From assembly GCA_018064455.1 (NCBI GenBank), contig JAGHVH010000029.1, positions 4,683 to 68,682 on the forward strand: 64,000 nucleotides of DNA, read 5' to 3'. The translations under genes were made by a program, and so were the position numbers. Of the stretch, positions 1-64,000 are shown piece by piece. Numbering within the stretch: the first letter of the stretch is position 1; the number at the start of each line of letters is the position of its first letter. The notes under the pieces are model-generated. The model made no database searches and had not been told where the DNA came from. It saw nothing but the letters and a program-made list of their open reading frames with translations. This DNA is from Candidatus Limimonas egerieequi (GTDB lineage Bacteria > Bacillota > Clostridia > Oscillospirales > Acutalibacteraceae).

Positions 1-2131
1 CGCTTGGAGTATTCATCTTAAGATCGAGTTTCAACTCGTCCAAAGTGTCCTCATACTCACCAAATACTTGCTCTGTGAGCTCGTTTAAGTTGATTTCAAC
101 AAGATTTAAAGTAACGTTGCCACTTGATGCCTTTGAGGCCTCTACAAGGTCCTCAATGAGCTTTTTAAGTCTTGCTGATTTCTCATCAAGCACATTGATA
201 TATTCGCATGCTGTCGCATCCTCAATGTCACACTGCTTTAAGAGATCAGTATAAGTGATAATGCTTGTAAGTGGAGTCTTTAAATCATGCGACACGTTGG
301 TGATGAGTTCTGCCTTTGTACGCTCATTCTTGAGCGCATCCTCAATTGCAATATTGAGACCACTTGTTAGGTTGTTTACCTTCTCGCCCATTGGTATCAA
401 TGCCTCTGGCATTACACCGAGTGGGACCGAGAAGTCATAGTCACCTGACTCCGCCTTGGTAAGCGCTGATGCTATCGCATCAAGACCATTGGAAAGGCGC
501 TTAATATAAAGGAATGCTACAAGTGTAATGATGATAGCAAGGATTGTTGGAGTTGCAAAATTCATTGTGGCGAAATAAACAATAGCGCATACAAACATCA
601 AGAGAATATAAAGTGTGAATACAAGGAAAATTCTCTTCTTTATTTCACCATGAGTAATCTTTGAAATGCCAGCGTTAGCCCATGTCTTAATTGTTGGCCA
701 GTTCTTGACAATAAGTTTATAAATAATTGTATTTTTAAAGAACTGTTTGTTCATTGCTTGGCGTCTTACAGACATAAGCCACTCAATGAAGAACAAGTTT
801 GCAAAGATTGTTGCATAAGCAACAATTCTAGATGGCTTGAATATTGAATTCCATCCAATCGACTCCATATATACAACCATAGGAATTGTAGCTAATGCTA
901 CAACAAAAGCCGCTGACAATACAAAATGTATTGAATTTGGAAGTTTATCAAGTAAAGTAAGCTGTGGATTTGTGAAAACTATGAGGAGTACCAGCGTTAA
1001 AATCCACAATGCAAATTCGATTATGAGTGTCACAACATTGGTTGAAAGCTGATCAATCTGATCCATTTGCATATAGTAGAGGTCAGAATATACATCCTCA
1101 TATTTGCTAATATTCTCATCTGTCAAATTGACATGTACATAGCAATCAAAGCGCTCTGGATCCATTGTTCCAAAACAGTAGTCATAGTACTGATATGAAT
1201 CAGTAATATCAATCATATCTCCATAACCATTGACGTACCATGGCCAACCATCCTTACCCTCAAGCACATTACGAAGAGTTTGGCTTATTTTAAGATTGCC
1301 TCCAACCACCGATGCTGTGAAGTTTTTATCATCGTAGTGGCTAATAAGTTCAATTATATTTTTTGGTGCTGGCTCAATGTTGGTATACACTTCTCCTGTG
1401 TTTTTATCAAGGAAGTAGTACTGATAGTTTTTGAGGTTTGCAAGATAGTTTTCTTGCTGCTCAAAATCAGCCGCGAACGATGCACGGCGTGCCTTGATTT
1501 CCTCTTCGCAAAGCTTTGCGTTTTCGCTTCTTATAGCATCATAGTCCACATCAGTATAGCCTTGAAGTATTGGAAATCCCTTATAAAAGTACTTACCATC
1601 ACTATCTTTATAAAGTCCAGTTACACTATTGCCATAGCCAAAATCTATACTTCTGCTATCAGCATCAATCTGTTGATCGGAAGAAAAATGAATGATTATT
1701 TTATCACTCTCTGATGTTGGAAGATATGGATAGTAATACTCCTCTATGTTGTAATCATATTCGTAGTGACCCTCTACAAAATTAATTTCTCTCCATACTA
1801 TGTTGAAGTTTGCAATACTATCATATCTTGCCTTTATATTCTTCTCTGTTTTGATAAAAGCTGAGCCATCTTGGACCTTGGTTTTGTCACCATAGGTTGA
1901 GATAAATTTGCGCACCTTACCTGTATCTGAACGAATCTGTTTTGCAAAAGCAGAGTTGCAGTTGCCAAGAGGAGTACTTGCAGCCTTTAAAGAATAAATA
2001 CCATTTAAATTATAGTTGTTTTCATAAAATTCATAGAGACTCTGTCCTGTGAAATAGCATTCTGCAAAAAGTATACAGGATAGTATTATAAGTATTATTT
2101 TTAAGAATTTACTACTTCGAATCCTTGTCAA
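1..2131 (-). CDS. sensor histidine kinase, partial (catalytic C-terminus runs off the window start)
   Basis: Absent from the ORF track because its stop lies outside the window. My minus-strand translation is open from ~2131 to position 1. It shows a hydrophobic N-terminus (KFLKIILIILLSCILFA), a long hydrophilic extracytoplasmic region, several TM helices, then the H-box ITNVSHDLKTPLTSIITY. The probable TTG start at 2131 overlaps the stop of the upstream response regulator. Confidence 0.8.
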   Translation of the reverse strand, partial: MTRIRSSKFLKIILIILSCILFAECYFTGQSLYEFYENNYNLNGIYSLKAASTPLGNCNSAFAKQIRSDTGKVRKFISTYGDKTKVQDGSAFIKTEKNIKARYDSIANFNIVWREINFVEGHYEYDYNIEEYYYPYLPTSESDKIIIHFSSDQQIDADSRSIDFGYGNSVTGLYKDSDGKYFYKGFPILQGYTDVDYDAIRSENAKLCEEEIKARRASFAADFEQQENYLANLKNYQYYFLDKNTGEVYTNIEPAPKNIIELISHYDDKNFTASVVGGNLKISQTLRNVLEGKDGWPWYVNGYGDMIDITDSYQYYDYCFGTMDPERFDCYVHVNLTDENISKYEDVYSDLYYMQMDQIDQLSTNVVTLIIEFALWILTLVLLIVFTNPQLTLLDKLPNSIHFVLSAAFVVALATIPMVVYMESIGWNSIFKPSRIVAYATIFANLFFIEWLMSVRRQAMNKQFFKNTIIYKLIVKNWPTIKTWANAGISKITHGEIKKRIFLVFTLYILLMFVCAIVYFATMNFATPTILAIIITLVAFLYIKRLSNGLDAIASALTKAESGDYDFSVPLGVMPEALIPMGEKVNNLTSGLNIAIEDALKNERTKAELITNVSHDLKTPLTSIITYTDLLKQCDIEDATACEYINVLDEKSARLKKLIEDLVEASKASSGNVTLNLVEINLNELTEQVFGEYEDTLDELKLDLKMNTPS

Positions 2132-2807
2132 TTTTGTATCCAATGCCCCACACCACCTTTATGTACTTCGGATCTTTTGGGTTAATCTCAATTTTTTCTC
2201 TAATTCGGCGAATATGCACTGTTACAGTCTTTTCTGTAGCAAAAGCCTCTTCGTGCCACACTGCCTCATATATCTGATTTGTTGAAAGAACATGTCCCAT
2301 GTTCTCCATTAAATATTCGAGAATCTTGTACTCTGTTGCTGTTACCTTGATATCTTCGCCATCGACACTGACGGTCTTGGCCTCTGTATCAAGTACCAGT
2401 CCGCCACTCTTTAATATTGAATCACTTATCTCAAGGCTGCCAAGATTTGTGTATCGCCTAATCTGTGACTTTACTCGTGCAACAAGTTCAAGTGGATTGA
2501 ACGGCTTCGTCACATAGTCGTCTGCGCCAAAAGACAGTCCTGCTATCTTGTCTGTGTCCTCAGACTTGGCAGATAGCATGATGATTGGCACATTCTTGTT
2601 TTGACGAAGCTTGGTTGTTGCCGTAAGTCCATCCATACCTGGCATCATTATATCCATAATGATGCAGTGAAGTTCAGTATTCTCGGCAACAGCTAAAGCT
2701 TCCACGCCATTTGTTGCACGATATACTTTATATCCCTCATTGTTTAGGTATATTTCAATACTATCAAGGATGGCTTTGTCGTCATCGCAGACCAAAACAT
2801 TGTACAT
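2112..2807 (-). CDS. OmpR/PhoB-family response regulator (receiver + winged-helix DNA-binding domain)
   Basis: Receiver motifs are present (VLVCDDD, IIMDIMMPGMDG, MLSAK). The C-terminal winged-helix end reads TVHIRRIREKIE...IKVVWGIGYK. Confidence 0.9.
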   Translation of the reverse strand: MYNVLVCDDDKAILDSIEIYLNNEGYKVYRATNGVEALAVAENTELHCIIMDIMMPGMDGLTATTKLRQNKNVPIIMLSAKSEDTDKIAGLSFGADDYVTKPFNPLELVARVKSQIRRYTNLGSLEISDSILKSGGLVLDTEAKTVSVDGEDIKVTATEYKILEYLMENMGHVLSTNQIYEAVWHEEAFATEKTVTVHIRRIREKIEINPKDPKYIKVVWGIGYKIDKDSK

Positions 2808-2884
2808 TGTGATTCCCCCATTTCATTCTCTGATACATATATTAAAATGTAATGAAGTTACAAAAGATACTAGTAATAATTACA

Positions 2885-2921
2885 AAAAAGTTAAAAAAGC
2901 CCCAGCGACGCTGGGGCTTTA
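2885..2921 (-). terminator. rho-independent terminator after rpoD
   Basis: GC-rich hairpin aagccccagcg/cgctggggctt, followed on the minus strand by a T-run. Confidence 0.6.
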
Positions 2922-2924
2922 GAA

Positions 2925-4022
2925 TTAGTCAAGGAAGTCCTTGAGTTTCTTGGAACGTGAAGGATGACGAAGTTTACGGAGTGCCTTCGCCTCAATCTGA
3001 CGAATACGCTCACGAGTAACGTTAAACTCCTTACCAACTTCTTCAAGTGTTCTTGGATGTCCATCCTCAAGACCAAAGCGAAGAGAAAGAACCTTTTCTT
3101 CTCTTGGAGTGAGTGTCTTGAGTACCTCAGCAAGCTGCTCCTTGAGGAGTAACATTGACGCAGCATCAGCTGGTGCTAATGCATCATCATCTGGGATAAA
3201 GTCACCAAGATGTGAATCTTCCTCTTCACCGATAGGTGTTTCAAGAGAAACTGGTTCCTGAGCTACGCGAAGGATTTCACGTACCTTTTCAACAGGCATA
3301 TCAAGTTCCTTGGCAATCTCTTCAGCCGTTGGATCACGACCGTTCTTGTGAAGAAGGATAGAGTTTGTCTTCTTAACCTTGTTGATAGTCTCAACCATGT
3401 GAACTGGGATACGGATTGTTCTTGCCTGGTCAGCAATGGCACGTGTGATTGCCTGGCGAATCCACCATGTTGCATATGTTGAGAACTTAAAGCCCTTTGT
3501 AAAGTCAAACTTGTCTACTGCCTTGATGAGGCCAAGGTTACCCTCTTGGATAAGGTCAAGGAAAGACATTCCACGACCAACGTATCTCTTTGCAATAGAT
3601 ACAACAAGACGAAGGTTTGACTCAGCAAGCTTTTTCTTTGCTTCCTCATCGCCCTCAGATATACGGATAGCAAGGTCGATTTCCTCCTCTGGTGTAAGAA
3701 GTGGAACTCTACCAATTTCCTTTAAATATACCTTAACGGGGTCATCCATTGCTGCATTCTTGTTTGCATTATCAACTGCACCAAGCTCAACAGCCTTTGG
3801 CATTTCAAGATCGAAATTGAGGGATTCGAGAGCGGCATCGCCAAGGTCATCGATAATCTCGATGCTGTTCTGCTCGAGAGTTTCGTAGAGCCTGTCGAGC
3901 TCATCCATATCCATATCAATTTCGACAATTGCGGCATCAATGTCATTTGTTGACAATCTGCCCTGTGCTTTGCCCTTTTCTACAAGGGCAGAAATGACAT
4001 TGCTCTTTTTTTCTTCTGCCAT
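2925..4022 (-). CDS. rpoD: primary RNA polymerase sigma factor (sigma-70/SigA)
   Basis: Contains regions 1.2 to 4. Motifs include [60 protein letters not shown] and [20 protein letters not shown]. Sits in the classical dnaG-rpoD arrangement. Confidence 0.95.
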
Positions 4023-4024
4023 AT

Positions 4025-5791
4025 TTACTCTCCTCTTTTATCTTTGAAAAGCTTCAAGAATTCTTCATCACTAAGGGAAGCAGGATTAATCTTATCAACC
4101 TTTTTCTTTTCGTTTTCCTCTTTGAGGACATTGATGCAATCCTGCACTTCTCTAAATGTGTTTGAAATAAGGTCACCACTATTTTGTAGTTTTACTAGGC
4201 GACCCATCTCCTCTGGGGAGAACTCGGATGAAAGATAAATAAAGTCAATCGATTGACCGGAACCTATCCTATCACGTAGCACTTCATACGCGTGCCTATA
4301 AAAATCACTTAAAAAGTCGTCCGGTGTCAATTGCTCCTCTATTTTCTTTAAGAAATCCGGGTTACTTTGAAGGGAAGCAATTATTGCCTCCTCTGCCTTG
4401 TGAGCCCTTATTCCAAAATCATTTCTTGTAGATGTCTTGTCCTTATACTCATTAAAAGACTTATCAAGGCTACCATAATCTGCGCGACGCCTATTGCGAT
4501 TTAATCGCTTCTCTGCATCGACAACTTGAGCCATGATGGCATCACGGGAAACAGACAGTTCCTCTGACAGACGAGATATATAAACGTCCTTCTCAATTGC
4601 ACCCAGTGGTGCGAGTACTGGTACCGCCAGTCGTAAGTACTTTATACGTCCGTCATCAGTAGTAAGGTCTAGTCCCTCTCTACAAGTAAGAAGCTTATAT
4701 TCAATTTCGTTCATAGCGCCTGAAAGAATTGACTTCCAACGCTCTGGACCAAATTTTTTGATAATTTCATCAGGGTCTTTGCCTTCGCTATACTTAAGCG
4801 GATGGATGTTGAGATTGGTCTCAGAAAGCTTATCTATAGCGCTTCTTAAGGCTTTTTGACCCGCCTCGTCGCTGTCGTATGAGAGGTAGACTTTGGAGCA
4901 GTAATGCGAAATAAGTCGTACCTGCTCAGGAGTTAGAGCAGTGCCGAGGCCAGCGACAGCGTTTGTAAAGCCTGCTTGATGAAGCGCGATAACATCCATA
5001 TAGCCCTCGCAGAGTATCAAGCTGTCCTCGCCAGAGGACTTGGCAAAATTGAGGGCAAAAATATTGTTACCCTTTTTGTATATTAGCGTGTCACTAGTGT
5101 TTAAATACTTTGGCTTTGAGTCATCAAGAACTCGTCCACCAAAGGCAATAATATTGCCACGAAGGTCAATAATAGGGGTCATCACCCTATTCCTAAAGAA
5201 AGGATAAAATCCTTTCTCACTCTTGCGCACCAAATCCCCTTCGTAAAGCTCTTGCGCAGAGTATCCTTTGGAACGCATGTAATTTATGAATGTGTTCCAA
5301 TCATTTGGGGCATAGCCAAGGCCAAAATGCTTGATTGTCTGTGGTGTGAGACCACGACCAAGCCAATAGTTAAGGCCTACTTCGCCCTCTTTACTTGTCA
5401 TATATTGATAAAAGAAACGCGCTGCTTCCTTGTTCATCTCAAGCATGCGCTTTTTCTTCTTAATAATCGTGTCATCATACTGCTCATTTGGCATTTGAAG
5501 ACCGGCCTTGTCAGCAAGCATCTTGACTGCCTCGATATAATCGAGGTTTTCGATGTCGCGGATAAAGGTGATGGCGTCACCGCCCTTGGTACAGCCAAAG
5601 CAGTAATAGGACTGACTCTCTGGATAGACAACAAATGAAGGTGTCTTTTCACTGTGGAATGGGCAGAGACCTTTTGTGAGCCTACCAGCGCGCTTTAAAT
5701 CAACATATTCACCTATTAAATCTTCGATGTCGATACGGTCACGAAGTTGCTCTAAGAATTGGTCATTAAACCTTGTTGCCACAGTGTTCAC
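4025..5791 (-). CDS. dnaG: DNA primase
   Basis: Zinc-ribbon [11 protein letters not shown]...CFGC, a TOPRIM region ([27 protein letters not shown]) and a C-terminal DnaB-interaction-like region. Located immediately upstream of rpoD. Confidence 0.95.
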
Positions 5792-5794
5792 CTC

Positions 5795-6793
5795 CTAGTC
5801 AACCCAGAAGCGTGGAACGAATAAGCTGTTGTACATTGAAAGGGCGTAATGATCACTCATACCACTGATGTAATCACATGCGGCACGCTCAATATTCTCA
5901 TTTGCCGCTACTGCCCTGTACTCGTCAGTCATTTCTTCTGGATGTTCTTTGAAATAGTTATAGAGTTTCGTTACGATGTCCATTGCTTTGCCTTCTTCGC
6001 CCTTACAGATAGGGTTTGTGTAGACATTTTTAAACATGAACTCGTGAATCTCGTTATATGCTTCCTCAATGTCTGGTGCCATCTTGATCTCCTCATCGGA
6101 GTTTTCAATTATCGACAGTACCATCGTATTGATACGCTGTGCCTTGCGATATCCAAGGACATCACGAAGGTGCTTTGGAATGTCATCCTCTGTGATAATG
6201 CCTGCCCGCTCCGCATCATCAATATCGTGATTGATGTATGCGATATGGTCAGCGTACTTTACTATTCTACCCTCAAGAGTGTCCGATTCTTTGCCCTCCG
6301 TGTGACAGCGGATGCCGTCACGTACCTCATATGTGAGGTTGAGGCCTCGGCCGCTCTTCTCGAGGACGTCTACAACACGGAGGCTCTGCTCATAGTGCTT
6401 GAATCCACCTGGATACACCGCATTCAAGGCACGCTCACCAGCGTGACCAAATGGCGTGTGTCCAAGGTCGTGACCTAGAGCTATCGCCTCGGTTAAGTCC
6501 TCGTTAAGGCGGAGGCCGCGGGCCATCGTACGTGCTATTTGAGATACCTCAAGGGTATGTGTAAGTCTTGTCCTATAGTGGTCACCTGTTGGAGCCAAAA
6601 AGACTTGTGTCTTGTGCTTGAGTCTTCTGAATGAACTTGAATGGATAATCCTATCCCTATCGCGTTGGTACGCGGTACGAATTTCATCTTCCTCTTCTTC
6701 TATCTCCCTGCCCTTTGTGTTTACAACGTGCATAGCTCGTGGAGAGAGAGTCAAGTCCTCTATTCGCTCTGTCTCTTCTCTAATAGTTCCCAT
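5795..6793 (-). CDS. dGTPase-like HD-domain triphosphohydrolase
   Basis: Motifs FRRLKHKTQVF, RLTHTLEVSQIAR, GHDLGHTPFGHAGE and HDIDDA are typical of the Dgt/HD superfamily. Confidence 0.85.
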   Translation of the reverse strand: MGTIREETERIEDLTLSPRAMHVVNTKGREIEEEEDEIRTAYQRDRDRIIHSSSFRRLKHKTQVFLAPTGDHYRTRLTHTLEVSQIARTMARGLRLNEDLTEAIALGHDLGHTPFGHAGERALNAVYPGGFKHYEQSLRVVDVLEKSGRGLNLTYEVRDGIRCHTEGKESDTLEGRIVKYADHIAYINHDIDDAERAGIITEDDIPKHLRDVLGYRKAQRINTMVLSIIENSDEEIKMAPDIEEAYNEIHEFMFKNVYTNPICKGEEGKAMDIVTKLYNYFKEHPEEMTDEYRAVAANENIERAACDYISGMSDHYALSMYNSLFVPRFWVD

Positions 6794-6802
6794 AGACTTA
6801 CC

Positions 6803-8038
6803 TCAGTCATTTTTCTCCTTGCGAAGAATTGCCCCTGCTTTTATATTCTTGTCGCACTTAATCCTGATAGTTGCCATTGGATTTGGTGCAACATCAATAC
6901 TTTCACCTTTTTCATTGAGCATCTCTGTTACTTTAATCGTGTATGGCTCTGTTTGTGGTTCAAGCACCTCAAGCTCATCACCGACAAAGAAACGGTTGCG
7001 TTGGATAACGTCTACGAACTCCCCATCAGAGCCAAGTACGTTCGCAATGATGTCCCACTCACGGATATATATGCCATCGTAATATACGTGTGCATTCTCA
7101 TTTGGATTGTTGAAATAGAAACCTGTGCAATAGTCCCTATAGCTTATCTTGCGCATCTCATCAATAATCCACTGTGATGGTCTAAAGTCCATAGATGGAT
7201 TTTTAAGATACTCGTCAATTGCTGCCCTGTATGCATTTGTAACTGCAGCAGCATAATAAGCTGACTTAGCGCGTCCTTCAATTTTGAAACTGTCAACGCC
7301 AGCAGCGACAAGCTCTGGGATATGCTCTATCATACACATATCCTGTGAGTTCAAAATATATGTACCGTCACTGCTGTCAGTAATTTCAAAGAACTGACCA
7401 GGACGCTTTTCCTCAACTAGGTGGTACTTCCAACGGCATGGCTGTGCACAGTCGCCCCTATTTGCATCCCTACCAGTCAAATAGTTTGAGAGCATACAAC
7501 GTCCCGAGAAAGACATACACATTGCACCGTGAACAAAGCACTCTATCTCCAAATCAGATGGTGTCTTTGCGCGAATCTCTGCTATGTCATCAAGACATAC
7601 TTCACGCGCCATAACGATACGTTTGGCGCCCATGTCATAGAGAACGTTGGCGGTCTCGTAGTTTACAACGCCTGTCTGTGTTGACATGTGGATGTCGATG
7701 CCAGGCGCATATTTTTGCGCCATACGCATTACGCCGACATCCGCAATGATAAAGGCGTCGACGCCAGCGTCTGCTGCCACCTCAAAGAAGTGAGGTAAAG
7801 ATTCTACCTCACTGTTGCGTGGCAATGTATTTGCAACAAGGTGGACAGCCGTGCCATTTTTATGGCACTTGTCCACTGCCTGTTTCAATGTCACATCATC
7901 AAAGCTCTCCGTTGCCGCACGCATGTTAAAGAGCTGACCGCCAAGATATACCGCATCAGCGCCATACATAAGCGCTGCGTCAAGGCGTTCAGCATCACCT
8001 GCTGGTGCAAGGAGCTCTGGTTTCTTACTTATCTTCAT
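6803..8038 (-). CDS. peptidase U32 family protein
   Basis: N-terminus KPELLAPAGD...AALMYGADAVYLG, the E.FVHGAMCMSFSGRC Cys motif and FKIEGR are U32 (collagenase-like) hallmarks. Confidence 0.85.
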   Translation of the reverse strand: MKISKKPELLAPAGDAERLDAALMYGADAVYLGGQLFNMRAATESFDDVTLKQAVDKCHKNGTAVHLVANTLPRNSEVESLPHFFEVAADAGVDAFIIADVGVMRMAQKYAPGIDIHMSTQTGVVNYETANVLYDMGAKRIVMAREVCLDDIAEIRAKTPSDLEIECFVHGAMCMSFSGRCMLSNYLTGRDANRGDCAQPCRWKYHLVEEKRPGQFFEITDSSDGTYILNSQDMCMIEHIPELVAAGVDSFKIEGRAKSAYYAAAVTNAYRAAIDEYLKNPSMDFRPSQWIIDEMRKISYRDYCTGFYFNNPNENAHVYYDGIYIREWDIIANVLGSDGEFVDVIQRNRFFVGDELEVLEPQTEPYTIKVTEMLNEKGESIDVAPNPMATIRIKCDKNIKAGAILRKEKND

Positions 8039-9443
8039 CTTCTACTCCTGCTACTGCATTATACATGAGTCTGTTACGCTCAGCCTCTGTCTTTGCTGCA
8101 TACATCTTGCCAGCAGAATCATGGCCAAAGAAGTAGTACTCTGTTTCAGCTGGGTTAAGAACTGCCTTGATAGCATCGTCACCTGGGCAGCAGATTGGAC
8201 CTGCTGGAAGTCCGATACACTTGTATGTATCGTACTTTGCTGCAAATACATCAGCCTCACCGGATGTTACGTTTGGCTTGATGAATTTTGCAACATATAC
8301 AGTTGTTGCATCTGACTGGAGGCAACGGAATGAAGATGACTTAAGACGGTTGTTGAATACAGATGCAATGATTGGCATCTGCTCAGCGTCGCCTGCCTCC
8401 TTTTGAATGATTGAAGCAAGTGTGATAACTTCGTCTACTGACATGCCAAGTTCCTTAGCACGCTTTGCATAGTCATCAGTCCACTTCTCATCAAAGTTCT
8501 CAAGGAGTCTCCTAATTACTGAACTTGCGCTCTGTCCTACGTAGAACTCGTATGTATCAGGGTAGAGGTAACCCTCAAGATAGTTGTATCTTGCAGACCT
8601 ATTTTCAATTGACTTGACGAAGTCAAAGTCAAGGACAGCACTCTCTAAGTTCTTGTAGAAGTCACCCTTGGTACAAACCTGTGCCTTCTCGAGTTTAAGT
8701 GCTATCTGGTCAACGTTAAGTCCCTCTGGGATTGTTACCATTACAGTATCAGCCTTTTGTACTTCCTTACATGAGAGGAGCATCTTTTCAAGACCCATAG
8801 AAGGTGTCAAATCGAATGAACCACTAAGGTATGCTGCTTTACCAGCGCTACCGTGAAGATCACCAGTGAGTGACATAAACATCTTGCAAAGATACTTATG
8901 TTTGATAAGGCCCTGCTTCTTAAACTGGCTTATCAATTTACTTGTTGTAGCGTTCTCTGAGACAGTAACAGTAACCACCTCATCGCTTCTGTTAAAGGCC
9001 AATATATCGTTTACGAAAGACATTGAATAAACTGAAAGAATCACGGAAATAGCTACAAGGACACCGACGTAGATAAGTGCACCCTTGGTACCATTTGCAC
9101 GTAAGAATTCCTGAAGGCCAGCACCATTTACGCCCTTTAAGGTAGTTTTACGCTTTCTTGCGGCAGCACCAGTCTTGCGCCTTGGTCTTGTTGGGCTCAC
9201 TGGAGCCTTTGGTTCACGGCTCACTGGTGGCTCTGCTGGGCGCGCAGGTTTTCTAGCGGCAAAGTAAACCTCGCCACTGTAATATTCCTCATCATTCTTT
9301 TTTTGAACAGCCGGTGCACTCTGCACTGGCTGCTGTGGAGTATCGAAGTTCACGAAATGTGCCTCCTGTGCTCCATCATCGTCACTCGAAGATTTAATGT
9401 TAGCCATTAAGGCTTCAAGTTCTTTGTCTACGTCGTATGCCAT
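8025..9443 (-). CDS. mltG: endolytic murein transglycosylase MltG (YceG-like), with a long disordered N-terminal region
   Basis: One TM helix (LIYVGVLVAISVILSVY), then a YceG-like domain (IPEGLNVDQIA, EGYLYPDTYEF, ASIIQKEA, NRL..., LPAGPICCPG). Confidence 0.85.
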   Translation of the reverse strand: MAYDVDKELEALMANIKSSSDDDGAQEAHFVNFDTPQQPVQSAPAVQKKNDEEYYSGEVYFAARKPARPAEPPVSREPKAPVSPTRPRRKTGAAARKRKTTLKGVNGAGLQEFLRANGTKGALIYVGVLVAISVILSVYSMSFVNDILAFNRSDEVVTVTVSENATTSKLISQFKKQGLIKHKYLCKMFMSLTGDLHGSAGKAAYLSGSFDLTPSMGLEKMLLSCKEVQKADTVMVTIPEGLNVDQIALKLEKAQVCTKGDFYKNLESAVLDFDFVKSIENRSARYNYLEGYLYPDTYEFYVGQSASSVIRRLLENFDEKWTDDYAKRAKELGMSVDEVITLASIIQKEAGDAEQMPIIASVFNNRLKSSSFRCLQSDATTVYVAKFIKPNVTSGEADVFAAKYDTYKCIGLPAGPICCPGDDAIKAVLNPAETEYYFFGHDSAGKMYAAKTEAERNRLMYNAVAGVEDEDK

Positions 9444-9461
9444 TTCTTAAAATGTCCTCCG

Positions 9462-10013
9462 TTAATATCTACATTGCATAGAGTCTGTGACTCTCTTTGC
9501 GGCATCAATGCCAACAAACTGCGCAGCGATTGCTTCGCCAAATTTCATAGCAGCGCCAGGACCGTCGGCAGTGATAATTTTGCCATCTACTGTGACCTCC
9601 GCACCAGTAAATACTGCTGCATGGAGTTCACGCTCAAAACCTGGGAAGCAAGTTGCTTTCTTGCCCTTTAAAAGTCCCAAATGTCCGAGCACAGATGGCG
9701 CTGCGCAGATAGCGCAGATTAATCTATCGTTATCAAAACAATACTTAATTGCTTGACGCACATCTTCGTTTGCGTCCAAGTTGCGTGTTCCAGGCATTCC
9801 ACCTGGAAGGATAACTGCATCTATATCGTCATAGTTTATGTCAACAAGTGAGATGTCTGCTGTAATGTCAATGCCATGGGCACCAGTTACAGTTTTATCC
9901 GACGAATCCACTACGGCAACAGTTGATACCTCAACGCCAGAACGACGAAGGATGTCGACTGGAGTAATAGCTTCTACTTCTTCAAAACCATTTGCCAAAA
10001 ACAGATAAACCAT
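9462..10013 (-). CDS. DJ-1/PfpI (ThiJ) family protein
   Basis: FEEVEAITPVDILRR, DAVILPGG and the nucleophile elbow AICAAPSVL. Confidence 0.8.
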   Translation of the reverse strand: MVYLFLANGFEEVEAITPVDILRRSGVEVSTVAVVDSSDKTVTGAHGIDITADISLVDINYDDIDAVILPGGMPGTRNLDANEDVRQAIKYCFDNDRLICAICAAPSVLGHLGLLKGKKATCFPGFERELHAAVFTGAEVTVDGKIITADGPGAAMKFGEAIAAQFVGIDAAKRVTDSMQCRY

Positions 10014-10023
10014 GTTGTCCTCC

Positions 10024-10887
10024 TTAGCTGAGTGTCAAACCGATATATGCGTTTCTCATTTCACGAAGTCCCATCTGAGCATTCTCATTGAGTGCAAGGC
10101 ACATACCGACACGAACAATACGCTCATCTGGCGAGTGAATATTTGAGTTAACAGGAAGAATAAATGTGAAGCGTTCAGCCTCTTCTTCCAAAAGAAGCAT
10201 TGTATAGAGCTCACCTGGATCAGCCAATGTGCACATTTCCTTAACGTATACTACGTTCTTGCCCATGTTGTACATTGCATAGCCGTCGCTTGTAAATGCG
10301 ATAGAACCAGATGATGCGTTGTGAGCATACATTGCATACTTGATGCCTTCTGTGCCCCAGTTAATATAGTCACCGAAGCCCAAGCACTCTTGACGGATTG
10401 CAAGCAAATCAAGTGAGTATGCGTGTGTAAGATCAGGCTCAACTGCCTTGCCCTTGAGTTCCTCACGAGTGAAGTGAACAATCTTGTTGTAAAAAGCTAC
10501 TTGATAGCCAAACTTTGCATAATAGTTAAAGAGATAATCCTCAGCAGGTGCAACAACAATAAAATCAATGCCACGCTCAACTGCAACTTCCTCTGCCATC
10601 CTAAGGATGCCAGTCATATGGCCTTTGTTCCTGTGGCTTGGATGAGTTGTTGCAGCATAGAGATAATATGTGCTGTAAAGACGTCCATTGATAACAAGCT
10701 GACAAGGAAGCAAGAATGCACATGCTACTGCTATTCCCTCTTCGCGAGAGACGATTGCATAGCCATCCTTGTACATGGTATCAAGGAAAGTCTGAATATA
10801 CTCATCTGAATCAGCAAATGCCATACGCCACATTGCCATCAATTGTGGAAAGTCACCACTGTTTGCAAATTCTACTACGTGGTCCAT
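10024..10887 (-). CDS. GNAT-family acetyltransferase-like protein
   Basis: Acetyl-CoA binding-like stretch THPSHRNKGHMTGILRMAEE in an N-terminal GNAT-like fold. The C-terminal half is unassigned. Confidence 0.6.
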   Translation of the reverse strand: MDHVVEFANSGDFPQLMAMWRMAFADSDEYIQTFLDTMYKDGYAIVSREEGIAVACAFLLPCQLVINGRLYSTYYLYAATTHPSHRNKGHMTGILRMAEEVAVERGIDFIVVAPAEDYLFNYYAKFGYQVAFYNKIVHFTREELKGKAVEPDLTHAYSLDLLAIRQECLGFGDYINWGTEGIKYAMYAHNASSGSIAFTSDGYAMYNMGKNVVYVKEMCTLADPGELYTMLLLEEEAERFTFILPVNSNIHSPDERIVRVGMCLALNENAQMGLREMRNAYIGLTLS

Positions 10888-10899
10888 AATGCACCCCCA

Positions 10900-11562
10900 T
10901 TAAACGATCTGTGCTACTAGTGCTTCTATATCTGCTGCAATATCATCAATTGCTCTTGGCTCGTCGCCTTCATAGCACTTAACAATACTCCAGCCTAATT
11001 TTTCTGCTGCATACATGCCGGCCTCACGGCAAGCAAGTAAATATGAAACATCGGCCTCGTGAACATCCTTCTTGCCCTCATCACCGTGGTACCTAGAAGT
11101 CATAAGTTTTTGAGAAATCTCAACAGGCATATCGAGAAAGACAACAAGTGATGGCTTTGGAACGCCAATCTTGCCATACTCAAAATCCTCAAGCCACAAA
11201 AGGTATTCATCCCAATCAGACTTATCAAGCTTGGTCATCTGGTGAGCAGCATTTGATGTTGCATATCTGTCAGCGAGGATTACCTTACCTGACTCGTAGT
11301 CATCCTTCCACTTGGTAACGAAGTTTGCATATCTATCAACTGCATAAAAGCTTGATGCAGCATACGCATTAACATCTGTTGGTTTACTACCAAACTCACC
11401 ACCAAGATACATGCGTACTAGTGCAGATGACTCAGAACCATAGTCAGGAAGTTTTATCTGATGGACATCGATACCTTTGCCCTCAAGATACTTAAGTACT
11501 AGTTCTGTCTGTGTTGATTTGCCAGAACCATCAAGTCCTTCAATAACAATCAAATTACCCAT
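10900..11562 (-). CDS. tmk: thymidylate kinase
   Basis: P-loop IVIEGLDGSGKSTQ, DRY motif (LADRYATSN) and a lid-like region. Confidence 0.85.
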   Translation of the reverse strand: MGNLIVIEGLDGSGKSTQTELVLKYLEGKGIDVHQIKLPDYGSESSALVRMYLGGEFGSKPTDVNAYAASSFYAVDRYANFVTKWKDDYESGKVILADRYATSNAAHQMTKLDKSDWDEYLLWLEDFEYGKIGVPKPSLVVFLDMPVEISQKLMTSRYHGDEGKKDVHEADVSYLLACREAGMYAAEKLGWSIVKCYEGDEPRAIDDIAADIEALVAQIV

Positions 11563-11659
11563 TGTTTCCCTCGCCTTATATATTAGTAAACATAGTTACT
11601 CTATTATAATAAGATAATAATTCAATCTATTATAACAGAGGCGAAATTGATATACAAGT

Positions 11660-11706
11660 GGAAAAGAAAATAAAAGGACTGTAAAGCGATATCGATTTAC
11701 AGTCCC
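11660..11706 (-). terminator. rho-independent terminator after nnr
   Basis: Hairpin ggactgtaaa...tttacagtcc, followed on the minus strand by a T-rich run. Confidence 0.55.
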
Positions 11707-11719
11707 CTATTTGTATCAT

Positions 11720-13255
11720 TTATTTATCCATCGATATATAAGTTTTCCTTATACCTGCGTACAAATCCGATGCCACCATACCAGCAACGCTCGTGTCCTC
11801 TAACACGATTTCGGCCGCGTTTCCATGGATAAATGCACCTGCACACGCTGCATCAAAGGCCGAAAGCCCTTGCGCAATTAATGCACCAATAATACCAGAA
11901 AGCACATCCCCTGAACCACCTGTCGCAAGGGCAGCGTTGCCACTATTATTGATATACACTGTTTCATCATCATAAGTTGCAACCACTGTTGCAGCACCCT
12001 TGAGCAAAACAGTTACATTGTGACGCTTTGAAAACTCCTCAGCAATGCCTTCCCTGTTAGCCTCAATCTCAGCAACTGTAAGGCCTGTAAGCCTTGACAT
12101 TTCACCTGGATGAGGAGTTAAAACAACTGGTACTGATACCTCATCTAAAATAGATAAATCAGAAGCAAGCACATTAATACCATCAGCATCAACAACCACT
12201 GGACACTTGGCACTTCTAAGCACTGAGAAGACAACTTCTTTGACATCCTCAGTTGCTGAGAGTCCTGGTCCAATCACAATTACTGAAGCCTTTGCCATAT
12301 ATGTCTGAAGGAGTGATATGCACTCCACTGTCGCTGCCAATTTACCATCAATACATGGGAGTGGCAAGAGCATTACCTCTTTGAATCCACTGGCAAGGGA
12401 TGCATATGCAGACTCTGGGAAAGCGACTGTTGTAAGGCCTGCTCCAGCAACACATGCAGCACCACTACAAAGGCATGCTGCACCAGGCATATTCCTGCTT
12501 CCAGCGATGCAAAGCACATGACCAAAATCATTTTTGTGAGCTGTCACAGCACGCTCTGGAAGCATATCAGATACTTCTGTTAGTGAGAGGCTCTTGAGCC
12601 TTGGTGAAACGGATGATAACGCCTCTAAACTAATGCCAATATTGAGTACTGTGACTTGGCCACAGAGTTCTCTTGCTGGGAAGAAAACATGGGCTGGTTT
12701 GAGTGTTGTAATCGCAAGTGTTACATCGGCACAAACAGCATATTTACAAGCCTCTCCAGTATCTGTATTAACTCCACTTGGCACATCAACAGCAACTACA
12801 AAAGCAGTTGATGTATTAATCAATTTAAAGACCTCTGAGCACACTTCATCAGGCTCACCATGGAATCCTATTCCAAAGATACAATCAACCAAAATATCGG
12901 CTGATGCGATGGCATCCGCTGCGCCCTCTGGATCCCAATCGTACCTTATGATATCCACTATCATAGAATCCACTTTGTGATACATCTCGAGGGCGTCAGT
13001 TGCAAGTGGCGCTCCCTGGGCCAGCACGATTGTCACGTGCGCCCCAGCCTCAACAAGCTTCCTTGCAATGACGAATCCATCTCCGCCGTTTTTGCCCTTA
13101 CCGCAGACAACACATACCGTGTTGTCGCGCTTTATATACTTTCCAATCCTTTTAGCACACGCAGCGCCTGCGTTTTCCATCAATCTAATAAAAGGAATGC
13201 CTATTTCATTTTCTCGCTCCTCTACGAAGCGTATTTCATCAGTAGTATAAATTTT
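11720..13255 (-). CDS. nnr: bifunctional NAD(P)H-hydrate repair enzyme (epimerase + ADP-dependent dehydratase)
   Basis: N-terminal YjeF_N domain (LMENAGAA..., CGKGKNGGDG) and C-terminal carbohydrate-kinase-like domain (HKNDFGHVL, TPHPGE, LKGAATVV, GNAALATGGSGDVLSG). The ORF track starts at 13294. I prefer the TTG at 13255 (MKIYTTDEIR), which is preceded by ggtggtga. Confidence 0.85.
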   Translation of the reverse strand, partial: KIYTTDEIRFVEERENEIGIPFIRLMENAGAACAKRIGKYIKRDNTVCVVCGKGKNGGDGFVIARKLVEAGAHVTIVLAQGAPLATDALEMYHKVDSMIVDIIRYDWDPEGAADAIASADILVDCIFGIGFHGEPDEVCSEVFKLINTSTAFVVAVDVPSGVNTDTGEACKYAVCADVTLAITTLKPAHVFFPARELCGQVTVLNIGISLEALSSVSPRLKSLSLTEVSDMLPERAVTAHKNDFGHVLCIAGSRNMPGAACLCSGAACVAGAGLTTVAFPESAYASLASGFKEVMLLPLPCIDGKLAATVECISLLQTYMAKASVIVIGPGLSATEDVKEVVFSVLRSAKCPVVVDADGINVLASDLSILDEVSVPVVLTPHPGEMSRLTGLTVAEIEANREGIAEEFSKRHNVTVLLKGAATVVATYDDETVYINNSGNAALATGGSGDVLSGIIGALIAQGLSAFDAACAGAFIHGNAAEIVLEDTSVAGMVASDLYAGIRKTYISMDK

Positions 13256-13367
13256 CAAAGTTATCACCACCACTTTAATTTTACCATACTGCATTAATAA
13301 ATAAAATACATATTGAAAAAGGTTTTAGTTGGTGTTAAAATGCTTTAGTAACAATTATATAGAAACG

Positions 13368-13583
13368 CGTTGACGGAAAGAGTAAGTTTGCACACGCCTT
13401 TTACAGAGAGCGCCAGTCACCGGTTGAGAGCTGGCACAAAGGACACTAACCGAAGTTCACTCCTGAGCAGTTTCCGTACACCTCACGTCACGAGGTCTTG
13501 AGTGCCTAGAGTTTACTTTAGGAATTTGGGTGGTACCGCGGAGTTTATGCTTCGTCCCTACATTGTGGGGACGAAGCTTTTTT
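13368..13583 (+). promoter_or_regulatory. T-box leader (Phe specifier) controlling pheST
   Basis: Conserved T-box sequence aatttgggtggtaccgcg (13524-13541). Stem I elements agagag...ggttgagag are present. The candidate specifier is UUC followed by A (gaagTTCac, ~13455). The terminator hairpin gcttcgtccc...gggacgaagc with a T-run lies at 13549-13583. Sits directly upstream of pheS. Confidence 0.85.
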
Positions 13584-13608
13584 CGTCCCAAATTAAAGGA
13601 GGAAAAAT

Positions 13609-14628
13609 ATGAGACAGCAACTTGAAGAAATCAGAAAGAATGCTGAAGCTGCTCTTGGTGAAGTTAGCTCTCTTGAGGAACTTGACGCTATCCGTGTTAA
13701 GTATCTCGGTAAAAAGGGTGAACTCACAGCAGTTTTAAAGCAGATGGGTGGACTTTCCCCAGAAGAGCGTCCAGTAGTTGGACAGATTGCAAACGAAGTT
13801 CGTGAATACATCCAAAGTGAGGTTGACAACAAGGCTGCACAGCTTAAATCAGCTGCTATGGATGCACAGCTCCTCAATGAGACAATAGACGTTACTCTTC
13901 CTGGTGAAGAGTGTGAAGTAGGTCATAGACACCCACTTTCAATCGTTCTTGATGAAGTTAAGGAAATCTTCCAGGGCATGGGATTTGATATCATCTCTGG
14001 TCCGGAAGTTGAGCTTGATTACTACAACTTTGAAGCACTCAACATTCCAAAGGATCACCCTGCTCGTGATACACAGGATACTTTCTATATCACAGATAAT
14101 ATCCTTCTTAGAACACAGACATCTCCTTGCCAGATTCGTGCAATGGAGGAAAGAAAACCACCTCTTCGTGTAATTTCTCCAGGTCGTGTTTATCGTTCAG
14201 ATGCAGTTGACGCAACTCACTCCCCTCTCTTCCATCAGATTGAGGGTCTCGTAGTTGATGAAGGCATCACAATGTCTGACCTTAAGGGCACGCTTGATAC
14301 ACTTGCAAAGAAGCTCTATGGTCCTGAGACCAAGACACGTTTCAGACCTCACCACTTCCCATTCACAGAGCCTTCATGCGAAGTAGACGTATCTTGCTTC
14401 AAGTGCGGCGGCGTTGGCTGCTCTATGTGTAAGGGCGAAGGTTGGGTTGAAATCCTTGGTGCCGGTATGGTTCATCCAAAGGTACTTAAAAACGGTGGTA
14501 TTGACCCAGAGAAGTATTCAGGCTTTGCTTTCGGTCTTGGCCTTGAAAGACTTGTAATGTTTAGATTTGGTCTCGATGATATGCGTATGCTCTACGAAAA
14601 TGACGTACGTTTCCTCGAGCAGTTTTAA
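13609..14628 (+). CDS. pheS: phenylalanine--tRNA ligase alpha subunit
   Basis: Class II aaRS motifs are present ([51 protein letters not shown]). Confidence 0.97.
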
Positions 14629-14640
14629 GGAGGTGCTTTC

Positions 14641-17022
14641 ATGAATTTATCTAAGAGATGGCTTGCAGAATTCGTGCAGGTAGAAGACACAGACAGAAAC
14701 TTTGCGGAAGCACTTACCCTCTCAGGTTCAAAGGTTGAGTCCTATGAACATGAAGGCGCAGTACTTGAAAACATCGTAGTAGGTCACGTTGAGGAGATTG
14801 AACGTCACCCTGATTCAGACCACCTTTGGGTTTGCAAAATCGACGATGGTTCAGGCGAAATTATTCAGATTATCACTGGTGCACAGAACGTTTCAAAAGG
14901 CGACTATGTTCCAGTAGCAAGACATAAATCAGTTATCGCATCAGGCGACAAAATCACAGCTGGCAAGCTCCGTGGACTTGAGTCACGTGGTATGCTCTGC
15001 TCACTTAGCGAACTAGGCCTCACCGTTCATGATTTCCCATATGCTATTGAGGATGGCATCTTCATCCTTGGCGATGACTGCGACAAGACAGTAGGTACGG
15101 ATATCCGCACAGCAATCGGATATGACGACACAATCGTTGAGTTTGAGATTACATCAAACAGACCTGACTGCCTTTCAATCATTGGTCTCGCACGCGAGAC
15201 AGCTGCAACATACAATGCTCCGCTTAACCTCCACACACCAGAGGTTAAACCTGGTGATGAGGACGTTAACTCATACCTCAAGGTTGACATCGAGGCACCA
15301 GACAAGTGCTATCGCTACTGTGGTGCCGTTGTTAAAAACGTACGCGTAGCACCATCTCCACGCTGGATGCGTGAGAGACTCCGTGCATGTGGCGTACGCC
15401 CTATCAACAACATCGTTGATATTACAAACTATGTAATGCTTGAATATGGTCAGCCAATGCATGCCTTCGATTTACGTTTCCTTGAAGGAAACCACGTAAT
15501 CGTAAGGAATGCGAAGGCTGGAGAATCAATAACTACTCTCGACGGCGAGGAGCGCGAACTCGGTACTGAGATGCTTGTCATCGCCGACGAGAAGAAACCT
15601 GTAGCCGTAGCCGGCGTTATGGGCGGCGAATACTCAGGAATCATGGATGACACAAACACAATCGTGTTTGAGTCAGCATGCTTCAACGGAGTAGCTGTTC
15701 GCCGCGCTGCCAAGGGCCTTGGTATGCGTACAGAGTCCTCTGCACGCTTTGAAAAGCAGCTCAACCCAGACGACTGCGACACTTGTCTTCGCCGTGCTCT
15801 TGAGCTCGTACAGCTCCTTGACGCAGGTAACGTAGTAAACGGTATGGTTGACAACTATGCAACTCCAAAGGAGCCAGTTGTACTTCCATTCGAGCCTGAA
15901 TGGACTAACAAGTTCATCGGTATCGATGTACCAGCAGATGAGCAGGCAGAAATCCTTCGCAAGATTGGATTTACTGTAGAGGATGGCAAGATTACTGCCC
16001 CTGCTTTCCGTATCGACATAGAGCACCAGGCTGATATTTCAGAAGAAATCGCTCGTTTCTATGGTTACAACAATATACCAACAAGAGAACTCTCAGGTGT
16101 AGCAAAAGCAACTCTCACACCTCGTCAGAGATTCAATAATCTCCTTGAGAAGACAGCTATGAGTTGTGGTCTTTCAGAGACACAGACATTCTCATTCATC
16201 AGCCCTAAGGCTTATGACAAGATCCGTCTTCCAAAGGACAGCGAGCGTCGCAACTGCGTTACAATCATGAACCCTCTTGGTGAGGACACCAGCGTTATGA
16301 GAACAACAGCAGTTCCTTCAATGCTCGAAGTACTTGGCAGAAACTACTCAAGAAAGAATGAGCGTGCTGCCCTTTACGAACTCGCAACTGTATATAAGTC
16401 AAACGGCATAGACAAGCTTCCTGATGAGAATCAGAACCTCATCCTTGGCATGTATGGCAAGGACTACAACTACTACTCACTCAAGGGTATCGTTGAAAAG
16501 ATTCTCTCCGCTTGCGGTATTGCAGAATATGACGTAGAGCCAAAGAAGGATGCTCCTGCATTCCACCCTGGCAGAACAGCAATGTTCACAGTTGATGGCA
16601 AAATGATTGCTGTATGTGGCGAAGTTCACCCAGCAGTTCTTGAGAACTACGGCATCGGCACACGTGCTTACATCGCAATGATCGACGTTGAGTATCTCTT
16701 TGAGAAGGCTGACCTTGTTCGCATCTACAAGGCACTTCCAAAGTTCCCTGCAACAACACGTGACCTTGCATTCGTTGTTGATGCTGACATGCCTGTACTC
16801 AAGATTGAAAAAGCAATCTCAGCCGCTACAGGCAAGATCCTTGAGAATATCGAACTCTTCGACGTATATCAGGGTGCTCAGGTTGGTGAGAACAAGAAGT
16901 CAGTTGCATTCAATCTTCGCTTCCGCTCACACGACCATACATTGACAGATGATGAGTGCAACTCAGCTGTTAAGAAAGCAATCAAGGCTGCCGAGGAACT
17001 CGGCGCTACATTGAGAGGTTAA
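14641..17022 (+). CDS. pheT: phenylalanine--tRNA ligase beta subunit
   Basis: Contains the tRNA-binding OB domain, B3/4, B5 and FDX-ACB-like C-terminal domains. Located immediately after pheS. Confidence 0.97.
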   Translation: MNLSKRWLAEFVQVEDTDRNFAEALTLSGSKVESYEHEGAVLENIVVGHVEEIERHPDSDHLWVCKIDDGSGEIIQIITGAQNVSKGDYVPVARHKSVIASGDKITAGKLRGLESRGMLCSLSELGLTVHDFPYAIEDGIFILGDDCDKTVGTDIRTAIGYDDTIVEFEITSNRPDCLSIIGLARETAATYNAPLNLHTPEVKPGDEDVNSYLKVDIEAPDKCYRYCGAVVKNVRVAPSPRWMRERLRACGVRPINNIVDITNYVMLEYGQPMHAFDLRFLEGNHVIVRNAKAGESITTLDGEERELGTEMLVIADEKKPVAVAGVMGGEYSGIMDDTNTIVFESACFNGVAVRRAAKGLGMRTESSARFEKQLNPDDCDTCLRRALELVQLLDAGNVVNGMVDNYATPKEPVVLPFEPEWTNKFIGIDVPADEQAEILRKIGFTVEDGKITAPAFRIDIEHQADISEEIARFYGYNNIPTRELSGVAKATLTPRQRFNNLLEKTAMSCGLSETQTFSFISPKAYDKIRLPKDSERRNCVTIMNPLGEDTSVMRTTAVPSMLEVLGRNYSRKNERAALYELATVYKSNGIDKLPDENQNLILGMYGKDYNYYSLKGIVEKILSACGIAEYDVEPKKDAPAFHPGRTAMFTVDGKMIAVCGEVHPAVLENYGIGTRAYIAMIDVEYLFEKADLVRIYKALPKFPATTRDLAFVVDADMPVLKIEKAISAATGKILENIELFDVYQGAQVGENKKSVAFNLRFRSHDHTLTDDECNSAVKKAIKAAEELGATLRG

Positions 17023-17094
17023 AATATTACGTTGTTTTATTGCTCTTAATGTTATATAATATTGACTATAATATTTAGTTGGAGGTGTACTTAA

Positions 17095-17340
17095 ATGACT
17101 GATAAAACCATCCAGTTCTCAATCAAAGAAGACACTGATGCTCAGATGAAAGAAATCCTTGGCGAGGTTTATGAGGCGCTTAAGGAAAAGGGTTACAACC
17201 CTATAAGCCAGATTGTCGGTTATATCTTGTCAGAGGACCCAACTTACATTACTACTCACAACAACGCGCGTAGTCTTATAAGAAAGATTGACAGAGACGA
17301 ACTTTTACAGACTCTCGTTCGTGAGTTCTTGAAAGGATGA
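17095..17340 (+). CDS. ireB: IreB-family regulatory phosphoprotein (UPF0297)
   Basis: 81 aa with the characteristic [47 protein letters not shown] core. Confidence 0.75.
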
Positions 17341-17639
17341 ATAAATTGGCTGCAAAAAAGGATGAATTCCTCACCTACAAAGGCAAGCCTTTAGTAAGAC
17401 AGGGCAACACACTTTACTACGGTAACATGTATGACCCATTTGTTGTTATGCTCACAATCAAGAGCACAACAAAGGATGGCGATATGGAGATGGCCGAAAA
17501 AGTATCTGTACAGCTTATCTCTACTGACCCTGAAATCTCACCAGCAAAGCGCATTATCAAGACATCTGAAAAGACAGGTCTTTACAATGCTATGGATATC
17601 GGTTCCATCTGGCTTGAGAGAGCACTTAAGGATGCATAA
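17337..17639 (+). CDS. hypothetical protein (100 aa), translationally coupled to ireB
   Basis: ATGA start/stop overlap with ireB at 17337-17340. Codon usage resembles its neighbours. I recognise no family. Confidence 0.5.
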
Positions 17640-17643
17640 ATAA

Positions 17644-17686
17644 AAAAATAAAGCCTTCCCGATTTTCGGGAAGGCTTATTTTTTTG
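17644..17686. terminator. bidirectional rho-independent terminator
   Basis: Hairpin aagccttcccg-attt-tcgggaaggctt flanked by an A-run and a T-run, between convergent genes. Confidence 0.75.
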
Positions 17687-17689
17687 CTA

Positions 17690-18943
17690 TTAACCTGTCT
17701 GGCGAAGGGCCTCAATTGGTGGCATCTTCGCTGCTTTTCTTGCAGGATATATTCCAAAGAATATACCGATAAGTGAAGAGAAACCAACAGATATAAGTAT
17801 AGTTGATACTTTAAATGATACTGGTGCACCCATCAATACAGATACAGCAAATGAAAGGCCAAAGCCCAGTGCCATTCCGATAAGGCCACCGATTACACAT
17901 ATAATTATCGACTCTGTCAAGAATTGGAAAAGAATAACATTGGTACGAGCACCAAGTGCTTTTCTGATACCAATTTCCCTCGTACGTTCTGTAACAGATA
18001 CAAGCATGATATTCATAACACCAACGCCGCCAACGATAAGGCTTATTGCACCGACGCTAGAAATGAATATTGTAAATACGTTGATAACTGTATCAAGAAG
18101 GTCAACCAACGTCGCCATATTGGTTGCCTTATAAACTGAATCGTCCAAAACGCCATGACGTGCATTGAGCATGCTTACAGCCTCTGCTCCTGCCCTATCA
18201 AGGTCATTTACGTCCTCAGTGATAACTGACACACCTTGATATGTTGTCTGGCCATAAACCTCCATCTGAGTCGTTACAGGCATATAGACGTAACCAATCT
18301 TGGAGAAATCAAATTCCATTCCAAAACCGTCCATCATCTCCTGCATATCATCAACAGAGAAGAATGAACTCTCAACATCAGTTGAAATACCAATGATTTT
18401 AAGTGAGATGAGCTGATCATTCATCTTTAAATCAATTGTTTGTCCAACAGGATTCTGTGAATGGAAAAAGTTCTTGGCTGTATACTCACTGATGAGACAG
18501 ACCTTTGCATGAGCCTTGACTTCGTCCTTGTTAAACCAACGGCCATAGTCAACCTTGATACCCATTGCCTTTTGATAGTCCTCTGTGACAGCAGTTACGC
18601 TACAGATGCCCTCTGGTATGAACTTGGTTGAAAGTCCAGCCATCTCATCGCTTTCTGGGAGGACATATGAGACAAGGTCCACACTTCTAATGAGATCCAG
18701 ATCATCCTCCGTTAGTCCATCTATTGTATAGCGTTCAGAACTAGAATCAACAGATATATATACGCTCTGTCCGCCGGCTTCATTAATCTTCTGAATAAGG
18801 AAGTCCTTACCGGTAGTACCAATTGTCATAATGGCAATAACCGAACCTACGCCGATAATAATACCGAGCATAGTAAGGAAACTTCGCATCTTATTCGCGC
18901 GAATAGCCGAGAGCGCAATTTTTATGTTTTCCTTAACGTTCAT
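17690..18943 (-). CDS. ABC transporter permease, FtsX/MacB type
   Basis: N-terminal TM, a large extracytoplasmic MacB-type domain, then a C-terminal FtsX 3-TM bundle (ERTREIGIRKALGA...). Confidence 0.85.
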   Translation of the reverse strand: MNVKENIKIALSAIRANKMRSFLTMLGIIIGVGSVIAIMTIGTTGKDFLIQKINEAGGQSVYISVDSSSERYTIDGLTEDDLDLIRSVDLVSYVLPESDEMAGLSTKFIPEGICSVTAVTEDYQKAMGIKVDYGRWFNKDEVKAHAKVCLISEYTAKNFFHSQNPVGQTIDLKMNDQLISLKIIGISTDVESSFFSVDDMQEMMDGFGMEFDFSKIGYVYMPVTTQMEVYGQTTYQGVSVITEDVNDLDRAGAEAVSMLNARHGVLDDSVYKATNMATLVDLLDTVINVFTIFISSVGAISLIVGGVGVMNIMLVSVTERTREIGIRKALGARTNVILFQFLTESIIICVIGGLIGMALGFGLSFAVSVLMGAPVSFKVSTILISVGFSSLIGIFFGIYPARKAAKMPPIEALRQTG

Positions 18944-20378
18944 AAACCTTTTCGCCTTCGTTTATCTTGGATGAGTTAAGTATTACGCTATCGCCTTCTG
19001 TAAGGCCCTTGGTTACTTCGTAGTATTGTTCAGAAGAAATACCTACTTCAATCTCTTTGCGTGTTGCCTTTTTATCATCAATTACATATACGTATGTTTT
19101 ACCCTCATCGATGATGAGTGCCTCAACAGGGATTGTCAAAACATTCTTCTTCTCGCCAACAAGGATTGATACCTTGGCATCAAAACCAAGTACAAGCTTC
19201 TCATCAGGGTTTTTAATAGTAACCTCTGCATCAACGTTGCTTGATGTAGTAGTAGATGAGCCACCCATCATTGAGGTTACAATATCAGTGCTTGTGTTAG
19301 CAATGGCTGATATGTATGAAACCTCTGCTTCATACTCGTAATCAATATAATTTACAGTAGCTGGCATTCCAACCTTGACAGTTTCAAGGTCATACTTGCC
19401 AAGAGTGAATCCTATTTTGTATCCATCGTAGTATGACACTTCAATAGCAAGTCCCTTATCTGGGGATGATGAATTTGTACCAGTAAAGCTTGAAAGCAAA
19501 CTTCCTATATCAAATGAAGACAAATCCATACCAGAGAACATGCTAGAGAGATCCATATTAGCACTTGCGTCCTCTACGAGTTTATAAGGCTCGCCCTCTT
19601 TGATATATACATTTGCAACTTTACCATCTGCCTGTGCAACAATGCCTTGCTCGTAAAGTTTCTTTTCCTCGAGCACTGCATTGTACTCCTTGCGTCTTGC
19701 ATCAAGAGTCTGCTTATATACTTCTAAAATTGAATCAAGTGAACCTGTTGATGAAAGCGATTTGCGAGCTTCAAGTATTGCTATTTGAATATCAATTGCT
19801 TGAGATGTGTTTGCAAGATCCTCAATACTTGTCGATGAAGCCTGGTTGATAAATGCAGTGATTTCCGCCTCTGTCATATTTGAGAAATCCGGAATATTTA
19901 CACTAGTTGATGATGACTCACCACTGGCCTCAAGTTTTGCCTTTTGATCCTTGAGATTTGCAATTTGAGATTCAATATCTTTAATCTGATTCGCAGTGTC
20001 AGCCTTGCCCTGAGCCGCGCTGTTATAGGCATCTTGGGCTTCTTTAACAGCTTTTTGCTTCTCAGAAAGCTTGTCATTTAGCACTGAAGTGTCAAAAGTG
20101 GCAAGTACATCACCTTTACAGACAGCGTCACCAGGTGCAACTTTTACCTCTTTTGCCACCATACCAACGTAGGCATAGTATTTATCGGATGATGCTGATG
20201 TCATAACACCTGCTGTATCATAGTGCTGCTCAACATCATTCTTCTCAACCTTTGCGACCTCGACAGGTGTGCCCCTATCGGTGAGTTTGATCACCATAAA
20301 GACTATACAAGCAACTATTACTAGTGCTCCAAATATAAGTCCTATCCTAGCCTTTTTGTTTTGCCATACTTCCTTCAT
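18933..20378 (-). CDS. HlyD/MacA-type periplasmic adaptor (membrane fusion) protein
   Basis: N-terminal TM anchor, biotinyl/lipoyl-like half motifs (VKVAPGDAVCKGDVLATFD), a long coiled-coil section and a beta-barrel C-terminus. Overlaps the permease gene. Confidence 0.8.
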   Translation of the reverse strand: MKEVWQNKKARIGLIFGALVIVACIVFMVIKLTDRGTPVEVAKVEKNDVEQHYDTAGVMTSASSDKYYAYVGMVAKEVKVAPGDAVCKGDVLATFDTSVLNDKLSEKQKAVKEAQDAYNSAAQGKADTANQIKDIESQIANLKDQKAKLEASGESSSTSVNIPDFSNMTEAEITAFINQASSTSIEDLANTSQAIDIQIAILEARKSLSSTGSLDSILEVYKQTLDARRKEYNAVLEEKKLYEQGIVAQADGKVANVYIKEGEPYKLVEDASANMDLSSMFSGMDLSSFDIGSLLSSFTGTNSSSPDKGLAIEVSYYDGYKIGFTLGKYDLETVKVGMPATVNYIDYEYEAEVSYISAIANTSTDIVTSMMGGSSTTTSSNVDAEVTIKNPDEKLVLGFDAKVSILVGEKKNVLTIPVEALIIDEGKTYVYVIDDKKATRKEIEVGISSEQYYEVTKGLTEGDSVILNSSKINEGEKVYER

Positions 20379-20383
20379 TTAAT

Positions 20384-21001
20384 TCACGCCTTATCAAAAA
20401 GTTGATTAATTATATCAATAGTACCTTTACCTAAACTTAAATCGGTAAAGTTTTTACTAAAACTTTCAAATTCATTTTCTGGGATTTGGAAAGTCAGTTT
20501 AACATTATCCTCAAATGAGGTGTCAACCACCTTGCCACCAAACTGTGCAATTAGCGCTGGCATCCTGCCATAGAGGTTGTAATCAAGAACTGTTTCGCAC
20601 AAATTGAAACTCTTCATCTCTATGACATTGGCGGCTTGAAGCGCCAATGTTGCAGCATGTGAATATGCTCGAACGAGCCCGCCACCGCCTAATAAAATGC
20701 CTCCGAAATATCGCGTCACAACAACTACGCAATCTGTGACATTCTGCTTTAAAAGCACGTCAAGTGTTGGTACGCCAGCGGTTCCCTGCGGCTCACCATC
20801 ATCAGAGTAGCGTTGAATGTTGTTGTCGCGAAGCACGTAGGCATAGACATTATGCTTTGCATCCCAATGTTTGGATTTAATTTCTTCTATGAAACTGACT
20901 GCCTCTTCTACTGTTTTAACTGGCTTTGCGTATCCAATAAATCGCGAACGCTTTTCTAAAAATTCATCGCTCGCACTATTTTCTATCGTAAAGTACGACA
21001 A
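20384..21001 (-). CDS. yigZ: YigZ/IMPACT-family protein
   Basis: KRSRFIGYA..., HNVYAY, DDGEP.GTAG.P, V.VTRYFGGILLGGGGLVRAY. Confidence 0.8.
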   Translation of the reverse strand: MSYFTIENSASDEFLEKRSRFIGYAKPVKTVEEAVSFIEEIKSKHWDAKHNVYAYVLRDNNIQRYSDDGEPQGTAGVPTLDVLLKQNVTDCVVVVTRYFGGILLGGGGLVRAYSHAATLALQAANVIEMKSFNLCETVLDYNLYGRMPALIAQFGGKVVDTSFEDNVKLTFQIPENEFESFSKNFTDLSLGKGTIDIINQLFDKA

Positions 21002-21012
21002 GACAGTCCCTC

Positions 21013-21056
21013 CTTAAAAAAACAATAAGCCGGCACTTATAAAATGTGCCGGCTTT
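21013..21056 (-). terminator. rho-independent terminator after rpmE
   Basis: Hairpin aagccggcac...gtgccggctt with a T-run on the minus strand. Confidence 0.7.
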
Positions 21057-21063
21057 AACTGTT

Positions 21064-21285
21064 TTATTTCATCTGCTGTGCCTTTTCAAAACGCTTGTTG
21101 AATCTGTCAACACGTCCGCCTGTATCAACAAGCTTCTGCTTACCTGTATAGAATGGGTGACAGTTTGAGCAAATATCTACACGGAGATCTTCCTTTGTAG
21201 AAGCAGTCTCGATTGTAGCACCGCATGCACACTTAACTGTTGTTGGTGCATAATTTGGGTGGATTCCCTCTTTCATCTTTTTCAC
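21064..21285 (-). CDS. rpmE: 50S ribosomal protein L31 (Cys-containing, Zn-type)
   Basis: GIHPNY..., CxC (KCACG) plus [13 protein letters not shown]. Confidence 0.95.
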
Positions 21286-21355
21286 CTCGAGTTCAAAATC
21301 TTTCTAAAACACTAGTGCATTTTAACACAGTGCCAAGCAAAAATCAATAATAAAA

Positions 21356-22504
21356 TTAGCTTCTGCTTGCGAAAATGTCATCAAGGGCATCGAAATAGCC
21401 GTCATCCATGCCAAAGCTTGAGCTTGATGGCTTGCTGTCTTCCTCTGGGAAGCCCATGATATCATCGTCACCGCTCATGATGCTTGAGAAGCTGTCAGTC
21501 TCTGCTGCCTCTTCATAGCTTTCCTTGATTGCTGCACGCTTGAAACCGTCAGAACCAAAACCAGTTGCTACTACTGTAACAATGATCTCATCCTGAAGAG
21601 TATTATCGAAGCTAACACCCCAAATGATGTTTGCATCTGGATGAGCAGCACCAGAGATAATCTCAGAAGCCTGTGTGATTTCGTCAAGACCAACCTCAGG
21701 AGAAGCTGTGATTGAGATGATAACGCCATGAGCGCCGTCGATTGTTGTCTCAAGAAGTGGGCTTGTGATAGCAGCGTTAGCTGCAAGTTCTGCCTTATCC
21801 TTACCATTTGCGCGACCAACGCCCATATGAGCATGACCGGCATCACGCATGATAGAGCTTACATCGGCAAAGTCAAGATTGATATAACCTGCATTTGCAA
21901 CAAGTTCAGAAATTGATTTAACACCTTGACGAAGGATATCATCAGCTGCGTCAAATGCATTTGCAAGAGTAATCTTCTCAGCAGAGAGAAGCTTTAAGCG
22001 TTCATTAGGGATAACAATAAGGCTGTCAACGTTCTTAGCAAGTTCCTTGATACCCTGTTCAGCCTGCTCCATACGGTGCTTACCTTCGAAGCTGAATGGC
22101 TTAGTAACGATACCAACTGTCAAGATGCCCATTTCCTTAGCAGTTGCAGCGATAACAGGAGCAGCACCAGTACCTGTGCCACCGCCCATACCAGCTGTGA
22201 TAAAGATCATATCAGTGCCCTTTAAAGCATCTGTGATAACATCTTTGCTCTCTTCAGCTGCACGCTGACCGATTTCTGGACGAGCGCCTGCGCCCTGTCC
22301 TCTTGTTACCTTTTCACCAATTTGAATTTTATGTGTTGCCTGAGACTGGAGGAGTACATGCTTATCTGTGTTGATAGCAATGAACTCAACGCCCTTTATA
22401 TCAGACTTAATCATGCGGTTAACAGCGTTTCCACCGCCGCCGCCGATACCGATTACTTTGATTTGTACTACGCTTTCAAAATCTGCTGCCATTTCAAATC
22501 CCAT
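21356..22504 (-). CDS. ftsZ: cell division GTPase FtsZ
   Basis: [17 protein letters not shown], the tubulin signature [17 protein letters not shown], and an acidic C-terminal linker with a conserved tail (DIFASR). Confidence 0.97.
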
Positions 22505-22629
22505 GTTGGCACCCTCCTAATTTTGTTCCCGTTATTAGTTAATATAATTACATAATAATCTAATATATTAAAATACATATTATATAGTAACACGACACTT
22601 TGCAAATTTCAAGACTTTGATTATCAAGT

Positions 22630-23763
22630 CTATGGTTTTTTAGTGGTCGTCTCCGGCGGCTGAGTTGTCGTCGTAGGCGCCGTCGTAAACGAAGCTATTT
22701 TCTTACCATTTGCATCTGTCGGTGGCTCTGTTGGAGCCGTTGTTGTTGGAGCTGTCGTTTCATCAACCTCTCCTGCCGCAGCCGTCGTTGTTGTCGTCTT
22801 CGGTTCAGTTTTTGGCGAGAAGTAAGCCTTCTTATCAATCGTCAAATCTATGACACCTTCAGCATTTGGTCCCACTTGATCCTGGTCCTTTATGACCTCT
22901 GCTGCAAATGCCATTTTGTCTTTGAGATTAGTAATTGATCCAACTTTGACATCAATCCTATTCTCATACTTCATTACTATGTTATAAGGATCCGACAAAT
23001 CAAGATCCGTTATACCCGTAATCTCATTTTCAATAAAGAGAGCCATAATATCAGTGTAAACAGAAAGAGTTTTTTCTTTGCTAAACTTTACTGTTTGACC
23101 AGGGGTTGCCTCCTTGACCTTGGCACCTTTTAACACAACAAAATCTTTGTGCGCCAAAACGTACTTTGGCTTTTCTGGTTTTGCCTGGCTTGGCTTCTCC
23201 TCCAAAGTTTCCTCTGTCTGACCCTCAGCTTTCTCTTCGGATTTCTCCTCTGTTTCTGCTGGTGGGTCCTCCTCGGATAATGCCTTGCCGCCCTCTAGCA
23301 CAGCGTTTGCATAGATTTCATCTTTTGAAGACGCTGTTCCAAGCACCTTGGCATTTTCATCAAGTAAAACATAGCCTGATTTTGTCTCAACTGCGCATTT
23401 AACAGATGTCTCATACACAGTAATTATTAACTTGTTAGGAAGAGCAATTTTCACCTGAACGTCGCCAATGTATGGCAATTTTTCGGTGATGTGCTCTTTT
23501 ACTTTTCCTCGATTTATGAGGAAAAGGTTATCCCCGTCTTTGACTCCGGACACTGATACCACTTCATTCTCCGAGTATATGCTATACCCTCGAACCTCCG
23601 CTTTACTCAAGTGGAAAAATACAGTGAATGAAAGTACAAGTCCTACTGCCAGTACAAACAAAACGAGGATCGGATAGAAGATGCGTCGTCTAACCTGCTT
23701 TTCGCGTTGTCGCTCATCGCGGTGTAGAGCACGCTCCTCCTCTTTCGACATGTTCACAGGCAT
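22630..23763 (-). CDS. ftsQ: cell division protein FtsQ/DivIB-like (POTRA), with low-complexity insert and Thr/Pro-rich tail
   Basis: Single TM (ILVLFVLAVGLVLSFTVFF) followed by a POTRA-like segment (VRGYSIYSENEVVSVSG...). Sits between murG and ftsZ. Confidence 0.7.
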   Translation of the reverse strand: MPVNMSKEEERALHRDERQREKQVRRRIFYPILVLFVLAVGLVLSFTVFFHLSKAEVRGYSIYSENEVVSVSGVKDGDNLFLINRGKVKEHITEKLPYIGDVQVKIALPNKLIITVYETSVKCAVETKSGYVLLDENAKVLGTASSKDEIYANAVLEGGKALSEEDPPAETEEKSEEKAEGQTEETLEEKPSQAKPEKPKYVLAHKDFVVLKGAKVKEATPGQTVKFSKEKTLSVYTDIMALFIENEITGITDLDLSDPYNIVMKYENRIDVKVGSITNLKDKMAFAAEVIKDQDQVGPNAEGVIDLTIDKKAYFSPKTEPKTTTTTAAAGEVDETTAPTTTAPTEPPTDANGKKIASFTTAPTTTTQPPETTTKKP

Positions 23764-23766
23764 GTT

Positions 23767-24996
23767 CTATTCCCCCAAGGCTTTGTCTACTTTATCTGTA
23801 GTTTCCTTTGTGATTTCTTTTGCAACCTCATTAATTTCAGCCATTCTTTCAGCTGATTCGTTACGAAAACTTTCTTTTGAAACAAGTTTCATAATGTTGC
23901 TGACAATCAAATCTGTTGCGTTAAGAATTGCCATTTTCTTGGCATTTTTCTCAATTTCATGGATTCTATCCATATCTGATATAAGTTCGTTTACCATTTC
24001 GGTAAGCTTATCTGCTGTCAAATCCTTCTCTTCGATAATGAGTGCTGCATTGTTATTTACAAGTTCCATAGCATTGTAATACTGATGGTTTTCTGCAACA
24101 TTTGGAGAAGGAATCAAAATAGATGCTTTACCAAGCGCTCTAATCTCATAGAGTGATGATGCACCTGCGCGGCAGATTAGCAAATCTGCTGCCGGCATGC
24201 AGATGTGCATGTCATCAATATATTCACGAAGGATGATATCTTCGCGATTTTCTACATCAATACCGGCTTCCTTAATTTTATCAGGAACCCATTTGCCATA
24301 CTGGCCATATGCATGAAGGAATGTACAGTCATTGTCATCCTTCTTATTTTCAATAAGTCCACAAATTGCATTGTTAACTGCGCGTGCGCCGAGGCTGCCA
24401 CCCATTGATAAAATGAGAGGCTTTGCTGGGTCCACGCCAAGAATTGTGCGCGCCTCCGCACGGCTTGTTTTAAAGAGCTCATCACGGACTGGAAGTCCTG
24501 TGATAACTGGTTCATTTAAGCATTCAATTCTATCTCTTGCATCCTCTGATGTAAGCATTACTACCTCTGCATATTTTGCAAGAGCCTTATTAGTCACACC
24601 AGGGAAAGCATTCTGCTCATGCACCGCAATTGGAATGCCCATCTTGTGAGCTTTGCGAAGCACTGGTCCGCTTACGTAACCGCCGAAACCTACAACAACG
24701 TCAGGTTGAAATTCAGCGATAATTTTCTTAGCAGCGTTAGAACTCGTCAGTGTCCAGATGAGAGTTCTAATGTTCTTTACAATACTCGCTGGAGTAAAGC
24801 TTCTCTGAAATCCACTAATTCTAATTGTTTTAAAGTCAAATCCCGCATTTGGAACAAGTCGGGCTTCCATGTGATCAGGTGTACCGATAAAGAGTATCTC
24901 TGCGCTGTCGCCATATGTGTCCCTAATACGGGAAGCGACGGCGAGCGCAGGATTTATGTGTCCACCGGTTCCACCAGTAGCAAAAAGAATTTTCAT
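23767..24996 (-). CDS. murG: UDP-N-acetylglucosamine--N-acetylmuramyl-(pentapeptide) pyrophosphoryl-undecaprenol GlcNAc transferase
   Basis: N-terminal GGTGGHINPALAV, HEQNAFPG, C-terminal RAGASSLYE. A ~40-aa C-terminal extension is present. Confidence 0.92.
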   Translation of the reverse strand: MKILFATGGTGGHINPALAVASRIRDTYGDSAEILFIGTPDHMEARLVPNAGFDFKTIRISGFQRSFTPASIVKNIRTLIWTLTSSNAAKKIIAEFQPDVVVGFGGYVSGPVLRKAHKMGIPIAVHEQNAFPGVTNKALAKYAEVVMLTSEDARDRIECLNEPVITGLPVRDELFKTSRAEARTILGVDPAKPLILSMGGSLGARAVNNAICGLIENKKDDNDCTFLHAYGQYGKWVPDKIKEAGIDVENREDIILREYIDDMHICMPAADLLICRAGASSLYEIRALGKASILIPSPNVAENHQYYNAMELVNNNAALIIEEKDLTADKLTEMVNELISDMDRIHEIEKNAKKMAILNATDLIVSNIMKLVSKESFRNESAERMAEINEVAKEITKETTDKVDKALGE

Positions 24997-25011
24997 AATT
25001 TTCTCCCTATT

Positions 25012-26217
25012 TTATGATCGTTTTATATTTGCAGTTCTTGAAATACCTAAAATCAATCCCATCTCAAAAAGTAACATCATAAGTGATGTACCACCATATG
25101 AGAAGAATGGAAGGCTGATGCCTGTATTTGGCAAAACATCAGTAACAACGGCAATATTAAGAGATGCCTGAAGGCCAACTTGGAAAGAAAGACCCATCGC
25201 AAGAAGTGATGCAAACTTGTCCTTTGTGTGGATGGCAATATAGAATCCACGCCATACAAGCAAGACAAATAAAATAATGATTACTGCTGCGCCAATTACA
25301 CCAAGTTCCTCACATACAATTGAGAAAATAAAGTCGTTCTGTGGCTCTGATACATAGAGTTGCTTCTGCTTTGAATTACCAAGGCCAACACCAAAGAGTC
25401 CACCAGAACCAATTGCGTAAAGTGCGTTGTTAGTCTGCCAACGAACACCTCTTGGATCATAATCCTTATCTACCCAAGCAAGGATACGAGGCTGTGCGTG
25501 CGCAGGCAAGATATCAGGATTGAGGACAACTATTACAGCTGCCGCAACAACAAGCACAATACCAATAACAAAAATTCTGTAATCGAAGCCTGCAAACCAC
25601 ATCATCATAAGTCCAAGCGCAAAGATGAGCAATGTACCAGATACGTGGTTTTCAAGGTATACAAGCACGCAGGCAACGCCTACGATTGCGACATAAAGGA
25701 GGAAGCAATACGTACGAACAGGCATGCGGAAGTTTCTAACCTGCATGATTTCGTTTGAATTGATTCCTTTGTAGTGCTCGCCAATGTGCATGGCGAGATA
25801 AAGGATGATAGCAAGTTTTGCGATTTCAGAAGGTTGGAAAGTTGTGATGCCTGGGATTGTAATCCACCTGTGGAATTCTTCGAATCCAGGTGGTGGGCTT
25901 ACAAAGAGAACAACAACCAGCAAGAGATAAGAAACCGCAAGAAGTGGCGTTGCTGCCACCTTATAAATCTCTACCTTAAACTTTGATGCGACAAACATAG
26001 CAATAATGCCAACAATCGCAAAAAAGAACTGACGTTTAAAGTAATAAAGGCTATCTCCGCCATAGTTATAGTAGCAATATGTGTATGATGCTGAGAACAT
26101 CATAATAAGTCCTATTGTAAGAAGGGCAAGAACAAAGCAGAGGAATGGAATATCCATACCTCCATGCGCCAAAAGCGCTGGATTTATTCTTCTTTTCTTC
26201 TTTACGTTCGTAGCCAT
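25012..26217 (-). CDS. ftsW: SEDS-family peptidoglycan glycosyltransferase (FtsW/SpoVE type)
   Basis: Ten-TM SEDS pattern with QPSEIAKL, NDFIFSIVCEELG and LPFFSYGGTS. Sits in dcw context. Confidence 0.88.
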   Translation of the reverse strand: MATNVKKKRRINPALLAHGGMDIPFLCFVLALLTIGLIMMFSASYTYCYYNYGGDSLYYFKRQFFFAIVGIIAMFVASKFKVEIYKVAATPLLAVSYLLLVVVLFVSPPPGFEEFHRWITIPGITTFQPSEIAKLAIILYLAMHIGEHYKGINSNEIMQVRNFRMPVRTYCFLLYVAIVGVACVLVYLENHVSGTLLIFALGLMMMWFAGFDYRIFVIGIVLVVAAAVIVVLNPDILPAHAQPRILAWVDKDYDPRGVRWQTNNALYAIGSGGLFGVGLGNSKQKQLYVSEPQNDFIFSIVCEELGVIGAAVIIILFVLLVWRGFYIAIHTKDKFASLLAMGLSFQVGLQASLNIAVVTDVLPNTGISLPFFSYGGTSLMMLLFEMGLILGISRTANIKRS

Positions 26218-26233
26218 ACCCTACTCCTAAGTT

Positions 26234-27295
26234 TTATTCTCCGAAATATGTAAGGAGGCAAGCTCCAACGCCTGCAAGCAAACTTACAAATGAAAATACC
26301 AAAACAATTTTAACCTCTGACCATCCACACTTTTCAAAGTGATGATGGATAGGTGCCATCTTTAAAAGACGCTTACCTGTTGCATTTGGGTCTGTGCGTC
26401 TTGCAATCTTCTTAGTGATTTTGAAATATCCGATTTGAACTACATCTGAAAGTCCTTCGATTACATAGACAAAGCCAGCAACAAGAAGGATAAGTGGGCA
26501 ATCAATTGCATAAGCAAGTGCCACAACCATACCACCAAGGAACATTGAGCCCGTGTCACCCATAAAGCACTTTGCTGGGTGCCAGTTCCAGATAAGATAA
26601 CCTGCACAAGCGCCAAGGAGTGCGCATGCGGTAATTGATGCACCCATGTAGTGGCGAAGTGCAGCCATAACTGCAAATGAAAGTGCAACAGTTACTGTAA
26701 CTGATGCGCAAAGTCCATCGATACCGTCTGTAAAATTAACTGCGTTAACTGTTGCATAGATAACTACTACAGTGAAAATTGCGAAAAGAATTGGTGAACC
26801 ATAACCTACATTGCCAACAAAAGGAATGTACATATACTGGTCGCCCAAAAGACAGAAAGTCAAAATATATGCGCCAGAAAGAGCAAGCTGAAGGAGTGTC
26901 TTTTGAATTACTGTAAGGCCCTCATTTTGCTTTTTTGCCACCTTGATATAGTCATCTGCAAATCCGATAAGACCAAAACCAAGTGCCAAAATGATACCTG
27001 AATAGAGTTTTACCTTCATGGTACCTGAAAGTGGACTTGAACCGCCTACTAAATCAACACCCATTATCTTGTTAATAATGATAACTGCGAGTGTTGCAAC
27101 AATCGACGCAACGATAAACATTACGCCACCCATTGTTGGTGTGCCCTGTTTGTTCTTATGCCAATTCGGACCTATATCAAGGATTGTCTGTCCAAATTTT
27201 AATTTGTGAAGATATGGAACAACTACTATTCCGAGAAGTGCTGATATTGCAAAGCCTAAAACAACTGCCAATATTATGCTTATCACTATTTTCAT
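26234..27295 (-). CDS. mraY: phospho-N-acetylmuramoyl-pentapeptide transferase
   Basis: KQGTPTMGG, DD.IK, NAVNFTDGIDGL, GDTGS, PIHHHFE. Confidence 0.95.
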   Translation of the reverse strand: MKIVISIILAVVLGFAISALLGIVVVPYLHKLKFGQTILDIGPNWHKNKQGTPTMGGVMFIVASIVATLAVIIINKIMGVDLVGGSSPLSGTMKVKLYSGIILALGFGLIGFADDYIKVAKKQNEGLTVIQKTLLQLALSGAYILTFCLLGDQYMYIPFVGNVGYGSPILFAIFTVVVIYATVNAVNFTDGIDGLCASVTVTVALSFAVMAALRHYMGASITACALLGACAGYLIWNWHPAKCFMGDTGSMFLGGMVVALAYAIDCPLILLVAGFVYVIEGLSDVVQIGYFKITKKIARRTDPNATGKRLLKMAPIHHHFEKCGWSEVKIVLVFSFVSLLAGVGACLLTYFGE

Positions 27296-28713
27296 GAGAG
27301 TTCTCCTTTTACGAGATCTATTACTTCTTCAAGCATCATACCACGGCTGCCCTTAAAGGCAACAACGTCACCCTCTTTAAGAAGAGGAATCAAGTGCTTA
27401 GCAAGTTCTTCCTTTGAATCAAATTCAAAGACACGAAGAACACCATTTTTCTTTGCTTCATCAGCAACAAACTTTGCAAGTTTTCCGTATGTCAAAAGAA
27501 GGTCGACACCTGCATCGGCAAGATACTTGCCGCAGTTTCGGTGTCCCTCTTCGCTGTATGCACCAAGTTCAAGCATATCAGCGATAACAGCAATCTTTCT
27601 GTGACCACCCTCACCTTTGATTCTCAAGGTGTTTGAAAGAGCTCTCACTGAATCAGGGCTTGCATTGTAGCAATCCTCAACAAGAGTAATGCCCTTTACT
27701 ACTTCTATCTTTTCACGCATACCAGCTGGAACATAACCTGCTAGCGCATCAGCCATTTTCTGTGGCTCGATGCCTAGCTCGGCGCCGACACTAATTGCCG
27801 CAAGAGCGTCATAGACATTGTGCTCTCCTGTAGTAGGGAGGACGACAACAAAAGAGCACTCTTTACTCTCGCAGCCGTCGGCGCCATCCAGTCCATCGAG
27901 CTTCGACGGTTTTATAACTGCAACAAACCTAGTCGAAGCATCCGAGTATACGATATCTGTCGCCATAACATCAGCATCACTGTGGATACCGAACGTACGA
28001 ATTCTATATTTATAATCAAAATCAGACTCACAAAGCTTTGAAAGCATGTCGTTATCGTTGTTAAGGATAAGAGCTGAGCCCTCTTTGAGTCCCTCAAGTA
28101 TCTCAAGTTTTGCAGCGAGAATGCCTTCCCTGCTGCCCAAATTCTCAATATGGGAAACACCAATATTTGTGATTACGGCCATATTTGGAAGAGCAGTTCT
28201 TGTGAGAACAGAAATCTCTCCTTTATGGTTCATTCCCATCTCAATTACTGCTGCCGTGTGGTCCTCTTCCATCCTGAGGAGTACCTTTGGAACACCAATT
28301 GAGTTGTTGAGATTGCCTTGAGTTTTATGAGCATTATATTTTGCGTTTAATACGCACCAAATCATTTCCTTGGTAGTTGTCTTACCTACACTGCCAGTCA
28401 GTGCTACAAGTGGAATATCAAAACTCTCTCTATAGAAGCGCGCTAATGTGAGAAGAGCCTTTTCTGTATCTTCAACTTTGATTACAGGTACATCGGCCAC
28501 TATGCCATCCTCGTGTACCATTACAGCAGCAGCGCCAGCTGCTATTGCTGCATTGACGAACTGGTGTCCGTCAAGACGCTCGCCGCGAATTGCGACAAAC
28601 AATGCGCCAGGTGTTACCTCTCTGTTGTCTATGACAACTGATGTAACCTCTACACTCGAGGTTGTTGTGCCACCGCATGCGCGAGCGATTTCTTCAGTAG
28701 TTAACGTCTTCAT
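27292..28713 (-). CDS. murF: UDP-N-acetylmuramoyl-tripeptide--D-alanyl-D-alanine ligase
   Basis: Mur ligase P-loop LTGSVGKTTTKEM, EMGMNH and DCYNASPDS. Overlaps mraY. Confidence 0.9.
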   Translation of the reverse strand: MKTLTTEEIARACGGTTTSSVEVTSVVIDNREVTPGALFVAIRGERLDGHQFVNAAIAAGAAAVMVHEDGIVADVPVIKVEDTEKALLTLARFYRESFDIPLVALTGSVGKTTTKEMIWCVLNAKYNAHKTQGNLNNSIGVPKVLLRMEEDHTAAVIEMGMNHKGEISVLTRTALPNMAVITNIGVSHIENLGSREGILAAKLEILEGLKEGSALILNNDNDMLSKLCESDFDYKYRIRTFGIHSDADVMATDIVYSDASTRFVAVIKPSKLDGLDGADGCESKECSFVVVLPTTGEHNVYDALAAISVGAELGIEPQKMADALAGYVPAGMREKIEVVKGITLVEDCYNASPDSVRALSNTLRIKGEGGHRKIAVIADMLELGAYSEEGHRNCGKYLADAGVDLLLTYGKLAKFVADEAKKNGVLRVFEFDSKEELAKHLIPLLKEGDVVAFKGSRGMMLEEVIDLVKGELS

Positions 28714-30935
28714 TAATCTTCCTCGTTTATTTCAGTTCTAAATGAAACAGTAATTACAGTACCCATTTGAGCATCAGAGCCTGAGTCTACATTCTGCTTG
28801 TACGCTGTGACATTTGCAGCAGATGTATAACCTACACGTCTGATATTAAGTCCACAAGCAATTGCCGTGTTGTTTGCTTCGGCCACAGTAAGACCAGTAA
28901 GGTCTGGAACGATTACTGTCTGTGGCTCTGCATCCTTGTCTGTGTAAAGTACAACAAGACCATTCTTTGGCAATGTCTGTCCAGCTGCTGGAACCTGCTT
29001 TGCAACTGTGTCACCGTTGCCGATGACCTTGACAGTAAAGCCTGTGCTCTCAAGTTCTTTCTTGGCCTCAGCCACTGTCTTACCAACAGCTTTTGCTGTT
29101 TTAACATCGAGCTTTGCAAGCTCATCATCAGTGTACTGTGGCTCAACGTTTAAGTATTTCATAACATTGGTGATGACCTCTGCTGCAACAGGACCCGCAA
29201 CAGAACCACCAGTGATTGATCCGTTCTTAGGCTCATCGACTACGATGAGGGCTGATATCCTTGGATTGTCAGCTGGTGCAAATCCGCAGAAGCTGGCGAT
29301 GTAAATGTTTTCGCCAATTGTAAGTTTCTGAGATGTACCTGTTTTACCAGCTACTCGGTATCCTGGAACATAAGCGTTCTTTGCAGTACCACCGCTTACA
29401 ACCTTTTCCATCATTACCTTCAAAATGTCGGCTGTCTCTTTAGAAATAACCTGACGCTTTTGGATTGGCTTTGTTTCAAATACCTTGTTGCCCTCTGAAT
29501 CAAGCATAGAGCCAACAACGTATGGCTGCATGAGTTTGCCGTCATTTGCTATTGCATTGATGGCTGTGATTATTTGAATTGGGCTTGCCTGGAATGTCTG
29601 GCCAAATGAGCTAGACGCCATAGCAACCGCATTAAGTCTCTTTCTAGAGTGATAAGTTACATCAGCAACAGGTGTTGACTCAGCTGGAAGGTCGATGCCT
29701 GTCTTTTCAGCAAAACCGAAAGCTTCGAAATACTTGTAGAAAGTATCTGCGCCAAGACGCTGTGCAACTTCGATAAAGATTGGGTTGCAGGAATTCATCA
29801 TAGATGTTGTGAAATCCTCAACACCGTGACCTGCTCTATGTGAGCAGTGGAATGTTCTATCAAGAACCTCATAACTACCTGTGCAATTGAACATCTCATC
29901 AGGAGTAACCACTCCCTCTTCAAGTCCAGCGGCAGCAGTAATACACTTGTAAACTGAACCTGGCTCATATGAGTCGCAGATTGATCTGTTACGCCACTGA
30001 GAATAGCGAGCCTCCGAAGTTGCTTTGCTCTTCTCATCAGGGTCCTCTATTGCCTCAAGTTCAGTTGCCTTTACCTCATCCGCAACCTTGTATGGGTCAT
30101 TTGCATCAAAGTCTGGCTTTGTACTCATCGCAAGGATGGCGCCAGTCTCAACATCCATTATTATGCCGTATCCGTAGTTTGCGTTGTTGAGCGTAACTGC
30201 CTCTTCGAGCGCAGTGTCGAGATAATACTGAATTACTTGGTCAATTGTAAGTTGAAGGTTGAGACCCGTCTCAGCCTCATAGTACGCCGAATAATCGGAT
30301 GACATCTTAATCTGCTTTGCGTTCTTTGCAGTAACAAGACGTCCCTGCGTACCTGTCAAAGTGTCATTGTAGAAATATTCAAGACCAGAAAGGCCAACAT
30401 CATCAGAACCTGTGAATCCCAAAACTGATGAAGCAAATTTTCCATATGGGTAATAGCGCTTAACATCTTCCTCTGTACCGATTATCTGGTTGTATCCCTT
30501 GTGGCTCTGTCTAAACTCGATAATCTGTGTCTTGGAATCATAATCAACCTGTGACTTGATGAGAACATAGGCGTAATCGCTCCTTGAACACTTCTCCAAG
30601 ACTGTGTCGTAATCGAGTTCAAGTACAGTAGAGAGTTCCTGTGCTATTGTCTGTCTGTCCTCGTCAGAACTAATCTTGGATGGGTTGATCCAAATCTTCC
30701 AAGCATCGGCTGATTGAGCAAGCACATTCATATTCGCATCATAGATTGTTCCACGCAAAGCGGTTACTGTTGTATCAGAAAGCTGTTGTGATTCAGCCTT
30801 GAGTTTGTACTTCTCACCATTGATAAGTCCAACGTTTACAAGACCATAGGCACCTGCACCAAATCCCAAGATGCAAGTGAAAAGTAAAGCTATAATAGCC
30901 CTATTCTTAAGTTGATTTCGTTTTGCCTTTGGCAC
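28713..30935 (-). CDS. class B penicillin-binding protein (FtsI/PBP2B type) with two C-terminal PASTA domains
   Basis: N-terminal TM and PBP dimerisation domain. Transpeptidase motifs are SVYK (SxxK), SCN (SxN) and KTGT. Two PASTA-like repeats sit at the C-terminus. Confidence 0.9.
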   Translation of the reverse strand: MPKAKRNQLKNRAIIALLFTCILGFGAGAYGLVNVGLINGEKYKLKAESQQLSDTTVTALRGTIYDANMNVLAQSADAWKIWINPSKISSDEDRQTIAQELSTVLELDYDTVLEKCSRSDYAYVLIKSQVDYDSKTQIIEFRQSHKGYNQIIGTEEDVKRYYPYGKFASSVLGFTGSDDVGLSGLEYFYNDTLTGTQGRLVTAKNAKQIKMSSDYSAYYEAETGLNLQLTIDQVIQYYLDTALEEAVTLNNANYGYGIIMDVETGAILAMSTKPDFDANDPYKVADEVKATELEAIEDPDEKSKATSEARYSQWRNRSICDSYEPGSVYKCITAAAGLEEGVVTPDEMFNCTGSYEVLDRTFHCSHRAGHGVEDFTTSMMNSCNPIFIEVAQRLGADTFYKYFEAFGFAEKTGIDLPAESTPVADVTYHSRKRLNAVAMASSSFGQTFQASPIQIITAINAIANDGKLMQPYVVGSMLDSEGNKVFETKPIQKRQVISKETADILKVMMEKVVSGGTAKNAYVPGYRVAGKTGTSQKLTIGENIYIASFCGFAPADNPRISALIVVDEPKNGSITGGSVAGPVAAEVITNVMKYLNVEPQYTDDELAKLDVKTAKAVGKTVAEAKKELESTGFTVKVIGNGDTVAKQVPAAGQTLPKNGLVVLYTDKDAEPQTVIVPDLTGLTVAEANNTAIACGLNIRRVGYTSAANVTAYKQNVDSGSDAQMGTVITVSFRTEINEED

Positions 30936-31018
30936 GTCTACAACCCCTTTTGGCCACCCTTAATATACGACTATGAGAGTTAAGGAACAGTTTCCTTAAC
31001 TCTCATTTTTCACGTTAT

Positions 31019-31534
31019 TTAGAAATACATTTTTATCGTTTCCCAGAGACTCTGGTGAACCTTGCCACCGCTTTGGATGACAGCATCACCACCGGAGAGA
31101 TCTATGTAGGAAACTTGATAGTTTTCTACCTTAACCATCCCCAGCACGTTCTGTGCATAGCTATCAACTTTATCGAGAGAGATAGTTGAATCTATCTCCA
31201 TGCTAAGTCTTGTGTTTTCACTCTCAACAACTTCAATTTCAGAGTTTACTGAATCTATCTGTCTGTCGAGTTCATCAACCTTTACCTGGCTGAATATCTG
31301 GAAAGCAATGAATGTGAAGAAAACTGCACAGATTGCAAGAGCCTTGATTGCCTTGCTTGCGCTGCGACGCTCCTCTGCTCTGAGCTCTGCCTTGGTCTTT
31401 TTTACAACCTTTGGACGAGGAGCAGCGTGCTTTGGCGCAGTCTGTGGTGCTCTCTTTGGAGCAGCAGAACCATACTGGTTAGATTTACGCATGTCTACTG
31501 CTTCTGTTCTGTTTGCATAAGCCAATGGTTCCAC
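31019..31534 (-). CDS. ftsL: FtsL-like cell division protein (start uncertain)
   Basis: Basic N-terminus, single TM (LAICAVFFTFIAFQIF) and a coiled-coil ectodomain. Sits between rsmH and the PBP gene. Confidence 0.6.
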   Translation of the reverse strand: MEPLAYANRTEAVDMRKSNQYGSAAPKRAPQTAPKHAAPRPKVVKKTKAELRAEERRSASKAIKALAICAVFFTFIAFQIFSQVKVDELDRQIDSVNSEIEVVESENTRLSMEIDSTISLDKVDSYAQNVLGMVKVENYQVSYIDLSGGDAVIQSGGKVHQSLWETIKMYF

Positions 31535-31545
31535 CCTCCTTTTGC

Positions 31546-32481
31546 TTAATCTTTAATCTTAATAATTGAACGAAGTTTCGCCGAACGTGACCTTGCATTG
31601 TTTTCAAGTTCCTGTTCTGACGCTTCTTTAAATTTAAATTGAAGTTTGCCACGTGGCGTCTTGCCACATACACACACTGGAAATTCTGGTGGGCATGTGC
31701 AGCCCTCCGTGAATTTAGCAAATTCCTGCTTTACTGTCCTATCCTCTAAAGAATGGAAAGTAATAATCGATAATATACCATCTATATATAGGCAGTCGAA
31801 CATGTCCTCTACCGAACCGCCTAATTTTTCAAGTTCTCCGTTTACTTCTATGCGAAGTGCCTGGAACGTCCTTCTGGCTGGATGACCGTTCCTACGTGCT
31901 TTTGCAGGCATTGAGTTTGAAACAATCTCAGCAAGTTGAAGCGTTGTTTCTATTGGCGTAAAGTTCCTTGCCTTTACAATGTTCCTTGCAATGCTCTGAG
32001 CATATCGCTCTTCGCCGTAGTTACGTATTATTCTAGTAAGTTCAGCCTCTGATAACGTATTGCATAAATCCGCTGCCGTTGGGCCGCTCTGACTCATTCT
32101 CATATCAAGCGGTGCGTCATTGTGAAATGAGAACCCACGCTCCGCCGTGTCGAGTTGATGTGAGCTTACGCCCAAATCGGCAAGTATGCCGTCAACTCCG
32201 TCAATTCCCATTGATGCGAGAACGCTCTTTATATTGCAGTAGTTGTCATGGACAACCGTTACGCGATCATCGCTTGCGAAACGCTCTGTTAGCGTTTCTA
32301 TTGCATCGGGATCGCGGTCAATGCATATGAGCCTGCCGTTCTCGCCTAGCTTCTCAAGTATTCCACTTGAATGTCCGCCACCGCCTGCCGTAGCATCCAC
32401 ATAGACGCCGTCAGGCTTGATGCAAAGAGAATCTATTGTTTCATCAAACAGAACTGGAATATGAGAAAACGAATTAGCCAT
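31546..32481 (-). CDS. rsmH: 16S rRNA (cytosine1402-N4)-methyltransferase
   Basis: HIPVL..., DATAGGGGHS, DLGVSSHQLD, GFSF and DMRM motifs. Confidence 0.95.
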   Translation of the reverse strand: MANSFSHIPVLFDETIDSLCIKPDGVYVDATAGGGGHSSGILEKLGENGRLICIDRDPDAIETLTERFASDDRVTVVHDNYCNIKSVLASMGIDGVDGILADLGVSSHQLDTAERGFSFHNDAPLDMRMSQSGPTAADLCNTLSEAELTRIIRNYGEERYAQSIARNIVKARNFTPIETTLQLAEIVSNSMPAKARRNGHPARRTFQALRIEVNGELEKLGGSVEDMFDCLYIDGILSIITFHSLEDRTVKQEFAKFTEGCTCPPEFPVCVCGKTPRGKLQFKFKEASEQELENNARSRSAKLRSIIKIKD

Positions 32482-32900
32482 TAGAAAATAACCTCAATGT
32501 TAAGGTCGTCCGCATCGCGTGTCTTGTTTGTATCTCTCTCGAAGTCCTCTGCGTTCCAAACTTCAAACTTGTTGCCAGAACCCGCAATGACTACATCCTT
32601 AGAAAGATTTGCATATTGTAAAAGCTCTGCCTTGATTGTGAAACGGCCCTGTTTGTCAAGTTCCACGATGTCGGCATTGCCGAAGAAGTTTCTCTTGTAG
32701 CGTCTGTACTCAGCAGAGCCAGGAAGCGCCTTAACCTGAGCTGCTACCTTTTCCCACTCCTCCTGAGAGTAGATGTAAAGACATTCGTCTGGAGCTTTGC
32801 AGACAACAAAAGTACCTCCCAAGTACTCACGGTACTTAGAAGGAATGAATATTCGATTTTTGGCGTCAAGGCTGTGATTATATACGCCAAGAAAATCCAT
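32481..32900 (-). CDS. mraZ: transcriptional regulator MraZ
   Basis: Two DxxxR-type SpoVT/AbrB-like halves (LDAKNRIFIPSKYRE; LDKQGRFTIKAELLQYA). First gene of the dcw cluster. Confidence 0.95.
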   Translation of the reverse strand: MDFLGVYNHSLDAKNRIFIPSKYREYLGGTFVVCKAPDECLYIYSQEEWEKVAAQVKALPGSAEYRRYKRNFFGNADIVELDKQGRFTIKAELLQYANLSKDVVIAGSGNKFEVWNAEDFERDTNKTRDADDLNIEVIF

Positions 32901-33314
32901 TATTTTGTCCCCTTTCGTTCCCCACTTTTCACCATTTTGGTGGAATTTTGCTCCACTTCATGTCACTAGTATATTATAAAGCGCCCCTAAATGCAAGGAT
33001 TTTTTAAAAATTTTTTAACTTTTTTATGCACTTTTTTGAACGAGAATTTCGATTGATCTTCTCGTGACCTTTTGTACTAATTCTTAGCTGCGAAAGGTTC
33101 TGCTTTTTCAAACAAATTTTGCAAGTTTTTATATCTTGAAATTGCAAAACGGCCACCAGGCGTTTAAAAGCTTGGTGGCCGTTCGTGTACATAGGTCCAT
33201 AATATATCGGTAAATTTTGATAATGTGCACAAAATATTCTCGCGCTTTTGTGCATATTTCTGTCACTTTGTTAAGGTTCGTTACAAGTTTGTCAAATAAA
33301 AATTTCAAAAATAG

Positions 33315-33343
33315 TTGCAACTATTATATTGGGGTGTTAGAAT
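33315..33343 (+). promoter_or_regulatory. candidate sigma-A promoter for hppA
   Basis: TTGCAA, a 17-nt spacer, then TAGAAT, about 45 nt upstream of the hppA start. Confidence 0.4.
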
Positions 33344-33388
33344 TGTTCGTGCCAATATACAAATATAATATAATTGGGGGATTTAGAA

Positions 33389-35389
33389 ATGGCAAAATTT
33401 CTTTTCTTAGTTCCAGTTGCTGGTGCACTTGCACTTCTCTTTGCATTATTCCTTGCATTGAAAGTAACAAAGGCTCCTGTTGGAACAGACAGAATGAAGG
33501 AAATCTCAGACAGCATCCATGAAGGTGCTTTGGCTTTCCTCACATCAGAGTACAAGATTCTTGTAATCTTTGTAGCAGTTCTCCTCGTAGTAATCGGCTT
33601 CGCAATTAACTGGACAACAGCTATCTGCTTTGTTGCTGGTGCATTGTTCTCAGTACTCGCTGGTTTCTTCGGCATGACAGTTGCTACACGTGCTAACGTT
33701 CGTACAGCTAACGCTGCTAAAGAAAGTGGCATGAACAAGGCCCTTTCAATCGCTTTCTCAGGCGGTGCAGTAATGGGTATGTCAGTTGTAGGTCTTGGCC
33801 TTCTTGGTGTTGGTCTTATCTACATCATCACAAAGGGTAACACAGACGTACTCTTCGGTTTCAGCCTTGGTGCTTCTTCTATCGCTCTCTTCGCTCGTGT
33901 TGGTGGCGGTATCTACACAAAGGCAGCTGACGTTGGTGCTGACCTCGTTGGTAAGGTTGAGAACAACATCCCAGAGGATGACCCAAGAAACCCTGCAGTT
34001 ATCGCTGATAACGTTGGTGACAACGTAGGCGACGTTGCTGGTATGGGTGCTGACCTCTATGAATCATATGTTGGTTCTATCGTTTCAGCAGTTACACTTG
34101 GTGCCCTTCTTACAAAAGAAGAAGTATTGTTTGACAAGGCTGGCGTTTTATTCCCACTCTTCCTTGCAGCTCTCGGCATCATCGCATCAATCATCTCTAC
34201 ATTCTTTGTAAGAGGTAAAGAAGGTTCTAACCCTCACACAGCTCTTAAGATAGCTCAGTGGGTATCTTCTGCTCTCGTAGTTATTGCAGCTTTCGTACTT
34301 TGCAAAGCTTGCTTCATTTCACTCGGTGCTTTCTGGGCAGTTATTGCCGGCCTTATCGTAGGTCTCCTTATTGGTACAGTTACTGAGTACTACACATCTG
34401 ACGCTTACAAGTCAGTTAAGCACATTGCTGAGCAGTCTCAGACAGGTCCAGCTACAACAATTATTTCTGGTCTTGCAGTAGGTATGCTCTCAACAGCTAT
34501 TCCAATTCTTCTCATCGCTATTGGTATCTTCGTTGCTTACAAGTGCGCTGGTATCTATGGTATCGCTCTTGCAGCCGTTGGTATGCTTTCAACAACTGGT
34601 ATCACAGTTGCTGTTGACGCATATGGCCCAATCGCTGACAACGCTGGTGGTATCGCTGAGATGTCAGGTCTTGACGAATCAGTTCGTAACATCACAGATA
34701 AGCTCGACTCTGTTGGTAACACAACAGCAGCTATCGGTAAGGGCTTCGCAATTGGTTCTGCTGCTCTTACAGCGCTCGCACTCTTTAACACATACACAGA
34801 AGGTGTAGGCATTGATTCAATCAACCTTACATCTGCTCCTGTTGTTATTGGTCTTTTGATCGGTGGTATGCTTCCATTCCTCTTCTCTGCATTCACAATG
34901 GAATCAGTTGGTAAGGCTGCAAACCAGATGATCGAAGAAGTTCGTCGTCAGTTCCACGAGATTCCTGGTATCCTTGAAGGTAAAGCAAAGCCTGACTACA
35001 AGACATGCGTTGCTATCTCTACAAAGGCTGCTTTGAAGGAAATGATCGTTCCTGGCGTAATCGCAGTTCTTGCTCCACTCGCAGTAGGTTTCCTTCTTGG
35101 TCCTGAGGCTCTCGGCGGTATGCTCGCTGGCGCTCTCGTTTCTGGCGTATTGATGGCTATCTTCATGTCAAACGCTGGTGGCGCTTGGGATAACGCTAAG
35201 AAGTACGTTGAAGGTGGCGTATATGGTGGTAAGGGTTCAGAAACTCATCACGCAGCAGTTGTTGGTGATACAGTTGGTGACCCATTCAAAGATACATCAG
35301 GCCCATCTATCAACATCCTTATCAAGCTTATGACTGTTATTTCAACAGTATTCGCTGGCCTTATTGCTGCAGTTGGTGGACTCATCTAA
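33389..35389 (+). CDS. hppA: membrane-bound pyrophosphate-energised cation pump (H+/Na+-PPase)
   Basis: About 16 TM helices with diagnostic motifs [59 protein letters not shown] and [15 protein letters not shown] prefer the ATG at 33389 (MAKFLF), preceded by ggggga, over the TTG at 33374. Confidence 0.95.
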
Positions 35390-35405
35390 GTTCCTAATTG
35401 TATAT

Positions 35406-35447
35406 AAAAAAACACCCCGCTGATGAAAATCAGCGGGGTTATTTTTT
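35406..35447. terminator. bidirectional rho-independent terminator
   Basis: Hairpin ccccgctgat-gaaa-atcagcgggg flanked by an A-run and a T-run, between convergent genes. Confidence 0.8.
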
Positions 35448-35451
35448 ACCT

Positions 35452-37845
35452 TTATTCAACTATACCAAACAATAAGCATTTATGAATATCCACATGCTCC
35501 TCGTCGGCATACATCCTTGAAAGAACTAAACTTGCATTAACAACAAAGCCATTAAGTTTAACAGCAATATCTGATTTCATCTGTCCATTTGGCTTGTCAA
35601 ACAACTCGCCATGAACAACATCAAGATTTGCAAATTTTACTAAATTCTCACGGTCCTCTTTGATTGCAACCTTTGGAAGGAAACATTCACGGAGCCAAGC
35701 AAGTTCGCCTGATTTTGGAAGTTCATCCTCAAAAGTATCATTGCAAGATAACTGTCTAAACGTCCTTGCATCCAAATCGAACTCATAGATGAAAGAACAA
35801 GCATTTTTCAATAGTTGCTGAAGTGACATTTCAGGCTCTTTTGCAACCTTATCACGATCAGCATCTTCCTGCCTTGCAAATTCAACATAAATTAACGCTC
35901 TAAAGTCATTGTGCTCTGGATTGTCATCAAGCCTGTCAATGGTCATCTTGGCCCATTTATATCCATCTGTCTTTGACTTAACGCGAAGTTCTGTAATAAT
36001 CTTGGACTCGTTTTGATAGAACGTAGACATAACAGAAACAGAAGCGCAACGGTTTTTAACCGTCTTAATGTCATCTGGATGAACATGCTTCTCTATAATT
36101 GCCGAAAAGTCCTCATCATAATTTGTGCCACGACGCTCCTCAGAGGAGTTAACAAATGTATATTCACCTGTGTTGTAATCGACTTCTATAAGGCTGCCCT
36201 CAAGCATATCAAGCAACGCAGCGTACTTGAGCCTTGCATCATCCTCGCCTACCTCATCAAGCGACTTGCGTGCACGGCGAAGTTCAACAGGCATCTCCTT
36301 GCGTCTGTTACCCTCAAGGAGATTCGTAAAGCGTGCATGTGGGATTGGCTCGGAATATACATATCCCTGAATAATATCACAGCCAATCTCCTTAAGGAAT
36401 GCAACCTGTGCCCAGTTTTCAATACCCTCTGCGACCGTCTTCATCTCGAGCGCGCGAGACATATTGATTACACTTGAAATAAGAGCCTTGTCACGTGACA
36501 TATTTTCACTGTCATCAAAGAAAAGCTTATCAAGTTTTAAAGTGTCCATTGGAAGGTTCTTCAAAATATTAAGTGATGAATAACCAGATCCAAAGTCATC
36601 GATTGAGCAATTAAAGCCTGACTTTTTAAGGCTTAAAACAATTTTACGAAGGATATCAAGGTTTTCAAATACGATACTCTCCGTAAATTCAAGTTCGAGT
36701 ATTCCATCAGGAATATCGTACTTTTCTTTAATCTTGGTGTAACGTTTTACAAAGTCAAGGCGATAGAATTGAAGCCTTGAAACGTTTACTGAAATTGGAA
36801 CTACTTTTACTCCTGCATCTATCCAATCACGGATGTTCTTACATACAGTTTCAAAGACATATTGGTCAAGATTAATAATAAAACCATTCTGTTCAAAAAG
36901 AGGAATAAATTTACCCGGGGACATAAAACCTGATTCTGGACTATCCCAACGAACCAATGCCTCAGCGCCAACTATTTCGCCAGTGCTTACTTCATACTTT
37001 GGCTGGAAGTATGCTTTGAATTCACCGTTAGCAAGAGCGCTTTCCATTTTGCGCTCAAGTTCCTTTTCAGCGATTACTCGCTCACGGATTTCCTCGGTAT
37101 AGAAAGCTATGTGGTACTCAGAACTGCCCTTGACTGACTTTTGAGCCATGTTAGCTCTATCTATCATCTCTGAAATCGAAAGGTTATCACTAGTTGGGTC
37201 ATCACCCGAACAATAAATACCTACGTAAATCTCTGGTTTGTAGTTTGCCTTTTGAATGTCCTCAAACCAACCGATATCATCAATAATTGTGTAAATTGTT
37301 TCTACAAAATCATTCTTATCCTTGTATGGGACGATTACTGCATAGTTATCCGCAGATACTCTGGCATAAAGGCCTGCAACGTTCGTAACTGCCTCACGAA
37401 TTCGCTGTGAGATATACATAAGTAACTTGTCGCCAACATCATATCCAAACGTATCATTGATATATTTAAAGTTTAATATGTCGCCATAGAATACAGCATG
37501 TAATTCATCTTTATATGAAAGTAATTCCTCAGCGTCCTTAAGGAACTTCTCATAATTGATACCACTAGTTAATTTGTCGGTGTCATTGTACTGAGTTGCA
37601 TGCCTTGTAAATATTGTAATGCCAATATTGATACCCATTGCCGACACTACTAAGTATCCTACGCCAAGAATTACATAATTGATTATTTTATGTAGTGTTA
37701 CAACCGCATGATCAGTGTTGTACTTTGCCAAAAAGCCTGTAATCACAGTCAAAGCGGCCAAGCATATGGAACTGCCTATTATCAGCAAAATCCTAAGTCT
37801 TTTGCTGTTAGCAGCATAATCATTTGTTTTTCTAGTATTCGCCAT
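35452..37845 (-). CDS. membrane-anchored degenerate-GGDEF / EAL protein (probable c-di-GMP phosphodiesterase) with C-terminal PAS-like modules
   Basis: Two N-terminal TM helices. The GGDEF-fold domain has SADNY at the active-site position. EAL domain motifs are GAEALVRW, ELEFTES, DDFGSGYSSL, KLDK, AEGIE and QGY. About 270 aa after the EAL domain carry a PAS-like HPDD segment. The ATG at 37845 is preferred because it is preceded by aagggga. Confidence 0.85.
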   Translation of the reverse strand: MANTRKTNDYAANSKRLRILLIIGSSICLAALTVITGFLAKYNTDHAVVTLHKIINYVILGVGYLVVSAMGINIGITIFTRHATQYNDTDKLTSGINYEKFLKDAEELLSYKDELHAVFYGDILNFKYINDTFGYDVGDKLLMYISQRIREAVTNVAGLYARVSADNYAVIVPYKDKNDFVETIYTIIDDIGWFEDIQKANYKPEIYVGIYCSGDDPTSDNLSISEMIDRANMAQKSVKGSSEYHIAFYTEEIRERVIAEKELERKMESALANGEFKAYFQPKYEVSTGEIVGAEALVRWDSPESGFMSPGKFIPLFEQNGFIINLDQYVFETVCKNIRDWIDAGVKVVPISVNVSRLQFYRLDFVKRYTKIKEKYDIPDGILELEFTESIVFENLDILRKIVLSLKKSGFNCSIDDFGSGYSSLNILKNLPMDTLKLDKLFFDDSENMSRDKALISSVINMSRALEMKTVAEGIENWAQVAFLKEIGCDIIQGYVYSEPIPHARFTNLLEGNRRKEMPVELRRARKSLDEVGEDDARLKYAALLDMLEGSLIEVDYNTGEYTFVNSSEERRGTNYDEDFSAIIEKHVHPDDIKTVKNRCASVSVMSTFYQNESKIITELRVKSKTDGYKWAKMTIDRLDDNPEHNDFRALIYVEFARQEDADRDKVAKEPEMSLQQLLKNACSFIYEFDLDARTFRQLSCNDTFEDELPKSGELAWLRECFLPKVAIKEDRENLVKFANLDVVHGELFDKPNGQMKSDIAVKLNGFVVNASLVLSRMYADEEHVDIHKCLLFGIVE

Positions 37846-38049
37846 TGTAAATTTCCCCTTAAATTTCAACAGAAAATCTCAATTTTTTATTGAAAATACA
37901 TAAATTATTCTATCATTGCTACTAACCTTTGTCAATTTTATTATTAAATATTAATAATAAAAATTACAAAATATGTTAAATACTTGTATACTTTTATTAA
38001 AAAGGTGTTATAATATATTATGTATTACTATGTATTGAGAGGTAACTTT

Positions 38050-41000
38050 ATGCCTGTACACGAAAAAGCATCAAAAATTGCAAAGGACAGTATTCTGACT
38101 ATTTCGTTAGCCGGATTGCTAGTTGTCGCCTACTTGCTGATACTTATGTATACTTACAACAGCTTAACCCAAGCTGCTGAAAATGAAATACTTAAGTCGA
38201 CATCAAACGCATCAGTAAGTATCGCAAGAATAATTGACGTCGATCACTCACAAGTAGAAATGCTAGCTGGTGAGTTAACGGCAAAATACGACGAACTCAA
38301 TCCAAATCGTGCCCTTGATATGGAAACAATCAAAGGCGAGATGATGGATTTTCTCAAAGAGAACAAGCCCGTCGATAGCCTTCTCACCACCTTCTTCTTT
38401 AGTGATGCAACCTTCGTGAACTCTCTTGGCCAAACGGGCGAAATCAAGGACTTTGATGACTTTACAAAAAAATTCTCTAACTCTCAAATATTTGTAACAG
38501 ACATATATAATCAAAACTATGAAAACTGTGTTCACTTCTATTCACAGGTTAAAAACCTAAACGGATCAACAATTGGTTATCTCACTACAACGTATAAATT
38601 TGATGATGTTTTATCTAACTGCTATGACGTTGCTGAAAAGGTCAACGGCCTTCACAACGTAATGTTCACAAGCAATGGCTCTGTAATAATCAACACTGAT
38701 AGCAAGGGTTCTTCCTTTGAATCGGTAACAAATCTCTATGAATATTTGAAGAAAAACAAATACAATGGACACCTTCCTTCTGCAGAAGAACCACAGAGTT
38801 CAACATCAATCAATACATTCTATACAGACATATCTAAAAATATTATCGCAATTGCTCCTATTCCTGATATGCAAGGCCTCTATATCGGTCGCATAATGCC
38901 AACAAGTGCAATGTTCGCAACTACAGGAAAGCTCATCGTATTTATGACGCTTGCTTCTTTCCTCTTCTTCTTTGTGCTCATTGTTATTGGATATAGGTAC
39001 TACAAGTCACTTACAGAAACATCTAACCGAATCAAAAATATCGCTTATACAGACCCACTTACAGGCTATGCAAACTTTGCCAAGTTCAAAGAGGACTGTG
39101 AAGATATTCTTACCACCGAAACTGACAAGACATTCTTCATGACCTGTTGCGATATGGTTGGTTTCCGTTATATCAACGATGCGTTCGGTTATGACACAGG
39201 TGATGAAATCCTCCTCCAAATCGCTCAGGAGATGGATAGCCTATTAAACGATGATGAAATTTTCGCGCGTATTTCAGGCGATAAATTTGTAATCTTAACA
39301 GAACGCAACTTTGCAAATACTGAAGACGAGATGTTCGTATATCAGCTTGCTGACCGCATCAGTTCAATTGGACCTCTTGCAAAGAACCACATCCGTATCG
39401 AAGTACAGATGGGTATTTACAAAATCCTTCCTGAGGATTTAGAGGACCTTTCAATCAACGCTCTTTATGACCGTAGCCTTGTTGCTTTATACTCAATCGG
39501 CCATACCGATTCAACTGCAGCAGAATATGATGCTGCAATCTATGATGAGCAAATCGAGCGTAAAGATATTGAGTCTCGTATGCATCAAGCACTCAAGGAC
39601 GGCGAGTTCAGAGTTTACGTTCAGCCAAAATACAGAACTAGCAATGCAAAACTTGCTGCTGGTGAAGCACTTATCCGCTGGATTGATCCTAATAAGGGTA
39701 TCGTTCCTCCAATCAAGTTTATTCCACTCTTTGAGCAAAACCGTTTCGTACATGACGTTGACCTCTATGTAATGGAAGTAATTGCTCGTTTCCAGAGGAT
39801 GAGACTTAACGAGGGATTGCCAGTTGTACCTATCTCACTTAACATCTCCCCTGTCGAGTTTACTATGCCTGGCTTCCGCCAGTCATATATAAGCATCAAA
39901 GATAAATACGATATTCCAGACAGACTTATCGAACTTGAGTTTACAGAGGGTATCTTCTTTGATGACGAGGAACTCTTTAAGGACGTTATTCGCGAGTTCC
40001 ACGAGCACGGTTTCTCTTGCTCAATGGACGACTTTGGTTCGGGTTATTCATCTCTTAACATTTTGAAGGATTTGCCAGTTGACGTTCTTAAGCTTGACAA
40101 ACTCTTCTTTAGAGAGAGTGAAAACACTTCACGTGACCGTTCCATCATTCGCTCCGTTGTTGCAATGGCACGTTCACTCAACATCAAAACAGTTGCCGAA
40201 GGCGTTGAAACACTTGATGTTGTTGAATTCCTTAAACTTATCGGATGTACACTCATCCAAGGTTATATCTATTCAAAGCCATTGCCACTAACTGAATTCG
40301 AAGAAAAACTCAACACTGAAAACATTGACACAGATGATGAGTTTGAATTCGACTTTGATAAGTTTGAAGTAGTTCCGCTTGATATGCCACTTTCAAGTAG
40401 CATAGACGATTCCCTCCGTAAAACATACGCAGGTATCGTTGAAATCAACGCCGGCGGCAATATCTATCATATGTACTATCCAGGTGAGCGTGACGTACAA
40501 TTTGAACCAATCCCAGAGCGTGGTTTCTACACATCATTCTATGAGGATCTCATTCCAAAGTACGTTCATCCAAAGGATATCGAAAAGGTTAAGAAAGCCC
40601 TCAATGTAATGGCTCTTACCAAACACTTCAAGTCAAACAGTGACCTCAACATTGAGTACCGCCATATGCGTAAAGACGGCAACTACTCATGGATGAAATT
40701 CCACATTATCAAAGCAACCGGTGGTCGTGAAGATAGCCAGATTTACTTCGGTTACTTCAACATCATCGATGACTACAAAGAAACCGAGGAAAGCCTTGCA
40801 GCCGCACAGAATCGTTTCGCTGCTGCATACTCCGATATCAACGGCGTTGTATTTGAGCTTGATGCCGAATCAGGTAGAGTTGATATACTTGAAACTCACT
40901 CATCTCTCCTCTCTTCAGTTAAGGATGTACACGACTACACCCAACTCTTTGGATTTATCTGTGAATTCCTCCTTCATCCAGACTACAAGATGATTGTTGA

Positions 41001-42030
41001 AAACAATTGTACCCTTGATAGGGTTAAGGAATACTTCCACAAGGAAACAAATCCAACATCTTTCAAAATCGAAGTTCAAGCCAAGCCTTCACGTAAGGTT
41101 AGCCGTTATAACTTCTACTCTGCTACTTATTCTATCCAAGCAGATTCAAACAAGATTCTTCTTATCGTAGAAGATGTTACAGAAGAAAAGATCAAGGAAG
41201 GTTCTTCAATTGTTCGTCATTATGCTACTGATGTTGCATTTGCAAACACCTATGACCGAATCAGTGTAATCAACCTTGACAAGGATGTATTTACATTGGC
41301 TACTTATCCACAAAATGGTAAGAGAAAAGCCAACGTTTCAGAAGGCAAATACTCAGTTCATTTTGATCAGAAACTTTCCGAAATGATTAAAGAAGAAGAT
41401 TTAAACACCGTATCAACGCTCACTTCTCTAGAAGGTCTTAAAAACTTCTATAACGATACATCTACAAATGAATTTAAATTCATTTTCCAAGAGCGCGTAT
41501 CTCCTGATTCGGATGAATATCACTGGAAGGAATCTCTTCTTGTATCTACGCCTGCAGCATATGGTCAAGATAGACAAGTTTATATTTTCCTTAAGGACAT
41601 TGATGATATTCGTGAGACAGAGAAAAATCTCAACGAATATGCTCACAGGCTCAGTTATTCACTTGCAATGTTTGACTATGCTTACACTGTGAACTGTGAC
41701 ACAGAAGCTGTCGATATCATTGGTGGTCTTCACTTTGAAAACGAGTTGTTTGAGAATGACAACTTGACCTATAACGATATCACAACAATTGTTAAGAACA
41801 CAGTTATCGCAGAGGATAGCCAAGCGGCATTTAGAAGACTCTCTTACATAGATGAGCTCATGGATCACTTCTCAAATCACCCAGCAATCCTTACACGAAT
41901 CTTTAGGGCGCAGGACCCAGATAAGAGATTTGTTGAAGTAACAATCATCTATGGTTCACGAGAGCACTCACTCACTTTCTTCATCAGAGAACTCAACAAG
42001 AACTTAATCGATGAGGTCAATGAAGCATAA
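38050..42030 (+). CDS. large membrane sensor: extracytoplasmic domain + degenerate GGDEF + EAL + four C-terminal PAS-like modules
   Basis: TM1, a ~270-aa extracytoplasmic region, then TM2. The GGDEF-fold domain has SGDKF at the active-site position. EAL motifs are GEALIRW, ELEFTEG, DDFGSGYSSL, KLDK, AEGVE and QGY. About 570 aa of repeated PAS-like segments follow. The ATG at 38050 is preferred because it is preceded by gagagg. Confidence 0.85.
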   Translation: MPVHEKASKIAKDSILTISLAGLLVVAYLLILMYTYNSLTQAAENEILKSTSNASVSIARIIDVDHSQVEMLAGELTAKYDELNPNRALDMETIKGEMMDFLKENKPVDSLLTTFFFSDATFVNSLGQTGEIKDFDDFTKKFSNSQIFVTDIYNQNYENCVHFYSQVKNLNGSTIGYLTTTYKFDDVLSNCYDVAEKVNGLHNVMFTSNGSVIINTDSKGSSFESVTNLYEYLKKNKYNGHLPSAEEPQSSTSINTFYTDISKNIIAIAPIPDMQGLYIGRIMPTSAMFATTGKLIVFMTLASFLFFFVLIVIGYRYYKSLTETSNRIKNIAYTDPLTGYANFAKFKEDCEDILTTETDKTFFMTCCDMVGFRYINDAFGYDTGDEILLQIAQEMDSLLNDDEIFARISGDKFVILTERNFANTEDEMFVYQLADRISSIGPLAKNHIRIEVQMGIYKILPEDLEDLSINALYDRSLVALYSIGHTDSTAAEYDAAIYDEQIERKDIESRMHQALKDGEFRVYVQPKYRTSNAKLAAGEALIRWIDPNKGIVPPIKFIPLFEQNRFVHDVDLYVMEVIARFQRMRLNEGLPVVPISLNISPVEFTMPGFRQSYISIKDKYDIPDRLIELEFTEGIFFDDEELFKDVIREFHEHGFSCSMDDFGSGYSSLNILKDLPVDVLKLDKLFFRESENTSRDRSIIRSVVAMARSLNIKTVAEGVETLDVVEFLKLIGCTLIQGYIYSKPLPLTEFEEKLNTENIDTDDEFEFDFDKFEVVPLDMPLSSSIDDSLRKTYAGIVEINAGGNIYHMYYPGERDVQFEPIPERGFYTSFYEDLIPKYVHPKDIEKVKKALNVMALTKHFKSNSDLNIEYRHMRKDGNYSWMKFHIIKATGGREDSQIYFGYFNIIDDYKETEESLAAAQNRFAAAYSDINGVVFELDAESGRVDILETHSSLLSSVKDVHDYTQLFGFICEFLLHPDYKMIVENNCTLDRVKEYFHKETNPTSFKIEVQAKPSRKVSRYNFYSATYSIQADSNKILLIVEDVTEEKIKEGSSIVRHYATDVAFANTYDRISVINLDKDVFTLATYPQNGKRKANVSEGKYSVHFDQKLSEMIKEEDLNTVSTLTSLEGLKNFYNDTSTNEFKFIFQERVSPDSDEYHWKESLLVSTPAAYGQDRQVYIFLKDIDDIRETEKNLNEYAHRLSYSLAMFDYAYTVNCDTEAVDIIGGLHFENELFENDNLTYNDITTIVKNTVIAEDSQAAFRRLSYIDELMDHFSNHPAILTRIFRAQDPDKRFVEVTIIYGSREHSLTFFIRELNKNLIDEVNEA

Positions 42031-42082
42031 AGTGTGAAAGCCAAAACTTTAGTATTGTATATACTATAATAATTTGCTAAAA

Positions 42083-42120
42083 TATTGAGGCGGTCCAAAC
42101 GGGCCACCTCAATATTAATT
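42083..42120 (+). terminator. probable terminator hairpin after the large EAL gene
   Basis: Imperfect hairpin atattgaggcggtcc-aaac-gggccacctcaatat followed by an A/T-rich tail. The T-run is weak. Confidence 0.45.
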
Positions 42121-42138
42121 TTATAGGAGTTGTAAACT

Positions 42139-42534
42139 ATGAAAGGCTTTATCGCAGAATTTAAAGAATTTTTAGCACAGGGTAACGCAATGGACCTCGC
42201 TGTAGGCGTAGTAATCGGCGGTGCTTTTACAGCAATCGTTAACGCTCTCATCGAATCTATCATCAACCCACTCATCGCACTTATTGCTGGTCAGACTGAT
42301 TTCTCAGCAGTTAAGATTGGTATGTTCCCAATCGGCGTTCTTATCGCTGCAGTAATTAACTTCATCCTTATCGCTTTCGTTGTATTCCTTCTTGTTAAGG
42401 CTGTTAACACAGTTAAGGAAAAGGCAAGCAAGAAGAAAGACGAGCCAGCAGAGGAAGCTGCAGATGAACCAGCAGCACCAACACAGGAAGAACTCCTTGC
42501 TGAAATCGTTGACCTTTTGAAAGCAAAGAAATAA
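42139..42534 (+). CDS. mscL: large-conductance mechanosensitive channel
   Basis: MKGFIAEFKEFLAQGNAMDLAVGVVIGGAFTAIVNALIESIINP is the canonical MscL N-terminus. Two TM helices and a charged C-terminal helix. Confidence 0.95.
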   Translation: MKGFIAEFKEFLAQGNAMDLAVGVVIGGAFTAIVNALIESIINPLIALIAGQTDFSAVKIGMFPIGVLIAAVINFILIAFVVFLLVKAVNTVKEKASKKKDEPAEEAADEPAAPTQEELLAEIVDLLKAKK

Positions 42535-42551
42535 TTTAAGGAAGAACACTC

Positions 42552-43652
42552 ATGAGAACTCTATATTTTGACTGCGGCAGTGGCGCTGCTGGCGATATGA
42601 TTTCCGCTTCCCTCTTCGAACTTATCGATGACAAGGAAGGGTTCTTAAAAGACATAAATAACGCCGGCATCCCCCATGTTACAGTTGAGGTTGAACCATC
42701 AACCAAACATGGTGTCACCGGCACTCATTTTAAGGTCTCAATAAATGGTGAAGAAGAGGAAGCGGCAGAAGCAGTATCCGATGACGCAGAACTCTCAGAA
42801 TTACACCACCATCACGGTCATCATCACCACCATCATCACACACTTGATGATATCACTGATTTGATTGACTCTCTTGACATACCAAACCAGGTGCGAGAGG
42901 ATGCAATAAGTGTGTACAAGCTTATTGCTGAAGCAGAGGGCCAGGTACACGGTGCAACGCCAAGTGAAGTACACTTCCACGAAGTTGGTTCACTTGATGC
43001 CGTTGCAGACATCGTATCGGCATCCTGGCTCATCAATATCTTGGACCCAGAGCTTATTATTGCATCTCCAATGAACACCGGTTCAGGTAAAGTCAAGTGT
43101 GCACACGGCATATTGCCTGTGCCAGCCCCTGCAACCGCCCTTTTACTCCGTGATATACCAATCTATAGCACAGACATAAAAGGCGAATTATGCACGCCTA
43201 CAGGCGCTGCTCTCATCAAGCACTTTGCACGCCAGTTCGGCCCTATCCCATCCATTAGGATGGAGAGTATAGGCTACGGCATGGGTGCAAAGGATTTCGA
43301 GACAGCGAACTGCCTCCGTGCAATACTCGGTGAGACCGACAATGTAATTGTCGAAGAGCCAGTTTTCGCTCGTCATCCAGTTAACCAGAGTGAAGAGCAA
43401 AAAAAGATTATTATCAACCGTATATCACGTGTGATAGGCCATCTTGAAAGCATTAAGAGAATGGTTGAGAACAACCGTGACACTGACGAAGTTTTAATTC
43501 AGCTCTCAGCAGTCGAATCTTCTATCAATTCTGTAAGACGTGTCATCATCAAATCCCACTTTAAGCACGCTATCAAGGGTGCTATTGAAAGTGGCGGAGA
43601 TGCCCACGCAACAGAAAGCGTTTATGGTCTAGTTGATAAATTCCTTAAATAA
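42552..43652 (+). CDS. fusion protein: LarC N-terminal (nickel-insertion, DUF111) domain with His-rich tract + C-terminal CsoR/RcnR/FrmR-like (DUF156) domain
   Basis: Residues 1 to ~275 match the LarC N-terminal half (MRTLYFDCGSGAAGDM, HHHHGHHHHHHH tract, HFHEVGSLDAVADIV, GILPVPAPAT, TPTGAALIKHF, ANCLRAILGE). The last ~85 aa align to CsoR-type repressors (KKIIINRISRVIGHLESIKRMVENNRDTDEVLIQLSAVESSINSVRR...SHFKHAI). Confidence 0.8.
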   Translation: MRTLYFDCGSGAAGDMISASLFELIDDKEGFLKDINNAGIPHVTVEVEPSTKHGVTGTHFKVSINGEEEEAAEAVSDDAELSELHHHHGHHHHHHHTLDDITDLIDSLDIPNQVREDAISVYKLIAEAEGQVHGATPSEVHFHEVGSLDAVADIVSASWLINILDPELIIASPMNTGSGKVKCAHGILPVPAPATALLLRDIPIYSTDIKGELCTPTGAALIKHFARQFGPIPSIRMESIGYGMGAKDFETANCLRAILGETDNVIVEEPVFARHPVNQSEEQKKIIINRISRVIGHLESIKRMVENNRDTDEVLIQLSAVESSINSVRRVIIKSHFKHAIKGAIESGGDAHATESVYGLVDKFLK

Positions 43653-43657
43653 TAAAA

Positions 43658-43697
43658 TTAACCCCCTAGATGATCTCATCTAGGGGGTTTTCTTTAT
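43658..43697. terminator. bidirectional rho-independent terminator
   Basis: Hairpin accccctagatga-tctc-atctagggggt with flanking A/T runs, between convergent genes. Confidence 0.8.
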
Positions 43698-43707
43698 CTA
43701 ATACTGA

Positions 43708-45732
43708 TTAGAACTTTTTTCTCATTGCACCTGTTGGACAAGCGTCAACGCACTTGCCACAAGTAGCACAGTAAGCTGCTGCTTCTGCTTTAGGGAACAT
43801 AGGATTGATTGTTGTATTGAATCCACGGTTATAGAGACCGATGAATGTCTTCTTTGCAACTTCTTCACATGTTCTGTAGCAGAGACCGCAAAGTACGCAC
43901 TTATCTGGGTTATGCTCGATAACATCAGCGATTTCAATGAAGTCGCGGTGATGCTTCATGCCAGGGAATTTAGCTGGCTCAACATCATACCAGTTAGCAT
44001 ACTTGATAAGGCGGCAGTCATAGTAATCATGACAACCACACTCGAGGCAACGGCTTGCTTCCTTCTTAGCCTGCTCTTCTGAGAAACCGAAGTAGATAGG
44101 CTTGAAGTTGTTCTTTCTCTCCTCTGGTGAGAGACCTGGCATCTCAGCTCTGTCGATCTTTTCACGATCCTCAAAGTCCTCAGCTGTCTTCTCTGTCTCA
44201 ACAAAGTATGGAGCCTTGTAACGTACTTCAGCACCATCAAGGAAGTTGTTGATGCAGAAAGCTGCCTTTGAAGCCTCGCCGATAGCTGCGATAGCAATAC
44301 CAGCGCCCTTGTTTGTAACGTCACCAGCTGCGAATACGTTCTCGATGTTTGTACGGAATGTCATCTCATCGCAAAGGATTGTGCCCTTCTTGGTAAGTTC
44401 AACTCCGTCAACACCAGCACAGTTTGCAACCTGGCCGATAGCCATAATAACGTTATCAAGTTTGATGTCTTCTGTCTTACCCTCTACAGGTACTGGAGAA
44501 CGACGACCTGATGCATCTGGCTCGCCAAGTTCCATAATCTGGAGCTTCATGTTAAGAGCATCGCCGTCTTGTGTAATCTCGATAGGATTTGTGAGGAACT
44601 TAAAGATAACGCCCTCTTCCTCAGCCTCTTCGATTTCGATATCAGCTGCAGGCATCTCGTTTCTTGTACGTCTATAAACAACGTATACTTCCTCTGCGCC
44701 AAGACGAATTGCTGTACGGCAAGCGTCCATAGCTGTGTTACCACCACCGCAAACGGCAACTCTCTTGCCGATTGTTGGTGTCTCACCAAGACCAAGCTTA
44801 CCAAGGAAGTCAATACCACCGATAACGCCTGGGAGGTCCTCACCAGCAACTCTCATTGGTACAGATGTCCAAGCACCGATAGCAACAAGAACTGCGTCAT
44901 AAGTCTTAACAAGTTCATCGAACTGAATATCACGGCCAAGCTTGCAGTTGTTCTTCATAGCAACGCCAGCATCAGCGATGATAGAAATTTCATCGTCGAG
45001 TACAGCCTTTGGAAGTCTGTATTCTGGGATACCATAGCGAAGCATACCGCCCATCTTTGGCTGCTGATCAAAAATTGTAACAGCGTGACCATATTCACGA
45101 AGCTTGTAAGCAGCTGTAAGTCCTGCAGGACCACCACCGATGATAGCAACTTTCTTACCTGTGTCAGCGCCTGTTTCAATCTTGTATCTGTTGTCGCTAG
45201 CAAGAACCTTATCTGCTGCAAATGCCTTAAGGAAAGCAATTGAGATTGGCTCTTCAACGAGCTGACGACGACAAGCATCTTCACATGGATGTGGGCAAAC
45301 ACGACCAATAGATGCTGGAAGTGGGAAAGCTTCGTAAACTGTTGAAACGGCTTCGAAATACTTACCATCCTTGATTTCATTGACATACTTCTGGCAGTCT
45401 GTACCAGCTGGGCAATGAAGCTTACATGGACCACGGCAATCACCTGTGTGGTCAGAAAGAAGAAGCTCGAAAGCTGTCTTACGTGCACGGATTACACGAG
45501 GTGTATCTGTGTGAACAACATAACCTTCCATTGGCTTTGCTGAGCATGAGCGAAGAAGTTTTGGAACACCCTCAACCTCTACTACGCAGACACCGCATGC
45601 ACCGTAAATTGCTGTATTCTCTGCAAAACAAAGAGTAGGGATTTCTACGCCAGCTCTAGTTGCAGATGAGAGTATAGTTTCACCGTCTTCTGCGATTACT
45701 TCTACACCATCAATAGTGTACTTAATTGACAT
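43708..45732 (-). CDS. 2Fe-2S/4Fe-4S ferredoxin-domain + GltD/NfnB-like NAD(P)H flavin oxidoreductase fusion (StnC-like)
   Basis: The N-terminus is a NuoG/HydA-type 2Fe-2S domain (CF...GACGVCVVEV) with an H/C cluster (HTGDCRGPCKLHCP). The central part is GltD-like (VAIIGGGPAGLTAAY, GGGNTAMD). The C-terminus has Cys-rich 4Fe-4S motifs (CVLCGLCYRTC, CATCGKCVDACP). No H-cluster motifs. Confidence 0.8.
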   Translation of the reverse strand: MSIKYTIDGVEVIAEDGETILSSATRAGVEIPTLCFAENTAIYGACGVCVVEVEGVPKLLRSCSAKPMEGYVVHTDTPRVIRARKTAFELLLSDHTGDCRGPCKLHCPAGTDCQKYVNEIKDGKYFEAVSTVYEAFPLPASIGRVCPHPCEDACRRQLVEEPISIAFLKAFAADKVLASDNRYKIETGADTGKKVAIIGGGPAGLTAAYKLREYGHAVTIFDQQPKMGGMLRYGIPEYRLPKAVLDDEISIIADAGVAMKNNCKLGRDIQFDELVKTYDAVLVAIGAWTSVPMRVAGEDLPGVIGGIDFLGKLGLGETPTIGKRVAVCGGGNTAMDACRTAIRLGAEEVYVVYRRTRNEMPAADIEIEEAEEEGVIFKFLTNPIEITQDGDALNMKLQIMELGEPDASGRRSPVPVEGKTEDIKLDNVIMAIGQVANCAGVDGVELTKKGTILCDEMTFRTNIENVFAAGDVTNKGAGIAIAAIGEASKAAFCINNFLDGAEVRYKAPYFVETEKTAEDFEDREKIDRAEMPGLSPEERKNNFKPIYFGFSEEQAKKEASRCLECGCHDYYDCRLIKYANWYDVEPAKFPGMKHHRDFIEIADVIEHNPDKCVLCGLCYRTCEEVAKKTFIGLYNRGFNTTINPMFPKAEAAAYCATCGKCVDACPTGAMRKKF

Positions 45733-45745
45733 AAATTTCCCTCCC

Positions 45746-47506
45746 TTACTTAACTATAATTGCACCCTGACGGCAAACTGTCTTACAGTTACCGCACTTG
45801 ATGCACTTATCAGCGTCAATCTTAAATGGTGATTTAACTTCGCCACTAATAGCGTTAGCTGGGCACTTCTTAGCGCAGAGTGAGCAACCGATGCACTTAG
45901 ATTCGTCAATAGAATAAGTGATAAGTTTTACGCACTCGCCAGCTGGGCAACGCTTCTCACTAATGTGAGCTTCCATTTCTGGTCTGAAGTAACGAATAGT
46001 TGTGAGAACTGGGTTTGGAGCAGTCTGTCCAAGTCCGCAAAGAGCACCGTCCTTGATAGCGTTGCAGAGCTCTTCGAGTTTCTCGATATCGCCCTCTTCG
46101 CCTTCGCCGTCAACTATGCGGCCAAGGATTTCAAGCATGCGCTTTGTACCGATACGACAGTGTACACACTTACCGCAGCTTTCCTTAGCTGTGAAGTCAA
46201 GGAAGAACTTAGCCATACCAACCATACATGTTGTCTCGTCCATAACAACCATACCACCAGAGCCCATGATAGCACCTGTAGCGCCAAGAGCCTTGTAGTC
46301 GATTACTGTGTCAAGAAGAGATGCTGGAATACATCCGCCTGATGGACCACCGAGCTGAACTGCCTTGAATTCCTTGTCGTTTCTGATACCGCCACCGATA
46401 TCATAGATAACCTCACGAAGAGTTTTACCCATAGGAATCTCAACAAGTCCGCCGCGCTTAATCTTACCAGTAAGAGCAAATACCTTTGTGCCCTTTGATT
46501 CAGCTGTACCCATTGCTGCAAATGCGTCACCGCCATTTGCAATAATCCAAGCAACGTTTGCATATGTCTCAACGTTGTTGATGTTAGAAGGCTTAAACCA
46601 GAAACCAGACTGTGCTGGGAATGGTGGCTTAAGGCGTGGCATACCACGTTTACCTTCCAAAGACTCTATCAAAGCTGTTTCCTCGCCGCATACAAATGCG
46701 CCGGCACCAGCCTTAATTCTCATCTTGCATGAGAAGTTAGAACCTAAAATGTTGTCTCCAAGGAAGCCACGGTCTGTTGCATCCTTGATAGCGTTCTCAA
46801 GACGAACGATAGCAAGAGGATACTCAGCACGAACGTAAACGATAGCTTCCTTTGCGCCGATAGCGTACGCACCGATAAGCATACCCTCAATAAGAGTATG
46901 TGGGTCACCCTCGATTACGGCACGATCCATGAATGCGCCTGGGTCGCCCTCGTCGGCATTACAAATAAGATACTTCTCTTCGCCTTCTGAAGACTTTGCT
47001 GCTCTCCACTTGAAAGCAGTTGAGAAACCAGCACCGCCACGACCCTTAAGACCAGACTTATCAATTTCATTGATAACGTCATCCTGAGTCATACCAGTTG
47101 TCAAAATCTTCTTGAGTGCCTCATAACCGCCACGAGCGATGTATTCGTCAATGCTCATAGGATTGATGATACCACAGTTACGAAGAGCGATACGTGTCTG
47201 CTGCTCAAGGAAAGATGCATCTTCAGCTGTAATTGTGATGTCGTCAACAAGTGACAAATCATTGCTGTTTACAGCATCATAAATCTTCTGAGCGTCAGCG
47301 TCTGTAACGTGAACAAGTCTGCGAACAAGTGCGTCACCATCGTAAAGGTCAACGATTGGCTCTAAAAAGCACATGCCGATACAGCTTGTTATTGTTACAA
47401 CAGAACCTGATGGATTTGCAGCTGCAAAGAGTTCATCAAGTTTTGCATGGACTTTACCAGCACCAGCAGCAAGTCCGCAAGAACCTTCACCTACTACTAT
47501 TTTCAT
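45746..47506 (-). CDS. NuoF/HydB-like NADH-binding FMN/Fe-S subunit
   Basis: GRGGAGFSTAFKW, NADEGDPGAF, ESCGKCVHCRIG, plus two C-terminal 2x[4Fe-4S] motifs (CIGCSLCAKKCP, CIKCGNCKTVC). Confidence 0.88.
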   Translation of the reverse strand: MKIVVGEGSCGLAAGAGKVHAKLDELFAAANPSGSVVTITSCIGMCFLEPIVDLYDGDALVRRLVHVTDADAQKIYDAVNSNDLSLVDDITITAEDASFLEQQTRIALRNCGIINPMSIDEYIARGGYEALKKILTTGMTQDDVINEIDKSGLKGRGGAGFSTAFKWRAAKSSEGEEKYLICNADEGDPGAFMDRAVIEGDPHTLIEGMLIGAYAIGAKEAIVYVRAEYPLAIVRLENAIKDATDRGFLGDNILGSNFSCKMRIKAGAGAFVCGEETALIESLEGKRGMPRLKPPFPAQSGFWFKPSNINNVETYANVAWIIANGGDAFAAMGTAESKGTKVFALTGKIKRGGLVEIPMGKTLREVIYDIGGGIRNDKEFKAVQLGGPSGGCIPASLLDTVIDYKALGATGAIMGSGGMVVMDETTCMVGMAKFFLDFTAKESCGKCVHCRIGTKRMLEILGRIVDGEGEEGDIEKLEELCNAIKDGALCGLGQTAPNPVLTTIRYFRPEMEAHISEKRCPAGECVKLITYSIDESKCIGCSLCAKKCPANAISGEVKSPFKIDADKCIKCGNCKTVCRQGAIIVK

Positions 47507-48003
47507 GACTCTGCACCTGCCTTTTCTCTAAGCTCACGAAGTATTGTCTTTGTCTTGTCAGGTGTGAGACTTCCGTATGTCTCTCCGTTGATCATCATAA
47601 CTGGTGACAAAGAACAACAACCAAGGCAAGCAACATGCTTAAGTGAGAACAAGCCATCGTCAGTTGTTTCACCATCAACGATACCAAGTTCATCCTTGAT
47701 AGCGGCAGCTATCAACTCAGAGCCATTAACATGGCAAGCTGTTCCCTGGCAAAGCATAATCAAATACTTACCAACTGGCTTTAATCTAAACTGTGTATAG
47801 AATGTAGCAACACCCATAACCTTTGCTGGTGCAACACCAGTCTCCTCAGCTATGTGGTAGATTACATCTACAGGTAGATAGCCATAGATTTCCTGTGCTT
47901 GTTGAAGAATTGCAATAAGGCTACCATTGATTCCCTTGTAGTGCTCAAGCACTGGCTCGAGCAAAGAGAGATCAGATGCCTTATCATTACAGCAACAACC
48001 CAT
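47503..48003 (-). CDS. NuoE/HydC-like thioredoxin-fold 2Fe-2S subunit
   Basis: Cys pattern CQGTACH...CLGCCSLSP, typical of NuoE. Overlaps the NuoF-like gene. Confidence 0.85.
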   Translation of the reverse strand: MGCCCNDKASDLSLLEPVLEHYKGINGSLIAILQQAQEIYGYLPVDVIYHIAEETGVAPAKVMGVATFYTQFRLKPVGKYLIMLCQGTACHVNGSELIAAAIKDELGIVDGETTDDGLFSLKHVACLGCCSLSPVMMINGETYGSLTPDKTKTILRELREKAGAES

Positions 48004-48166
48004 AAAAATACCTCCCTATAAAAATATATGCATATTAATTATAAACTCTAGTACATTTATAATACTTAACTATAAAAGAAAAAATGTCCAAGAATGGACA
48101 CTTTTTCATTTTTCACTATATTATATCATATTTTAATTATATGCACCACATTTTTTATGAACTCGT

Positions 48167-49210
48167 TCAAAAAGCGAACTGGAATACGCAATAACCTGCA
48201 TAAATGCATAGGAGTGCAATTCCCTGCCACCTATAAAGTTTGCCTTTGATAAGTCCTGGCAATGTCAAAAGGAGCATAACAGTGAACATCACTGGTATAT
48301 CCACTACTAAACTTGCATTCATTCCACCGATAAGTTTCTCTGCTGGTACAGCAAATGGATTAATTGTAATTGCCATACCAGATACCAAAACAAGATTAAA
48401 CAAATTCGCACCGATAACGTTACCAAGTGACAACGCACCATGGCCCTTGCGAAGAGAAGTAATTGCCGTAACAAGCTCTGGAAGCGAAGTGCCTAGAGCA
48501 ACAAGAGTAAGTGCAATTACAGATTCTGGAACGCCAATCTTCTGAGCGAGGATGGTGCAGTTATCAACGAGTAAGTTTGCGCCTACTGCGATAGCAATAG
48601 CGCCAACAACAAGATAGATTACGTTAATCAACACTGATGTTTCTGCTTCGTCTTCTTCCTCTTCTACTACAGCTCCATCAGCCAAAGGATTCTTCATAGC
48701 AACAAGTGCTGACTTAATTTGAAGACCAATGTAAACTGCAAAAACAGAGAGCAGGATTATACCAATAGTCCTTGAGAAAGTGCCAGTTACAATAGCAACA
48801 CCTGCATAGAGGATTGCTGAGCCAAAGAAGAAAGCAGATGGCACTCTCATGCTCTTTTTATCTGTAAATCCAGGAGCAAATGCGATTGTAATAGCACAGA
48901 TAAGTGATGCATTACATATGATTGAACCAATAGCATTGCCGTATGCTGTTTGTGACTGCCCAACAGCGGCAGCGCTTGCTGATACAAGCACCTCTGGAAG
49001 TGTTGTACCAATAGATACAACTGTCGCGCCTATGAGCAAATCAGGAACACCAAACTTCTTAGCAATACCTACTGCTCCGTCAACAAATTTATCTCCACCA
49101 ATAATTAATAGGACAAGGCCCACAGCAAAAAGTGCTATTGCTATTGGGAAAACGAGCCCATCAGATACCGAAAAATTTATGAGTCCAAAAAGTGTACTCA
49201 TCTCTGTCAT
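48167..49210 (-). CDS. CaCA-family cation/Ca2+ antiporter (YrbG type)
   Basis: Two internally repeated alpha-repeat halves (GTTLPEVLVSASAA; GTSLPELVTAITS) separated by an acidic loop (EEEEDEAE). Confidence 0.85.
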   Translation of the reverse strand: MTEMSTLFGLINFSVSDGLVFPIAIALFAVGLVLLIIGGDKFVDGAVGIAKKFGVPDLLIGATVVSIGTTLPEVLVSASAAAVGQSQTAYGNAIGSIICNASLICAITIAFAPGFTDKKSMRVPSAFFFGSAILYAGVAIVTGTFSRTIGIILLSVFAVYIGLQIKSALVAMKNPLADGAVVEEEEDEAETSVLINVIYLVVGAIAIAVGANLLVDNCTILAQKIGVPESVIALTLVALGTSLPELVTAITSLRKGHGALSLGNVIGANLFNLVLVSGMAITINPFAVPAEKLIGGMNASLVVDIPVMFTVMLLLTLPGLIKGKLYRWQGIALLCIYAGYCVFQFAF

Positions 49211-49224
49211 TTAAATTCACCTCT

Positions 49225-49818
49225 TTAGAAAAATACGCCTGTTATAAAGATTTCAAGACCTATTCCAATTAGGATTACGCCACCGAGCACATCGGCTTTC
49301 CAGCCGAGTTTTGTGCCGACTTTTTTACCAATAATTACTCCGACAACTGAAATTACGAAAGTGACAATCGCAATTATCAAGTTGCATATTGTCGCCTCAA
49401 AAAGGCTGTACTTTGAAATAGTAAATCCCACTGACAAAGCATCAATTGAAGTTGCGACTGCTTGTATAAACAGCGCCTTCATTGTGAGCTTTTCAAGTGC
49501 CACTTCTTCAGCAGATTTACGGGATTTGATACCATCAATCAGCATCTCTCCACCTATATATAAAAGAAGAAGTAATGCAATCCATGGAATAAACTTTTCA
49601 AAACTTTTAAAACGTTCTGCTATTGTGTGTACACAGAACCAGCCAATCATTGGCATGAGTGCCTGAAAAACTGCATAGGCACCACCAATAAGACAAATCT
49701 TAGGAACTCCCATTGTTGGTTCCTTAAGACCGTTTGCAAGGGACACAGAAAAAGCGTCCATCGCAAGGCCAACGCCCAATACTATCGAAAACGCTATAAA
49801 GCTCCACGTAATTCCCAT
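49225..49818 (-). CDS. mntP: manganese efflux pump MntP
   Basis: DUF204 repeats (GLAMDAFSVSLANG; ATSIDALSVGFT). The ATG at 49818 is preferred because it is preceded by ggaggaa. The track start at 49848 lies inside the riboswitch terminator stem. Confidence 0.85.
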   Translation of the reverse strand: MGITWSFIAFSIVLGVGLAMDAFSVSLANGLKEPTMGVPKICLIGGAYAVFQALMPMIGWFCVHTIAERFKSFEKFIPWIALLLLLYIGGEMLIDGIKSRKSAEEVALEKLTMKALFIQAVATSIDALSVGFTISKYSLFEATICNLIIAIVTFVISVVGVIIGKKVGTKLGWKADVLGGVILIGIGLEIFITGVFF

Positions 49819-49840
49819 ATTTCCTCCAAGTAATAAAAAA

Positions 49841-49962
49841 AGACTCATGTGTGGTGCTTACCACACATGAGTCTCGCAATTTAAAGCAATGCCAGACCAA
49901 AAAGGTCAGGATGTTGACAGTTGCTACGCATTCGCGTCTGCTACTCCCTCAAGGGATGTCAA
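49841..49962 (-). promoter_or_regulatory. yybP-ykoY (manganese) riboswitch with terminator expression platform
   Basis: The minus strand reads cttgaGGGAGTAGCagacgcgaatgcgtagcaactGTCAACATcctgacc...ggtctGGCATTGCttt, matching the conserved yybP-ykoY core. It is followed by the hairpin agactcatgtgtgg...ccacacatgagtct and a T-run. Sits directly upstream of mntP. Confidence 0.8.
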
Positions 49963-49963
49963 T

Positions 49964-49992
49964 ATCATATCAAAAAAGTTTTGATTTTGCAA
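49964..49992 (-). promoter_or_regulatory. candidate sigma-A promoter for the Mn riboswitch/mntP
   Basis: The minus strand has TTGCAA, a 17-nt spacer, then TATGAT, immediately upstream of the aptamer. Confidence 0.4.
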
Positions 49993-49993
49993 C

Positions 49994-51679
49994 TTATTTT
50001 TTTGTGCCGAAAAGGCCTCTAACAATTGCATTGGCACCTGTACGCATTACAGATGAAAGAGCTGTATTAGCTGCCTGCTTTGCAATCTTGTCAGCAGATT
50101 TAACACTGCCTGAACCAGTAACAGTATTTACCATATTAGTAGTAATTGAACGTGCTACTGAAGATGCGGCATTTGATGCTGCACGCTCGAATACTTTCTT
50201 TTTCTTTTCAGCTTCTTTTGCTGCTTCTTTCTCAGCCTTTTCCTGAGCCTTTTGAGCAGCCTTTGCCTCAAGCTCAGCCTTGCGCTCCTCAGCCTTGAGT
50301 GCAGCAGCCTCAGCCTTTGCTTCTTCCTTTGCAAGCTTTTCAGCTTCCTTAGCTTCTGCCGCCTCAACGGCTGCCTGCTCCTGCTCAACCTTGAGCTTTT
50401 CTGTTGCAGCCATAATTACTTCATAAGCTGACTCTGGATCCTGTGTTTCCCTATACTTTAAATCAAACTCAGATGACACAATTGCTGTATTAACCTTAGC
50501 TGGATCTGCCTGGCCCATAAGGCTCTGAGGAGGCAAAATCTTGGCTCTCTCAACTACAACAGGTGTACCAGACTCATCAAGGAATGAAACAAGTGCCTCA
50601 CCTGTACCTACTTCCATAAGTGCCTGCTCTGAATCAAATGCTGGGTTTGCACGGAATGCTGCTGCAGCGGCTTTTACCATCTTTTGCTCAGCAGGAGTAT
50701 ATGCACGAAGTCCATGCTGAACACGGTTTGAAAGTTGTGCTAAAACCTCATCAGGAATATCTGATGGTGACTGTGAAATAAAGTAGATACCAACACCCTT
50801 AGAACGGATGAGTTTTACTACCTGAACAATCTTCTGTACAAATGCCTTTGGAGCATCAGCAAAGAGAAGATGTGCCTTATCAAAGAAGAATACCATGCGA
50901 GGCTTATCAAGGTCGCCTACCTCTGGGAGTTGCTCAAAGAGTTCATTGAGCATCCAAATGAGGAATGTTGAATATACTGTTGGGCTGCCAATAAGCTTAG
51001 CTGATGAGAGGATATTGATAAATCCACGTCCATCAATATCAGTGCGCATCCAGTCCTTGATATCGAGCATTGGAAGGCCGAATACGCCTTCGCCGCCCTC
51101 CTGTTCAAACTGTAAAAGTGCGCGCTGAATTGCACCAATTGATGAAGATGATACATTGCCATAAGTCAATGTATACTCCTCTGCGTTCTCACCAACAAAA
51201 CCAAGCATAGCGCGGAGGTCCTTAAGGTCATAGAGCAAAAGGCCCTTATCATCCGCAACTTTAAATACCAAATTAAGTACGCCCTCTTGAACATCAGAGA
51301 GGTTCAAAAGGCGTGAGAGGAATGTAGGTCCCATATCAGAGATTGTAACTCTTACCGGGTGACCCGACTCACCAAAGATATCCCAGAATCTTGTTGGATA
51401 TCCCTTTTGCTGGAAACCATCGATTCCAAATTTTTCCTTGGCACGAACATCCATTCCTGTGCCAGGTTCGAGCATACCTGTAAGGTCACCTTTTACATCA
51501 GAGAAAAATACTGGTACGCCAAGGTCTGAAAATGACTCAGCCATAACTTTCATAGTTATAGTTTTACCAGTACCTGTTGCGCCGGCAATGAGGCCGTGGC
51601 GGTTTGCCATCTTTGGCAAAATATAGAGTTCTGTTCCTTCAAAGGAGCTTGCTACCCAAATTTTTCCGTCTTTTAACAT
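49994..51679 (-). CDS. DUF853/HerA-like P-loop ATPase (YjgR type) with Lys/Ala/Glu-rich C-terminal coiled-coil region
   Basis: Walker A GATGTGKT, Walker B-like VFFFDKAHLLF, and the SQSPSDIP arginine-finger region typical of DUF853. Confidence 0.8.
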   Translation of the reverse strand: MLKDGKIWVASSFEGTELYILPKMANRHGLIAGATGTGKTITMKVMAESFSDLGVPVFFSDVKGDLTGMLEPGTGMDVRAKEKFGIDGFQQKGYPTRFWDIFGESGHPVRVTISDMGPTFLSRLLNLSDVQEGVLNLVFKVADDKGLLLYDLKDLRAMLGFVGENAEEYTLTYGNVSSSSIGAIQRALLQFEQEGGEGVFGLPMLDIKDWMRTDIDGRGFINILSSAKLIGSPTVYSTFLIWMLNELFEQLPEVGDLDKPRMVFFFDKAHLLFADAPKAFVQKIVQVVKLIRSKGVGIYFISQSPSDIPDEVLAQLSNRVQHGLRAYTPAEQKMVKAAAAAFRANPAFDSEQALMEVGTGEALVSFLDESGTPVVVERAKILPPQSLMGQADPAKVNTAIVSSEFDLKYRETQDPESAYEVIMAATEKLKVEQEQAAVEAAEAKEAEKLAKEEAKAEAAALKAEERKAELEAKAAQKAQEKAEKEAAKEAEKKKKVFERAASNAASSVARSITTNMVNTVTGSGSVKSADKIAKQAANTALSSVMRTGANAIVRGLFGTKK

Positions 51680-51696
51680 AGTATTCCTCCAATAAT

Positions 51697-52194
51697 CTAT
51701 TTGTCGATTCTTTCGTTTTCTTTCTCAAGGTCTTCCATAAACTGGTGAAGTGTCTGAACAAGCAAAAGCGTTTTAACATTACCAAGAGGCAAACTAGAAA
51801 GGATTCCCTTTGGAACATTTGCCAATTCCTTTTTGAGTTCAAGCCCTCTTTCCGTCAAGAACACTTGCATATTACGCTCATCTTTTTGATCGCGCTTTCT
51901 CTCAACATATCCAACCGTTTCTAACTTCTTAAGAAGCGGAGTCAAAGTACCAGAATCAAGGAACAACCTCTTACCAAGTTCCTTGACGTTTACGCCATCC
52001 TTCTCCCACAGTGCCATCAATGTGATGTAACCCGTATAGGTCAAATCATAGGGATCAAGAAATGATTTGTACCTTCTAATTACCTCTTTTGACGACACGT
52101 AAAGTGAGAAGCAAAGTTGGTTATCAAGTTTTTGCAATTCATCATCTGGGATTGCCGAAAGGGCCAATCCAGCGAATTTGTTTTCCTTAGCCAT
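51697..52194 (-). CDS. ohrR: MarR-family organic-hydroperoxide-sensing regulator (OhrR type)
   Basis: LDNQLCFSLYVSSKE (the conserved sensing-Cys context) and YLDSGTLTPLLKKLE..GYVERKR...DER closely resemble OhrR. I prefer the ATG at 52194 (MAKENKF). Confidence 0.75.
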   Translation of the reverse strand: MAKENKFAGLALSAIPDDELQKLDNQLCFSLYVSSKEVIRRYKSFLDPYDLTYTGYITLMALWEKDGVNVKELGKRLFLDSGTLTPLLKKLETVGYVERKRDQKDERNMQVFLTERGLELKKELANVPKGILSSLPLGNVKTLLLVQTLHQFMEDLEKENERIDK

Positions 52195-52253
52195 TACTTC
52201 ACCCGCTAAATAAAAATACATATTAATTGTAAACAATTTATGCAGGAAATTCA

Positions 52254-52287
52254 ATAATAAAAGGGAGCCTTTCGGCTCCCTTTTTAC
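52254..52287. terminator. bidirectional terminator hairpin at the core/island junction
   Basis: aagggagcc-tttc-ggctccctt flanked by an A-run and a T-run. Confidence 0.7.
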
Positions 52288-52829
52288 TAATTCAGTTCTT
52301 CAAATTTAATGTTATTATCCGTAGCGTATTTCTCTACTTTTGAATTCTTTTGAGCACAAATCATTGCATTTGTATCAATAAAAACACAATCTCCAAATAA
52401 TGTATCTGGATTATTTATTATTACTTTTTTCAAACTTTTGCACTCTGCAAATGCCCATGAATTAATTTGATAAACACTTTTCGGAACTACTACAGTTTCA
52501 ATAATTTTATTGTGCACAAAACAAGTTATATCAATTTTTTTTACAGATATATTCTCAATTTCATTAGGTATTTCTATTTCAGTTTTGTTTCCAATATAGT
52601 CAACTATTATTACTTCTGCTTTCGCATCATCAATGTAATACTTGTAACCATCCAAAGTCGTTTTAATTCCAAGTGTCTCTTCTTGCTCTACGATATTAAA
52701 TTTATCGTTGCTATTCTTAACCGCTGGAGCAACTATAATTTTATTTAATAAAAATGCAGAAAACGACACTAAAACAAATACTAATATAGAGAGAACTACC
52801 AATTTCCTTGTAATCAGTTTACTCTTCAT
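52287..52829 (-). CDS. membrane-anchored BspA-type leucine-rich-repeat protein
   Basis: N-terminal TM (LVVLSILVFVLVSFSAFLL) followed by LRR_5-like units (IEIPNEIENISVKKIDITCF; VVVPKSVYQINSWAFAECKSLKKVII). ATG at 52829. Confidence 0.6.
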   Translation of the reverse strand: MKSKLITRKLVVLSILVFVLVSFSAFLLNKIIVAPAVKNSNDKFNIVEQEETLGIKTTLDGYKYYIDDAKAEVIIVDYIGNKTEIEIPNEIENISVKKIDITCFVHNKIIETVVVPKSVYQINSWAFAECKSLKKVIINNPDTLFGDCVFIDTNAMICAQKNSKVEKYATDNNIKFEELN

Positions 52830-53442
52830 AAAGGTTGCCCTCTTCCATTTTAAGAATAATGTCACAAACACTTTCCAAATCTTCTTTATGATGAGTTGTC
52901 AATATGATTGTTGCACCTTTTTCCTTTTCGTCATGAATTATATTGTACACCAACTTGACGCCTGCTGTATCCAGAGCATTCGTTGGCTCGTCCAACAGAA
53001 TAATCTTCGGATGTTCAAAAATAGCTTGAGCAATATTCAAACGTTGTTTCATACCAAGAGAATATTTTTTTACCTTTAAATCAGAGTTTAGACCTACTCT
53101 TTCTAAACTATCACTAATATCCGAATCGGTTGCGACTTTCCTAATTTCGCTAAGTATCTTTAAATTATCAAATGCATTATAATTTGGAAGCAAACGCATA
53201 TTTTCAATAACAATACCCAAACCTTGAGGGAAAGAAATATCTTTGTGTAATTCTACATTATCTATTTTGACAGTTCCGCTAGTTGGAACAATCAAACCTG
53301 CAACAGCACGAAGTAGCATAGTTTTTCCAGAGCCATTTGTTCCATATATTCCATAGACCGTGCCATCATTAAAAGAATAATTGATGTTATTTAAAACCGT
53401 TCTTTTTTTAAAATCTTTACTGTAATTTATTAGTTCAATCAT
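52819..53442 (-). CDS. ABC transporter ATP-binding protein (short, 207 aa)
   Basis: Walker A GTNGSGKT, signature LSLGMKQR, Walker B ILLDEPTNALD and H-loop TTHH. Confidence 0.9.
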   Translation of the reverse strand: MIELINYSKDFKKRTVLNNINYSFNDGTVYGIYGTNGSGKTMLLRAVAGLIVPTSGTVKIDNVELHKDISFPQGLGIVIENMRLLPNYNAFDNLKILSEIRKVATDSDISDSLERVGLNSDLKVKKYSLGMKQRLNIAQAIFEHPKIILLDEPTNALDTAGVKLVYNIIHDEKEKGATIILTTHHKEDLESVCDIILKMEEGNLYEE

Positions 53443-53451
53443 ATTGTCACC

Positions 53452-54132
53452 TTAAATTATATCAATTTTTTTTAATTTCTTTTGTGAAATAAATACGAGT
53501 ATTAAATTGATAATCATAGCCCATAAACATAAAAGAGTTGATAGCCTATCAAAATTAATAAAAATAATATTTGGAAAAAATATCAAGGTTGCAAGGGTGC
53601 TCTTTCCAAAATTAATTTCAATCAACATATCTATAAAATAGGAAAAGTATAAAATAACCAAAGTTATTATTAAAGAAACTGGTGCGTCATATGTAAGTTC
53701 AAAGTAATGTTGGAGTAGTAGTAATGCATTAATTGTAAGATAATGGCAAAGAACAGCAACAATAATTATCTCACAATCAAATTGACTAATTTGTCGCATT
53801 TGTAAAATTAAATAATTCACTAAGCACTGCGCGGCAACTAATAAAAGCGTATTTTCTGAGATTTTTTTCAAGCTCACAACTAAGGCCTTGTTTCTTTTTC
53901 TACATCTAGATATAACTAATTGCCCATAATCTATTAACCACATTTTGCTACTATCCATAGATACAATTAACAAACCAACAATTGGTGCACTATAAACCAT
54001 TAGATATATGATGTTTATATTCGTGTAGTCAATTCCACTTATAAAAGCAATCGCATCGCATCCTTGTTGATAAAAAAATGCTGTTTGCAATAAAGTAAGA
54101 ATTATAATGATCAAGTAATTACTTCGTTTCAT
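53452..54132 (-). CDS. polytopic membrane protein (putative ABC permease component 3)
   Basis: About 6 hydrophobic helices. Overlaps the upstream gene stop. I recognise no family motif. Confidence 0.55.
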   Translation of the reverse strand: MKRSNYLIIIILTLLQTAFFYQQGCDAIAFISGIDYTNINIIYLMVYSAPIVGLLIVSMDSSKMWLIDYGQLVISRCRKRNKALVVSLKKISENTLLLVAAQCLVNYLILQMRQISQFDCEIIIVAVLCHYLTINALLLLQHYFELTYDAPVSLIITLVILYFSYFIDMLIEINFGKSTLATLIFFPNIIFINFDRLSTLLCLWAMIINLILVFISQKKLKKIDII

Positions 54133-54832
54133 CAATAAAGTCCTTTTTTCTATGTAATATTAGCGCTAACAAAAATATAGCTAAAGAGGTAAAGATATTT
54201 CGAAGCAACACCATTCCCACTTGATAATAAGTATTCTGTTTAAATAGTAAGTCATAATAAACTGAAACATCATCACAAGGCATCCAATTTAATAGTAAAT
54301 AATTTTTAACTATGACTGCCTCAACAAAATAAAGTAAGAATGTCAATAAAAGGGATATGTTTTTTTCAAAAAAGTTATTAAATATTGAAAAAATAAAAGT
54401 ACATCTTAAATAGTAGATTGTAATTGTTATAACATTTATTAGCCCATAAAATAACAAAGATTTAGCACTTAACTTTGCATTAATTACTATTAGCCCTATA
54501 GCATTAATCAATTCATGAATGCACGCTATAACAAAACAAATGATAGTATTACTAATAAGCTCGTTAAAAACCAATCTATCCCTGGTTTCATATCTACTTG
54601 GAAAGTAATTATTAGAAAAATAGTAACACGAAACAAGTAATGGAATAATTGGTACAACGATTAAATAATTCACTCCGCTATAATTATATTCAAGTAGATT
54701 TATAGTCATATCACTTATTGAATTAGAAATAAGATCTTTAAATATTAAAGCAATCCATAAAACACAAAACGCCAACAACCAAAAGACACCCAATTTAATC
54801 AACAATTTGGTTTTTATACGACAAGTCATCAT
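54119..54832 (-). CDS. polytopic membrane protein (putative ABC permease component 2)
   Basis: About 6 hydrophobic helices. The ATG pair at 54832/54829 is preceded by ggagaa. Overlaps its neighbours. Confidence 0.55.
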   Translation of the reverse strand: MMTCRIKTKLLIKLGVFWLLAFCVLWIALIFKDLISNSISDMTINLLEYNYSGVNYLIVVPIIPLLVSCYYFSNNYFPSRYETRDRLVFNELISNTIICFVIACIHELINAIGLIVINAKLSAKSLLFYGLINVITITIYYLRCTFIFSIFNNFFEKNISLLLTFLLYFVEAVIVKNYLLLNWMPCDDVSVYYDLLFKQNTYYQVGMVLLRNIFTSLAIFLLALILHRKKDFIDETK

Positions 54833-55589
54833 TTTTTGTTCTCCATATAACACAAACAATTGTTACTAATATATGCGTGGCTATACAAGCAATATAAACT
54901 GGTAAAATATCTGATAAATTGTATTCCGAAAATGGCTGTATCGAGAGCATTATTGATTTTCTAGGTATAAAGAATATGTACCAAATCAAAAAAGATGCTA
55001 TATATACTTTTTTTCTATCACCAAACGCAAGCGCCATACTACTCCCTGTCATACCAATTGTTCCACTAAGGATAGATGCAACAAAAATAAATACGATATT
55101 AGTAAGCAATGGTTTTCTTAAGCACACTTCAGCTAGACTTCCGAACTTAAATAAATCTGATTCAAAAGTTTTAGTAACACCATATAAAAGAATATGTGAA
55201 ACAATCAAATTTATCATTAAAGAAACAAAAATAATTGCAAATGATATAGTAAACCCCTTAATCAGCATAGTTTTTATGTATTTCTTTTTCCCTATTTTTG
55301 TAATTTGCACTATATCATTTCCAGTTGAAAAATCTTCAAAAATATCATCTGAAACGATAAACAGTAAACTAATCGGTAACATCCAAAAAACCAACGCATG
55401 AAAATTAGGACCAATTCCAGTGAAAGCCAAAAAGACGCTCAAATTAGCATTGTATGGCATTCCACCAACAGGAATATTTTTTATCTTATAAAAAATATCA
55501 AAAAGCATTACAGATACTATAATTATGATTAAAAATAGTTTACGTTTATCGTTGAAAATTCTTATTACACTATACATATACCACTCCAT
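54795..55589 (-). CDS. polytopic membrane protein (putative ABC permease component 1)
   Basis: About 6 hydrophobic helices. The start is uncertain (55589 or 55577). Confidence 0.55.
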   Translation of the reverse strand: MEWYMYSVIRIFNDKRKLFLIIIIVSVMLFDIFYKIKNIPVGGMPYNANLSVFLAFTGIGPNFHALVFWMLPISLLFIVSDDIFEDFSTGNDIVQITKIGKKKYIKTMLIKGFTISFAIIFVSLMINLIVSHILLYGVTKTFESDLFKFGSLAEVCLRKPLLTNIVFIFVASILSGTIGMTGSSMALAFGDRKKVYIASFLIWYIFFIPRKSIMLSIQPFSEYNLSDILPVYIACIATHILVTIVCVIWRTKNDDLSYKNQIVD

Positions 55590-55623
55590 AATAGAGTAGG
55601 GCAAAAGCCCTACTCCTTCCTAA

Positions 55624-56061
55624 TTATAATAATGTGCCTGTCTCTTCATCCCAGTATCCTGATACAACATATGCAGTTGCAACATTATTATTGTTACGAA
55701 CACCAAGGTCCGTATTTTTGTGATAAGCATTATTATAAACACCTTTATAATATTTGCCATTTCCACAAATCACATTTACAACATCAGAATATTGTGTGCG
55801 TGTTATTCCTGAACTAGCAAGCCAATAAATAGCGATAGCCGATGTCCCTTCAGCATTATAAGTCATATTCACCATCCAAGGATTATTTGTCTTATCAGAA
55901 TCACGATATCTTGAATCTCCACAATAATTGTTAGCGCAATTCTTTTTCATAGTAAATGAATATGGGAAATTATCCTCTGCTGCGAATGCAGAAAATGATA
56001 AAGCCATTGACAAAACCACTATTACTACTAATAACAAACTAATCTTTTTTGTACTTTTCAT
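55624..56061 (-). CDS. small secreted protein (145 aa, Sec signal peptide, Cys-containing, Asn/Tyr-rich)
   Basis: Signal peptide MKSTKKISLLLVVIVVLSMALSFSAFA|AEDN. The mature part is beta-rich with 3 Cys. I recognise no family. Confidence 0.6.
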   Translation of the reverse strand: MKSTKKISLLLVVIVVLSMALSFSAFAAEDNFPYSFTMKKNCANNYCGDSRYRDSDKTNNPWMVNMTYNAEGTSAIAIYWLASSGITRTQYSDVVNVICGNGKYYKGVYNNAYHKNTDLGVRNNNNVATAYVVSGYWDEETGTLL

Positions 56062-56122
56062 TTTTTAAAATTCCTTTCTCTTATATTTTTAATTTCCTAA
56101 AAATACTGCCCTCCTTTCAATA

Positions 56123-56163
56123 GTCTCTAATTAATATGTGTAAAAAATACATCAAAATATTAC
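56123..56163 (-). promoter_or_regulatory. conserved promoter-like motif, copy 1 (upstream of the 145-aa secreted protein/ABC operon)
   Basis: The minus strand reads GTAATATTTTGATGTATTTTTTACACATATTAATTAGAGAC. It shares GTAATATTTTG-N-T-N3-TTTTTT-N-CAC-N-TATTA with copy 2. Confidence 0.45.
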
Positions 56164-56183
56164 AAATGACTTATCAGTTATTC

Positions 56184-56215
56184 ACAACAAAAAGGGAGCC
56201 GTTTGGCTCCCTTTT
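56184..56215 (-). terminator. rho-independent terminator after the 134-aa secreted protein gene
   Basis: aaagggagcc-gttt-ggctcccttt with a T-run on the minus strand. The stem is nearly identical to the hairpin at 52261-52282. Confidence 0.7.
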
Positions 56216-56220
56216 CCTCG

Positions 56221-56625
56221 TTAATATGCATACTTAACTACCGTCTCTGAATCCGATGCAGTATAAGCTGTGAATGTTACTTTCAACCTATATGTACTCA
56301 ACGGAGAGGTTAACTTACTCTCATCCATTGAAGCATTGCGAGAATCAAAAGTTTCTTCCCACGTTTGAACAGTAGAATAAGATCCGTTACTCAACTTTTG
56401 AAGTTCCATTTTAATTTTTACTCGCTTAACACTTGAAGAACCCGTAATATTTGATGTTACAGACGTTGACACTGTACCTTGATCAATTCCATAGTTTAGT
56501 ACAGCAATATACGTATAACGTAATGGTTCTTCCTTTCCTGTTCCGTTAGCAAACACAGTCACACTTAGGGTGACTAGCAATATGAATGCTAATACAATTG
56601 CGCCTAACACTTTTTTTAATTTCAT
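56221..56625 (-). CDS. small secreted protein (134 aa, Sec signal peptide, Ser/Thr-rich beta-type)
   Basis: Signal peptide MKLKKVLGAIVLAFILLVTLSVTVFA|NG. The mature part shows alternating beta-strand-like patterns. I recognise no family. Confidence 0.6.
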   Translation of the reverse strand: MKLKKVLGAIVLAFILLVTLSVTVFANGTGKEEPLRYTYIAVLNYGIDQGTVSTSVTSNITGSSSVKRVKIKMELQKLSNGSYSTVQTWEETFDSRNASMDESKLTSPLSTYRLKVTFTAYTASDSETVVKYAY

Positions 56626-56660
56626 AAAAGCACATCCTTACATTTAGTACGTTAACTAAT

Positions 56661-56702
56661 AACGTCTGTATAATAAGTGCAAAAAAACAAGCAAAATATT
56701 AC
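56661..56702 (-). promoter_or_regulatory. conserved promoter-like motif, copy 2 (upstream of the 134-aa secreted protein)
   Basis: The minus strand reads GTAATATTTTGCTTGTTTTTTTGCACTTATTATACAGACGTT. Its TAA is the anti-sigma stop codon. Confidence 0.45.
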
Positions 56703-57388
56703 AACTCTTTTCTAGATTCTACAATTTTTATTAATGCTTCAATTGTTATTTCACCGTTTTTATCATAATCAGCAAAAATGCTATGATGGTATTTACCGGA
56801 ATTCCATACCAACGTAATGCCTTTATCACCTATTATGTAAAATGCATCTAATCCATTTATGACAGTTGTCCCAGAAGCATCATTTTCAGTATCTAATGAA
56901 GAAACGCTATCTTTATTCTTTGTTGTATAAATAAAAATACTATTTCCGTCATCATTAGAGAAAGATATTGACTGGCAATTCTTTTCCTGCTTATCCTCTA
57001 CCAACTTATAGCCATCAGGAACATATGTATACTGTGCATACAAAAAATCATTTGCATTTTCATTAACGCCAAAAGTTATATCTGTACTTTCTTTAAAATA
57101 AGAAAAAATGAAATCTCTAAATGGTTCAATAGCGAATGCTGCGATTGAGAAAAACACCAAAACAATAATTGCAACGAGTGCAATCTTTACTGCCTTCCTA
57201 ATCTCAATATGTTTAACCTTTTTGCTATTACCATCTAGCTTTCTTAAGAAAGCAACCATTTGTTTCCGTTCTTTTTTGGACAAACATTCCATTGGCTCAT
57301 TTTCGATTTTTGCAATATATTCATCCAATATTTGATTATTAGCTTCAATACAAGCTTCTCTTAAAACTGTATCGCTTTTACTTTGCAT
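56699..57388 (-). CDS. anti-sigma factor-like membrane protein with DUF4367-type extracytoplasmic domain
   Basis: Cytoplasmic N-terminus, single TM (IALVAIIVLVFFSIAAFAI), then a C-terminal domain with YVPDGYKL...VINGLDAFYI...LVWNSGKYHHSIFA...IEALIKIVES, typical of DUF4367. TAATG overlap with the sigma gene. Confidence 0.7.
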   Translation of the reverse strand: MQSKSDTVLREACIEANNQILDEYIAKIENEPMECLSKKERKQMVAFLRKLDGNSKKVKHIEIRKAVKIALVAIIVLVFFSIAAFAIEPFRDFIFSYFKESTDITFGVNENANDFLYAQYTYVPDGYKLVEDKQEKNCQSISFSNDDGNSIFIYTTKNKDSVSSLDTENDASGTTVINGLDAFYIIGDKGITLVWNSGKYHHSIFADYDKNGEITIEALIKIVESRKEL

Positions 57389-57927
57389 TAAAACTCCTCC
57401 CCACAAAGCATAGAACAAATCATCTGTTTTCCTCTATATAATCTCTGTAAAACTAGATTTTCTGAAATAGATAATGTATCTGCAATTTCTTTTGCAGAAT
57501 ATCCATCTACATATTTCATAATTATAGGAACTTGATACTTTTCATCTAACGACCTAATAGCAGAAACAATTTCAGCAATATCGTACTTGCTATTATCAAA
57601 AGTAGCGATTTTGTATTCATCTTCGCCTGAAATCATTTCCAAAGGTTCTATATTTGTAGCGCACGTAACATTATTAATGCATATGGCACATCGCTTACAA
57701 ATAGTAACTAAATACCGTTTTTGCTTATATTTGGGAAGAGTATTAAAAGTTTCAAAATTATCAACTAACCTTAAAAAAGTATCTTGCAAACAATCCAATC
57801 TTAATGATTTATCAACCAAATAATCTCCTGCTGTTTTTACAACCAAGTATTCATACTTGGTGTAGACTTCTTCAAATTTTCTCTTGTCTTCTTCTCGTTC
57901 AAACGATTGCAAATATAGACCTAACAT
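57388..57927 (-). CDS. ECF-type sigma-70 family RNA polymerase sigma factor
   Basis: Region 2-like (FEEVYTKYEYLVVKTAGDYL...CLQDTFLRL) and region 4 HTH (YVDGYSAKEIADTLSISENLVLQRLYRGK). The ATG at 57927 is preferred. The track start at 58059 would translate through a hairpin repeat. Confidence 0.8.
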   Translation of the reverse strand: MLGLYLQSFEREEDKRKFEEVYTKYEYLVVKTAGDYLVDKSLRLDCLQDTFLRLVDNFETFNTLPKYKQKRYLVTICKRCAICINNVTCATNIEPLEMISGEDEYKIATFDNSKYDIAEIVSAIRSLDEKYQVPIIMKYVDGYSAKEIADTLSISENLVLQRLYRGKQMICSMLCGEEF

Positions 57928-57933
57928 ATTTTG

Positions 57934-57942
57934 CCCCCCCCC
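57934..57942 (-). repeat. homopolymeric G9 tract (C9 on the plus strand), 6 nt upstream of the sigma-factor ATG
   Basis: Counted directly: plus strand ttgCCCCCCCCCggtcgac. Confidence 0.9.
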
Positions 57943-58007
57943 GGTCGACTTTACGGCGTACCTACGTCGTTTGTATTTGGAATTAAATTTTAATACTTTC
58001 AAACTAT

Positions 58008-58058
58008 AACAAATCCCAACTTCAATAGTACGGAGTTGGGATTTGCTATACAAATTCA
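58008..58058 (-). repeat. conserved hairpin element, copy A
   Basis: aacaaatcccaact-tcaatagtacgg-agttgggatttgctataca. The 11-bp stem is shared with copy B. Confidence 0.7.
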
Positions 58059-58319
58059 CTTGCTACAATACAATTAGTCTAAAAATAAATATCACAATTT
58101 GGCAAAGTTTCTCTCAATTCATCAACTTAATCATCTCATGGCTGTTTAACAGACATATCAACATATTCAAAAGGTGAATTTGTATTTCTTGCCTGCCCTC
58201 TCAACAAATCTCTTAATTTGCTATCTTCTTAGTAAAGCTAATAAAAATTCTTTTCATATATTTCGCCACATTTCAATTTGCAACGACCTATAACGTTCTA
58301 CATCAAATAATACATTTAC

Positions 58320-58481
58320 TTAAGGCTTTGGTTTCGATACATTAGTATCGGTTTTAGGCGGTGACGGCGGTGCATTTTTACTTGTAGGCTGGTACCCAAA
58401 TTTACCTGGATTCGGTTGATACCTACGTTGCACAACACCTTTTCGAGGAATTCCTTTATTACATTTTTGATTGTTATTCAT
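58320..58481 (-). CDS. possible 53-codon ORF (basic, Pro-rich), translationally coupled to the upstream membrane-protein gene
   Basis: My own translation gives MNNNQKCNKGIPRKGVVQRRYQPNPGKFGYQPTSKNAPPSPPKTDTNVSKPKP. Its ATG lies inside GATGAATAA, overlapping the stop of the 58474-59091 gene. It is below the ORF-track length cutoff. Confidence 0.3.
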   Translation of the reverse strand: MNNNQKCNKGIPRKGVVQRRYQPNPGKFGYQPTSKNAPPSPPKTDTNVSKPKP

Positions 58482-59091
58482 CAATTTGTGCTCCTTTCTT
58501 AAACTCTATACAACGTATTTGATCTTTAGGAATATAAAATCCTTTGCTTTCTTCGTCAAAAATCCAATTTCCTTCATCATCAAGTTTATAGCCATTTTCA
58601 ACATAAATATCTCTTTCTTCGTAATCAGAAGAGCTAAATGATTCTCCAGAATACCAACCACGAAGAATATTGCCATCTATCATTGTAATGACAACAAAAC
58701 TCGGTTCTAGTTGTGAAAAGAAATAATCCCATGCTGATGGTATAGAATGAGTAGGGTTAAGTTTTACCCTTCGAAGTATTTTACCAACAACATCTTTGTA
58801 TTTTAACATAGAAATAGCAATTGCAATAAATGTAGCTCCAATAATTGTAATTGCAACAAGAAGTAAGAACAAAATGTATATATGTTTTGATAATTCTCTA
58901 AAGGCAATTATATATAGCCAACTCCAGCAAGCACAATTCACCACACTATAAGCAAGGCACTTTAGAAAATATATACTCTCACTATACTTTTTAGGCGGAT
59001 TTGTTTTATCAACAATTGAGTTTACAATAAATCCGGGTAATATAAATATTGTGGTAAGAAACACAACTTCCAAAGAATCTATAGTCATCAT
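58474..59091 (-). CDS. membrane protein, 3 N-terminal TM helices + soluble C-terminal domain (possibly DUF6338-like)
   Basis: TM segments VVFLTTIFILPGFIV, AYSVVNCACWSWLYIIAF and ILFLLLVAITIIGATFIAIAI. The C-terminal part reads SAWDYFF...VVITMIDGNILRGWY. RBS aaggtga. Confidence 0.55.
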   Translation of the reverse strand: MMTIDSLEVVFLTTIFILPGFIVNSIVDKTNPPKKYSESIYFLKCLAYSVVNCACWSWLYIIAFRELSKHIYILFLLLVAITIIGATFIAIAISMLKYKDVVGKILRRVKLNPTHSIPSAWDYFFSQLEPSFVVITMIDGNILRGWYSGESFSSSDYEERDIYVENGYKLDDEGNWIFDEESKGFYIPKDQIRCIEFKKGAQIDE

Positions 59092-59271
59092 TTCACCTTA
59101 TTTCATAAATTAGTCTATAGTATTTATTATTTTATTCTACGAATAATCGTTCAATAATTATATTCTCAATAAACGTCATTCATACAGCTTAATTAACATA
59201 TACGGAATACATTATTTTTGATGCGCATATTAAATTAAATCGCCATATTTACGCCATTTATGCGGTTTGTC

Positions 59272-59320
59272 AACAAATTCCAACCTCAACACAATGAAGT
59301 TGGGATTTGCCTACATTTCA
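59272..59320 (-). repeat. conserved hairpin element, copy B
   Basis: aacaaattccaacct-caacacaatga-agttgggatttgcctaca. Its 3' end on the minus strand abuts a TTGACA hexamer. Confidence 0.7.
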
Positions 59321-59352
59321 TAATACAACAATCCGCATTGTTTTTATACATA

Positions 59353-60144
59353 TTACTTTGTAAAATGAGCAACTCCAATTTTCACTGATCTATAAACAAA
59401 ATCAACTTCTAACGGGAAGATCTCATCAAGTTGTTGCATTTTTTCCATCACATTATCCACATCAAATATTATTTGTGCATTTCCTGCTTTTCTTTGAATT
59501 AATCTCAACAAAAACCATAATGGACTAATTTCTTTATTGAAATAAATATTTCCACGTCCATCCGAATTGTACTCGAATATTACAGTGTTAATATCAGAAT
59601 AGTTTAATTCAAAGTATCGTTCACCTTTTGAAACATTTACGCATTCAATAGAATTTTCTTTGAATATCCATTCTTGCTTCTTTTCTAAAAGTAATTTAGT
59701 TGGTAAACATACACAGATATTAAGAGCACAAACAAAAATCATCAATGCACAGATTATCTTTATAAAAGCATTATGCTGCGATACTATCAAATCAATATTG
59801 ATACAAATACCTACTAACAAAATTAAATTCAGAAACAGCATTATTGAATCAAAATAATTCATTCTACATTTAGGTCTGATACTAATTTCACTATAAACTA
59901 AATCTGTTTTTTCCCTTTTCCTTTCAAATTGCCTTTTAGAAATAATCCTTTGATATGCCCTAAGAAATGAAATAATATAGATTAGCAGTAAAGGCACCGC
60001 CATAAAAGGTGCAAAGAAATACATCTCATTTGTAAATTCAAAAACATTATTAGAATTATAAGGATCAAACAAATTCGAATACATAATCAACGCAAACAAA
60101 ATAAATCCACCAATTAGAAACACTAAAATTCTTGTTTTTTGCAT
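59353..60144 (-). CDS. 4-TM membrane protein with cytoplasmic C-terminal domain; putative immunity protein for the upstream RHS toxin
   Basis: Starts 13 nt after the RHS stop with RBS gaggg. This is the toxin-then-immunity position. I recognise no family. Confidence 0.55.
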   Translation of the reverse strand: MQKTRILVFLIGGFILFALIMYSNLFDPYNSNNVFEFTNEMYFFAPFMAVPLLLIYIISFLRAYQRIISKRQFERKREKTDLVYSEISIRPKCRMNYFDSIMLFLNLILLVGICINIDLIVSQHNAFIKIICALMIFVCALNICVCLPTKLLLEKKQEWIFKENSIECVNVSKGERYFELNYSDINTVIFEYNSDGRGNIYFNKEISPLWFLLRLIQRKAGNAQIIFDVDNVMEKMQQLDEIFPLEVDFVYRSVKIGVAHFTK

Positions 60145-60157
60145 TAAAATAACCCTC

Positions 60158-63100
60158 TTATTGTTTACTGATTAAACTGATAATATCACCTAAAGTAAGA
60201 GAACCTTTTCCTTGGGTGAGGTGACCTTCAAATGGAAAGACTGAATAAATAGACGGATTTATAGAATATGAATCATATTCGCCAGACGAATAAATCACTT
60301 CGTGTTCAACACCTATAATCCCTATAGATGCACCTTCGTAAAACGAATTTCCATACAAATATTCACCAATACTCGGTGTGTTTGCAAACGCAAGTGTTCC
60401 TGAAAGCGCAACATTTGGAGTACCAGTTCCTACTTGGCCAGCAAAAAGTACAATTTCATAATTACCTTTTTCATCAATTAGAAAGCCAGAGGAAAGCGAA
60501 CCGCAAACAATAAATCCTCCAGTAATTGTAACACCAACAAAAGCTGTATCTTTTTTTGGGGAAAGTGCATCAATAATAATATCATATACATCTTCGCATC
60601 CATATTTTACAGACTGTTCTCTAACTATTTCAGATAAATATTGAGATTTTGTTTCTTTTACATATTTTTTCTCGTTTTTATTCTCTTTTACCTGCGTATG
60701 CACATTTTGTTCTAATGTTGGATTACCTGGCGTATTAGTTATCCAACCTCCAAGCTCGGTTGATTTAAAATTATTCCACACATTTTTAATGTTTAATGCA
60801 ACTTTATTTCCAAAACTTTTAGCACTATTTAAAAAAACCTTAACTGAAAAATTACCACTTGGATCAACAAAGTTGATAGGATTGTTTCCAACGTAAGCGT
60901 AACTATTTCGAGTGATAGGTTTGTTGGTATAACCTTGGAAAGTATCCTTACTTTGGAACCTGTGAGTACTTGGATTGTAGTATCTAGCACGTAAATACTG
61001 AAGGCCAGTTGAAGAGTCTGTATACTCTGCATTGTACTGATAAGGATTGTTGATAAGGTTGTTGGATGCAAATGTCTTACCATAGATGTTATATGTGTAA
61101 GATACAGCTATGTTACCATTCTTGTCAGTCAGTTGAGATACAGAACCCCTACCATCATATAGGTAAGAATATGAAATGCCATTGATGATAGCGCTATTTC
61201 TGCCATTACCATAGTCATAAACATTGGTAACCGCACCATTTGAACCGTATTCAAGAAGAACCTCTGAATACTCCTTGGTTAAATCAACAACATAACCTGT
61301 TAATTCGTATGAAAACGCATTAAACGCATTGATGCCATACATTGAAAGAAGGTTCTGCTTGATTATGCTCTTATCATATTCAATATGATTTTTACCTGAT
61401 GTACTACAAGAATTAAATACCTTTTCAGCGGTTCCTGCCGTTGTCTTAACTTCCTTTTCAAGGGTATATGCTCTATTGCCAGCACCGTCATATATGATTG
61501 CTTGAATTAATGTACCGTTTTCGTATGTGGCAACCAATCTATTTTCATTATCGTATTCATATGTCTTAGTGCCCTTTGTAAGAGTAATGTTCACGTATAG
61601 CTCAATACATTTTAATGCCGAAGCATATTCCATATTGTAGCTGTTTACTTCCTTGATAAGGTTACCATTCTTGTCATATGAGTATTTGGTGATAGCCTTA
61701 AGCTTATCAACAGTCAAGGTCTTAACTGTTAACTGATCTGCCTCATTATATTCATAAGCGGTTTTATAAAGAGTGTTTTCACCCTTCTTAACCACTTCTG
61801 ATAAGCAGTTTCCATCATTGTCATATGTGTATACTGTGTCTGTTAAGCTCCAAGTTTTACCACAGTTTGTGGTGTTCTTTTCAGTAACCATAGCCACCTG
61901 ACATCTATCATCATAACTATAGAAACGTTCAGTAGTGTTTCCGCTTTGAGTAATAGTCTCTTTGACAATCATGCCAGAAAGATCATATTCATACTCAAAT
62001 GAAGAAATCTCATCATCCTTATCTTTACCAAGTAAAGTTTTATACTCTTTGATATTCTTTACAGATACAACATTATCGTCCTCATCATATGCGAGATATG
62101 TGTGTGAATCGTTTGCTCTTATAACTTCAGTGATGTTTTCATTTTCATCTCTTAGATATCTAACAGAATTACCAGATATATCAGTCATACCTATAATTTG
62201 GTCTAAGTAATCATAGTCATACTTAGCAGCCATTCCATTAGGATATTGAAGCTTTGTCAAATCACCAAGTTTGCTATATGTATATTCTATCGTAGAAGTA
62301 CCATTTGGTAAAGTTTCTTTTACCAATCTTCCAAGAGCGTCTGTCTCAAAAGTCGTTTTACCAAAGACATCTTCCATAGATGAGATATATCCATCAGCAT
62401 CATAATTGTATTTGGTGTTTTCTGTCTTGTTTTCTGTGAGTTGACCTAAAACATCATAAGCATATTCAGTTGATGTGCCATCTGCATTTTTTACTTTTGC
62501 AATCTGTGAATTCAAGTTGTATTCAAATTCACTGATATTTGAAAGTGGGTCCTTTATTGATACCTGATTTCCAACAAGGTCGTATGCATAGGTTGTTTCG
62601 TTTCCATTACCATTTACATAACTTGTCAAATTACCAACCGTGTCATACTTATAATTTGCAGTAACCACATCTCCTTCTTTTACAGAAGAAAGATTACCAT
62701 TTTTGGTATATGTGTATGCTATTTCCCTACCTACAGGGTCCTTGATGTTAGTAACATTGTAGATGGCATCATATGTATATTCCGTTGTTCCGCCTCTTCG
62801 ATTAGTAGTTGAAATGAGATTGTTCATCAAGTCATAACCATATGAAACCTCATTCCCCTTATAATCTGATTCAGCTATAAGATTGCCAACTGAGTCGTAT
62901 GTAAAGTTACGTGTCCTATGCTTAGGATTTGTTATTGAAACAACATTTCCAAGAGCATCAACTTCGTACGTATAAATTGAACCATTATCATTTACTGAAA
63001 CCAAATCGCCTCTTGCGTTATATTCATAAGTTGTCTCTTCTCCAAGTGCGTTAGTTTCAGATACCAAGTTATACATGACATCATACTTATATAATGTTTT

Positions 63101-64000
63101 CTTACCCATTGCACTTTCTAATAAAGTAACATTTGAGTTCAAATCATATGTGTATGATATAGTAGCTTCTTTTGCATTTGTTGCTGCAATCAGACGAGAC
63201 GCTTTGTCATATATGTAACTATTGTTTGCACCAGCGTTTGTGCTGTCACCAGAAAGTTGTCCCTTTTCATTAAAGGTATATGTCGTTTCAAGACCATTAG
63301 CAGCCTTCTCATTTACAACTCGACTTTCAAGGTCAAAAGTATCCTCTAAGACTGCACCATTTGGGGACACAATTTTAGTATTGTTTCCAAACTTATCATA
63401 TGAGAACTTGTATTCATTTCCTTCATAGTCAGTGTTCTTGCTAACAAGTCCAACTTTATTATATGAGAAAGTCATTGTATTACCCAAAGCATTTGTCATT
63501 GCTATTAGGTTTTCATTTGCATCATATGCATAAAGTGTGGCATTGCCATTTGCATCGATTACTTTCGATACTAAATCATAGCTATTGTACTCATAGATAG
63601 TAACAGCATCATTTTCATCTGTAGTTTTAATAAGATTGCCGTTTAAATCATATTCATACTTTGTAACATGGCCAAGTGCATCAGCTCTTGTTGAAACTAG
63701 ATTTAATGAGTTATATGTATACTTTGTAACAAAGCCGAGTTCATCTGTTATTGATAACAAATTGCCGTTTTTGTCATATGAATACTCAAGAGTGCTTCCA
63801 TTACTTTGAGTCGTCTTAACAATTTGTCCAAGAGCATCATACTCATATGAATTATTTAATCCAGAATTATTTACTTCACTTACTATATTACCGACAGTGT
63901 CATATGAATAAGTTGTTTTAAGTCCAGTCGGGTATGAAATCGACTCAACTCTATTCATATTATCATAAGTATATGCTGTTACAGCGCCTGCCTTATCAAC
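60158..64000 (-). CDS. RHS/YD-repeat polymorphic toxin, partial (N-terminus beyond the window end), with a 229-aa unrecognised C-terminal domain
   Basis: Dozens of YD repeats (e.g. YSYDTVGN, YEYDALGQ, YTYNSLNL). The RHS core end motif is RARYYNPSTHRFQSKD...YAYVGNNPINFVDPSG. The frame stays open through 63959-64000 (VDKAGAVTAYTYDN). Confidence 0.9.
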   Translation of the reverse strand, partial: VDKAGAVTAYTYDNMNRVESISYPTGLKTTYSYDTVGNIVSEVNNSGLNNSYEYDALGQIVKTTQSNGSTLEYSYDKNGNLLSITDELGFVTKYTYNSLNLVSTRADALGHVTKYEYDLNGNLIKTTDENDAVTIYEYNSYDLVSKVIDANGNATLYAYDANENLIAMTNALGNTMTFSYNKVGLVSKNTDYEGNEYKFSYDKFGNNTKIVSPNGAVLEDTFDLESRVVNEKAANGLETTYTFNEKGQLSGDSTNAGANNSYIYDKASRLIAATNAKEATISYTYDLNSNVTLLESAMGKKTLYKYDVMYNLVSETNALGEETTYEYNARGDLVSVNDNGSIYTYEVDALGNVVSITNPKHRTRNFTYDSVGNLIAESDYKGNEVSYGYDLMNNLISTTNRRGGTTEYTYDAIYNVTNIKDPVGREIAYTYTKNGNLSSVKEGDVVTANYKYDTVGNLTSYVNGNGNETTYAYDLVGNQVSIKDPLSNISEFEYNLNSQIAKVKNADGTSTEYAYDVLGQLTENKTENTKYNYDADGYISSMEDVFGKTTFETDALGRLVKETLPNGTSTIEYTYSKLGDLTKLQYPNGMAAKYDYDYLDQIIGMTDISGNSVRYLRDENENITEVIRANDSHTYLAYDEDDNVVSVKNIKEYKTLLGKDKDDEISSFEYEYDLSGMIVKETITQSGNTTERFYSYDDRCQVAMVTEKNTTNCGKTWSLTDTVYTYDNDGNCLSEVVKKGENTLYKTAYEYNEADQLTVKTLTVDKLKAITKYSYDKNGNLIKEVNSYNMEYASALKCIELYVNITLTKGTKTYEYDNENRLVATYENGTLIQAIIYDGAGNRAYTLEKEVKTTAGTAEKVFNSCSTSGKNHIEYDKSIIKQNLLSMYGINAFNAFSYELTGYVVDLTKEYSEVLLEYGSNGAVTNVYDYGNGRNSAIINGISYSYLYDGRGSVSQLTDKNGNIAVSYTYNIYGKTFASNNLINNPYQYNAEYTDSSTGLQYLRARYYNPSTHRFQSKDTFQGYTNKPITRNSYAYVGNNPINFVDPSGNFSVKVFLNSAKSFGNKVALNIKNVWNNFKSTELGGWITNTPGNPTLEQNVHTQVKENKNEKKYVKETKSQYLSEIVREQSVKYGCEDVYDIIIDALSPKKDTAFVGVTITGGFIVCGSLSSGFLIDEKGNYEIVLFAGQVGTGTPNVALSGTLAFANTPSIGEYLYGNSFYEGASIGIIGVEHEVIYSSGEYDSYSINPSIYSVFPFEGHLTQGKGSLTLGDIISLISKQ

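Follow-up and report, generated by a model that had tools for sequence, protein, structure and literature searches.

A conserved fusion of a LarC1 domain with a cysteine-less CsoR-family domain, possibly a regulator with a borrowed nickel-sensing module

A protein of 366 residues, encoded on the forward strand at positions 42552–43652 of the 64-kb stretch of Candidatus Limimonas egerieequi DNA analysed here (the window), joins the N-terminal, LarC1, domain of the nickel-insertion protein LarC through a linker to a CsoR/InrS-like domain that contains no Cys. This fusion is a real, conserved and expressed architecture, and its matches to LarC1 and to CsoR-type proteins are both far beyond chance. 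The protein is most likely a regulator with a borrowed nickel-sensing module. In the specific form that we favour, tentatively, it would be an InrS-like DNA-binding repressor that has lost the use of its own effector site and senses through the fused LarC1 instead; we infer that it binds DNA, what its effector is, how its domains are coupled and which targets it controls. We found no description of a LarC1 (DUF111)–CsoR fusion in the open-access literature. The gene and its product comprise the following features.

42552–43652, + strand: fusion gene (Pfam, NCBIfam and PDB-sequence matches, family alignment, AF2 model)
42552–43337, + strand: LarC1 domain, residues 1–262, mixed alpha/beta (Pfam, NCBIfam, alignment to 12bi, AF2)
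42804–42839, + strand: His tract HHHHGHHHHHHH, residues 85–96, in a disordered loop (alignment, AF2 pLDDT)
43338–43391, + strand: flexible linker, residues 263–280 (low pLDDT, raised pN, alignments)
43392–43649, + strand: CsoR/RcnR-family domain, residues 281–366 (PF02583, InrS and CsoR alignments, AF2, Foldseek)

The first-pass annotation had assigned residues 1 to ~275 to the N-terminal half of LarC and the last ~85 to a CsoR-like domain standing in place of the CTP-binding half, and profile searches bear out this layout. Residues 4–268 match positions 1–235 of the 375 in the Pfam profile PF01969 (Ni_insertion; E = 4.7e-85), where the match ends with the LarC2 part missing, and the match to the NCBIfam model TIGR00299 (nickel_LarC1) reaches 207 bits, with a cut-off of 90. 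PF02583 (Trns_repr_metal) covers residues 284–354 (E = 1.6e-18; 67.3 bits against a cut-off of 22.8). Among solved structures the C-terminal part is closest to InrS (5fmn; E = 2e-12, 34% identity, query residues 274–364, ungapped over 91 residues) and CsoR (4m1p). The AF2 model of this part has helices at 281–306, 311–346 and 351–365, and Foldseek aligns it to InrS with a TM score of 0.82 and to the listed InrS, CsoR, CstR and FrmR chains with target-length-normalised scores of 0.63–0.86.

The chimera is a true one. The same architecture recurs in at least 73 protein clusters (clustering at 90% identity; NCBI, ENA and Logan assemblies) that are 47–93% identical, is present in 18 species genomes and is confined to uncultured Oscillospirales of gut and rumen, its carriers being Acutalibacteraceae/Oscillospiraceae metagenome-assembled genomes from these habitats. 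Both domains are under purifying selection, with dN/dS values of 0.048 (LarC1) and 0.036 (CsoR-like). Low-depth metatranscriptome contigs, which show expression and continuity rather than transcript ends, cover both the junction of the two domains without indels (X25, 42939–43573) and the mscL stop and fusion start (X26, 42434–42592). An artefact, in which a frameshift or misassembly fused a csoR-like gene onto a truncated larC and which the first-pass annotation had named as a refuting outcome, is thus rejected as having next to no chance: five independent contigs carry the identical protein, and together with the cluster count, the selection on both domains and the junction-spanning RNA contig they leave nothing in favour of an artefact.

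To our knowledge, every characterised CsoR-family member senses a metal, persulfide or formaldehyde through a Cys at position X of the ligand fingerprint. CsoR of Mycobacterium tuberculosis and Bacillus subtilis, RcnR and FrmR of Escherichia coli, and CstR belong to the same Pfam family as the C-terminal domain of the fusion and share its three-helix fold, but they have this Cys and the fusion family has none. HMMER alignments equate X with C53 of InrS and C36 of M. tuberculosis CsoR (fingerprint as in PMC4235346) and give X = T311, Y = H336 and Z = A340 for the fusion. The first Cys had previously been read as Asp; this is corrected by the alignments to InrS and CsoR, in which X falls on Thr311 and Asp310 lies one residue earlier, at position 'A', whereas the reading of the H...C pair as H...A is upheld (H336...A340). 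Across the 33 family members, Ala (27) or Thr (6) occupies X, His occupies Y in 32, and Ala (26) or Ser (7) occupies Z; X and Z are therefore non-ligands throughout, and in 31 members the CsoR-like domain lacks Cys altogether.

The closest characterised protein in both sequence and structure is InrS, the Ni(II)-sensing repressor of Synechocystis, and the match takes in part of the tail that precedes helix 1. The fusion keeps the Y-position His of InrS, but C53 and C82 are Thr/Ala and Ala/Ser in the fusion family, so that two of the three ligands of the Cys53-His78-Cys82 Ni(II) site are missing, and the W candidate H21 is Gln. As the C53A and C82A substitutions each impair Ni(II) binding by InrS (PMC4235346), the fusion is in effect a naturally occurring InrS-site knockout, in agreement with the earlier suggestion that the CsoR-like scaffold has lost its own metal site. 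InrS is, however, a stand-alone protein of ~107 residues, and its target is a nickel exporter; no gene of that kind, nrsD-like or otherwise, adjoins the fusion gene.

Features implicated in DNA binding by this family, the helix-1 Arg residues, a helix-2 Gln and a C-terminal Lys, are kept in the fusion. The FrmR DNA-contact residues R14, R17, Q41, K9/10 and the C-terminal K91 correspond to R290, R293, Q317, K285 and K366, which are invariant or nearly so in the 33 family members. Counterparts of two further FrmR contacts, R16 and R46, are non-basic in the family (S/A292 and E/Q322), which speaks against a repressor; position 322 is K/R in the canonical sister clade of the domain. We know of no activity of the CsoR fold other than DNA binding.

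In contrast to the effector site of the CsoR-like domain, the LarC1 site is retained, with its putative Ni-binding His cluster (H133, H141, H143 and H185) and acidic pocket (D15, E129, E144, D149, D153 and E212) fully intact. The domain is ~55–60% identical to the LarC1 of ordinary LarCs, aligns to Moorella thermoacetica LarC (12bi) with E = 1e-46 and is modelled with pLDDT mostly above 85; the loop with the His tract has pLDDT below 50 at residues 82–92, and the tract varies in length from ~6 to more than 60 residues across the family. All 33 members keep E129, H133, H141, H143, E144, D153, H185 and E212, and 30–32 of them keep D15, D149 and Y205. Equivalents of M. thermoacetica LarC E104, H108, H116, H118, E119, D124, D128, H160 and E187, whose substitution reduces or abolishes activity (PMC13510736), are thus invariant or nearly so, including E129, the counterpart of the proposed nucleophile E104. 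The LarC1 fold is reported as unique (PMC13510736), and a Foldseek search of the LarC1 domain against a PDB copy older than the release of the LarC structure returned no match.

LarC of Lactiplantibacillus plantarum and M. thermoacetica is a CTP-dependent nickel-pincer nucleotide cyclometallase (12bi; PMC13510736). Like the fusion it has a full LarC1 with a His-rich loop, His cluster, acidic pocket and proposed nucleophile, but it carries LarC2 where the fusion has a helical domain of CsoR type. The 2026 structure assigned nickel binding and Ni–C bond formation to LarC1, although nickel was not seen (PMC13510736). LarC2 performs the CTP-dependent activation (CTP binding and CMPylation) and forms the hexamer core. 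A 'trigger enzyme', in which LarC1 is still a nickel insertase for nickel-pincer nucleotide synthesis and the CsoR-like domain provides oligomerisation and perhaps feedback, would account for the invariance of every catalytic and pocket residue beyond the His cluster itself; its substrate would come CMP-activated from a separate LarC2, or would need no CTP activation. LarC1 without LarC2 in cis is also not unique to the fusion family, because LarC1-only proteins of 269–275 residues exist, one of them encoded directly after larB with no LarC2 nearby (P0093, L087–L089).

Nevertheless, we consider such an enzyme unlikely. Deleting, shortening, stiffening or replacing the LarC1–LarC2 linker of M. 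thermoacetica LarC leaves less than 10% of its activity (PMC13510736), which makes enzymatic function in trans doubtful. Canonical larC stands in a larE-larB-larC-nik operon (L090), whereas the fusion gene is not beside larB, larE or nickel transporter genes: tblastn with LarE, LarB and LarC2 queries from the canonical operon gave no match in the 64-kb window or, for ~20 loci, in the 10 kb on either side, and Pfam annotation of the window's open reading frames, through which LarA was covered, listed no Lar_N, AIRC or LarE-type protein, as the first-pass annotation had noted for larA, larB and larE. The gene instead holds a fixed housekeeping position (dcw cluster, H+-PPase, mscL) rather than one in a metabolic operon, and in several lineages the CsoR-like domain outlives LarC1.

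This last pattern bears most directly on what the protein does. LarC1 is deleted in five derivatives (L015, L017, L019, P0121 and P0123), which are nested within the fusion clade, and decayed in two fusions (P0202 and P0248) from which the His tract is gone along with at least half of the mapped essential residues, nearly all of them in P0248. The CsoR-like domain of these relatives is nonetheless kept at 60–73% identity and hence has a function of its own, and the lineages without a functional LarC1 imply that this module is dispensable for the role of the protein. To judge from these comparisons, the CsoR-like domain is probably the functional core.

The same pattern weighs against a metallochaperone or buffer for nickel (or Co/Zn) with no DNA-binding role, whose His tract and LarC1 His cluster would hold metal or pass it on while the CsoR-like bundle served only as a tetramerisation scaffold. 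A long His tract of extremely variable length recalls Ni storage and chaperone proteins, and the loss of the CsoR-like metal site, the apparent translational coupling to the gene of an abundant membrane protein and the empty operator search described below would all suit such a protein. A mere scaffold, however, should decay once LarC1 is lost, yet this one stays highly conserved; the near-invariant R290, R293, K285, K366 and Q317 would not be needed for oligomerisation alone, and nickel-enzyme or maturation genes were not found near the fusion gene. We therefore regard a buffer or chaperone as rather improbable. Of the two roles first proposed for the chimera, regulator or chaperone, it is the regulator that is favoured, by the persistence of the CsoR-like domain after LarC1 loss and the invariance of most FrmR contact residues, with the lack of an operator on the other side.

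The sister clade of the CsoR-like domain consists of uncharacterised, canonical His-tailed Cys-His-Cys proteins of Clostridia, from Lachnospiraceae, Terrisporobacter, Robinsoniella, Mitsuokella and others. They are 47–56% identical to the fusion's domain and share its NRLSRAIGHLESxKRMV and QLxAV motifs, but they retain Cys-His-Cys (GRDC...DHxxHC), are 98–190 residues long and have no LarC1. Their His-rich tail is the counterpart of the fusion's linker, which measures ~20 residues here, is His-rich in many relatives and contains a nearly invariant H275-P276; its pLDDT is low at residues 270–274 and its pN is about twice that of the domains. By this alignment the linker looks like a remnant of the His-rich N-terminal tail of the sister clade. 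Genes next to sister-clade members are varied (MATE, Mrp/NUBPL ATPase, MscS, CbiM, DUF362) and lineage-specific, so no single effector metal can be read from them.

The fusion gene is the second cistron of a putative two-gene operon with the following elements.

42055–42083, + strand: putative sigma-A promoter of the mscL–fusion operon (read from sequence; shared motif)
42085–42112, + strand: 5'-leader RNA hairpin followed by a U-rich stretch (fold energy, covariation)
42139–42534, + strand: mscL, large-conductance mechanosensitive channel, 131 residues, first cistron (PF01741 homologues)
42538–42544, + strand: ribosome-binding site AAGGAAG of the fusion gene, 7 nt before the ATG (read from sequence)
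43660–43689, either strand: bidirectional intrinsic terminator with a 13-bp stem, shared with the convergent gene at 43708–45732

The candidate promoter has a −35 element TTGTAT (42055–42060), a 17-nt spacer and an extended −10 element TGCTAAAAT (42075–42083); a generic promoter scan did not pick it up, as its −35 matches at just three of six positions. In 13–14 of 19 homologous mscL upstream regions the pattern TTGTAT...TGnTAAAAT recurs, the sole common motif besides the ribosome-binding site. The protein's own mscL operon is the obvious candidate for its regulon, a proposal that is unsupported: a search of the 130 nt upstream of mscL in these 19 loci for shared 8-mers (one mismatch allowed) returned the promoter and ribosome-binding site only, with no shared palindrome, and this absence of a DNA target counts against a repressor. 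The AT-flanked G/C palindrome at 42085–42112 was considered as an operator and rejected. It lies between the promoter and the mscL ribosome-binding site, folds at −19 kcal/mol (z = −3.7) and covaries as an RNA stem (12 pairs in six related loci, 5 with compensatory changes), including G-U pairs that fit the + strand only; it is restricted to one clade and occurs irrespective of whether LarC1 is intact.

With the exception of two loci (L017 and L022), mscL lies directly upstream of the fusion gene or its LarC1-less derivative in ~22 loci, with gaps of 3–26 bp in most (17 nt in the window, 3 nt in L092); its homologues are annotated PF01741 in L005, L006, L092 and L093. A second-cistron position behind a channel gene is not usual for a repressor, and a stoichiometric partner would suit it too. 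The Cys-less helical domain might accordingly act on or respond to the channel, for example its C-terminal helical bundle, with LarC1 as an accessory. Pairing with mscL is the most persistent feature of these loci, holding for intact, decayed and deleted LarC1 while flanking genes vary, and in Robinsoniella and Murimonas a canonical relative is encoded 6 bp after an MscS-type channel gene. Among 63 canonical loci, though, only one lineage shows that parallel, the two exceptional loci have no mscL at this position, and synteny in the clade extends over the entire region (mraZ, H+-PPase, mscL, fusion, MarR/NaCaEx), so the adjacency may be inherited rather than functional. We know of no CsoR-family protein that binds a channel, and we hold a role as a cytoplasmic MscL partner to be improbable.

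Returning to the repressor with LarC1 as its sensor, we propose the following mechanism. Disabling of the intersubunit Cys-His-Cys effector site in an InrS-like member of the CsoR/RcnR family would have left a protein that is made from the bicistronic mscL operon of these Acutalibacteraceae/Oscillospiraceae gut bacteria. Its three-helix domain would assemble into the tetrameric bundle typical of the family, whose contacts with DNA would be made by conserved basic side chains in helix 1 together with Q317 and the C-terminal Lys, and four LarC1 domains would hang from it on flexible linkers of 20–40 residues. Nickel, or possibly a nucleotide of the nickel-pincer pathway, may occupy the His cluster and acidic pocket, and occupied LarC1 would then associate differently with itself or with the bundle and so alter DNA binding. 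NikR, BirA, PutA and NadR pair a DNA-binding module with a distinct domain for a ligand or metal, which in some of them stems from an enzyme of the sensed pathway; they are analogues of the fusion, not homologues, and in the fusion the coupling is hypothetical. Because LarC1 is trimeric in LarC and CsoR proteins are tetrameric, no simple allosteric geometry suggests itself. Nickel has not been seen directly on LarC1, even in LarC, which counts against sensing by this domain. That LarC1 was recruited to serve as receptor, either of nickel or of a nucleotide in the nickel-pincer pathway (P2TMN/NPN), seems to us quite unlikely. If it was, no earlier CsoR-family regulator would have lacked a sensing cysteine, and no earlier transcription factor would have had a cofactor metal-insertase module as its input domain, possibly one that senses an organometallic cofactor or its precursor; nickel status might then be tied to expression of the MscL channel operon.

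CsoR/RcnR sensors are a textbook case of a ligand fingerprint setting effector specificity, and if we read the fusion rightly, it is a metalloregulator rewired by a domain swap rather than by retuning of its ligands. An isolated, LarC2-free LarC1 on a small helical bundle is also a handy object for studies of binding by LarC1, and relatives in which this domain is intact, decayed or deleted form a natural series on what the module contributes.

The fusion gene lies directly downstream of mscL in a unit closed by a terminator:

42139–42534, + strand: mscL, 17 nt ahead of the fusion gene, which has its own ribosome-binding site (RBS)
42552–43652, + strand: fusion gene, encoding 366 aa
43660–43689, both strands: bidirectional terminator with a 13-bp stem, ending the mscL–fusion unit

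The first-pass annotation had proposed that one ORF joins the N-terminal half of LarC to a CsoR-type C terminus, and both Pfam domains, NCBIfam and structure alignments agree. Residues 4–268 match Ni_insertion (PF01969; E = 4.7e-85) over profile positions 1–235 of 375 only, a part that by alignment is the LarC1 half; the C-terminal half of LarC is indeed missing. Profile searches also fix the domain boundary, with PF01969 ending at residue 268 and Trns_repr_metal (PF02583, the CsoR/RcnR or DUF156 family) covering residues 284–354 (E = 1.6e-18; 67 bits, cut-off 22.8). The NCBIfam LarC1 model scores 207 bits (cut-off 90). Among solved structures searched with HMMER, full-length LarC of Moorella thermoacetica (12bi) aligns with residues 92–264 (E = 1e-46) and the nickel sensor InrS (5fmn) aligns ungapped with residues 274–364 (E = 2e-12), followed by CsoR and FrmR. 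An AlphaFold2 model built from 33 family members (mean pLDDT 83) predicts an alpha/beta domain (residues 1–261) with a disordered His loop (82–92), a linker disordered around residues 270–274, and helices at 281–306, 311–346 and 351–365. Foldseek matches the helical part to InrS (TM 0.82, 34% identity) and also to CsoR and CstR; the LarC1 part had no match in a structure library older than the LarC structure.

This architecture is conserved. A word-indexed protein search found at least 73 clusters (at 90% identity) with both Pfam domains, 47–93% identical and 351–430 aa long, from NCBI, ENA and Logan assemblies; the few named ones are only ‘DUF111 family protein’ from Clostridia/Oscillospiraceae MAGs. 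A scan with the C-terminal domain, covering a single genome for each GTDB species, gave 18 fusion-bearing genomes, from gut and rumen Acutalibacteraceae, ‘Ruminococcaceae’ UBA, Oscillospiraceae and Candidatus Limimonas, and one MAG is 98–99% identical to the window. Comparing the window with a relative of 91% identity gave dN/dS values of 0.048 (LarC1) and 0.036 (CsoR-like domain); among more distant pairs, the linker evolves at roughly twice the rate of the domains. Gut metatranscriptome contigs, of low depth and with DNA carry-over possible, cross the domain junction without indels (42939–43573) and span the mscL stop and fusion start (42434–42592), and on this basis the fusion gene is expressed. 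Given the number of clusters, an identical protein on five independent contigs, the low dN/dS and the indel-free junction, we reject an artefact as the source of the fusion, its probability being negligible.

Ligands in CsoR-family sensors follow a W-X-Y-Z fingerprint, which is Cys36-His61-Cys65 in CsoR, His3-Cys35-His60-His64 in RcnR and His21-Cys53-His78-Cys82 in InrS, where any one of C53A, H78L and C82A impairs Ni(II) binding (PMC4235346). The earlier description of the window protein's domain as Cys-less extends to the family: across 33 aligned fusions, non-ligand residues occupy X (27 Ala, 6 Thr) and Z (26 Ala, 7 Ser), Y remains His in 32, and 31 C-terminal domains have no cysteine at all. 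The proposal that Asp replaces the first Cys was one residue out, as X (InrS C53, CsoR C36) aligns with Thr311 and not Asp310. Because X and Z are non-ligands and cysteine is mostly absent, the canonical CsoR-type site is naturally knocked out. In Escherichia coli FrmR, K10, R14, R16, R17, Q41, R46 and the C-terminal K91 are implicated in DNA contact (PMC5146963). Most have counterparts in the 33 fusions: R290, R293, Q317 and K285 are invariant, and 32 fusions keep the C-terminal Lys (K366, equivalent to K91). Where FrmR has R16 and R46, the fusions carry Ser/Ala and Glu/Gln, respectively.

A 2026 cryo-EM and mutagenesis study of LarC assigned CTP-dependent CMPylation to LarC2, and nickel binding and insertion, via a cluster of His residues at the surface and the acidic pocket beside it, to LarC1; substituting H108, H118 or H160 nearly abolished activity, and substituting D15, R71, E104 (the proposed nucleophile), E119, D124, D128 or E187 markedly reduced it (PMC13510736). 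Mapped by HMMER alignment to 12bi (chain numbering minus 18), the key residues are D15, E129, H133, H141, H143, E144, D149, D153, H185 and E212 of the window protein, each kept in 30–33 of the 33 fusions. The R71 position is His, as it also is in an ordinary LarC. Judged by sequence, the LarC1 nickel site of the fusion is intact.

Local lar genes are absent. That larA, larB and larE are missing from the window had been noted before and is borne out: LarE, LarB and LarC2 queries from the canonical larE–larB–larC–nik operon of locus L090 gave no tblastn match in the window or any fusion locus, and Pfam annotation placed no Lar_N or AIRC domain in the rest of the window. The only locus with lar genes near this regulator clade is that of an Oscillospirales MAG (L071), in which a larB–larE–larC cluster (44–2295) lies 9 kb from a canonical CsoR-like gene (9890–10264) on the opposite strand. 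LarC1 also occurs alone: at L087–L089 (9240–10828) a stand-alone 275-aa LarC1 (P0093) has a 4-nt overlap with the end of larB on one side and an SRAP-domain gene after it on the other, with no LarC2 or LarE within 10 kb, and further LarC1-only proteins are P0089 (89 members) and P0119. Such proteins prompt one to ask whether LarC2 is required in cis in every case, and the occurrence of LarC1-only proteins beside larB would suit a fusion whose LarC1 is an active enzyme working with LarC2 in trans; the linker-dependence of LarC and the genomic context of the fusion count against this, and we consider it unlikely.

The nearest non-fusion relatives of the C-terminal domain (47–56% identity) are stand-alone proteins of 98–190 aa from Lachnospiraceae, Terrisporobacter, Robinsoniella, Mitsuokella, Anaerocolumna, Blautia and others, with a His-rich N-terminal tail and the canonical GRDC...DHxxHC ligand set. 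Neighbour-joining analysis groups the fusions in a single clade whose sister is this set of His-tailed proteins; InrS is the nearest characterised protein. Because the fusion linker is often His-rich, with a nearly invariant His-Pro, it looks like a remnant of the sister clade's tail. Proteins of 143–179 aa, found in three genomes (species L015, L017 and L019) and as the 50%-cluster representatives P0121 and P0123, retain the LarC1 N terminus (MKTLYxDCS...), lack its core and run on into a Cys-less domain that is well conserved; since they nest inside the fusion clade, they are secondary deletions. Two divergent fusions (P0202, P0248) have a decayed LarC1 that has lost the His tract and in which E129, H133, E144, H185 and E212 are replaced, as are H141 and H143 in P0248; their CsoR-like domain is still recognisable. 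The main clade keeps both domains. Since the CsoR-like domain can outlast a functional LarC1, it must itself serve some function, which argues against a mere scaffold for LarC1. This survival also weighs against a nickel buffer or chaperone that does not bind DNA, an improbable alternative.

The canonical His-tailed clade itself appears uncharacterised. Its domain is tandemly duplicated in P0122 (174 aa) and joined to a sigma-54 activator or SBP fragment in P0143 and P0154, which may be gene-calling artefacts; P0175 has a SAM-methyltransferase-like N terminus, a His tail and a CsoR-like domain. In ten Lachnospiraceae loci (L029, L039, L055, L056, L064, L069, L070, L083, L085 and L086) an Mrp/NUBPL-type P-loop ATPase (PF10609, Fe-S cluster carrier family) follows the canonical gene by 16–356 bp. 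The gene comes after a MATE transporter in Terrisporobacter and ahead of CbiM-PDGLE (Co/Ni uptake) in Anaerocolumna. In Robinsoniella and Murimonas (L037, L038, L041, L051, L052; ~8955–10264), a Cys-His-Cys relative lies about 6 bp downstream of, or overlaps, an MscS-type channel gene. MscS is unrelated to MscL and would be a second channel family adjoining this regulator clade, but the pairing is confined to one lineage among 63 canonical loci and may be chance.

The mscL gene is directly upstream in nearly all fusion loci, two of the three LarC1-deleted relatives and both decayed fusions, with a gap of 3–26 nt in most loci and varying flanking genes. Such adjacency could mean that the fusion is an MscL-associated partner; apart from local rearrangements, synteny extends over the entire region (mraZ, H+-PPase, an optional GGDEF/EAL pair, mscL, fusion), so the adjacency may be inherited rather than functional, and we regard partnership as quite unlikely, more so than either the enzyme or the buffer. 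On the 3′ side follow MarR or NaCaEx-MntP-HerA, and in some loci a NuoE/NuoF/GltD-like cluster has been inserted. The neighbours in the window are:

35452–42030: two large, divergent GGDEF/EAL proteins of 805 and 1336 aa, flanked by the H+-PPase gene and mscL
43708–48003, − strand: NuoE-like, NuoF-like and GltD/2Fe-2S/4Fe-4S oxidoreductase trio, convergent with the fusion gene
48167–49848, − strand: Na_Ca_ex family antiporter and MntP-type manganese exporter, which travel with the locus

The GGDEF/EAL pair is missing from the more distant fusion loci L005, L018, L020 and L023. The trio is found between fusion and NaCaEx only in some relatives and was hence inserted or lost as a block; it resembles an NADH-dependent ferredoxin/NADP oxidoreductase or bifurcating module. 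In L006 and L016 (11224–12204) the antiporter follows the fusion by ~33–40 bp on the same strand, possibly as third gene of an operon.

Comparing the mscL upstream regions of 19 loci revealed no common operator; the only shared elements were a promoter (TTGTAT-17-TGnTAAAAT) and an RBS. A palindrome at 42085–42112 was rejected as an operator: RNA folding gives a hairpin (−19 kcal/mol, z −3.7), 5 of its 12 pairs are compensatory in six loci, and its G-U pairs fit the + strand only. We read it as a putative leader hairpin. GC-rich and directly 3′ of the mscL −10 element, it is followed by a U-rich stretch and the RBS, and L008, L009, L010, L013, L014 and L093 have a hairpin at the equivalent position; it may stabilise the 5′ end, act as an attenuator, or be the terminator of the upstream GGDEF/EAL gene overlapping the mscL start.

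The rest of the window holds housekeeping genes (rpoD, dnaG, pheST, dcw cluster) and a low-GC island (52000–64000; 29–34% against ~43%), probably horizontally acquired, which also encodes an LRR_5 protein:

52819–56061: DUF2705/DUF2712 proteins and ABC ATPase
56699–58059: ECF sigma factor and DUF4367 anti-sigma-like partner
60158–63958: RHS-repeat protein, 1266 aa

Beside a MacB/FtsX-type permease, a 481-aa ORF (18933–20378, − strand) had no Pfam match at E ≤ 1e-5.

We tentatively favour, at somewhat less than even confidence, a CsoR/InrS-family DNA-binding protein that lost its intersubunit Cys-His-Cys site and would have taken on LarC1 as a ligand-binding module. For this protein we infer DNA binding, an effector, coupling between the domains and targets; nickel would be the obvious effector, a nucleotide of the pincer pathway less likely. 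The fusion is homologous to both LarC and CsoR/RcnR. It differs from LarC in having neither LarC2 nor lar context, and from a canonical CsoR/RcnR sensor in lacking the Cys at X and any ligand at Z. We therefore class it as a CsoR-family regulator with a swapped-in sensor domain, its function being putative. We found no description of a LarC1–CsoR fusion in the open-access literature. Although the family is confined to uncultured gut and rumen Oscillospirales, neither the metalloregulator field nor the LarC field would expect such a protein, and the proposal lends itself to direct testing.

Follow-up and report, generated by a model that had tools for sequence, protein, structure and literature searches.

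The nine genes described here, at the downstream end of a low-GC island that runs off the analysed window (64,000 nucleotides of Candidatus Limimonas egerieequi DNA), very probably form a composite locus: a regulatory triad, encoding an ECF-type sigma factor, a DUF4367 anti-sigma factor and a small secreted protein (p134), heads a five-gene cassette, which seems to match the yybNMLKJ operon of B. subtilis in type, followed by an LRR_5 gene. The sequence-only reading that started this work had taken all nine for a single undescribed module, a view which does not survive this partition. The families of the cassette are already catalogued; the novelty lies in a regulatory variant, predicted to be ECF-sigma-controlled, of an uncharacterised cassette. 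Taken as a whole, the locus may be one ECF-sigma regulon island, whose yybN-type cassette would supply an effector and self-protection, an interpretation somewhat short of probable.

Organization of the locus

The island, about 15.5 kb long, is horizontally acquired; its edge is marked by a shift in GC content from 43 % to 30 % at ~52,000, and the nine genes (52287-57927) make up its downstream two-thirds. All nine ORFs, tightly packed on the minus strand, were found where first placed (Table 1), and the TAATG overlap of sigma and anti-sigma genes is present, the anti-sigma ATG overlapping the sigma stop codon. Overlaps had been claimed at each junction from the first permease to the LRR gene: they exist between TM1 and TM2 (~38 nt), TM2 and TM3 (14-17 nt) and ABC and LRR (11 nt), while TM3 and ABC are separated by a 9-nt gap. 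Start-codon analysis sets the start of TM2 at 54832, within an ORF spanning 54119-54859, and the likely ATG of the LRR_5 gene lies at 52829 (ORF 52287-52871).

The genes are arranged in two transcription units, delimited by two strong terminators nearly identical to each other, the first of which, 3' of p134, had been correctly recognised from the sequence. The upstream part of the island carries a Rhs/YD-shell toxin gene, which runs off the window; a contig of the same strain, L146, was used for the complete gene and its context. A poly-G tract, 6 nt before the start codon of the sigma gene, varies in length by assembly (G9 in the window and in L145, G10 in L146), and is the sole difference in 14 kb.

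Table 1. Features of the island and of its downstream edge, in window coordinates
Feature	Position	Strand	Evidence
Intrinsic terminator after the LRR_5 gene, closing both operon (DUF2712 to LRR) and low-GC island	52259..52284	-	dG -21.4 kcal/mol, z -6.2
LRR_5 protein, BspA-type, N-terminal membrane anchor, ~180 aa	52287..52829	-	PF13306, 31 bits vs cutoff 27.7; TM helix
ABC ATPase, 207 aa, nucleotide-binding domain alone	52819..53442	-	ABC_tran, E 8e-32
TM3, DUF2705-family membrane protein	53452..54135	-	PF10920, 42.3 bits vs cutoff 22.4, E 6.9e-11
TM2, WxPxxD-family membrane protein	54119..54832	-	NF035952 (WxPxxD_TM), 78.3 bits vs cutoff 70
TM1, ~5-6 TM helices, divergent DUF2705/ABC-2-like permease paralogue	54795..55604	-	
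DUF2712 protein, 145 aa	55624..56061	-	PF10916, 81 bits, E 9.6e-23
Promoter motif copy 2, upstream of DUF2712 operon	56134..56165	-	TTGTAATATTTT-N13-CACATAT
Intrinsic terminator after p134	56189..56216	-	dG -26 kcal/mol, z -7.6
p134, Sec-signal secreted Ig-like beta-sandwich protein, 134 aa	56221..56625	-	model pLDDT 90.5
Promoter motif copy 1, upstream of p134	56673..56704	-	TTGTAATATTTT-N13-CACTTAT
Single-pass anti-sigma factor, extracytoplasmic DUF4367, 229 aa	56699..57388	-	PF14285, E 2.4e-14; TM helix residues 69-87
ECF-type sigma factor, 179 aa	57388..57927	-	Sigma70_r2 + Sigma70_r4_2; TIGR02937, 64.2 bits vs cutoff 42.9
Poly-G tract, G9	57934..57942	-	
Upstream island part (Rhs/YD-shell toxin gene, 263-aa TM protein, DUF6338 protein)	58474..64000	-	
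DUF6338 protein	58474-59091	-	
263-aa TM protein	59353-60144	-	
Rhs/YD-shell toxin gene	runs off window	-	RHS_repeat, E 1.7e-100; 2564 aa in L146

The regulatory triad and its promoter

The sigma/DUF4367/p134 triad is a widespread general switch. Profile searches returned no Pfam or NCBIfam match for p134, and its model resembles generic Ig-like folds alone; its family is large and unannotated, with 647 homologue clusters, and nearly all homologues are directly preceded by sigma and DUF4367 genes. In about 60 other loci the triad heads a variable cargo, most commonly Rhs toxins, which come after p134 in 15 loci, usually at a distance of 13-58 nt; LRR_5 proteins also follow the Rhs genes in two triad loci (L058, L059). 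DUF2712 was found in none of 80 p134-seeded metagenome loci, their cargo being Rhs toxins or other genes.

A 32-nt motif, TTGTAATATTTT-N13-CACWTAT, precedes both p134 and DUF2712; the repeat noticed at first reading is real, since the 64 kb contain 2 matches where 0 are expected. A third copy precedes the start codon of Rhs by 45 nt (2216-2247 of L146), and this recurrence suggests a single sigma regulon; no copy was found 5' of the sigma gene itself. Motifs of the same type stand 5' of p134 homologues in other loci, where the -35 form appears to track sigma relatedness, as judged from a few promoters read manually; from this conservation and co-variation with the sigma clade we infer that the sigma factor recognises the motif. 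The genes are linked physically, as originally proposed, and probably in their regulation too: common sigma-dependent control of the Rhs operon, p134 and the DUF2712 operon is reasonably probable, judging from these promoter sequences. A second promoter copy is missing before the DUF2712 operon of L002 and L013, where coupling depends on transcription reading through from p134.

Composition and conservation of the cassette

The DUF2712 protein consists of a Sec signal peptide (AFA/AE) and a jelly-roll domain of ~117 aa (model pLDDT 90.5), whose best PDB match, PirA (TM 0.42-0.53), reflects a generic likeness. Family alignments show invariant NNN and C-terminal GYWDEE motifs; the Cys residues are not conserved among homologues. 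The domain is always secreted on its own, with no fusions among 257 family representatives, and LPXTG motif, lipobox and TM helix are all absent from DUF2712. Neither this protein nor p134 matched any NCBIfam bacteriocin family.

Neither the secreted nor the membrane proteins had been recognised at first reading, which holds for p134, without a family, and for TM1, without a direct match in profile searches, but not for the 145-aa protein, TM2 and TM3, which belong to Pfam or NCBIfam families. Homologues of TM1 do match DUF2705 (10 of 29) or ABC2_membrane_4 (1 of 29). The three membrane proteins, far from being unrelated as they had looked, are distant paralogues (hhalign probability 95 %, E ~1e-8). 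The nearest NCBIfam subfamily of the ATPase is the LanF-like, lantibiotic-protection TIGR03740 (E 1e-46); membership was rejected for this family (159 bits against a curated cutoff of 310), and similarly for the lactococcin-972-type TIGR03608 (115 against 255 bits), both scores being well under the cutoffs. In 22 loci, exclusively from Clostridia, the LRR_5 gene takes sixth place in the cassette; all cassettes of Bacilli are devoid of it, and an unrelated anchored protein of ~208 aa stands in.

Of the 56 loci from Clostridia and Bacilli that were seeded with DUF2712, 46 have the DUF2712, TM1, TM2, TM3 and ABC genes side by side, mostly in the order given; six of the remaining loci are cut by contig ends, and loci containing the transporter only are under-sampled, because DUF2712 was used as seed. 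B. subtilis-group genomes contain such clusters (L057), and on a Priestia plasmid PGAP names the same genes DUF2712, DUF2705, WxPxxD, DUF2705 and ABC. Triad and cassette are found together in the window, in L001-3 and in L013, their order thus recurring in two lineages with 46 % (L001-3) and 43 % (L013) DUF2712 identity; on the other hand, about 42 of the 46 cassettes have no triad, and the p134-seeded loci have no DUF2712.

Possible functions

We tentatively propose, by analogy with known systems, that the cassette may encode a secreted effector and the corresponding self-protection; the original idea of a secreted protein paired with an ABC system is compatible with all data. The membrane anti-sigma factor would hold back the sigma factor as long as no cue, from the envelope or from a competitor, reaches the extracytoplasmic DUF4367 domain of the anti-sigma factor. 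Once freed, the sigma would read three promoter copies, those of the Rhs toxin operon, of p134, presumably the first target throughout this sigma family, and of the DUF2712 operon. The DUF2712 jelly-roll protein, ~13 kDa, would be exported by Sec and act outside the cell, where its invariant NNN/GYWDEE surface probably serves to bind a conserved ligand of the envelope. The ATPase and the three paralogous membrane proteins would form an ABC-2-type pump which, working with the anchored LRR protein, could protect the producer from secreted DUF2712, or handle it; the parallel would be with immunity through LanFEG and LanI/LanH, here directed at a protein effector that Sec secretes.

Various observations point to an effector. 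The protein is a stand-alone domain with a Sec signal peptide, and each intact DUF2712 gene with enough flanking sequence adjoins transporter genes. L053, L054 and L055 retain an intact transporter next to a truncated DUF2712; in L050 DUF2712 is interrupted, and it is tandemly duplicated in L023 and L037. The likeness of the ATPase to lantibiotic-protection ATPases and the predicted co-regulation with the Rhs toxin agree with this role, as do two reports on B. subtilis: a model places YybJKL (YybJ2KL) among the type V (ABC-2) exporters (PMC11466899), and Rok silences the yybN operon as it does the antimicrobial loci sdp, sbo-alb, sunA and yydF (PMC2978689). Against an effector, the generic jelly-roll matches (PirA, CBM36/CBM6; TM 0.4-0.5) speak for a binding module no less than for a toxin, DUF2712 is more conserved than TM1-3 (mean pairwise identity 41 % vs 20-30 %), unlike fast-evolving toxin/immunity pairs, and the ATPase falls under the curated cutoffs of both bacteriocin-linked families.

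A second explanation is unlikely in itself, if nearly as likely as an effector with self-protection: TM1-3 and the ATPase might be a LanFEG/BcrAB-type resistance or detoxification exporter, which would counter antimicrobial peptides from outside or the Rhs toxin made by the cell itself. DUF2712 and the anchored LRR protein would be its extracellular binding or capture component, DUF2712 then not being a toxin, and the ECF sigma would induce the system under envelope stress. ECF/anti-sigma pairs classically govern envelope-stress genes, and a resemblance to carbohydrate- or ligand-binding modules, good conservation and an invariant putative binding motif all suit a capture protein, as the kinship of the ATPase suits protection. 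DUF2712 and transporter also co-occur in plasmids when approached from both sides, TM1-type and DUF2712-type genes matching the same three records among 72,556. However, the intact transporters beside truncated DUF2712 genes indicate that DUF2712 is dispensable for keeping the pump, and the cassette has a patchy distribution, a low GC content and an origin by horizontal transfer, in contexts of antagonism (Rhs here, Rok silencing in B. subtilis), a pattern that is more characteristic of a weapon than of a housekeeping defence. Similarly, the LytTR response regulator and GHKL kinase genes found directly 5' of DUF2712 in L009, L020 and L024 are typical of quorum-controlled secreted factors.

It is improbable that the cassette serves adhesion, with DUF2712 as a CBM-like lectin and LRR_5 as a BspA-type adhesin, both displayed at the surface, and the ABC-2 transporter exporting the glycolipid or polymer they bind, so that contact would aid Rhs toxin delivery. 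ABC-2 exporters, such as TagGH, often move glycopolymers, and the CBM-like fold matches of DUF2712 and the LRR_5 proteins following Rhs genes in triad loci would fit; TagGH is listed with YybJKL as type V (PMC11466899). Yet in none of the 56 loci is the cassette linked to genes for glycosyltransferases or polymer synthesis, the LRR gene is replaced in Bacilli, and DUF2712 shows none of the anchors searched for. Least probable of all is that the triad controls only p134 and/or the Rhs operon, the cassette being an independent mobile insert between p134 and the island edge: the two mostly occur apart, a strong terminator separates them and the cassette has different regulators elsewhere, but a second motif copy of exact spacing lies directly before DUF2712 (0 expected by chance), and two more lineages, at protein identities of 43-46 %, have triad and cassette in the same order.

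Comparison with known systems

The fold of DUF2712, a jelly-roll beta-sandwich of ~110 residues, is shared with PirA, a subunit of the Vibrio/Photorhabdus binary toxin, and with CBM36/CBM6 (Foldseek E 4e-4, probability 1.0); at TM-scores of 0.42-0.53 and 12-15 % identity, the likeness is one of general fold only, and the PirB partner is absent here. Lactococcin 972 systems similarly place a Sec-dependent secreted beta-sandwich protein directly 5' of membrane and ABC ATPase genes; they have one large membrane protein, not three ABC-2-like paralogues, and their ATPase family does not include the present one.

Parallels also exist with lantibiotic immunity by LanFEG and LanI/LanH (NisFEG/NisI, NukFEG/NukH), whose LanF-like family gives the best NCBIfam match of the ATPase. 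Common to both are several ABC-2-like membrane subunits of ~6 TM helices each, an extra membrane-anchored extracellular protein, and adjacency to the gene of a secreted product. In contrast, the ATPase is not a member of that family, the permease paralogues are three instead of two, lantibiotic precursor and modification genes are missing, and what is secreted is a folded protein of ~13 kDa that depends on Sec.

The layout of the cassette is that of the yybN-yybM-yybL-yybK-yybJ operon, a small secreted protein followed by three membrane proteins and an ABC ATPase; YybN is presumably a DUF2712 protein, an equation backed by the matching operon structure rather than by sequence comparison. The yybN operon is AT-rich and horizontally acquired, a low-GC setting common to both (PMC2978689), and its function is still described as unknown (PMC11841835, PMC13599486). 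It differs in having no ECF sigma/anti-sigma/p134 triad, LRR_5 gene or adjacent Rhs toxin, control being exerted by xenogeneic silencing, through repression by Rok and DnaA.

As to the triad, uncharacterised ECF sigma/DUF4367/p134/Rhs(/LRR_5) loci of gut and rumen Clostridia share its genes, their order and the type of promoter before p134, and also have a Rhs toxin and LRR_5 protein nearby. There, Rhs directly follows p134; here, it is found upstream, behind a separate promoter copy, and the cargo position, unlike in the 80 p134-seeded metagenome loci, is held by the DUF2712 cassette.

Results

All nine co-directional genes noticed in the sequence-only reading are present as ORFs on the minus strand, between 52287 and 57927 (see table). 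The sigma and anti-sigma genes share the TAATG overlap described there, and the sigma factor, featuring regions 2 and 4 only and this junction with a single-pass DUF4367 protein, belongs to the ECF (group 4) type. Overlaps had been claimed at each junction from the first permease to the LRR gene: they were found at TM1/TM2, TM2/TM3 and ABC/LRR, while TM3 and the ATPase gene are separated by a 9-nt gap. The terminator proposed 3' of the gene for p134, the 134-aa secreted protein, is a strong hairpin (-26 kcal/mol, z -7.6), and a near-identical one ends the cluster after the LRR gene; both were detected by folding and missed by a consensus terminator scan. The nine genes are arranged in two transcription units, each ended by a terminator.

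Features of the nine-gene region, of its neighbourhood and of comparison loci (L-numbers); positions refer to the window unless a locus is named
Feature	Position	Strand	Assignment
ECF-type sigma factor, 179 aa	57388-57927	minus	Sigma70_r2 + r4_2; TIGR02937 above cutoff
Single-pass anti-sigma factor	56699-57388	minus	DUF4367
p134, signal-peptide protein	56221-56625	minus	no family
145-aa signal-peptide protein	55624-56061	minus	DUF2712 (PF10916)
TM1	54795-55604	minus	no family match
TM2	54119-54859	minus	WxPxxD_TM, above NCBIfam cutoff
TM3	53452-54135	minus	DUF2705
ABC ATPase, NBD only	52819-53442	minus	ABC_tran
Membrane-anchored LRR_5 protein	52287-52871	minus	LRR_5
Two near-identical terminators (folding)	56189-56216; 52259-52284		GGGAGCC-NNNN-GGCTCCC with flanking A and T runs
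Rhs/YD-shell toxin gene	60158-64000 (runs off the window); L146 2293-9987	minus in window	2564 aa in full; DUF6531 + YD shell
263-aa multi-pass membrane protein	59353-60144	minus	no family; after Rhs gene
DUF6338 protein	58474-59091	minus	after 263-aa membrane protein
Anchored protein at sixth position, examples	L022 13416-14042; L057 11366-11992; L143 8666-9301

Of the two secreted proteins, neither of which had been recognized, profile searches place the 145-aa one in the DUF2712 family (81.4 bits against a gathering score of 22), residues 34-141 matching positions 2-111 of the 111 in the profile, whereas p134 stays without a family; no NCBIfam model matched either of them at E <= 0.1. The DUF2712 protein carries a canonical Sec signal peptide (AFA/AE), and its predicted model is a jelly-roll (pLDDT 90.5), for which Foldseek returned only generic jelly-roll matches among PDB and viral structures, with TM-scores up to about 0.5; the likeness of the model to the top PDB matches, PirA and CBM36/CBM6 (TM 0.4-0.5), is predicted at the fold level only. 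The p134 model, a seven-stranded Ig-like sandwich (pLDDT 90.5), likewise gave only generic Ig-like matches in the PDB, at TM-scores up to about 0.5, so that no function is transferable to either protein. With 257 representatives among 1.84 billion proteins, the DUF2712 family is a small one, and it is uniform, all members being stand-alone proteins about 140 aa long. The invariant residues of the alignment gather at two places, the NNN loop and, C-terminally, the GYWDEE motif; a conserved disulfide was considered and rejected, because the Cys residues vary. No functional report on DUF2712, DUF2705, WxPxxD or DUF4367 was found in the literature.

The three membrane proteins, taken initially to be unrelated, are instead distant paralogues (hhalign probability 95 %, E ~1e-8), a relationship visible by profile-profile comparison only, pairwise BLAST of TM1 against TM3 giving nothing. 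TM2 exceeds the WxPxxD cutoff (NF035952, 78.3 bits against 70) and TM3 the DUF2705 gathering threshold (PF10920, 42.3 bits against 22.4). The window TM1 has no DUF2705 match, yet 10 of 29 TM1 homologues do, and one of the 29 matches ABC2_membrane_4 (E 2.7e-5); through these matches, TM1-3 are probably related to ABC-2 permeases. Searches of PDB sequences with TM1, TM2 and TM3 profiles gave nothing at E <= 1. The LRR_5 protein exceeds its gathering threshold (PF13306, 31 bits against 27.7), with about one repeat unit matched.

A scan with the DUF2712 alignment of one genome per species yielded 48 loci, to which 8 metagenome loci were added. Iterative profile searches of their ORFs found DUF2712, TM1, TM2, TM3 and the ABC ATPase together in 46 of the 56 loci, nearly always in the same order, while 6 more are cut by contig ends. 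L051 has just a remnant of DUF2712 (287-517) and no transporter. The window shares this gene order, as does a Priestia plasmid cassette annotated by PGAP as DUF2712, DUF2705, WxPxxD, DUF2705, ABC ATPase and hypothetical protein. The five-gene core of the supposedly undescribed module is, therefore, a conserved cassette of families already catalogued in PGAP, Pfam and NCBIfam. It ranges from Bacillus, Listeria and Lactiplantibacillus through to rumen and gut Clostridia, its hosts including Oscillospiraceae, Lachnospiraceae, Ruminococcus bromii, Anoxybacillus, Peribacillus, Lactiplantibacillus, Enterococcus and Pediococcus. Searches of 72,556 plasmid records with TM1-type and with DUF2712-type queries led to the same three records. 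A large serine recombinase (L001 4271-5809) adjoins one cassette, and NACHT, resolvase, RapH_N and Abi_C genes (L057 12536-16441) lie beside that of B. mojavensis; these mobility and defence neighbours are consistent with horizontal spread. The sole similarity in the phage collection, 376 nt of ABC ATPase in two Listeria phage records without annotation, was dismissed as irrelevant. With PADLOC, the ATPase showed generic P-loop similarity only and the other eight proteins had no match; the nine-gene region is not a known anti-phage defence system.

Accessory and regulatory genes around the cassette are modular. An LRR_5 gene lies 3' of the ATPase gene in 22 loci, all in Clostridia; in 13 loci, mainly from Bacilli, the sixth place is taken by a membrane-anchored protein unrelated to it, some 200-225 aa long (about 208 typically) and with no Pfam match. 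Co-occurrence across genomes, which holds for the core, does not generally extend to all nine genes: the triad of sigma factor, anti-sigma factor and p134 precedes the cassette only in the window strain, in L001-3 (46 % DUF2712 identity) and in L013 (43 %). In L009 (7734-9725), L020 (6936-8953) and L024 (7734-9780), the genes directly upstream of DUF2712 encode a LytTR response regulator and an AgrC-like GHKL histidine kinase, and in L014, L023 and L035 such a pair lies near the cassette; all six lack the sigma triad.

The triad forms a module of its own, and a widespread one. At least 647 clusters of p134 homologues were counted, for which neither Pfam nor NCBIfam has a model. Gene neighbourhoods of the family were analyzed in 80 loci from metagenomes and in five more that contig look-up yielded for three homologues. 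Where the sequence extends upstream of p134, the sigma and DUF4367 genes almost always directly precede it. The cargo that follows varies: most often it is an Rhs/YD-shell toxin gene (15 loci, usually 13-58 nt away), in a few loci an LRR_5 protein, and otherwise various small proteins, secreted or in the membrane; DUF2712 is absent from all 80 metagenome loci.

The same strain is represented in two other samples by contigs L145 and L146, which match the window base for base along 14 kb, save for the length of one G tract, and reach past its end. They complete an island in the order Rhs toxin, 263-aa membrane protein, DUF6338 protein, sigma, anti-sigma, p134, DUF2712, TM1-3, ABC and LRR, flanked by core-like genes. 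The Rhs toxin has a signal-like sequence at its N-terminus, and its C-terminal domain is preceded by a DPxG-type motif; the 263-aa protein is possibly its immunity protein. GC content is about 30 % from around 52,000 to the window end, and about 43 % in the flank. Just outside the island, on the minus strand, are genes for a MarR/SarA-type regulator (51697-52254) and a HerA/DUF87 ATPase with a Lys/Ala/Glu-rich C-terminal tail (49994-51679), the latter weakly matching mad8/HerA in PADLOC; at the opposite edge, in L146, are SLFN/AlbA_2-HATPase_c_4 and PRTase-CE genes. The genes around both edges may represent a defence-island neighbourhood. The G tract, 6 nt 5' of the sigma start codon within the 30 %-GC island, is a G9 homopolymer in the window (57934-57942, minus strand) and in L145 and a G10 in L146 (~12203-12212); the three assemblies differ nowhere else in these 14 kb. 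This could be a phase-variable site at which strand slippage affects sigma expression, or an error of assembly in the homopolymer.

The repeated promoter-like motif was recovered, as TTGTAATATTTT-N13-CACWTAT, exactly twice in the 64-kb window, 5' of p134 and of DUF2712, against 0 expected. A third copy, TTGTAATATTTT-N13-CACTTAT, with the same spacing, lies beyond the window end (L146 2216-2247), 45 nt 5' of the Rhs start codon, so that the count comes to 3 in 20.8 kb, where 0 would be expected. None was found 5' of the sigma gene, even at 2-3 mismatches, which speaks against the self-regulation suggested earlier, and a second sigma triad 5' of the Rhs gene is absent in L145 and L146. Since the motif precedes the Rhs operon, p134 and the DUF2712 operon, one sigma factor would drive all three. 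A promoter-like element, often following a terminator, precedes p134 throughout the p134 loci, its majority form being TRTCACAAA-N-CGT/GAT..ATA; by manual reading, the sigma factors closest to that of the window, in L070 (49 % identity), L068 (41 %) and L065 (36 %), are associated with (T/C)GTAAK-N-CAC/ACAT. This apparent co-variation of promoter and sigma factor speaks for the motif being the promoter cognate to the ECF sigma factor.

Discussion

What is new in this locus is the regulatory coupling; the cassette is already catalogued, though uncharacterised. Export of the DUF2712 protein by the ABC transporter is unlikely, given the canonical Sec signal peptide, and the ABC system must then have some other task. 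We favour a model, drawn from gene content and sequence relationships, in which the DUF2712 protein is a putative Sec-secreted effector and the ABC system would provide self-protection of the LanFEG/LanI kind. The arguments for it are several. Where the flanking sequence is long enough, no intact DUF2712 gene lacks the pump next to it. Intact-looking transporter genes are kept beside a truncated DUF2712 in L053 (7020-7223), L054 (9986-10189) and L055 (2469-2636), and DUF2712 is interrupted in L050, its halves (169-492 and 1898-2191) lying about 1.4 kb apart. Tandem copies of DUF2712 occur in L023 and L037. The nearest relatives of the ATPase are lantibiotic-protection ATPases, though it scores under their cutoff, and regulators found elsewhere are of the quorum-sensing type. 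To these may be added the likely co-regulation with the Rhs toxin and, in B. subtilis, co-silencing of the yybN operon by Rok with the sdp, sbo-alb, sunA and yyd loci (PMC2978689).

Two points count against the effector model: DUF2712 proteins are more conserved (mean pairwise identity 41 %) than TM1-3 (20-30 %; 60 % for the ATPase), and the predicted fold points to a binding module. Almost as probable as the effector model is a pump that protects the envelope, with the secreted protein as its accessory. A surface or adhesion role is less likely, and so is mere juxtaposition of the genes.

Should the cassette encode a protein bacteriocin and its immunity, it would define a new family of Sec-secreted antibacterial proteins, and both its horizontal mobility and its silencing would be accounted for. 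A broader proposal, which we regard as improbable, is that the triad is an undescribed, widespread switch, sensing competitors or the envelope and firing interbacterial weapons, which here co-activates the Rhs toxin and a new class of jelly-roll bacteriocins (DUF2712), secreted by Sec, whose producers are protected by the three-permease ABC pump and an anchored binding protein; if true, it would give a function to the long-unexplained yybN operon of B. subtilis. To our knowledge, little is known about the control of Rhs toxins in Gram-positive gut bacteria, of which the triad, with its hundreds of members, may be a general regulator. If neither the bacteriocin nor the Rhs-regulator reading holds, the locus adds one more inducible ABC exporter with unassigned substrate. 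It exposes, in any case, an unannotated p134 family tied to sigma-controlled Rhs toxins, and it makes the function of the B. subtilis operon testable, with three points of entry for experiments: the putative dedicated sigma factor, the promoter motif now defined and the likely co-regulation with an Rhs toxin.

As to known systems, the parallels first drawn with bacteriocin loci do not amount to membership. The ATPase fails the curated thresholds of both the LanF-like TIGR03740 (159.3 bits against 309.75) and the lactococcin 972-type TIGR03608 (115 bits against 254.85), and neither secreted protein falls in any NCBIfam bacteriocin family. The closer likeness is to yybNMLKJ. B. subtilis-group genomes carry the DUF2712 cassette, and YybN, which we take to be the DUF2712 protein, fits the operon structure. 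The published yybN-yybM-yybL-yybK-yybJ operon, an AT-rich, horizontally acquired Rok target (PMC2978689), agrees with the window cassette, the two being compared by operon composition; YybJ2KL has been modelled as a type V ABC exporter (PMC11466899), and the operon is still described as of unknown function (PMC11841835, PMC13599486). The cassette appears to include this operon. The locus reveals no new principle: it is a cassette of the YybN type whose regulatory coupling is unusual and which has an Rhs toxin nearby.

Follow-up and report, generated by a model that had tools for sequence, protein, structure and literature searches.

The C-terminal tip of a Clostridium RHS protein and the membrane protein encoded directly downstream of it very probably form a genuine toxin/immunity module. 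The tip ends in a 130-residue Gly/Ser-rich domain that appears to represent a tiny, previously undescribed family found only at the tips of RHS proteins. We read the pair as the exchangeable module, payload plus immunity, of an RHS toxin that is WapA-like and Sec-exported and would kill through membrane damage, a reading to which we assign a probability of about 0.5. The locus lies near one end of a 64,000-nucleotide stretch of DNA (the whole of which we call the window) from an uncultured Clostridium of the horse or ruminant gut (Candidatus Limimonas egerieequi or a close relative; family Acutalibacteraceae). Its elements are as follows.

60854–64000, minus strand: C-terminal half of an RHS/YD-repeat protein (Pfam RHS_repeat, 1.7e-100; TIGR01643; TIGR03696)
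60854–60901 (read from 60901 to 60854), minus strand: core-terminating motif YAYVGNNPINFVDPSG (direct sequence reading; the TIGR03696 match stops here)
60551–60853, minus strand: Lys/Asn-rich 101-aa region private to the window RHS protein (composition; absent from relatives)
60161–60550, minus strand: Gly/Ser-rich 130-aa domain, predicted all-beta, candidate toxin (phmmer and profile searches, alignments, AlphaFold models)
60145–60157, minus strand: 13-nt intergenic spacer GAGGGTTATTTTA with the GAGGG ribosome-binding site of the downstream gene (sequence)
59353–60144, minus strand: putative immunity protein of 263 aa with four TM helices (hydropathy)
59280–59303, minus strand: terminator-like hairpin, 50 nt past the immunity stop codon (consensus scan)

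The RHS reading frame is open to base 64000, so the gene runs past the window edge. The whole protein, read from near-identical contigs (L009 and L011, each 100% identical to the window at the DNA level; L010, 99.99%), comprises 2,564 residues and carries a Sec-type signal peptide, DUF6531 and a weak LysM match. RHS repeats (PF05593) match 21 stretches of the part in the window (1.7e-100) and the full protein at 1.5e-157, and TIGR01643 matches at 1.3e-80. The match to the RHS-associated core (TIGR03696, 5.2e-19) terminates at ...NNPINFVDPSG. Motif YAYVGNNPINFVDPSG marks where the RHS core ends; it is the expected autoproteolysis boundary and the exchange point of the C-terminal tip. The composition of the gene breaks at this motif, with GC3 falling from 0.41 in the RHS core to 0.17–0.19 past it (0.17–0.24 over the tip plus the immunity gene).

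The RHS frame stops at a TAA (60160–60158, minus strand), giving a tip of 231 residues after the Gly of PSG. An earlier, sequence-only reading of this DNA had described a tail of 229 residues; the tail is present, and that count starts from the Ser at 60847. The peptide quoted in that reading (FVGVTITGGF...EHEVIYS) occurs verbatim in the tail. Its description of a Lys/Asn-rich start and a Gly-rich end is borne out by the composition of the first 100 residues (K 14%, N 11%) and the last 129 (G 15.5%, S 12.4%), but its treatment of the 229 residues as one domain is not. The tail has more than one part: only its last ~130 residues recur in other proteins, so the conserved unit is 130 aa and the preceding 101 aa are private to the window protein.

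Spacer GAGGGTTATTTTA separates the RHS stop codon from the ATG of the downstream gene (60144), and the short gap, the gene's own ribosome-binding site, the length of 263 aa and the four TM helices were all as first described. The hairpin downstream of the immunity gene (9 pairs, then a T-rich tail; a consensus-scan match and weak evidence) would end a two-gene rhs-imm transcription unit. A search of the window found neither additional copies of the domain nor orphan cassettes.

Searches with phmmer against 1.84 billion representatives and with a profile against 5.8 billion clusters identified only four relatives of the 130-aa domain (P0002, P0004, P0005 and P0006/P0010), which share 26–34% identity with it. 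All four are C-terminal tips of RHS proteins, mostly in orphan cassettes. The query started past the DPSG motif, yet each of the four genuine matches is preceded by an RHS core end; a query without the motif thus still retrieved only tips behind RHS cores, and the association of the domain with RHS proteins is more than chance. The family comprises five sequence types among about 15 billion proteins, with none in 185,579 species-representative genomes within reach of the patterns used.

The domain had been proposed to be novel, and neither a curated family nor a solved structure matches it by sequence. The tip, the 130-aa domain and the 101-aa segment gave only noise in Pfam, NCBIfam, PADLOC, PHROGs and PDB sequences, as did the 263-residue protein, its C-terminal domain and the relatives' partner proteins in the same libraries. 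A word-indexed search of the 5.8 billion clusters with the 229-aa tip gave zero matches. Exhaustive phmmer with the tip gave four, two of them haloarchaeal giant surface proteins with 8–9 weak repeat matches each (P0001, P0003), which we rejected as compositional because the family profile gives them zero score. Scans of GTDB species genomes, JGI metagenome contigs and IMG/VR with alignment-derived patterns yielded no confirmed relative, an absence that is only indicative since the patterns are short and missed the known JGI member. There was no match by tblastn in plasmid and phage collections, and nothing meaningful by Foldseek in BFVD.

The genomic settings of the relatives agree with the earlier proposal that the domain is a toxin payload, in that it recurs solely as an RHS tip. 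At one locus (L008) it lies in an orphan cassette behind the gene pair for an RHS-TNT NADase and its immunity protein. The two share ~240 aa of RHS core, and both tips, TNT and the Gly-rich domain, come after a motif of the same DPxG type. The orphan cassettes of the domain have truncated cores.

The putative immunity protein has TM segments at about residues 5–23, 42–62, 97–119 and 126–148 (hydropathy). The loop spanning residues 63–96 (34 aa) is strongly basic and that spanning 23–41 is acidic, and application of the positive-inside rule to these loops places the N terminus inside and the C-terminal ~115 residues in the cytoplasm. This agrees with the cytoplasmic C-terminal domain expected at the outset. 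The outer loops are about 20 and 7 aa long. The only relatives of the protein are near-identical copies (one is MBQ0015056.1). In another strain (L007), the gene is retained beside a toxin gene reduced to its final 48 nt, and seems to persist as an orphan immunity gene would.

The order of domain, then gene for a polytopic membrane protein, is found in the window and in the L001, L003–5 and L006/8 lineages. These are three of the three relative lineages with a readable downstream gene; in a fourth (L002), the gene is visible only as a hydrophobic 38-aa start. The relatives' proteins have a basic N terminus and two TM segments, followed by a basic loop and one more TM segment. The window protein has no similarity to them (BLASTP; hhalign probability 0.2%), so we equate it with them by gene position and topology only. 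The complete L006 partner is only ~100 aa long and almost entirely membrane-embedded, so its contact with the toxin must largely be inside the bilayer. The proposed survey over delivery scaffolds found the domain on RHS proteins only, with a membrane-protein gene downstream wherever that gene can be read, and the proposed membrane partner gains further from its orphan copy beside a toxin remnant in L007.

These observations bear on whether the domain is a toxin at all. It might instead serve the RHS protein as a structural, adhesive or plug module and have no functional tie to the downstream membrane protein. The tiny size of the family (five sequence types) and the lack of homology between the window membrane protein and those beside the relatives would fit such a module. 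We consider it very improbable: the domain occupies the exchangeable position after the DPxG motif, where it is interchangeable with the TNT NADase module in L008; it occurs in orphan cassettes whose cores are truncated; in all three readable lineages the next gene encodes a membrane protein, with the hydrophobic start in the fourth; the partner gene is kept alone with a toxin remnant; and the composition breaks at the motif.

The family has three motifs with invariant residues, all defined from alignment A3.

60461–60475, minus strand: DEKGN turn; Asp, Gly and Asn invariant in the family
60413–60430, minus strand: GTGTPN loop; G-x-G-T-P invariant in the family
60221–60235, minus strand: PFEGH; P-x-E-x-H invariant in all five members

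The domains are poor in charge. In all five, charged residues make up 10–13%, Gly 15–18% and G/A/S/T together about 40%; the GRAVY score is positive, and their strands alternate hydrophobic with small uncharged residues. AlphaFold models built from the five sequences reach only low to moderate confidence (pLDDT 54 and 66). The two independent runs agree on four strands, a helix and four strands, and both models are all-beta closed meanders. PFEGH opens the last strand of the pLDDT-66 model, and in the pLDDT-54 model it falls in a loop modelled without confidence. Its role could be structural, ion-coordinating or catalytic. The possibility that the domain is an alpha-helical glycine-zipper membrane toxin (GxxxGxxxG in a TM helix, as in CDI type-10 ionophores and the Gly-zipper Pfam families) was rejected by glycine spacing and strand prediction: the glycines of the N-terminal strands are spaced 5 apart, and a single isolated GxxxG lies in a region predicted as strand. 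Pfam scans matched no Gly-zipper family.

The best matches of the models among solved structures are small closed barrels, with Rhodococcus equi Vap proteins first. The nearest folds, the Vap barrels (5aeo, 4cv7, 7b1z), match the pLDDT-66 model with TM-scores of 0.45–0.62 (target-length normalised) at a Foldseek probability of 1.0, an rmsd of 4.1–5.8 Å and E-values of 2e-3 to 4e-2. The weaker pLDDT-54 model also gave marginal matches (E > 0.1) to the TM domain of OmpA and to a designed TM barrel. In this Foldseek check, which the sequence-only reading had suggested, neither model matched a solved structure at E ≤ 0.001.

The Vap proteins (VapA/B/D/G; PF05526) form eight-stranded barrels in which a single short helix separates strands 4 and 5, the order of elements also predicted for our domain, and they share with its model many conserved glycines and an uncharged surface (PMC4118825, PMC10100859). 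VapD has a glycine-rich 'bald' surface and binds detergent (PMC4118825). VapA and VapN are membrane-active proteins that neutralise the pH of the vacuole, and all the Vap proteins tested (VapA, VapB and VapN) partition into Triton X-114 (PMC10100859). The domain is not a member of the Vap family by sequence, either in the Pfam scan for PF05526 or in a PDB-sequence profile search at E ≤ 10, which retrieved no Vap chain. The Vap proteins also differ in being stand-alone secreted actinomycete virulence factors with host vacuoles as their site of action; they lack immunity genes and do not occur as RHS tips. That the domain is a true Vap-fold, glycine-rich beta-barrel ionophore, with the Glu/His pair lining an ion or proton path and neutralisation in the bilayer, is an improbable form of the membrane reading.

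Composition, predicted fold and the intramembrane character of the partners together suggest, at roughly even odds, that the domain is membrane-active. In the mechanism we propose, the RHS shell would enclose the tip and free it through self-cleavage at the DPSG boundary. On folding, or on refolding within the membrane, the domain would become a glycine-rich beta-barrel of eight strands whose surface is almost uncharged, and would enter the cytoplasmic membrane of neighbouring Gram-positive cells, where membrane potential would collapse through ion leakage or oligomeric pores. Since a barrel of eight strands lacks a wide lumen, conductance would depend on oligomers or on lipid defects. The producer would be protected by the TM helices of the 263-residue protein, which would bind the toxin in the membrane plane once it has inserted. 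Weighing against this mechanism are the low to moderate confidence of the models (pLDDT 54 and 66, five sequences), which gave no Foldseek match at E ≤ 0.001, a domain without homology to characterised toxins, and a window immunity protein that is dissimilar in sequence to the relatives' membrane proteins and has a sizeable cytoplasmic domain.

The invariant polar residues (Asp, Asn, Thr, Glu and His) could equally be a catalytic or ligand-binding set. The domain might then be an enzyme or tight binder directed at the envelope, acting at the outer membrane face on lipid II, on peptidoglycan or teichoic-acid precursors, or on lipids; the membrane protein would protect by screening the substrate or by intercepting the toxin where it meets the membrane. 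Membrane-anchored immunity proteins pair with envelope-acting toxins in Gram-positive bacteria, for example TelC/TipC. The polar residues are grouped in the loops D-x-x-G-N, G-x-G-T-P and P-x-E-x-H, the latter two probably at the same end of the barrel (strand order, models). An extracellular site of action needs no import step, since the RHS protein is Sec-exported, and the signal peptide and weak LysM match fit such action. We nevertheless regard an envelope target as unlikely, because the immunity candidates expose almost nothing outside the membrane (outer loops of ~20 and 7 aa in the window protein; an L006 partner of ~100 aa that consists mostly of TM helix), the library searches gave no likeness to a known hydrolase, transferase or lipid II-binding family, and very low charge with a Gly/Ser-lined surface is unusual for a soluble enzyme.

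The private 101-aa segment and the cytoplasmic part of the immunity protein bear on another alternative, in which the domain is an imported enzyme of new fold acting in the cytoplasm (for example, a nuclease or a nucleotide- or protein-modifying enzyme). The membrane protein would then neutralise it via its basic cytoplasmic loop (34 aa) or its ~115-aa C-terminal domain, which is sizeable enough that it could bind a toxin in the cytoplasm. Cytoplasmic toxins rarely have membrane-embedded immunity proteins, and this, together with a composition unlike soluble enzymes and no known catalytic-family motif in Pfam and NCBIfam scans, makes such an enzyme improbable. Most characterised RHS, WapA and CDI tips are nonetheless cytoplasmic enzymes (PMC3482391, PMC11630599), and the Glu and His are invariant. 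The 101-aa segment could also be an entry domain, as in CdiA-CTs (PMC11630599), but the relatives do without it: the conserved domain begins directly behind the DPxG-type motif in P0010 and a few residues past it in P0002, P0004 and P0005. At least one relative's partner also lacks a cytoplasmic domain of any kind. The segment has no family match in Pfam. Its first ~30 residues score as amphipathic-helical, with a helical hydrophobic moment of 0.5–0.6 at residues 4–25. The segment may serve in targeting or entry, or as a spacer. Under the membrane-damage reading, it may aid docking on anionic envelopes or on a membrane receptor.

Among known systems, WapA of Bacillus subtilis, an RHS protein of Sec-dependent contact-dependent inhibition in a Gram-positive bacterium, combines an N-terminal Sec signal peptide, wall-association elements, an RHS shell, a variable toxin and an adjoining immunity gene. 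The full-length window RHS protein resembles it in its signal peptide and weak LysM match. Characterised WapA tips are tRNases with soluble immunity proteins, whereas the window tip is without nuclease features and its partner is polytopic. The immunity proteins of pore-forming colicins and the CdiI proteins of CDI ionophores are small inner-membrane proteins with 2–4 TM helices that act within the bilayer to neutralise the inserted toxin. The window protein has no sequence relationship to these and adds a cytoplasmic domain of ~115 aa. WapA is mentioned in PMC12169545 and PMC12704120, and for the CDI ionophores see PMC11630599.

Tse5-CT of Pseudomonas aeruginosa is an Rhs pore-forming toxin that inserts into the membrane and depolarises cells, and its immunity protein, Tsi5, has two TM helices (PMC9637101). 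It is an RHS-encapsulated tip released at a DPxG boundary, as we propose for the window tip; like the window tip it had no predicted enzymatic function, and its immunity protein, like the putative one of the window, is an integral membrane protein (PMC9637101). It differs in being predicted alpha-helical (TM and amphipathic helices) and delivered by the T6SS of a Gram-negative bacterium, whereas the window domain is predicted all-beta and sits on a Sec-exported RHS protein of a Clostridium.

Ntox25 (PF15530; CdiA-CT2 of E. coli EC93) and Tse4 are ionophores that AlphaFold2 predicts to be beta-barrels (PMC11630599). Like the window domain as predicted, they are small, mostly-beta, sequence-variable polymorphic-toxin tips; these two toxins themselves dissipate membrane potential and have cognate immunity proteins, CdiI and Tsi4 (PMC11630599, PMC8190604, PMC12169545), of which Tsi4 is located in the inner membrane (PMC12169545). 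Their existence makes the beta-barrel ionophore a real class of payload. Their carriers are CdiA or Hcp-loaded T6SS effectors of Proteobacteria. The window family is set apart from them by profile and motif: none of its five members matches PF15530 (Pfam hmmscan at E ≤ 5), and the FGPY motif that defines Ntox25 (PMC3482391) is absent from the aligned family sequences.

The payload family is new and the kind of system is well known. The RHS system itself is ordinary, since RHS, WapA and CDI loci are well known for neighbour killing and new tips are found regularly. Less ordinary are a payload that has no match among described toxin families and is extremely rare, its prediction as a small, almost uncharged beta-barrel that is neither an enzyme nor a helical pore-former, and a partner that is membrane-embedded in every lineage with a readable partner gene. 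If the domain is a beta-barrel ionophore, it would extend the few non-helical membrane toxins (Ntox25, Tse4) to Gram-positive gut anaerobes, would offer a compact 130-residue scaffold for studying the unaided entry of a beta-protein into the cytoplasmic membrane, and might clarify how Vap-type barrels act on membranes. Were it a true Vap-fold ionophore, it would be the first known beta-barrel membrane toxin on a Gram-positive, Sec-exported RHS (WapA-like) system, and would provide an evolutionary or mechanistic link between the Vap virulence proteins of R. equi and interbacterial polymorphic toxins.

The C-terminal tip of the window's RHS protein and the gene directly downstream form a module that combines a new conserved domain with membrane-embedded partners. 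We put the probability that the tip and its 263-aa partner are a toxin/immunity module at about 0.85.

The minus-strand ORF ending at 60158 encodes an RHS protein (Pfam RHS_repeat, 1.7e-100; TIGR01643, 1.3e-80; RHS-associated core model TIGR03696, 5.2e-19). Its reading frame is still open at base 64000, and the window edge therefore truncates the gene. The remainder was supplied by three contigs carrying the same locus: Logan contig L009 (100% identity to the window DNA, 14.6 kb), L010 (99.99% across the same 14.6 kb span) and L011 (100%, 8.4 kb). The complete protein of 2,564 aa has a typical N-terminal Sec signal peptide (MKCKKFISVIAMILAMIMILNVPAVA), and DUF6531 and a weak LysM match precede the repeats. 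Since no T6SS or T7SS genes lie near the RHS gene, these features point to a Gram-positive, Sec-exported, WapA-like RHS protein, WapA being the closest known carrier in architecture. Ahead of the RHS gene and beyond the window edge (L009/L010 1-2091), two genes divergent from it encode an SLFN_AlbA_2 + HATPase_c_4 protein and a PRTase-CE protein, which may be defence-related neighbours.

Features of the tip and partner gene (read from the sequence unless stated otherwise)
60901-60854 (-): RHS core end, motif YAYVGNNPINFVDPSG
60551-60853 (-): Lys/Asn-rich segment, 101 aa, absent from relatives
60161-60550 (-): conserved Gly/Ser-rich domain, 130 aa, from the alignment with four relatives
60461-60475 (-): D-x-x-G-N motif (DEKGN in the window), invariant in 5/5 members
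60413-60430 (-): G-x-G-T-P motif (GTGTPN in the window), invariant in 5/5 members
60221-60235 (-): P-x-E-x-H motif (PFEGH in the window), invariant in 5/5 members
60160-60158 (-): RHS stop codon TAA
60145-60157 (-): 13-nt spacer between the RHS TAA and the next ATG, GAGGGTTATTTTA
60144 (ATG) to 59353 (-): 263-aa ORF, putative immunity gene

The sequence-only reading described a 229-aa tip followed by a gene for a 4-TM protein, and sequence, hydropathy and composition agree with that description. The length is correct counted from the Ser at 60847; 231 aa lie beyond the core end. This tail is not a single domain, however, because conservation is confined to the last 130 aa. Lys and Asn are abundant in tip residues 1-100, Gly (15.5%) and Ser (12.4%) in the last 129 aa. 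In the relatives the domain begins immediately after the DPxG-type motif or within a few residues of it, so the 101-aa Lys/Asn-rich segment is private to the window's RHS protein; its first ~30 residues have a hydrophobic moment like that of an amphipathic helix.

Neither the tip nor either of its halves gave more than noise in Pfam, NCBIfam, PADLOC, PHROGs or PDB sequences, in keeping with the claimed novelty of the tip, and the same holds for the immunity protein and its C-terminal domain. There was no tblastn match in plasmid and phage collections, and a word-indexed search with the tip found none among 5.8 billion clusters. Exhaustive phmmer over 1.84 billion representatives matched four proteins; P0002 and P0004 align with tip residues ~102-210, and a profile built from these two retrieved P0005 (1.4e-31), P0006 (2.9e-6) and no others. 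The query began past the DPSG motif. All relatives nonetheless start with, or have in frame upstream, the RHS core end ...YYLQSRYYDPE.CRFINADG...MFAYC.N.P....DP.G, and in P0010 (the longer cluster mate of P0006, annotated 'RHS repeat-associated protein') the domain starts immediately past ...NNPVNNFDNTG. Nothing argues more strongly for real homology, at 26-34% identity, than this independent recurrence of the RHS context. The family thus defined has five members, the relatives' contigs all being 0.85-3.7 kb; short-pattern scans added no member from 185,579 species-representative genomes, JGI metagenome contigs or IMG/VR, indicating rarity, not absence.

The other two phmmer hits, P0001 and P0003, were judged compositional matches, since the family profile does not score them. 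They are acidic, haloarchaeal-type giant surface proteins (3,300 and 3,506 aa) with 8-9 tandem ~95-aa beta-rich repeats that match tip residues 102-176 weakly in phmmer (E = 3e-6 and 4e-4).

GC3 drops where the RHS core (0.41) gives way to the tip (0.17-0.19), and it is 0.24 in the next gene. On contig L008 (1-3693, JGI 3300078498) the main RHS gene carries a Gly/Ala-rich hydrophobic stretch and a TNT NADase domain (7.6e-21) at its end; a 145-aa ORF follows, and then an orphan cassette in which ~240 aa of the main gene's core recur and which ends in the Gly-rich domain. Contigs L003-L005 carry a truncated-core cassette behind an unrelated gene. These cassettes place the domain at the position where RHS loci exchange their toxins. 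The payload position proposed from the sequence is borne out by recurrence behind the RHS core end in all relatives, orphan cassettes included; that the domain is a non-toxin seems very improbable. On L006, another RHS-core fragment lies downstream of the small membrane protein, giving an orphan array arrangement.

A same-strand gene follows the domain in all five sequence contexts, and in the four readable ones it encodes a membrane protein.

Partner proteins by context
Window: four TM helices + cytoplasmic domain
L001: membrane protein, truncated by contig end
L002: 38 aa visible only
L003-5: membrane protein, truncated by contig end
L006/L008: complete, ~100 aa, three hydrophobic segments around a basic loop

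In the partners a basic N terminus leads into a TM segment; in L006/L008 the N terminus is short and hydrophobic. The window's 263-aa protein, identical to MBQ0015056.1 (labelled Oscillospiraceae MAG or Candidatus Limimonas egerieequi; Acutalibacteraceae, Clostridia), has four TM segments by hydropathy; its acidic 20-aa TM1-TM2 loop and strongly basic 34-aa TM2-TM3 loop fit an N-in topology with the C-terminal ~115 aa in the cytoplasm. The L001, L003 and L006 partners are mutually related (BLASTP 3e-10, 7e-4), whereas no relationship of the window partner to them was detectable (hhalign probability 0.2%). Immunity proteins commonly diverge this far. Equivalence of the window partner therefore rests on gene position and topology: the expected membrane-protein gene is there in every readable context, but outside the window it is not detectably related to that of the 263-aa protein.

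On contig L007 (1-1932, ENA ERZ27247115) the window's partner gene (99.5% DNA identity) stands directly behind a gene for a 259-aa leucine-rich-repeat lipoprotein. Homology to the window sets in precisely 48 nt ahead of the toxin's stop codon and includes the ribosome-binding site; the rest of the toxin is absent. This has the signature of an orphan immunity gene retained for protection, in one short assembly that is possibly a chimera. In the window, a weak terminator-like hairpin 50 nt past the partner gene would perhaps close a two-gene transcription unit of RHS and partner. A DUF6338 protein (9.8e-28; 58474-59091, -), encoded 261 nt downstream of the immunity gene, has hydrophobic N-terminal segments and a soluble C-terminal part, a layout similar to that of the immunity protein; no sequence similarity was seen between the two, and the gene could be a second, orphan immunity gene.

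GC content is 43% in the first ~50 kb of the window (~0.43 in 1-50000; housekeeping DNA) versus 32% in the last 12 kb (~0.32 in 51700-64000), which look like a horizontally acquired competition island. The island contains a MarR regulator, an LRR_5 protein, an ABC ATPase with DUF2705 and two polytopic membrane ORFs, a secreted DUF2712 protein, a sigma-70/DUF4367 pair, DUF6338, the immunity gene and the RHS gene. The DUF2712 protein (145 aa, 55624-56061) adjoins three polytopic membrane ORFs (one DUF2705) and the ABC ATPase, and this stretch (53452-56061, -) is reminiscent of a bacteriocin accompanied by an ABC-type cluster for immunity or export. Another secreted ORF, of 134 aa and with no assigned family lies at 56221-56625. 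The housekeeping part includes two large divergent GGDEF-EAL proteins (805 and 1,336 aa) around a short intergenic region (35452-42030).

We modelled the domain with AlphaFold2 from the shallow five-sequence alignment, with the window domain (pLDDT 54) or P0002 (pLDDT 66, pTM 0.54) as target. The order of elements is identical in both models: four long antiparallel strands lead to a short helix, after which come four more strands. Neither matched the PDB in Foldseek at E <= 0.001; the top matches of both are small closed eight-stranded barrels. For the P0002 model (pLDDT 66) the highest-ranking hits are R. equi VapG and VapB (probability 1.0, E 2e-3 to 4e-2; TM-score 0.45-0.62 on target length, rmsd 4.1-5.8 Å). 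In the hit list of the pLDDT-54 model a COG5400 barrel also appears, along with two marginal hits (E > 0.1), the OmpA TM domain and a designed TM barrel. The eight-stranded barrel of the Vap proteins has one helix, placed between strands 4 and 5, together with many conserved glycines and a 'bald' surface that binds detergent (PMC4118825). Of these proteins, VapA and VapN act on membranes and neutralise the pH of vacuoles; all those tested (VapA, VapB, VapN) enter the Triton X-114 phase (PMC10100859). The Vap barrel is the nearest solved fold; sequence signal being absent, we keep the likeness as a structural lead, not as evidence of family membership.

All five domains share 10-13% charged residues, 15-18% Gly, ~40% G/A/S/T, 9-14% aromatics and a positive GRAVY, and bulky hydrophobics in their predicted strands alternate with Gly/Ser/Thr/Ala, not with charged residues. 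This suits lipid-exposed or self-associating beta structure over a soluble enzyme. A catalytic or binding role is conceivable for the invariant Asp, Asn, Thr, Glu and His as a set; we regard an envelope-directed enzyme or binder as unlikely, and a cytoplasmic enzyme as somewhat less likely again. For action on the cytoplasmic membrane we see roughly even odds, given this composition, a predicted fold class to which membrane barrels and the membrane-active Vap proteins belong, and a Sec-exported tip that would face the neighbour cell's membrane directly, with no import step needed. Since an eight-stranded barrel lacks an open lumen, oligomers or lipid defects would be required for conductance.

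A further ground for action on the membrane lies in the partners, which are almost wholly intramembrane (L006/L008, ~100 aa, mostly TM helix; window protein, external loops of ~20 and 7 aa), so that a direct neutralising contact would most easily be made inside the bilayer. Immunity proteins of pore-forming colicins are thought to neutralise there. The same is thought of the CDI ionophore immunity proteins (PMC11630599) and of Tsi5 (PMC9637101). The closest systems in function are Tse5-CT/Tsi5, a precedent for a non-enzymatic RHS payload (PMC9637101), and the ionophore payloads Ntox25 and Tse4, predicted beta-barrels (PMC11630599). Membership in known families fails wherever testable: PF15530 (Ntox25) gives no profile match to the domain, which lacks the FGPY motif (PMC3482391); PF05526 (Vap) gives none in Pfam or PDB-sequence searches; and a glycine zipper is not present in the alignment or models.

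By these comparisons the domain is a new family of payload, carried by a system of a well-known type. Although new RHS tips turn up often, this one is set apart by its rarity, its predicted non-enzymatic, beta-rich character and a possible Vap connection.
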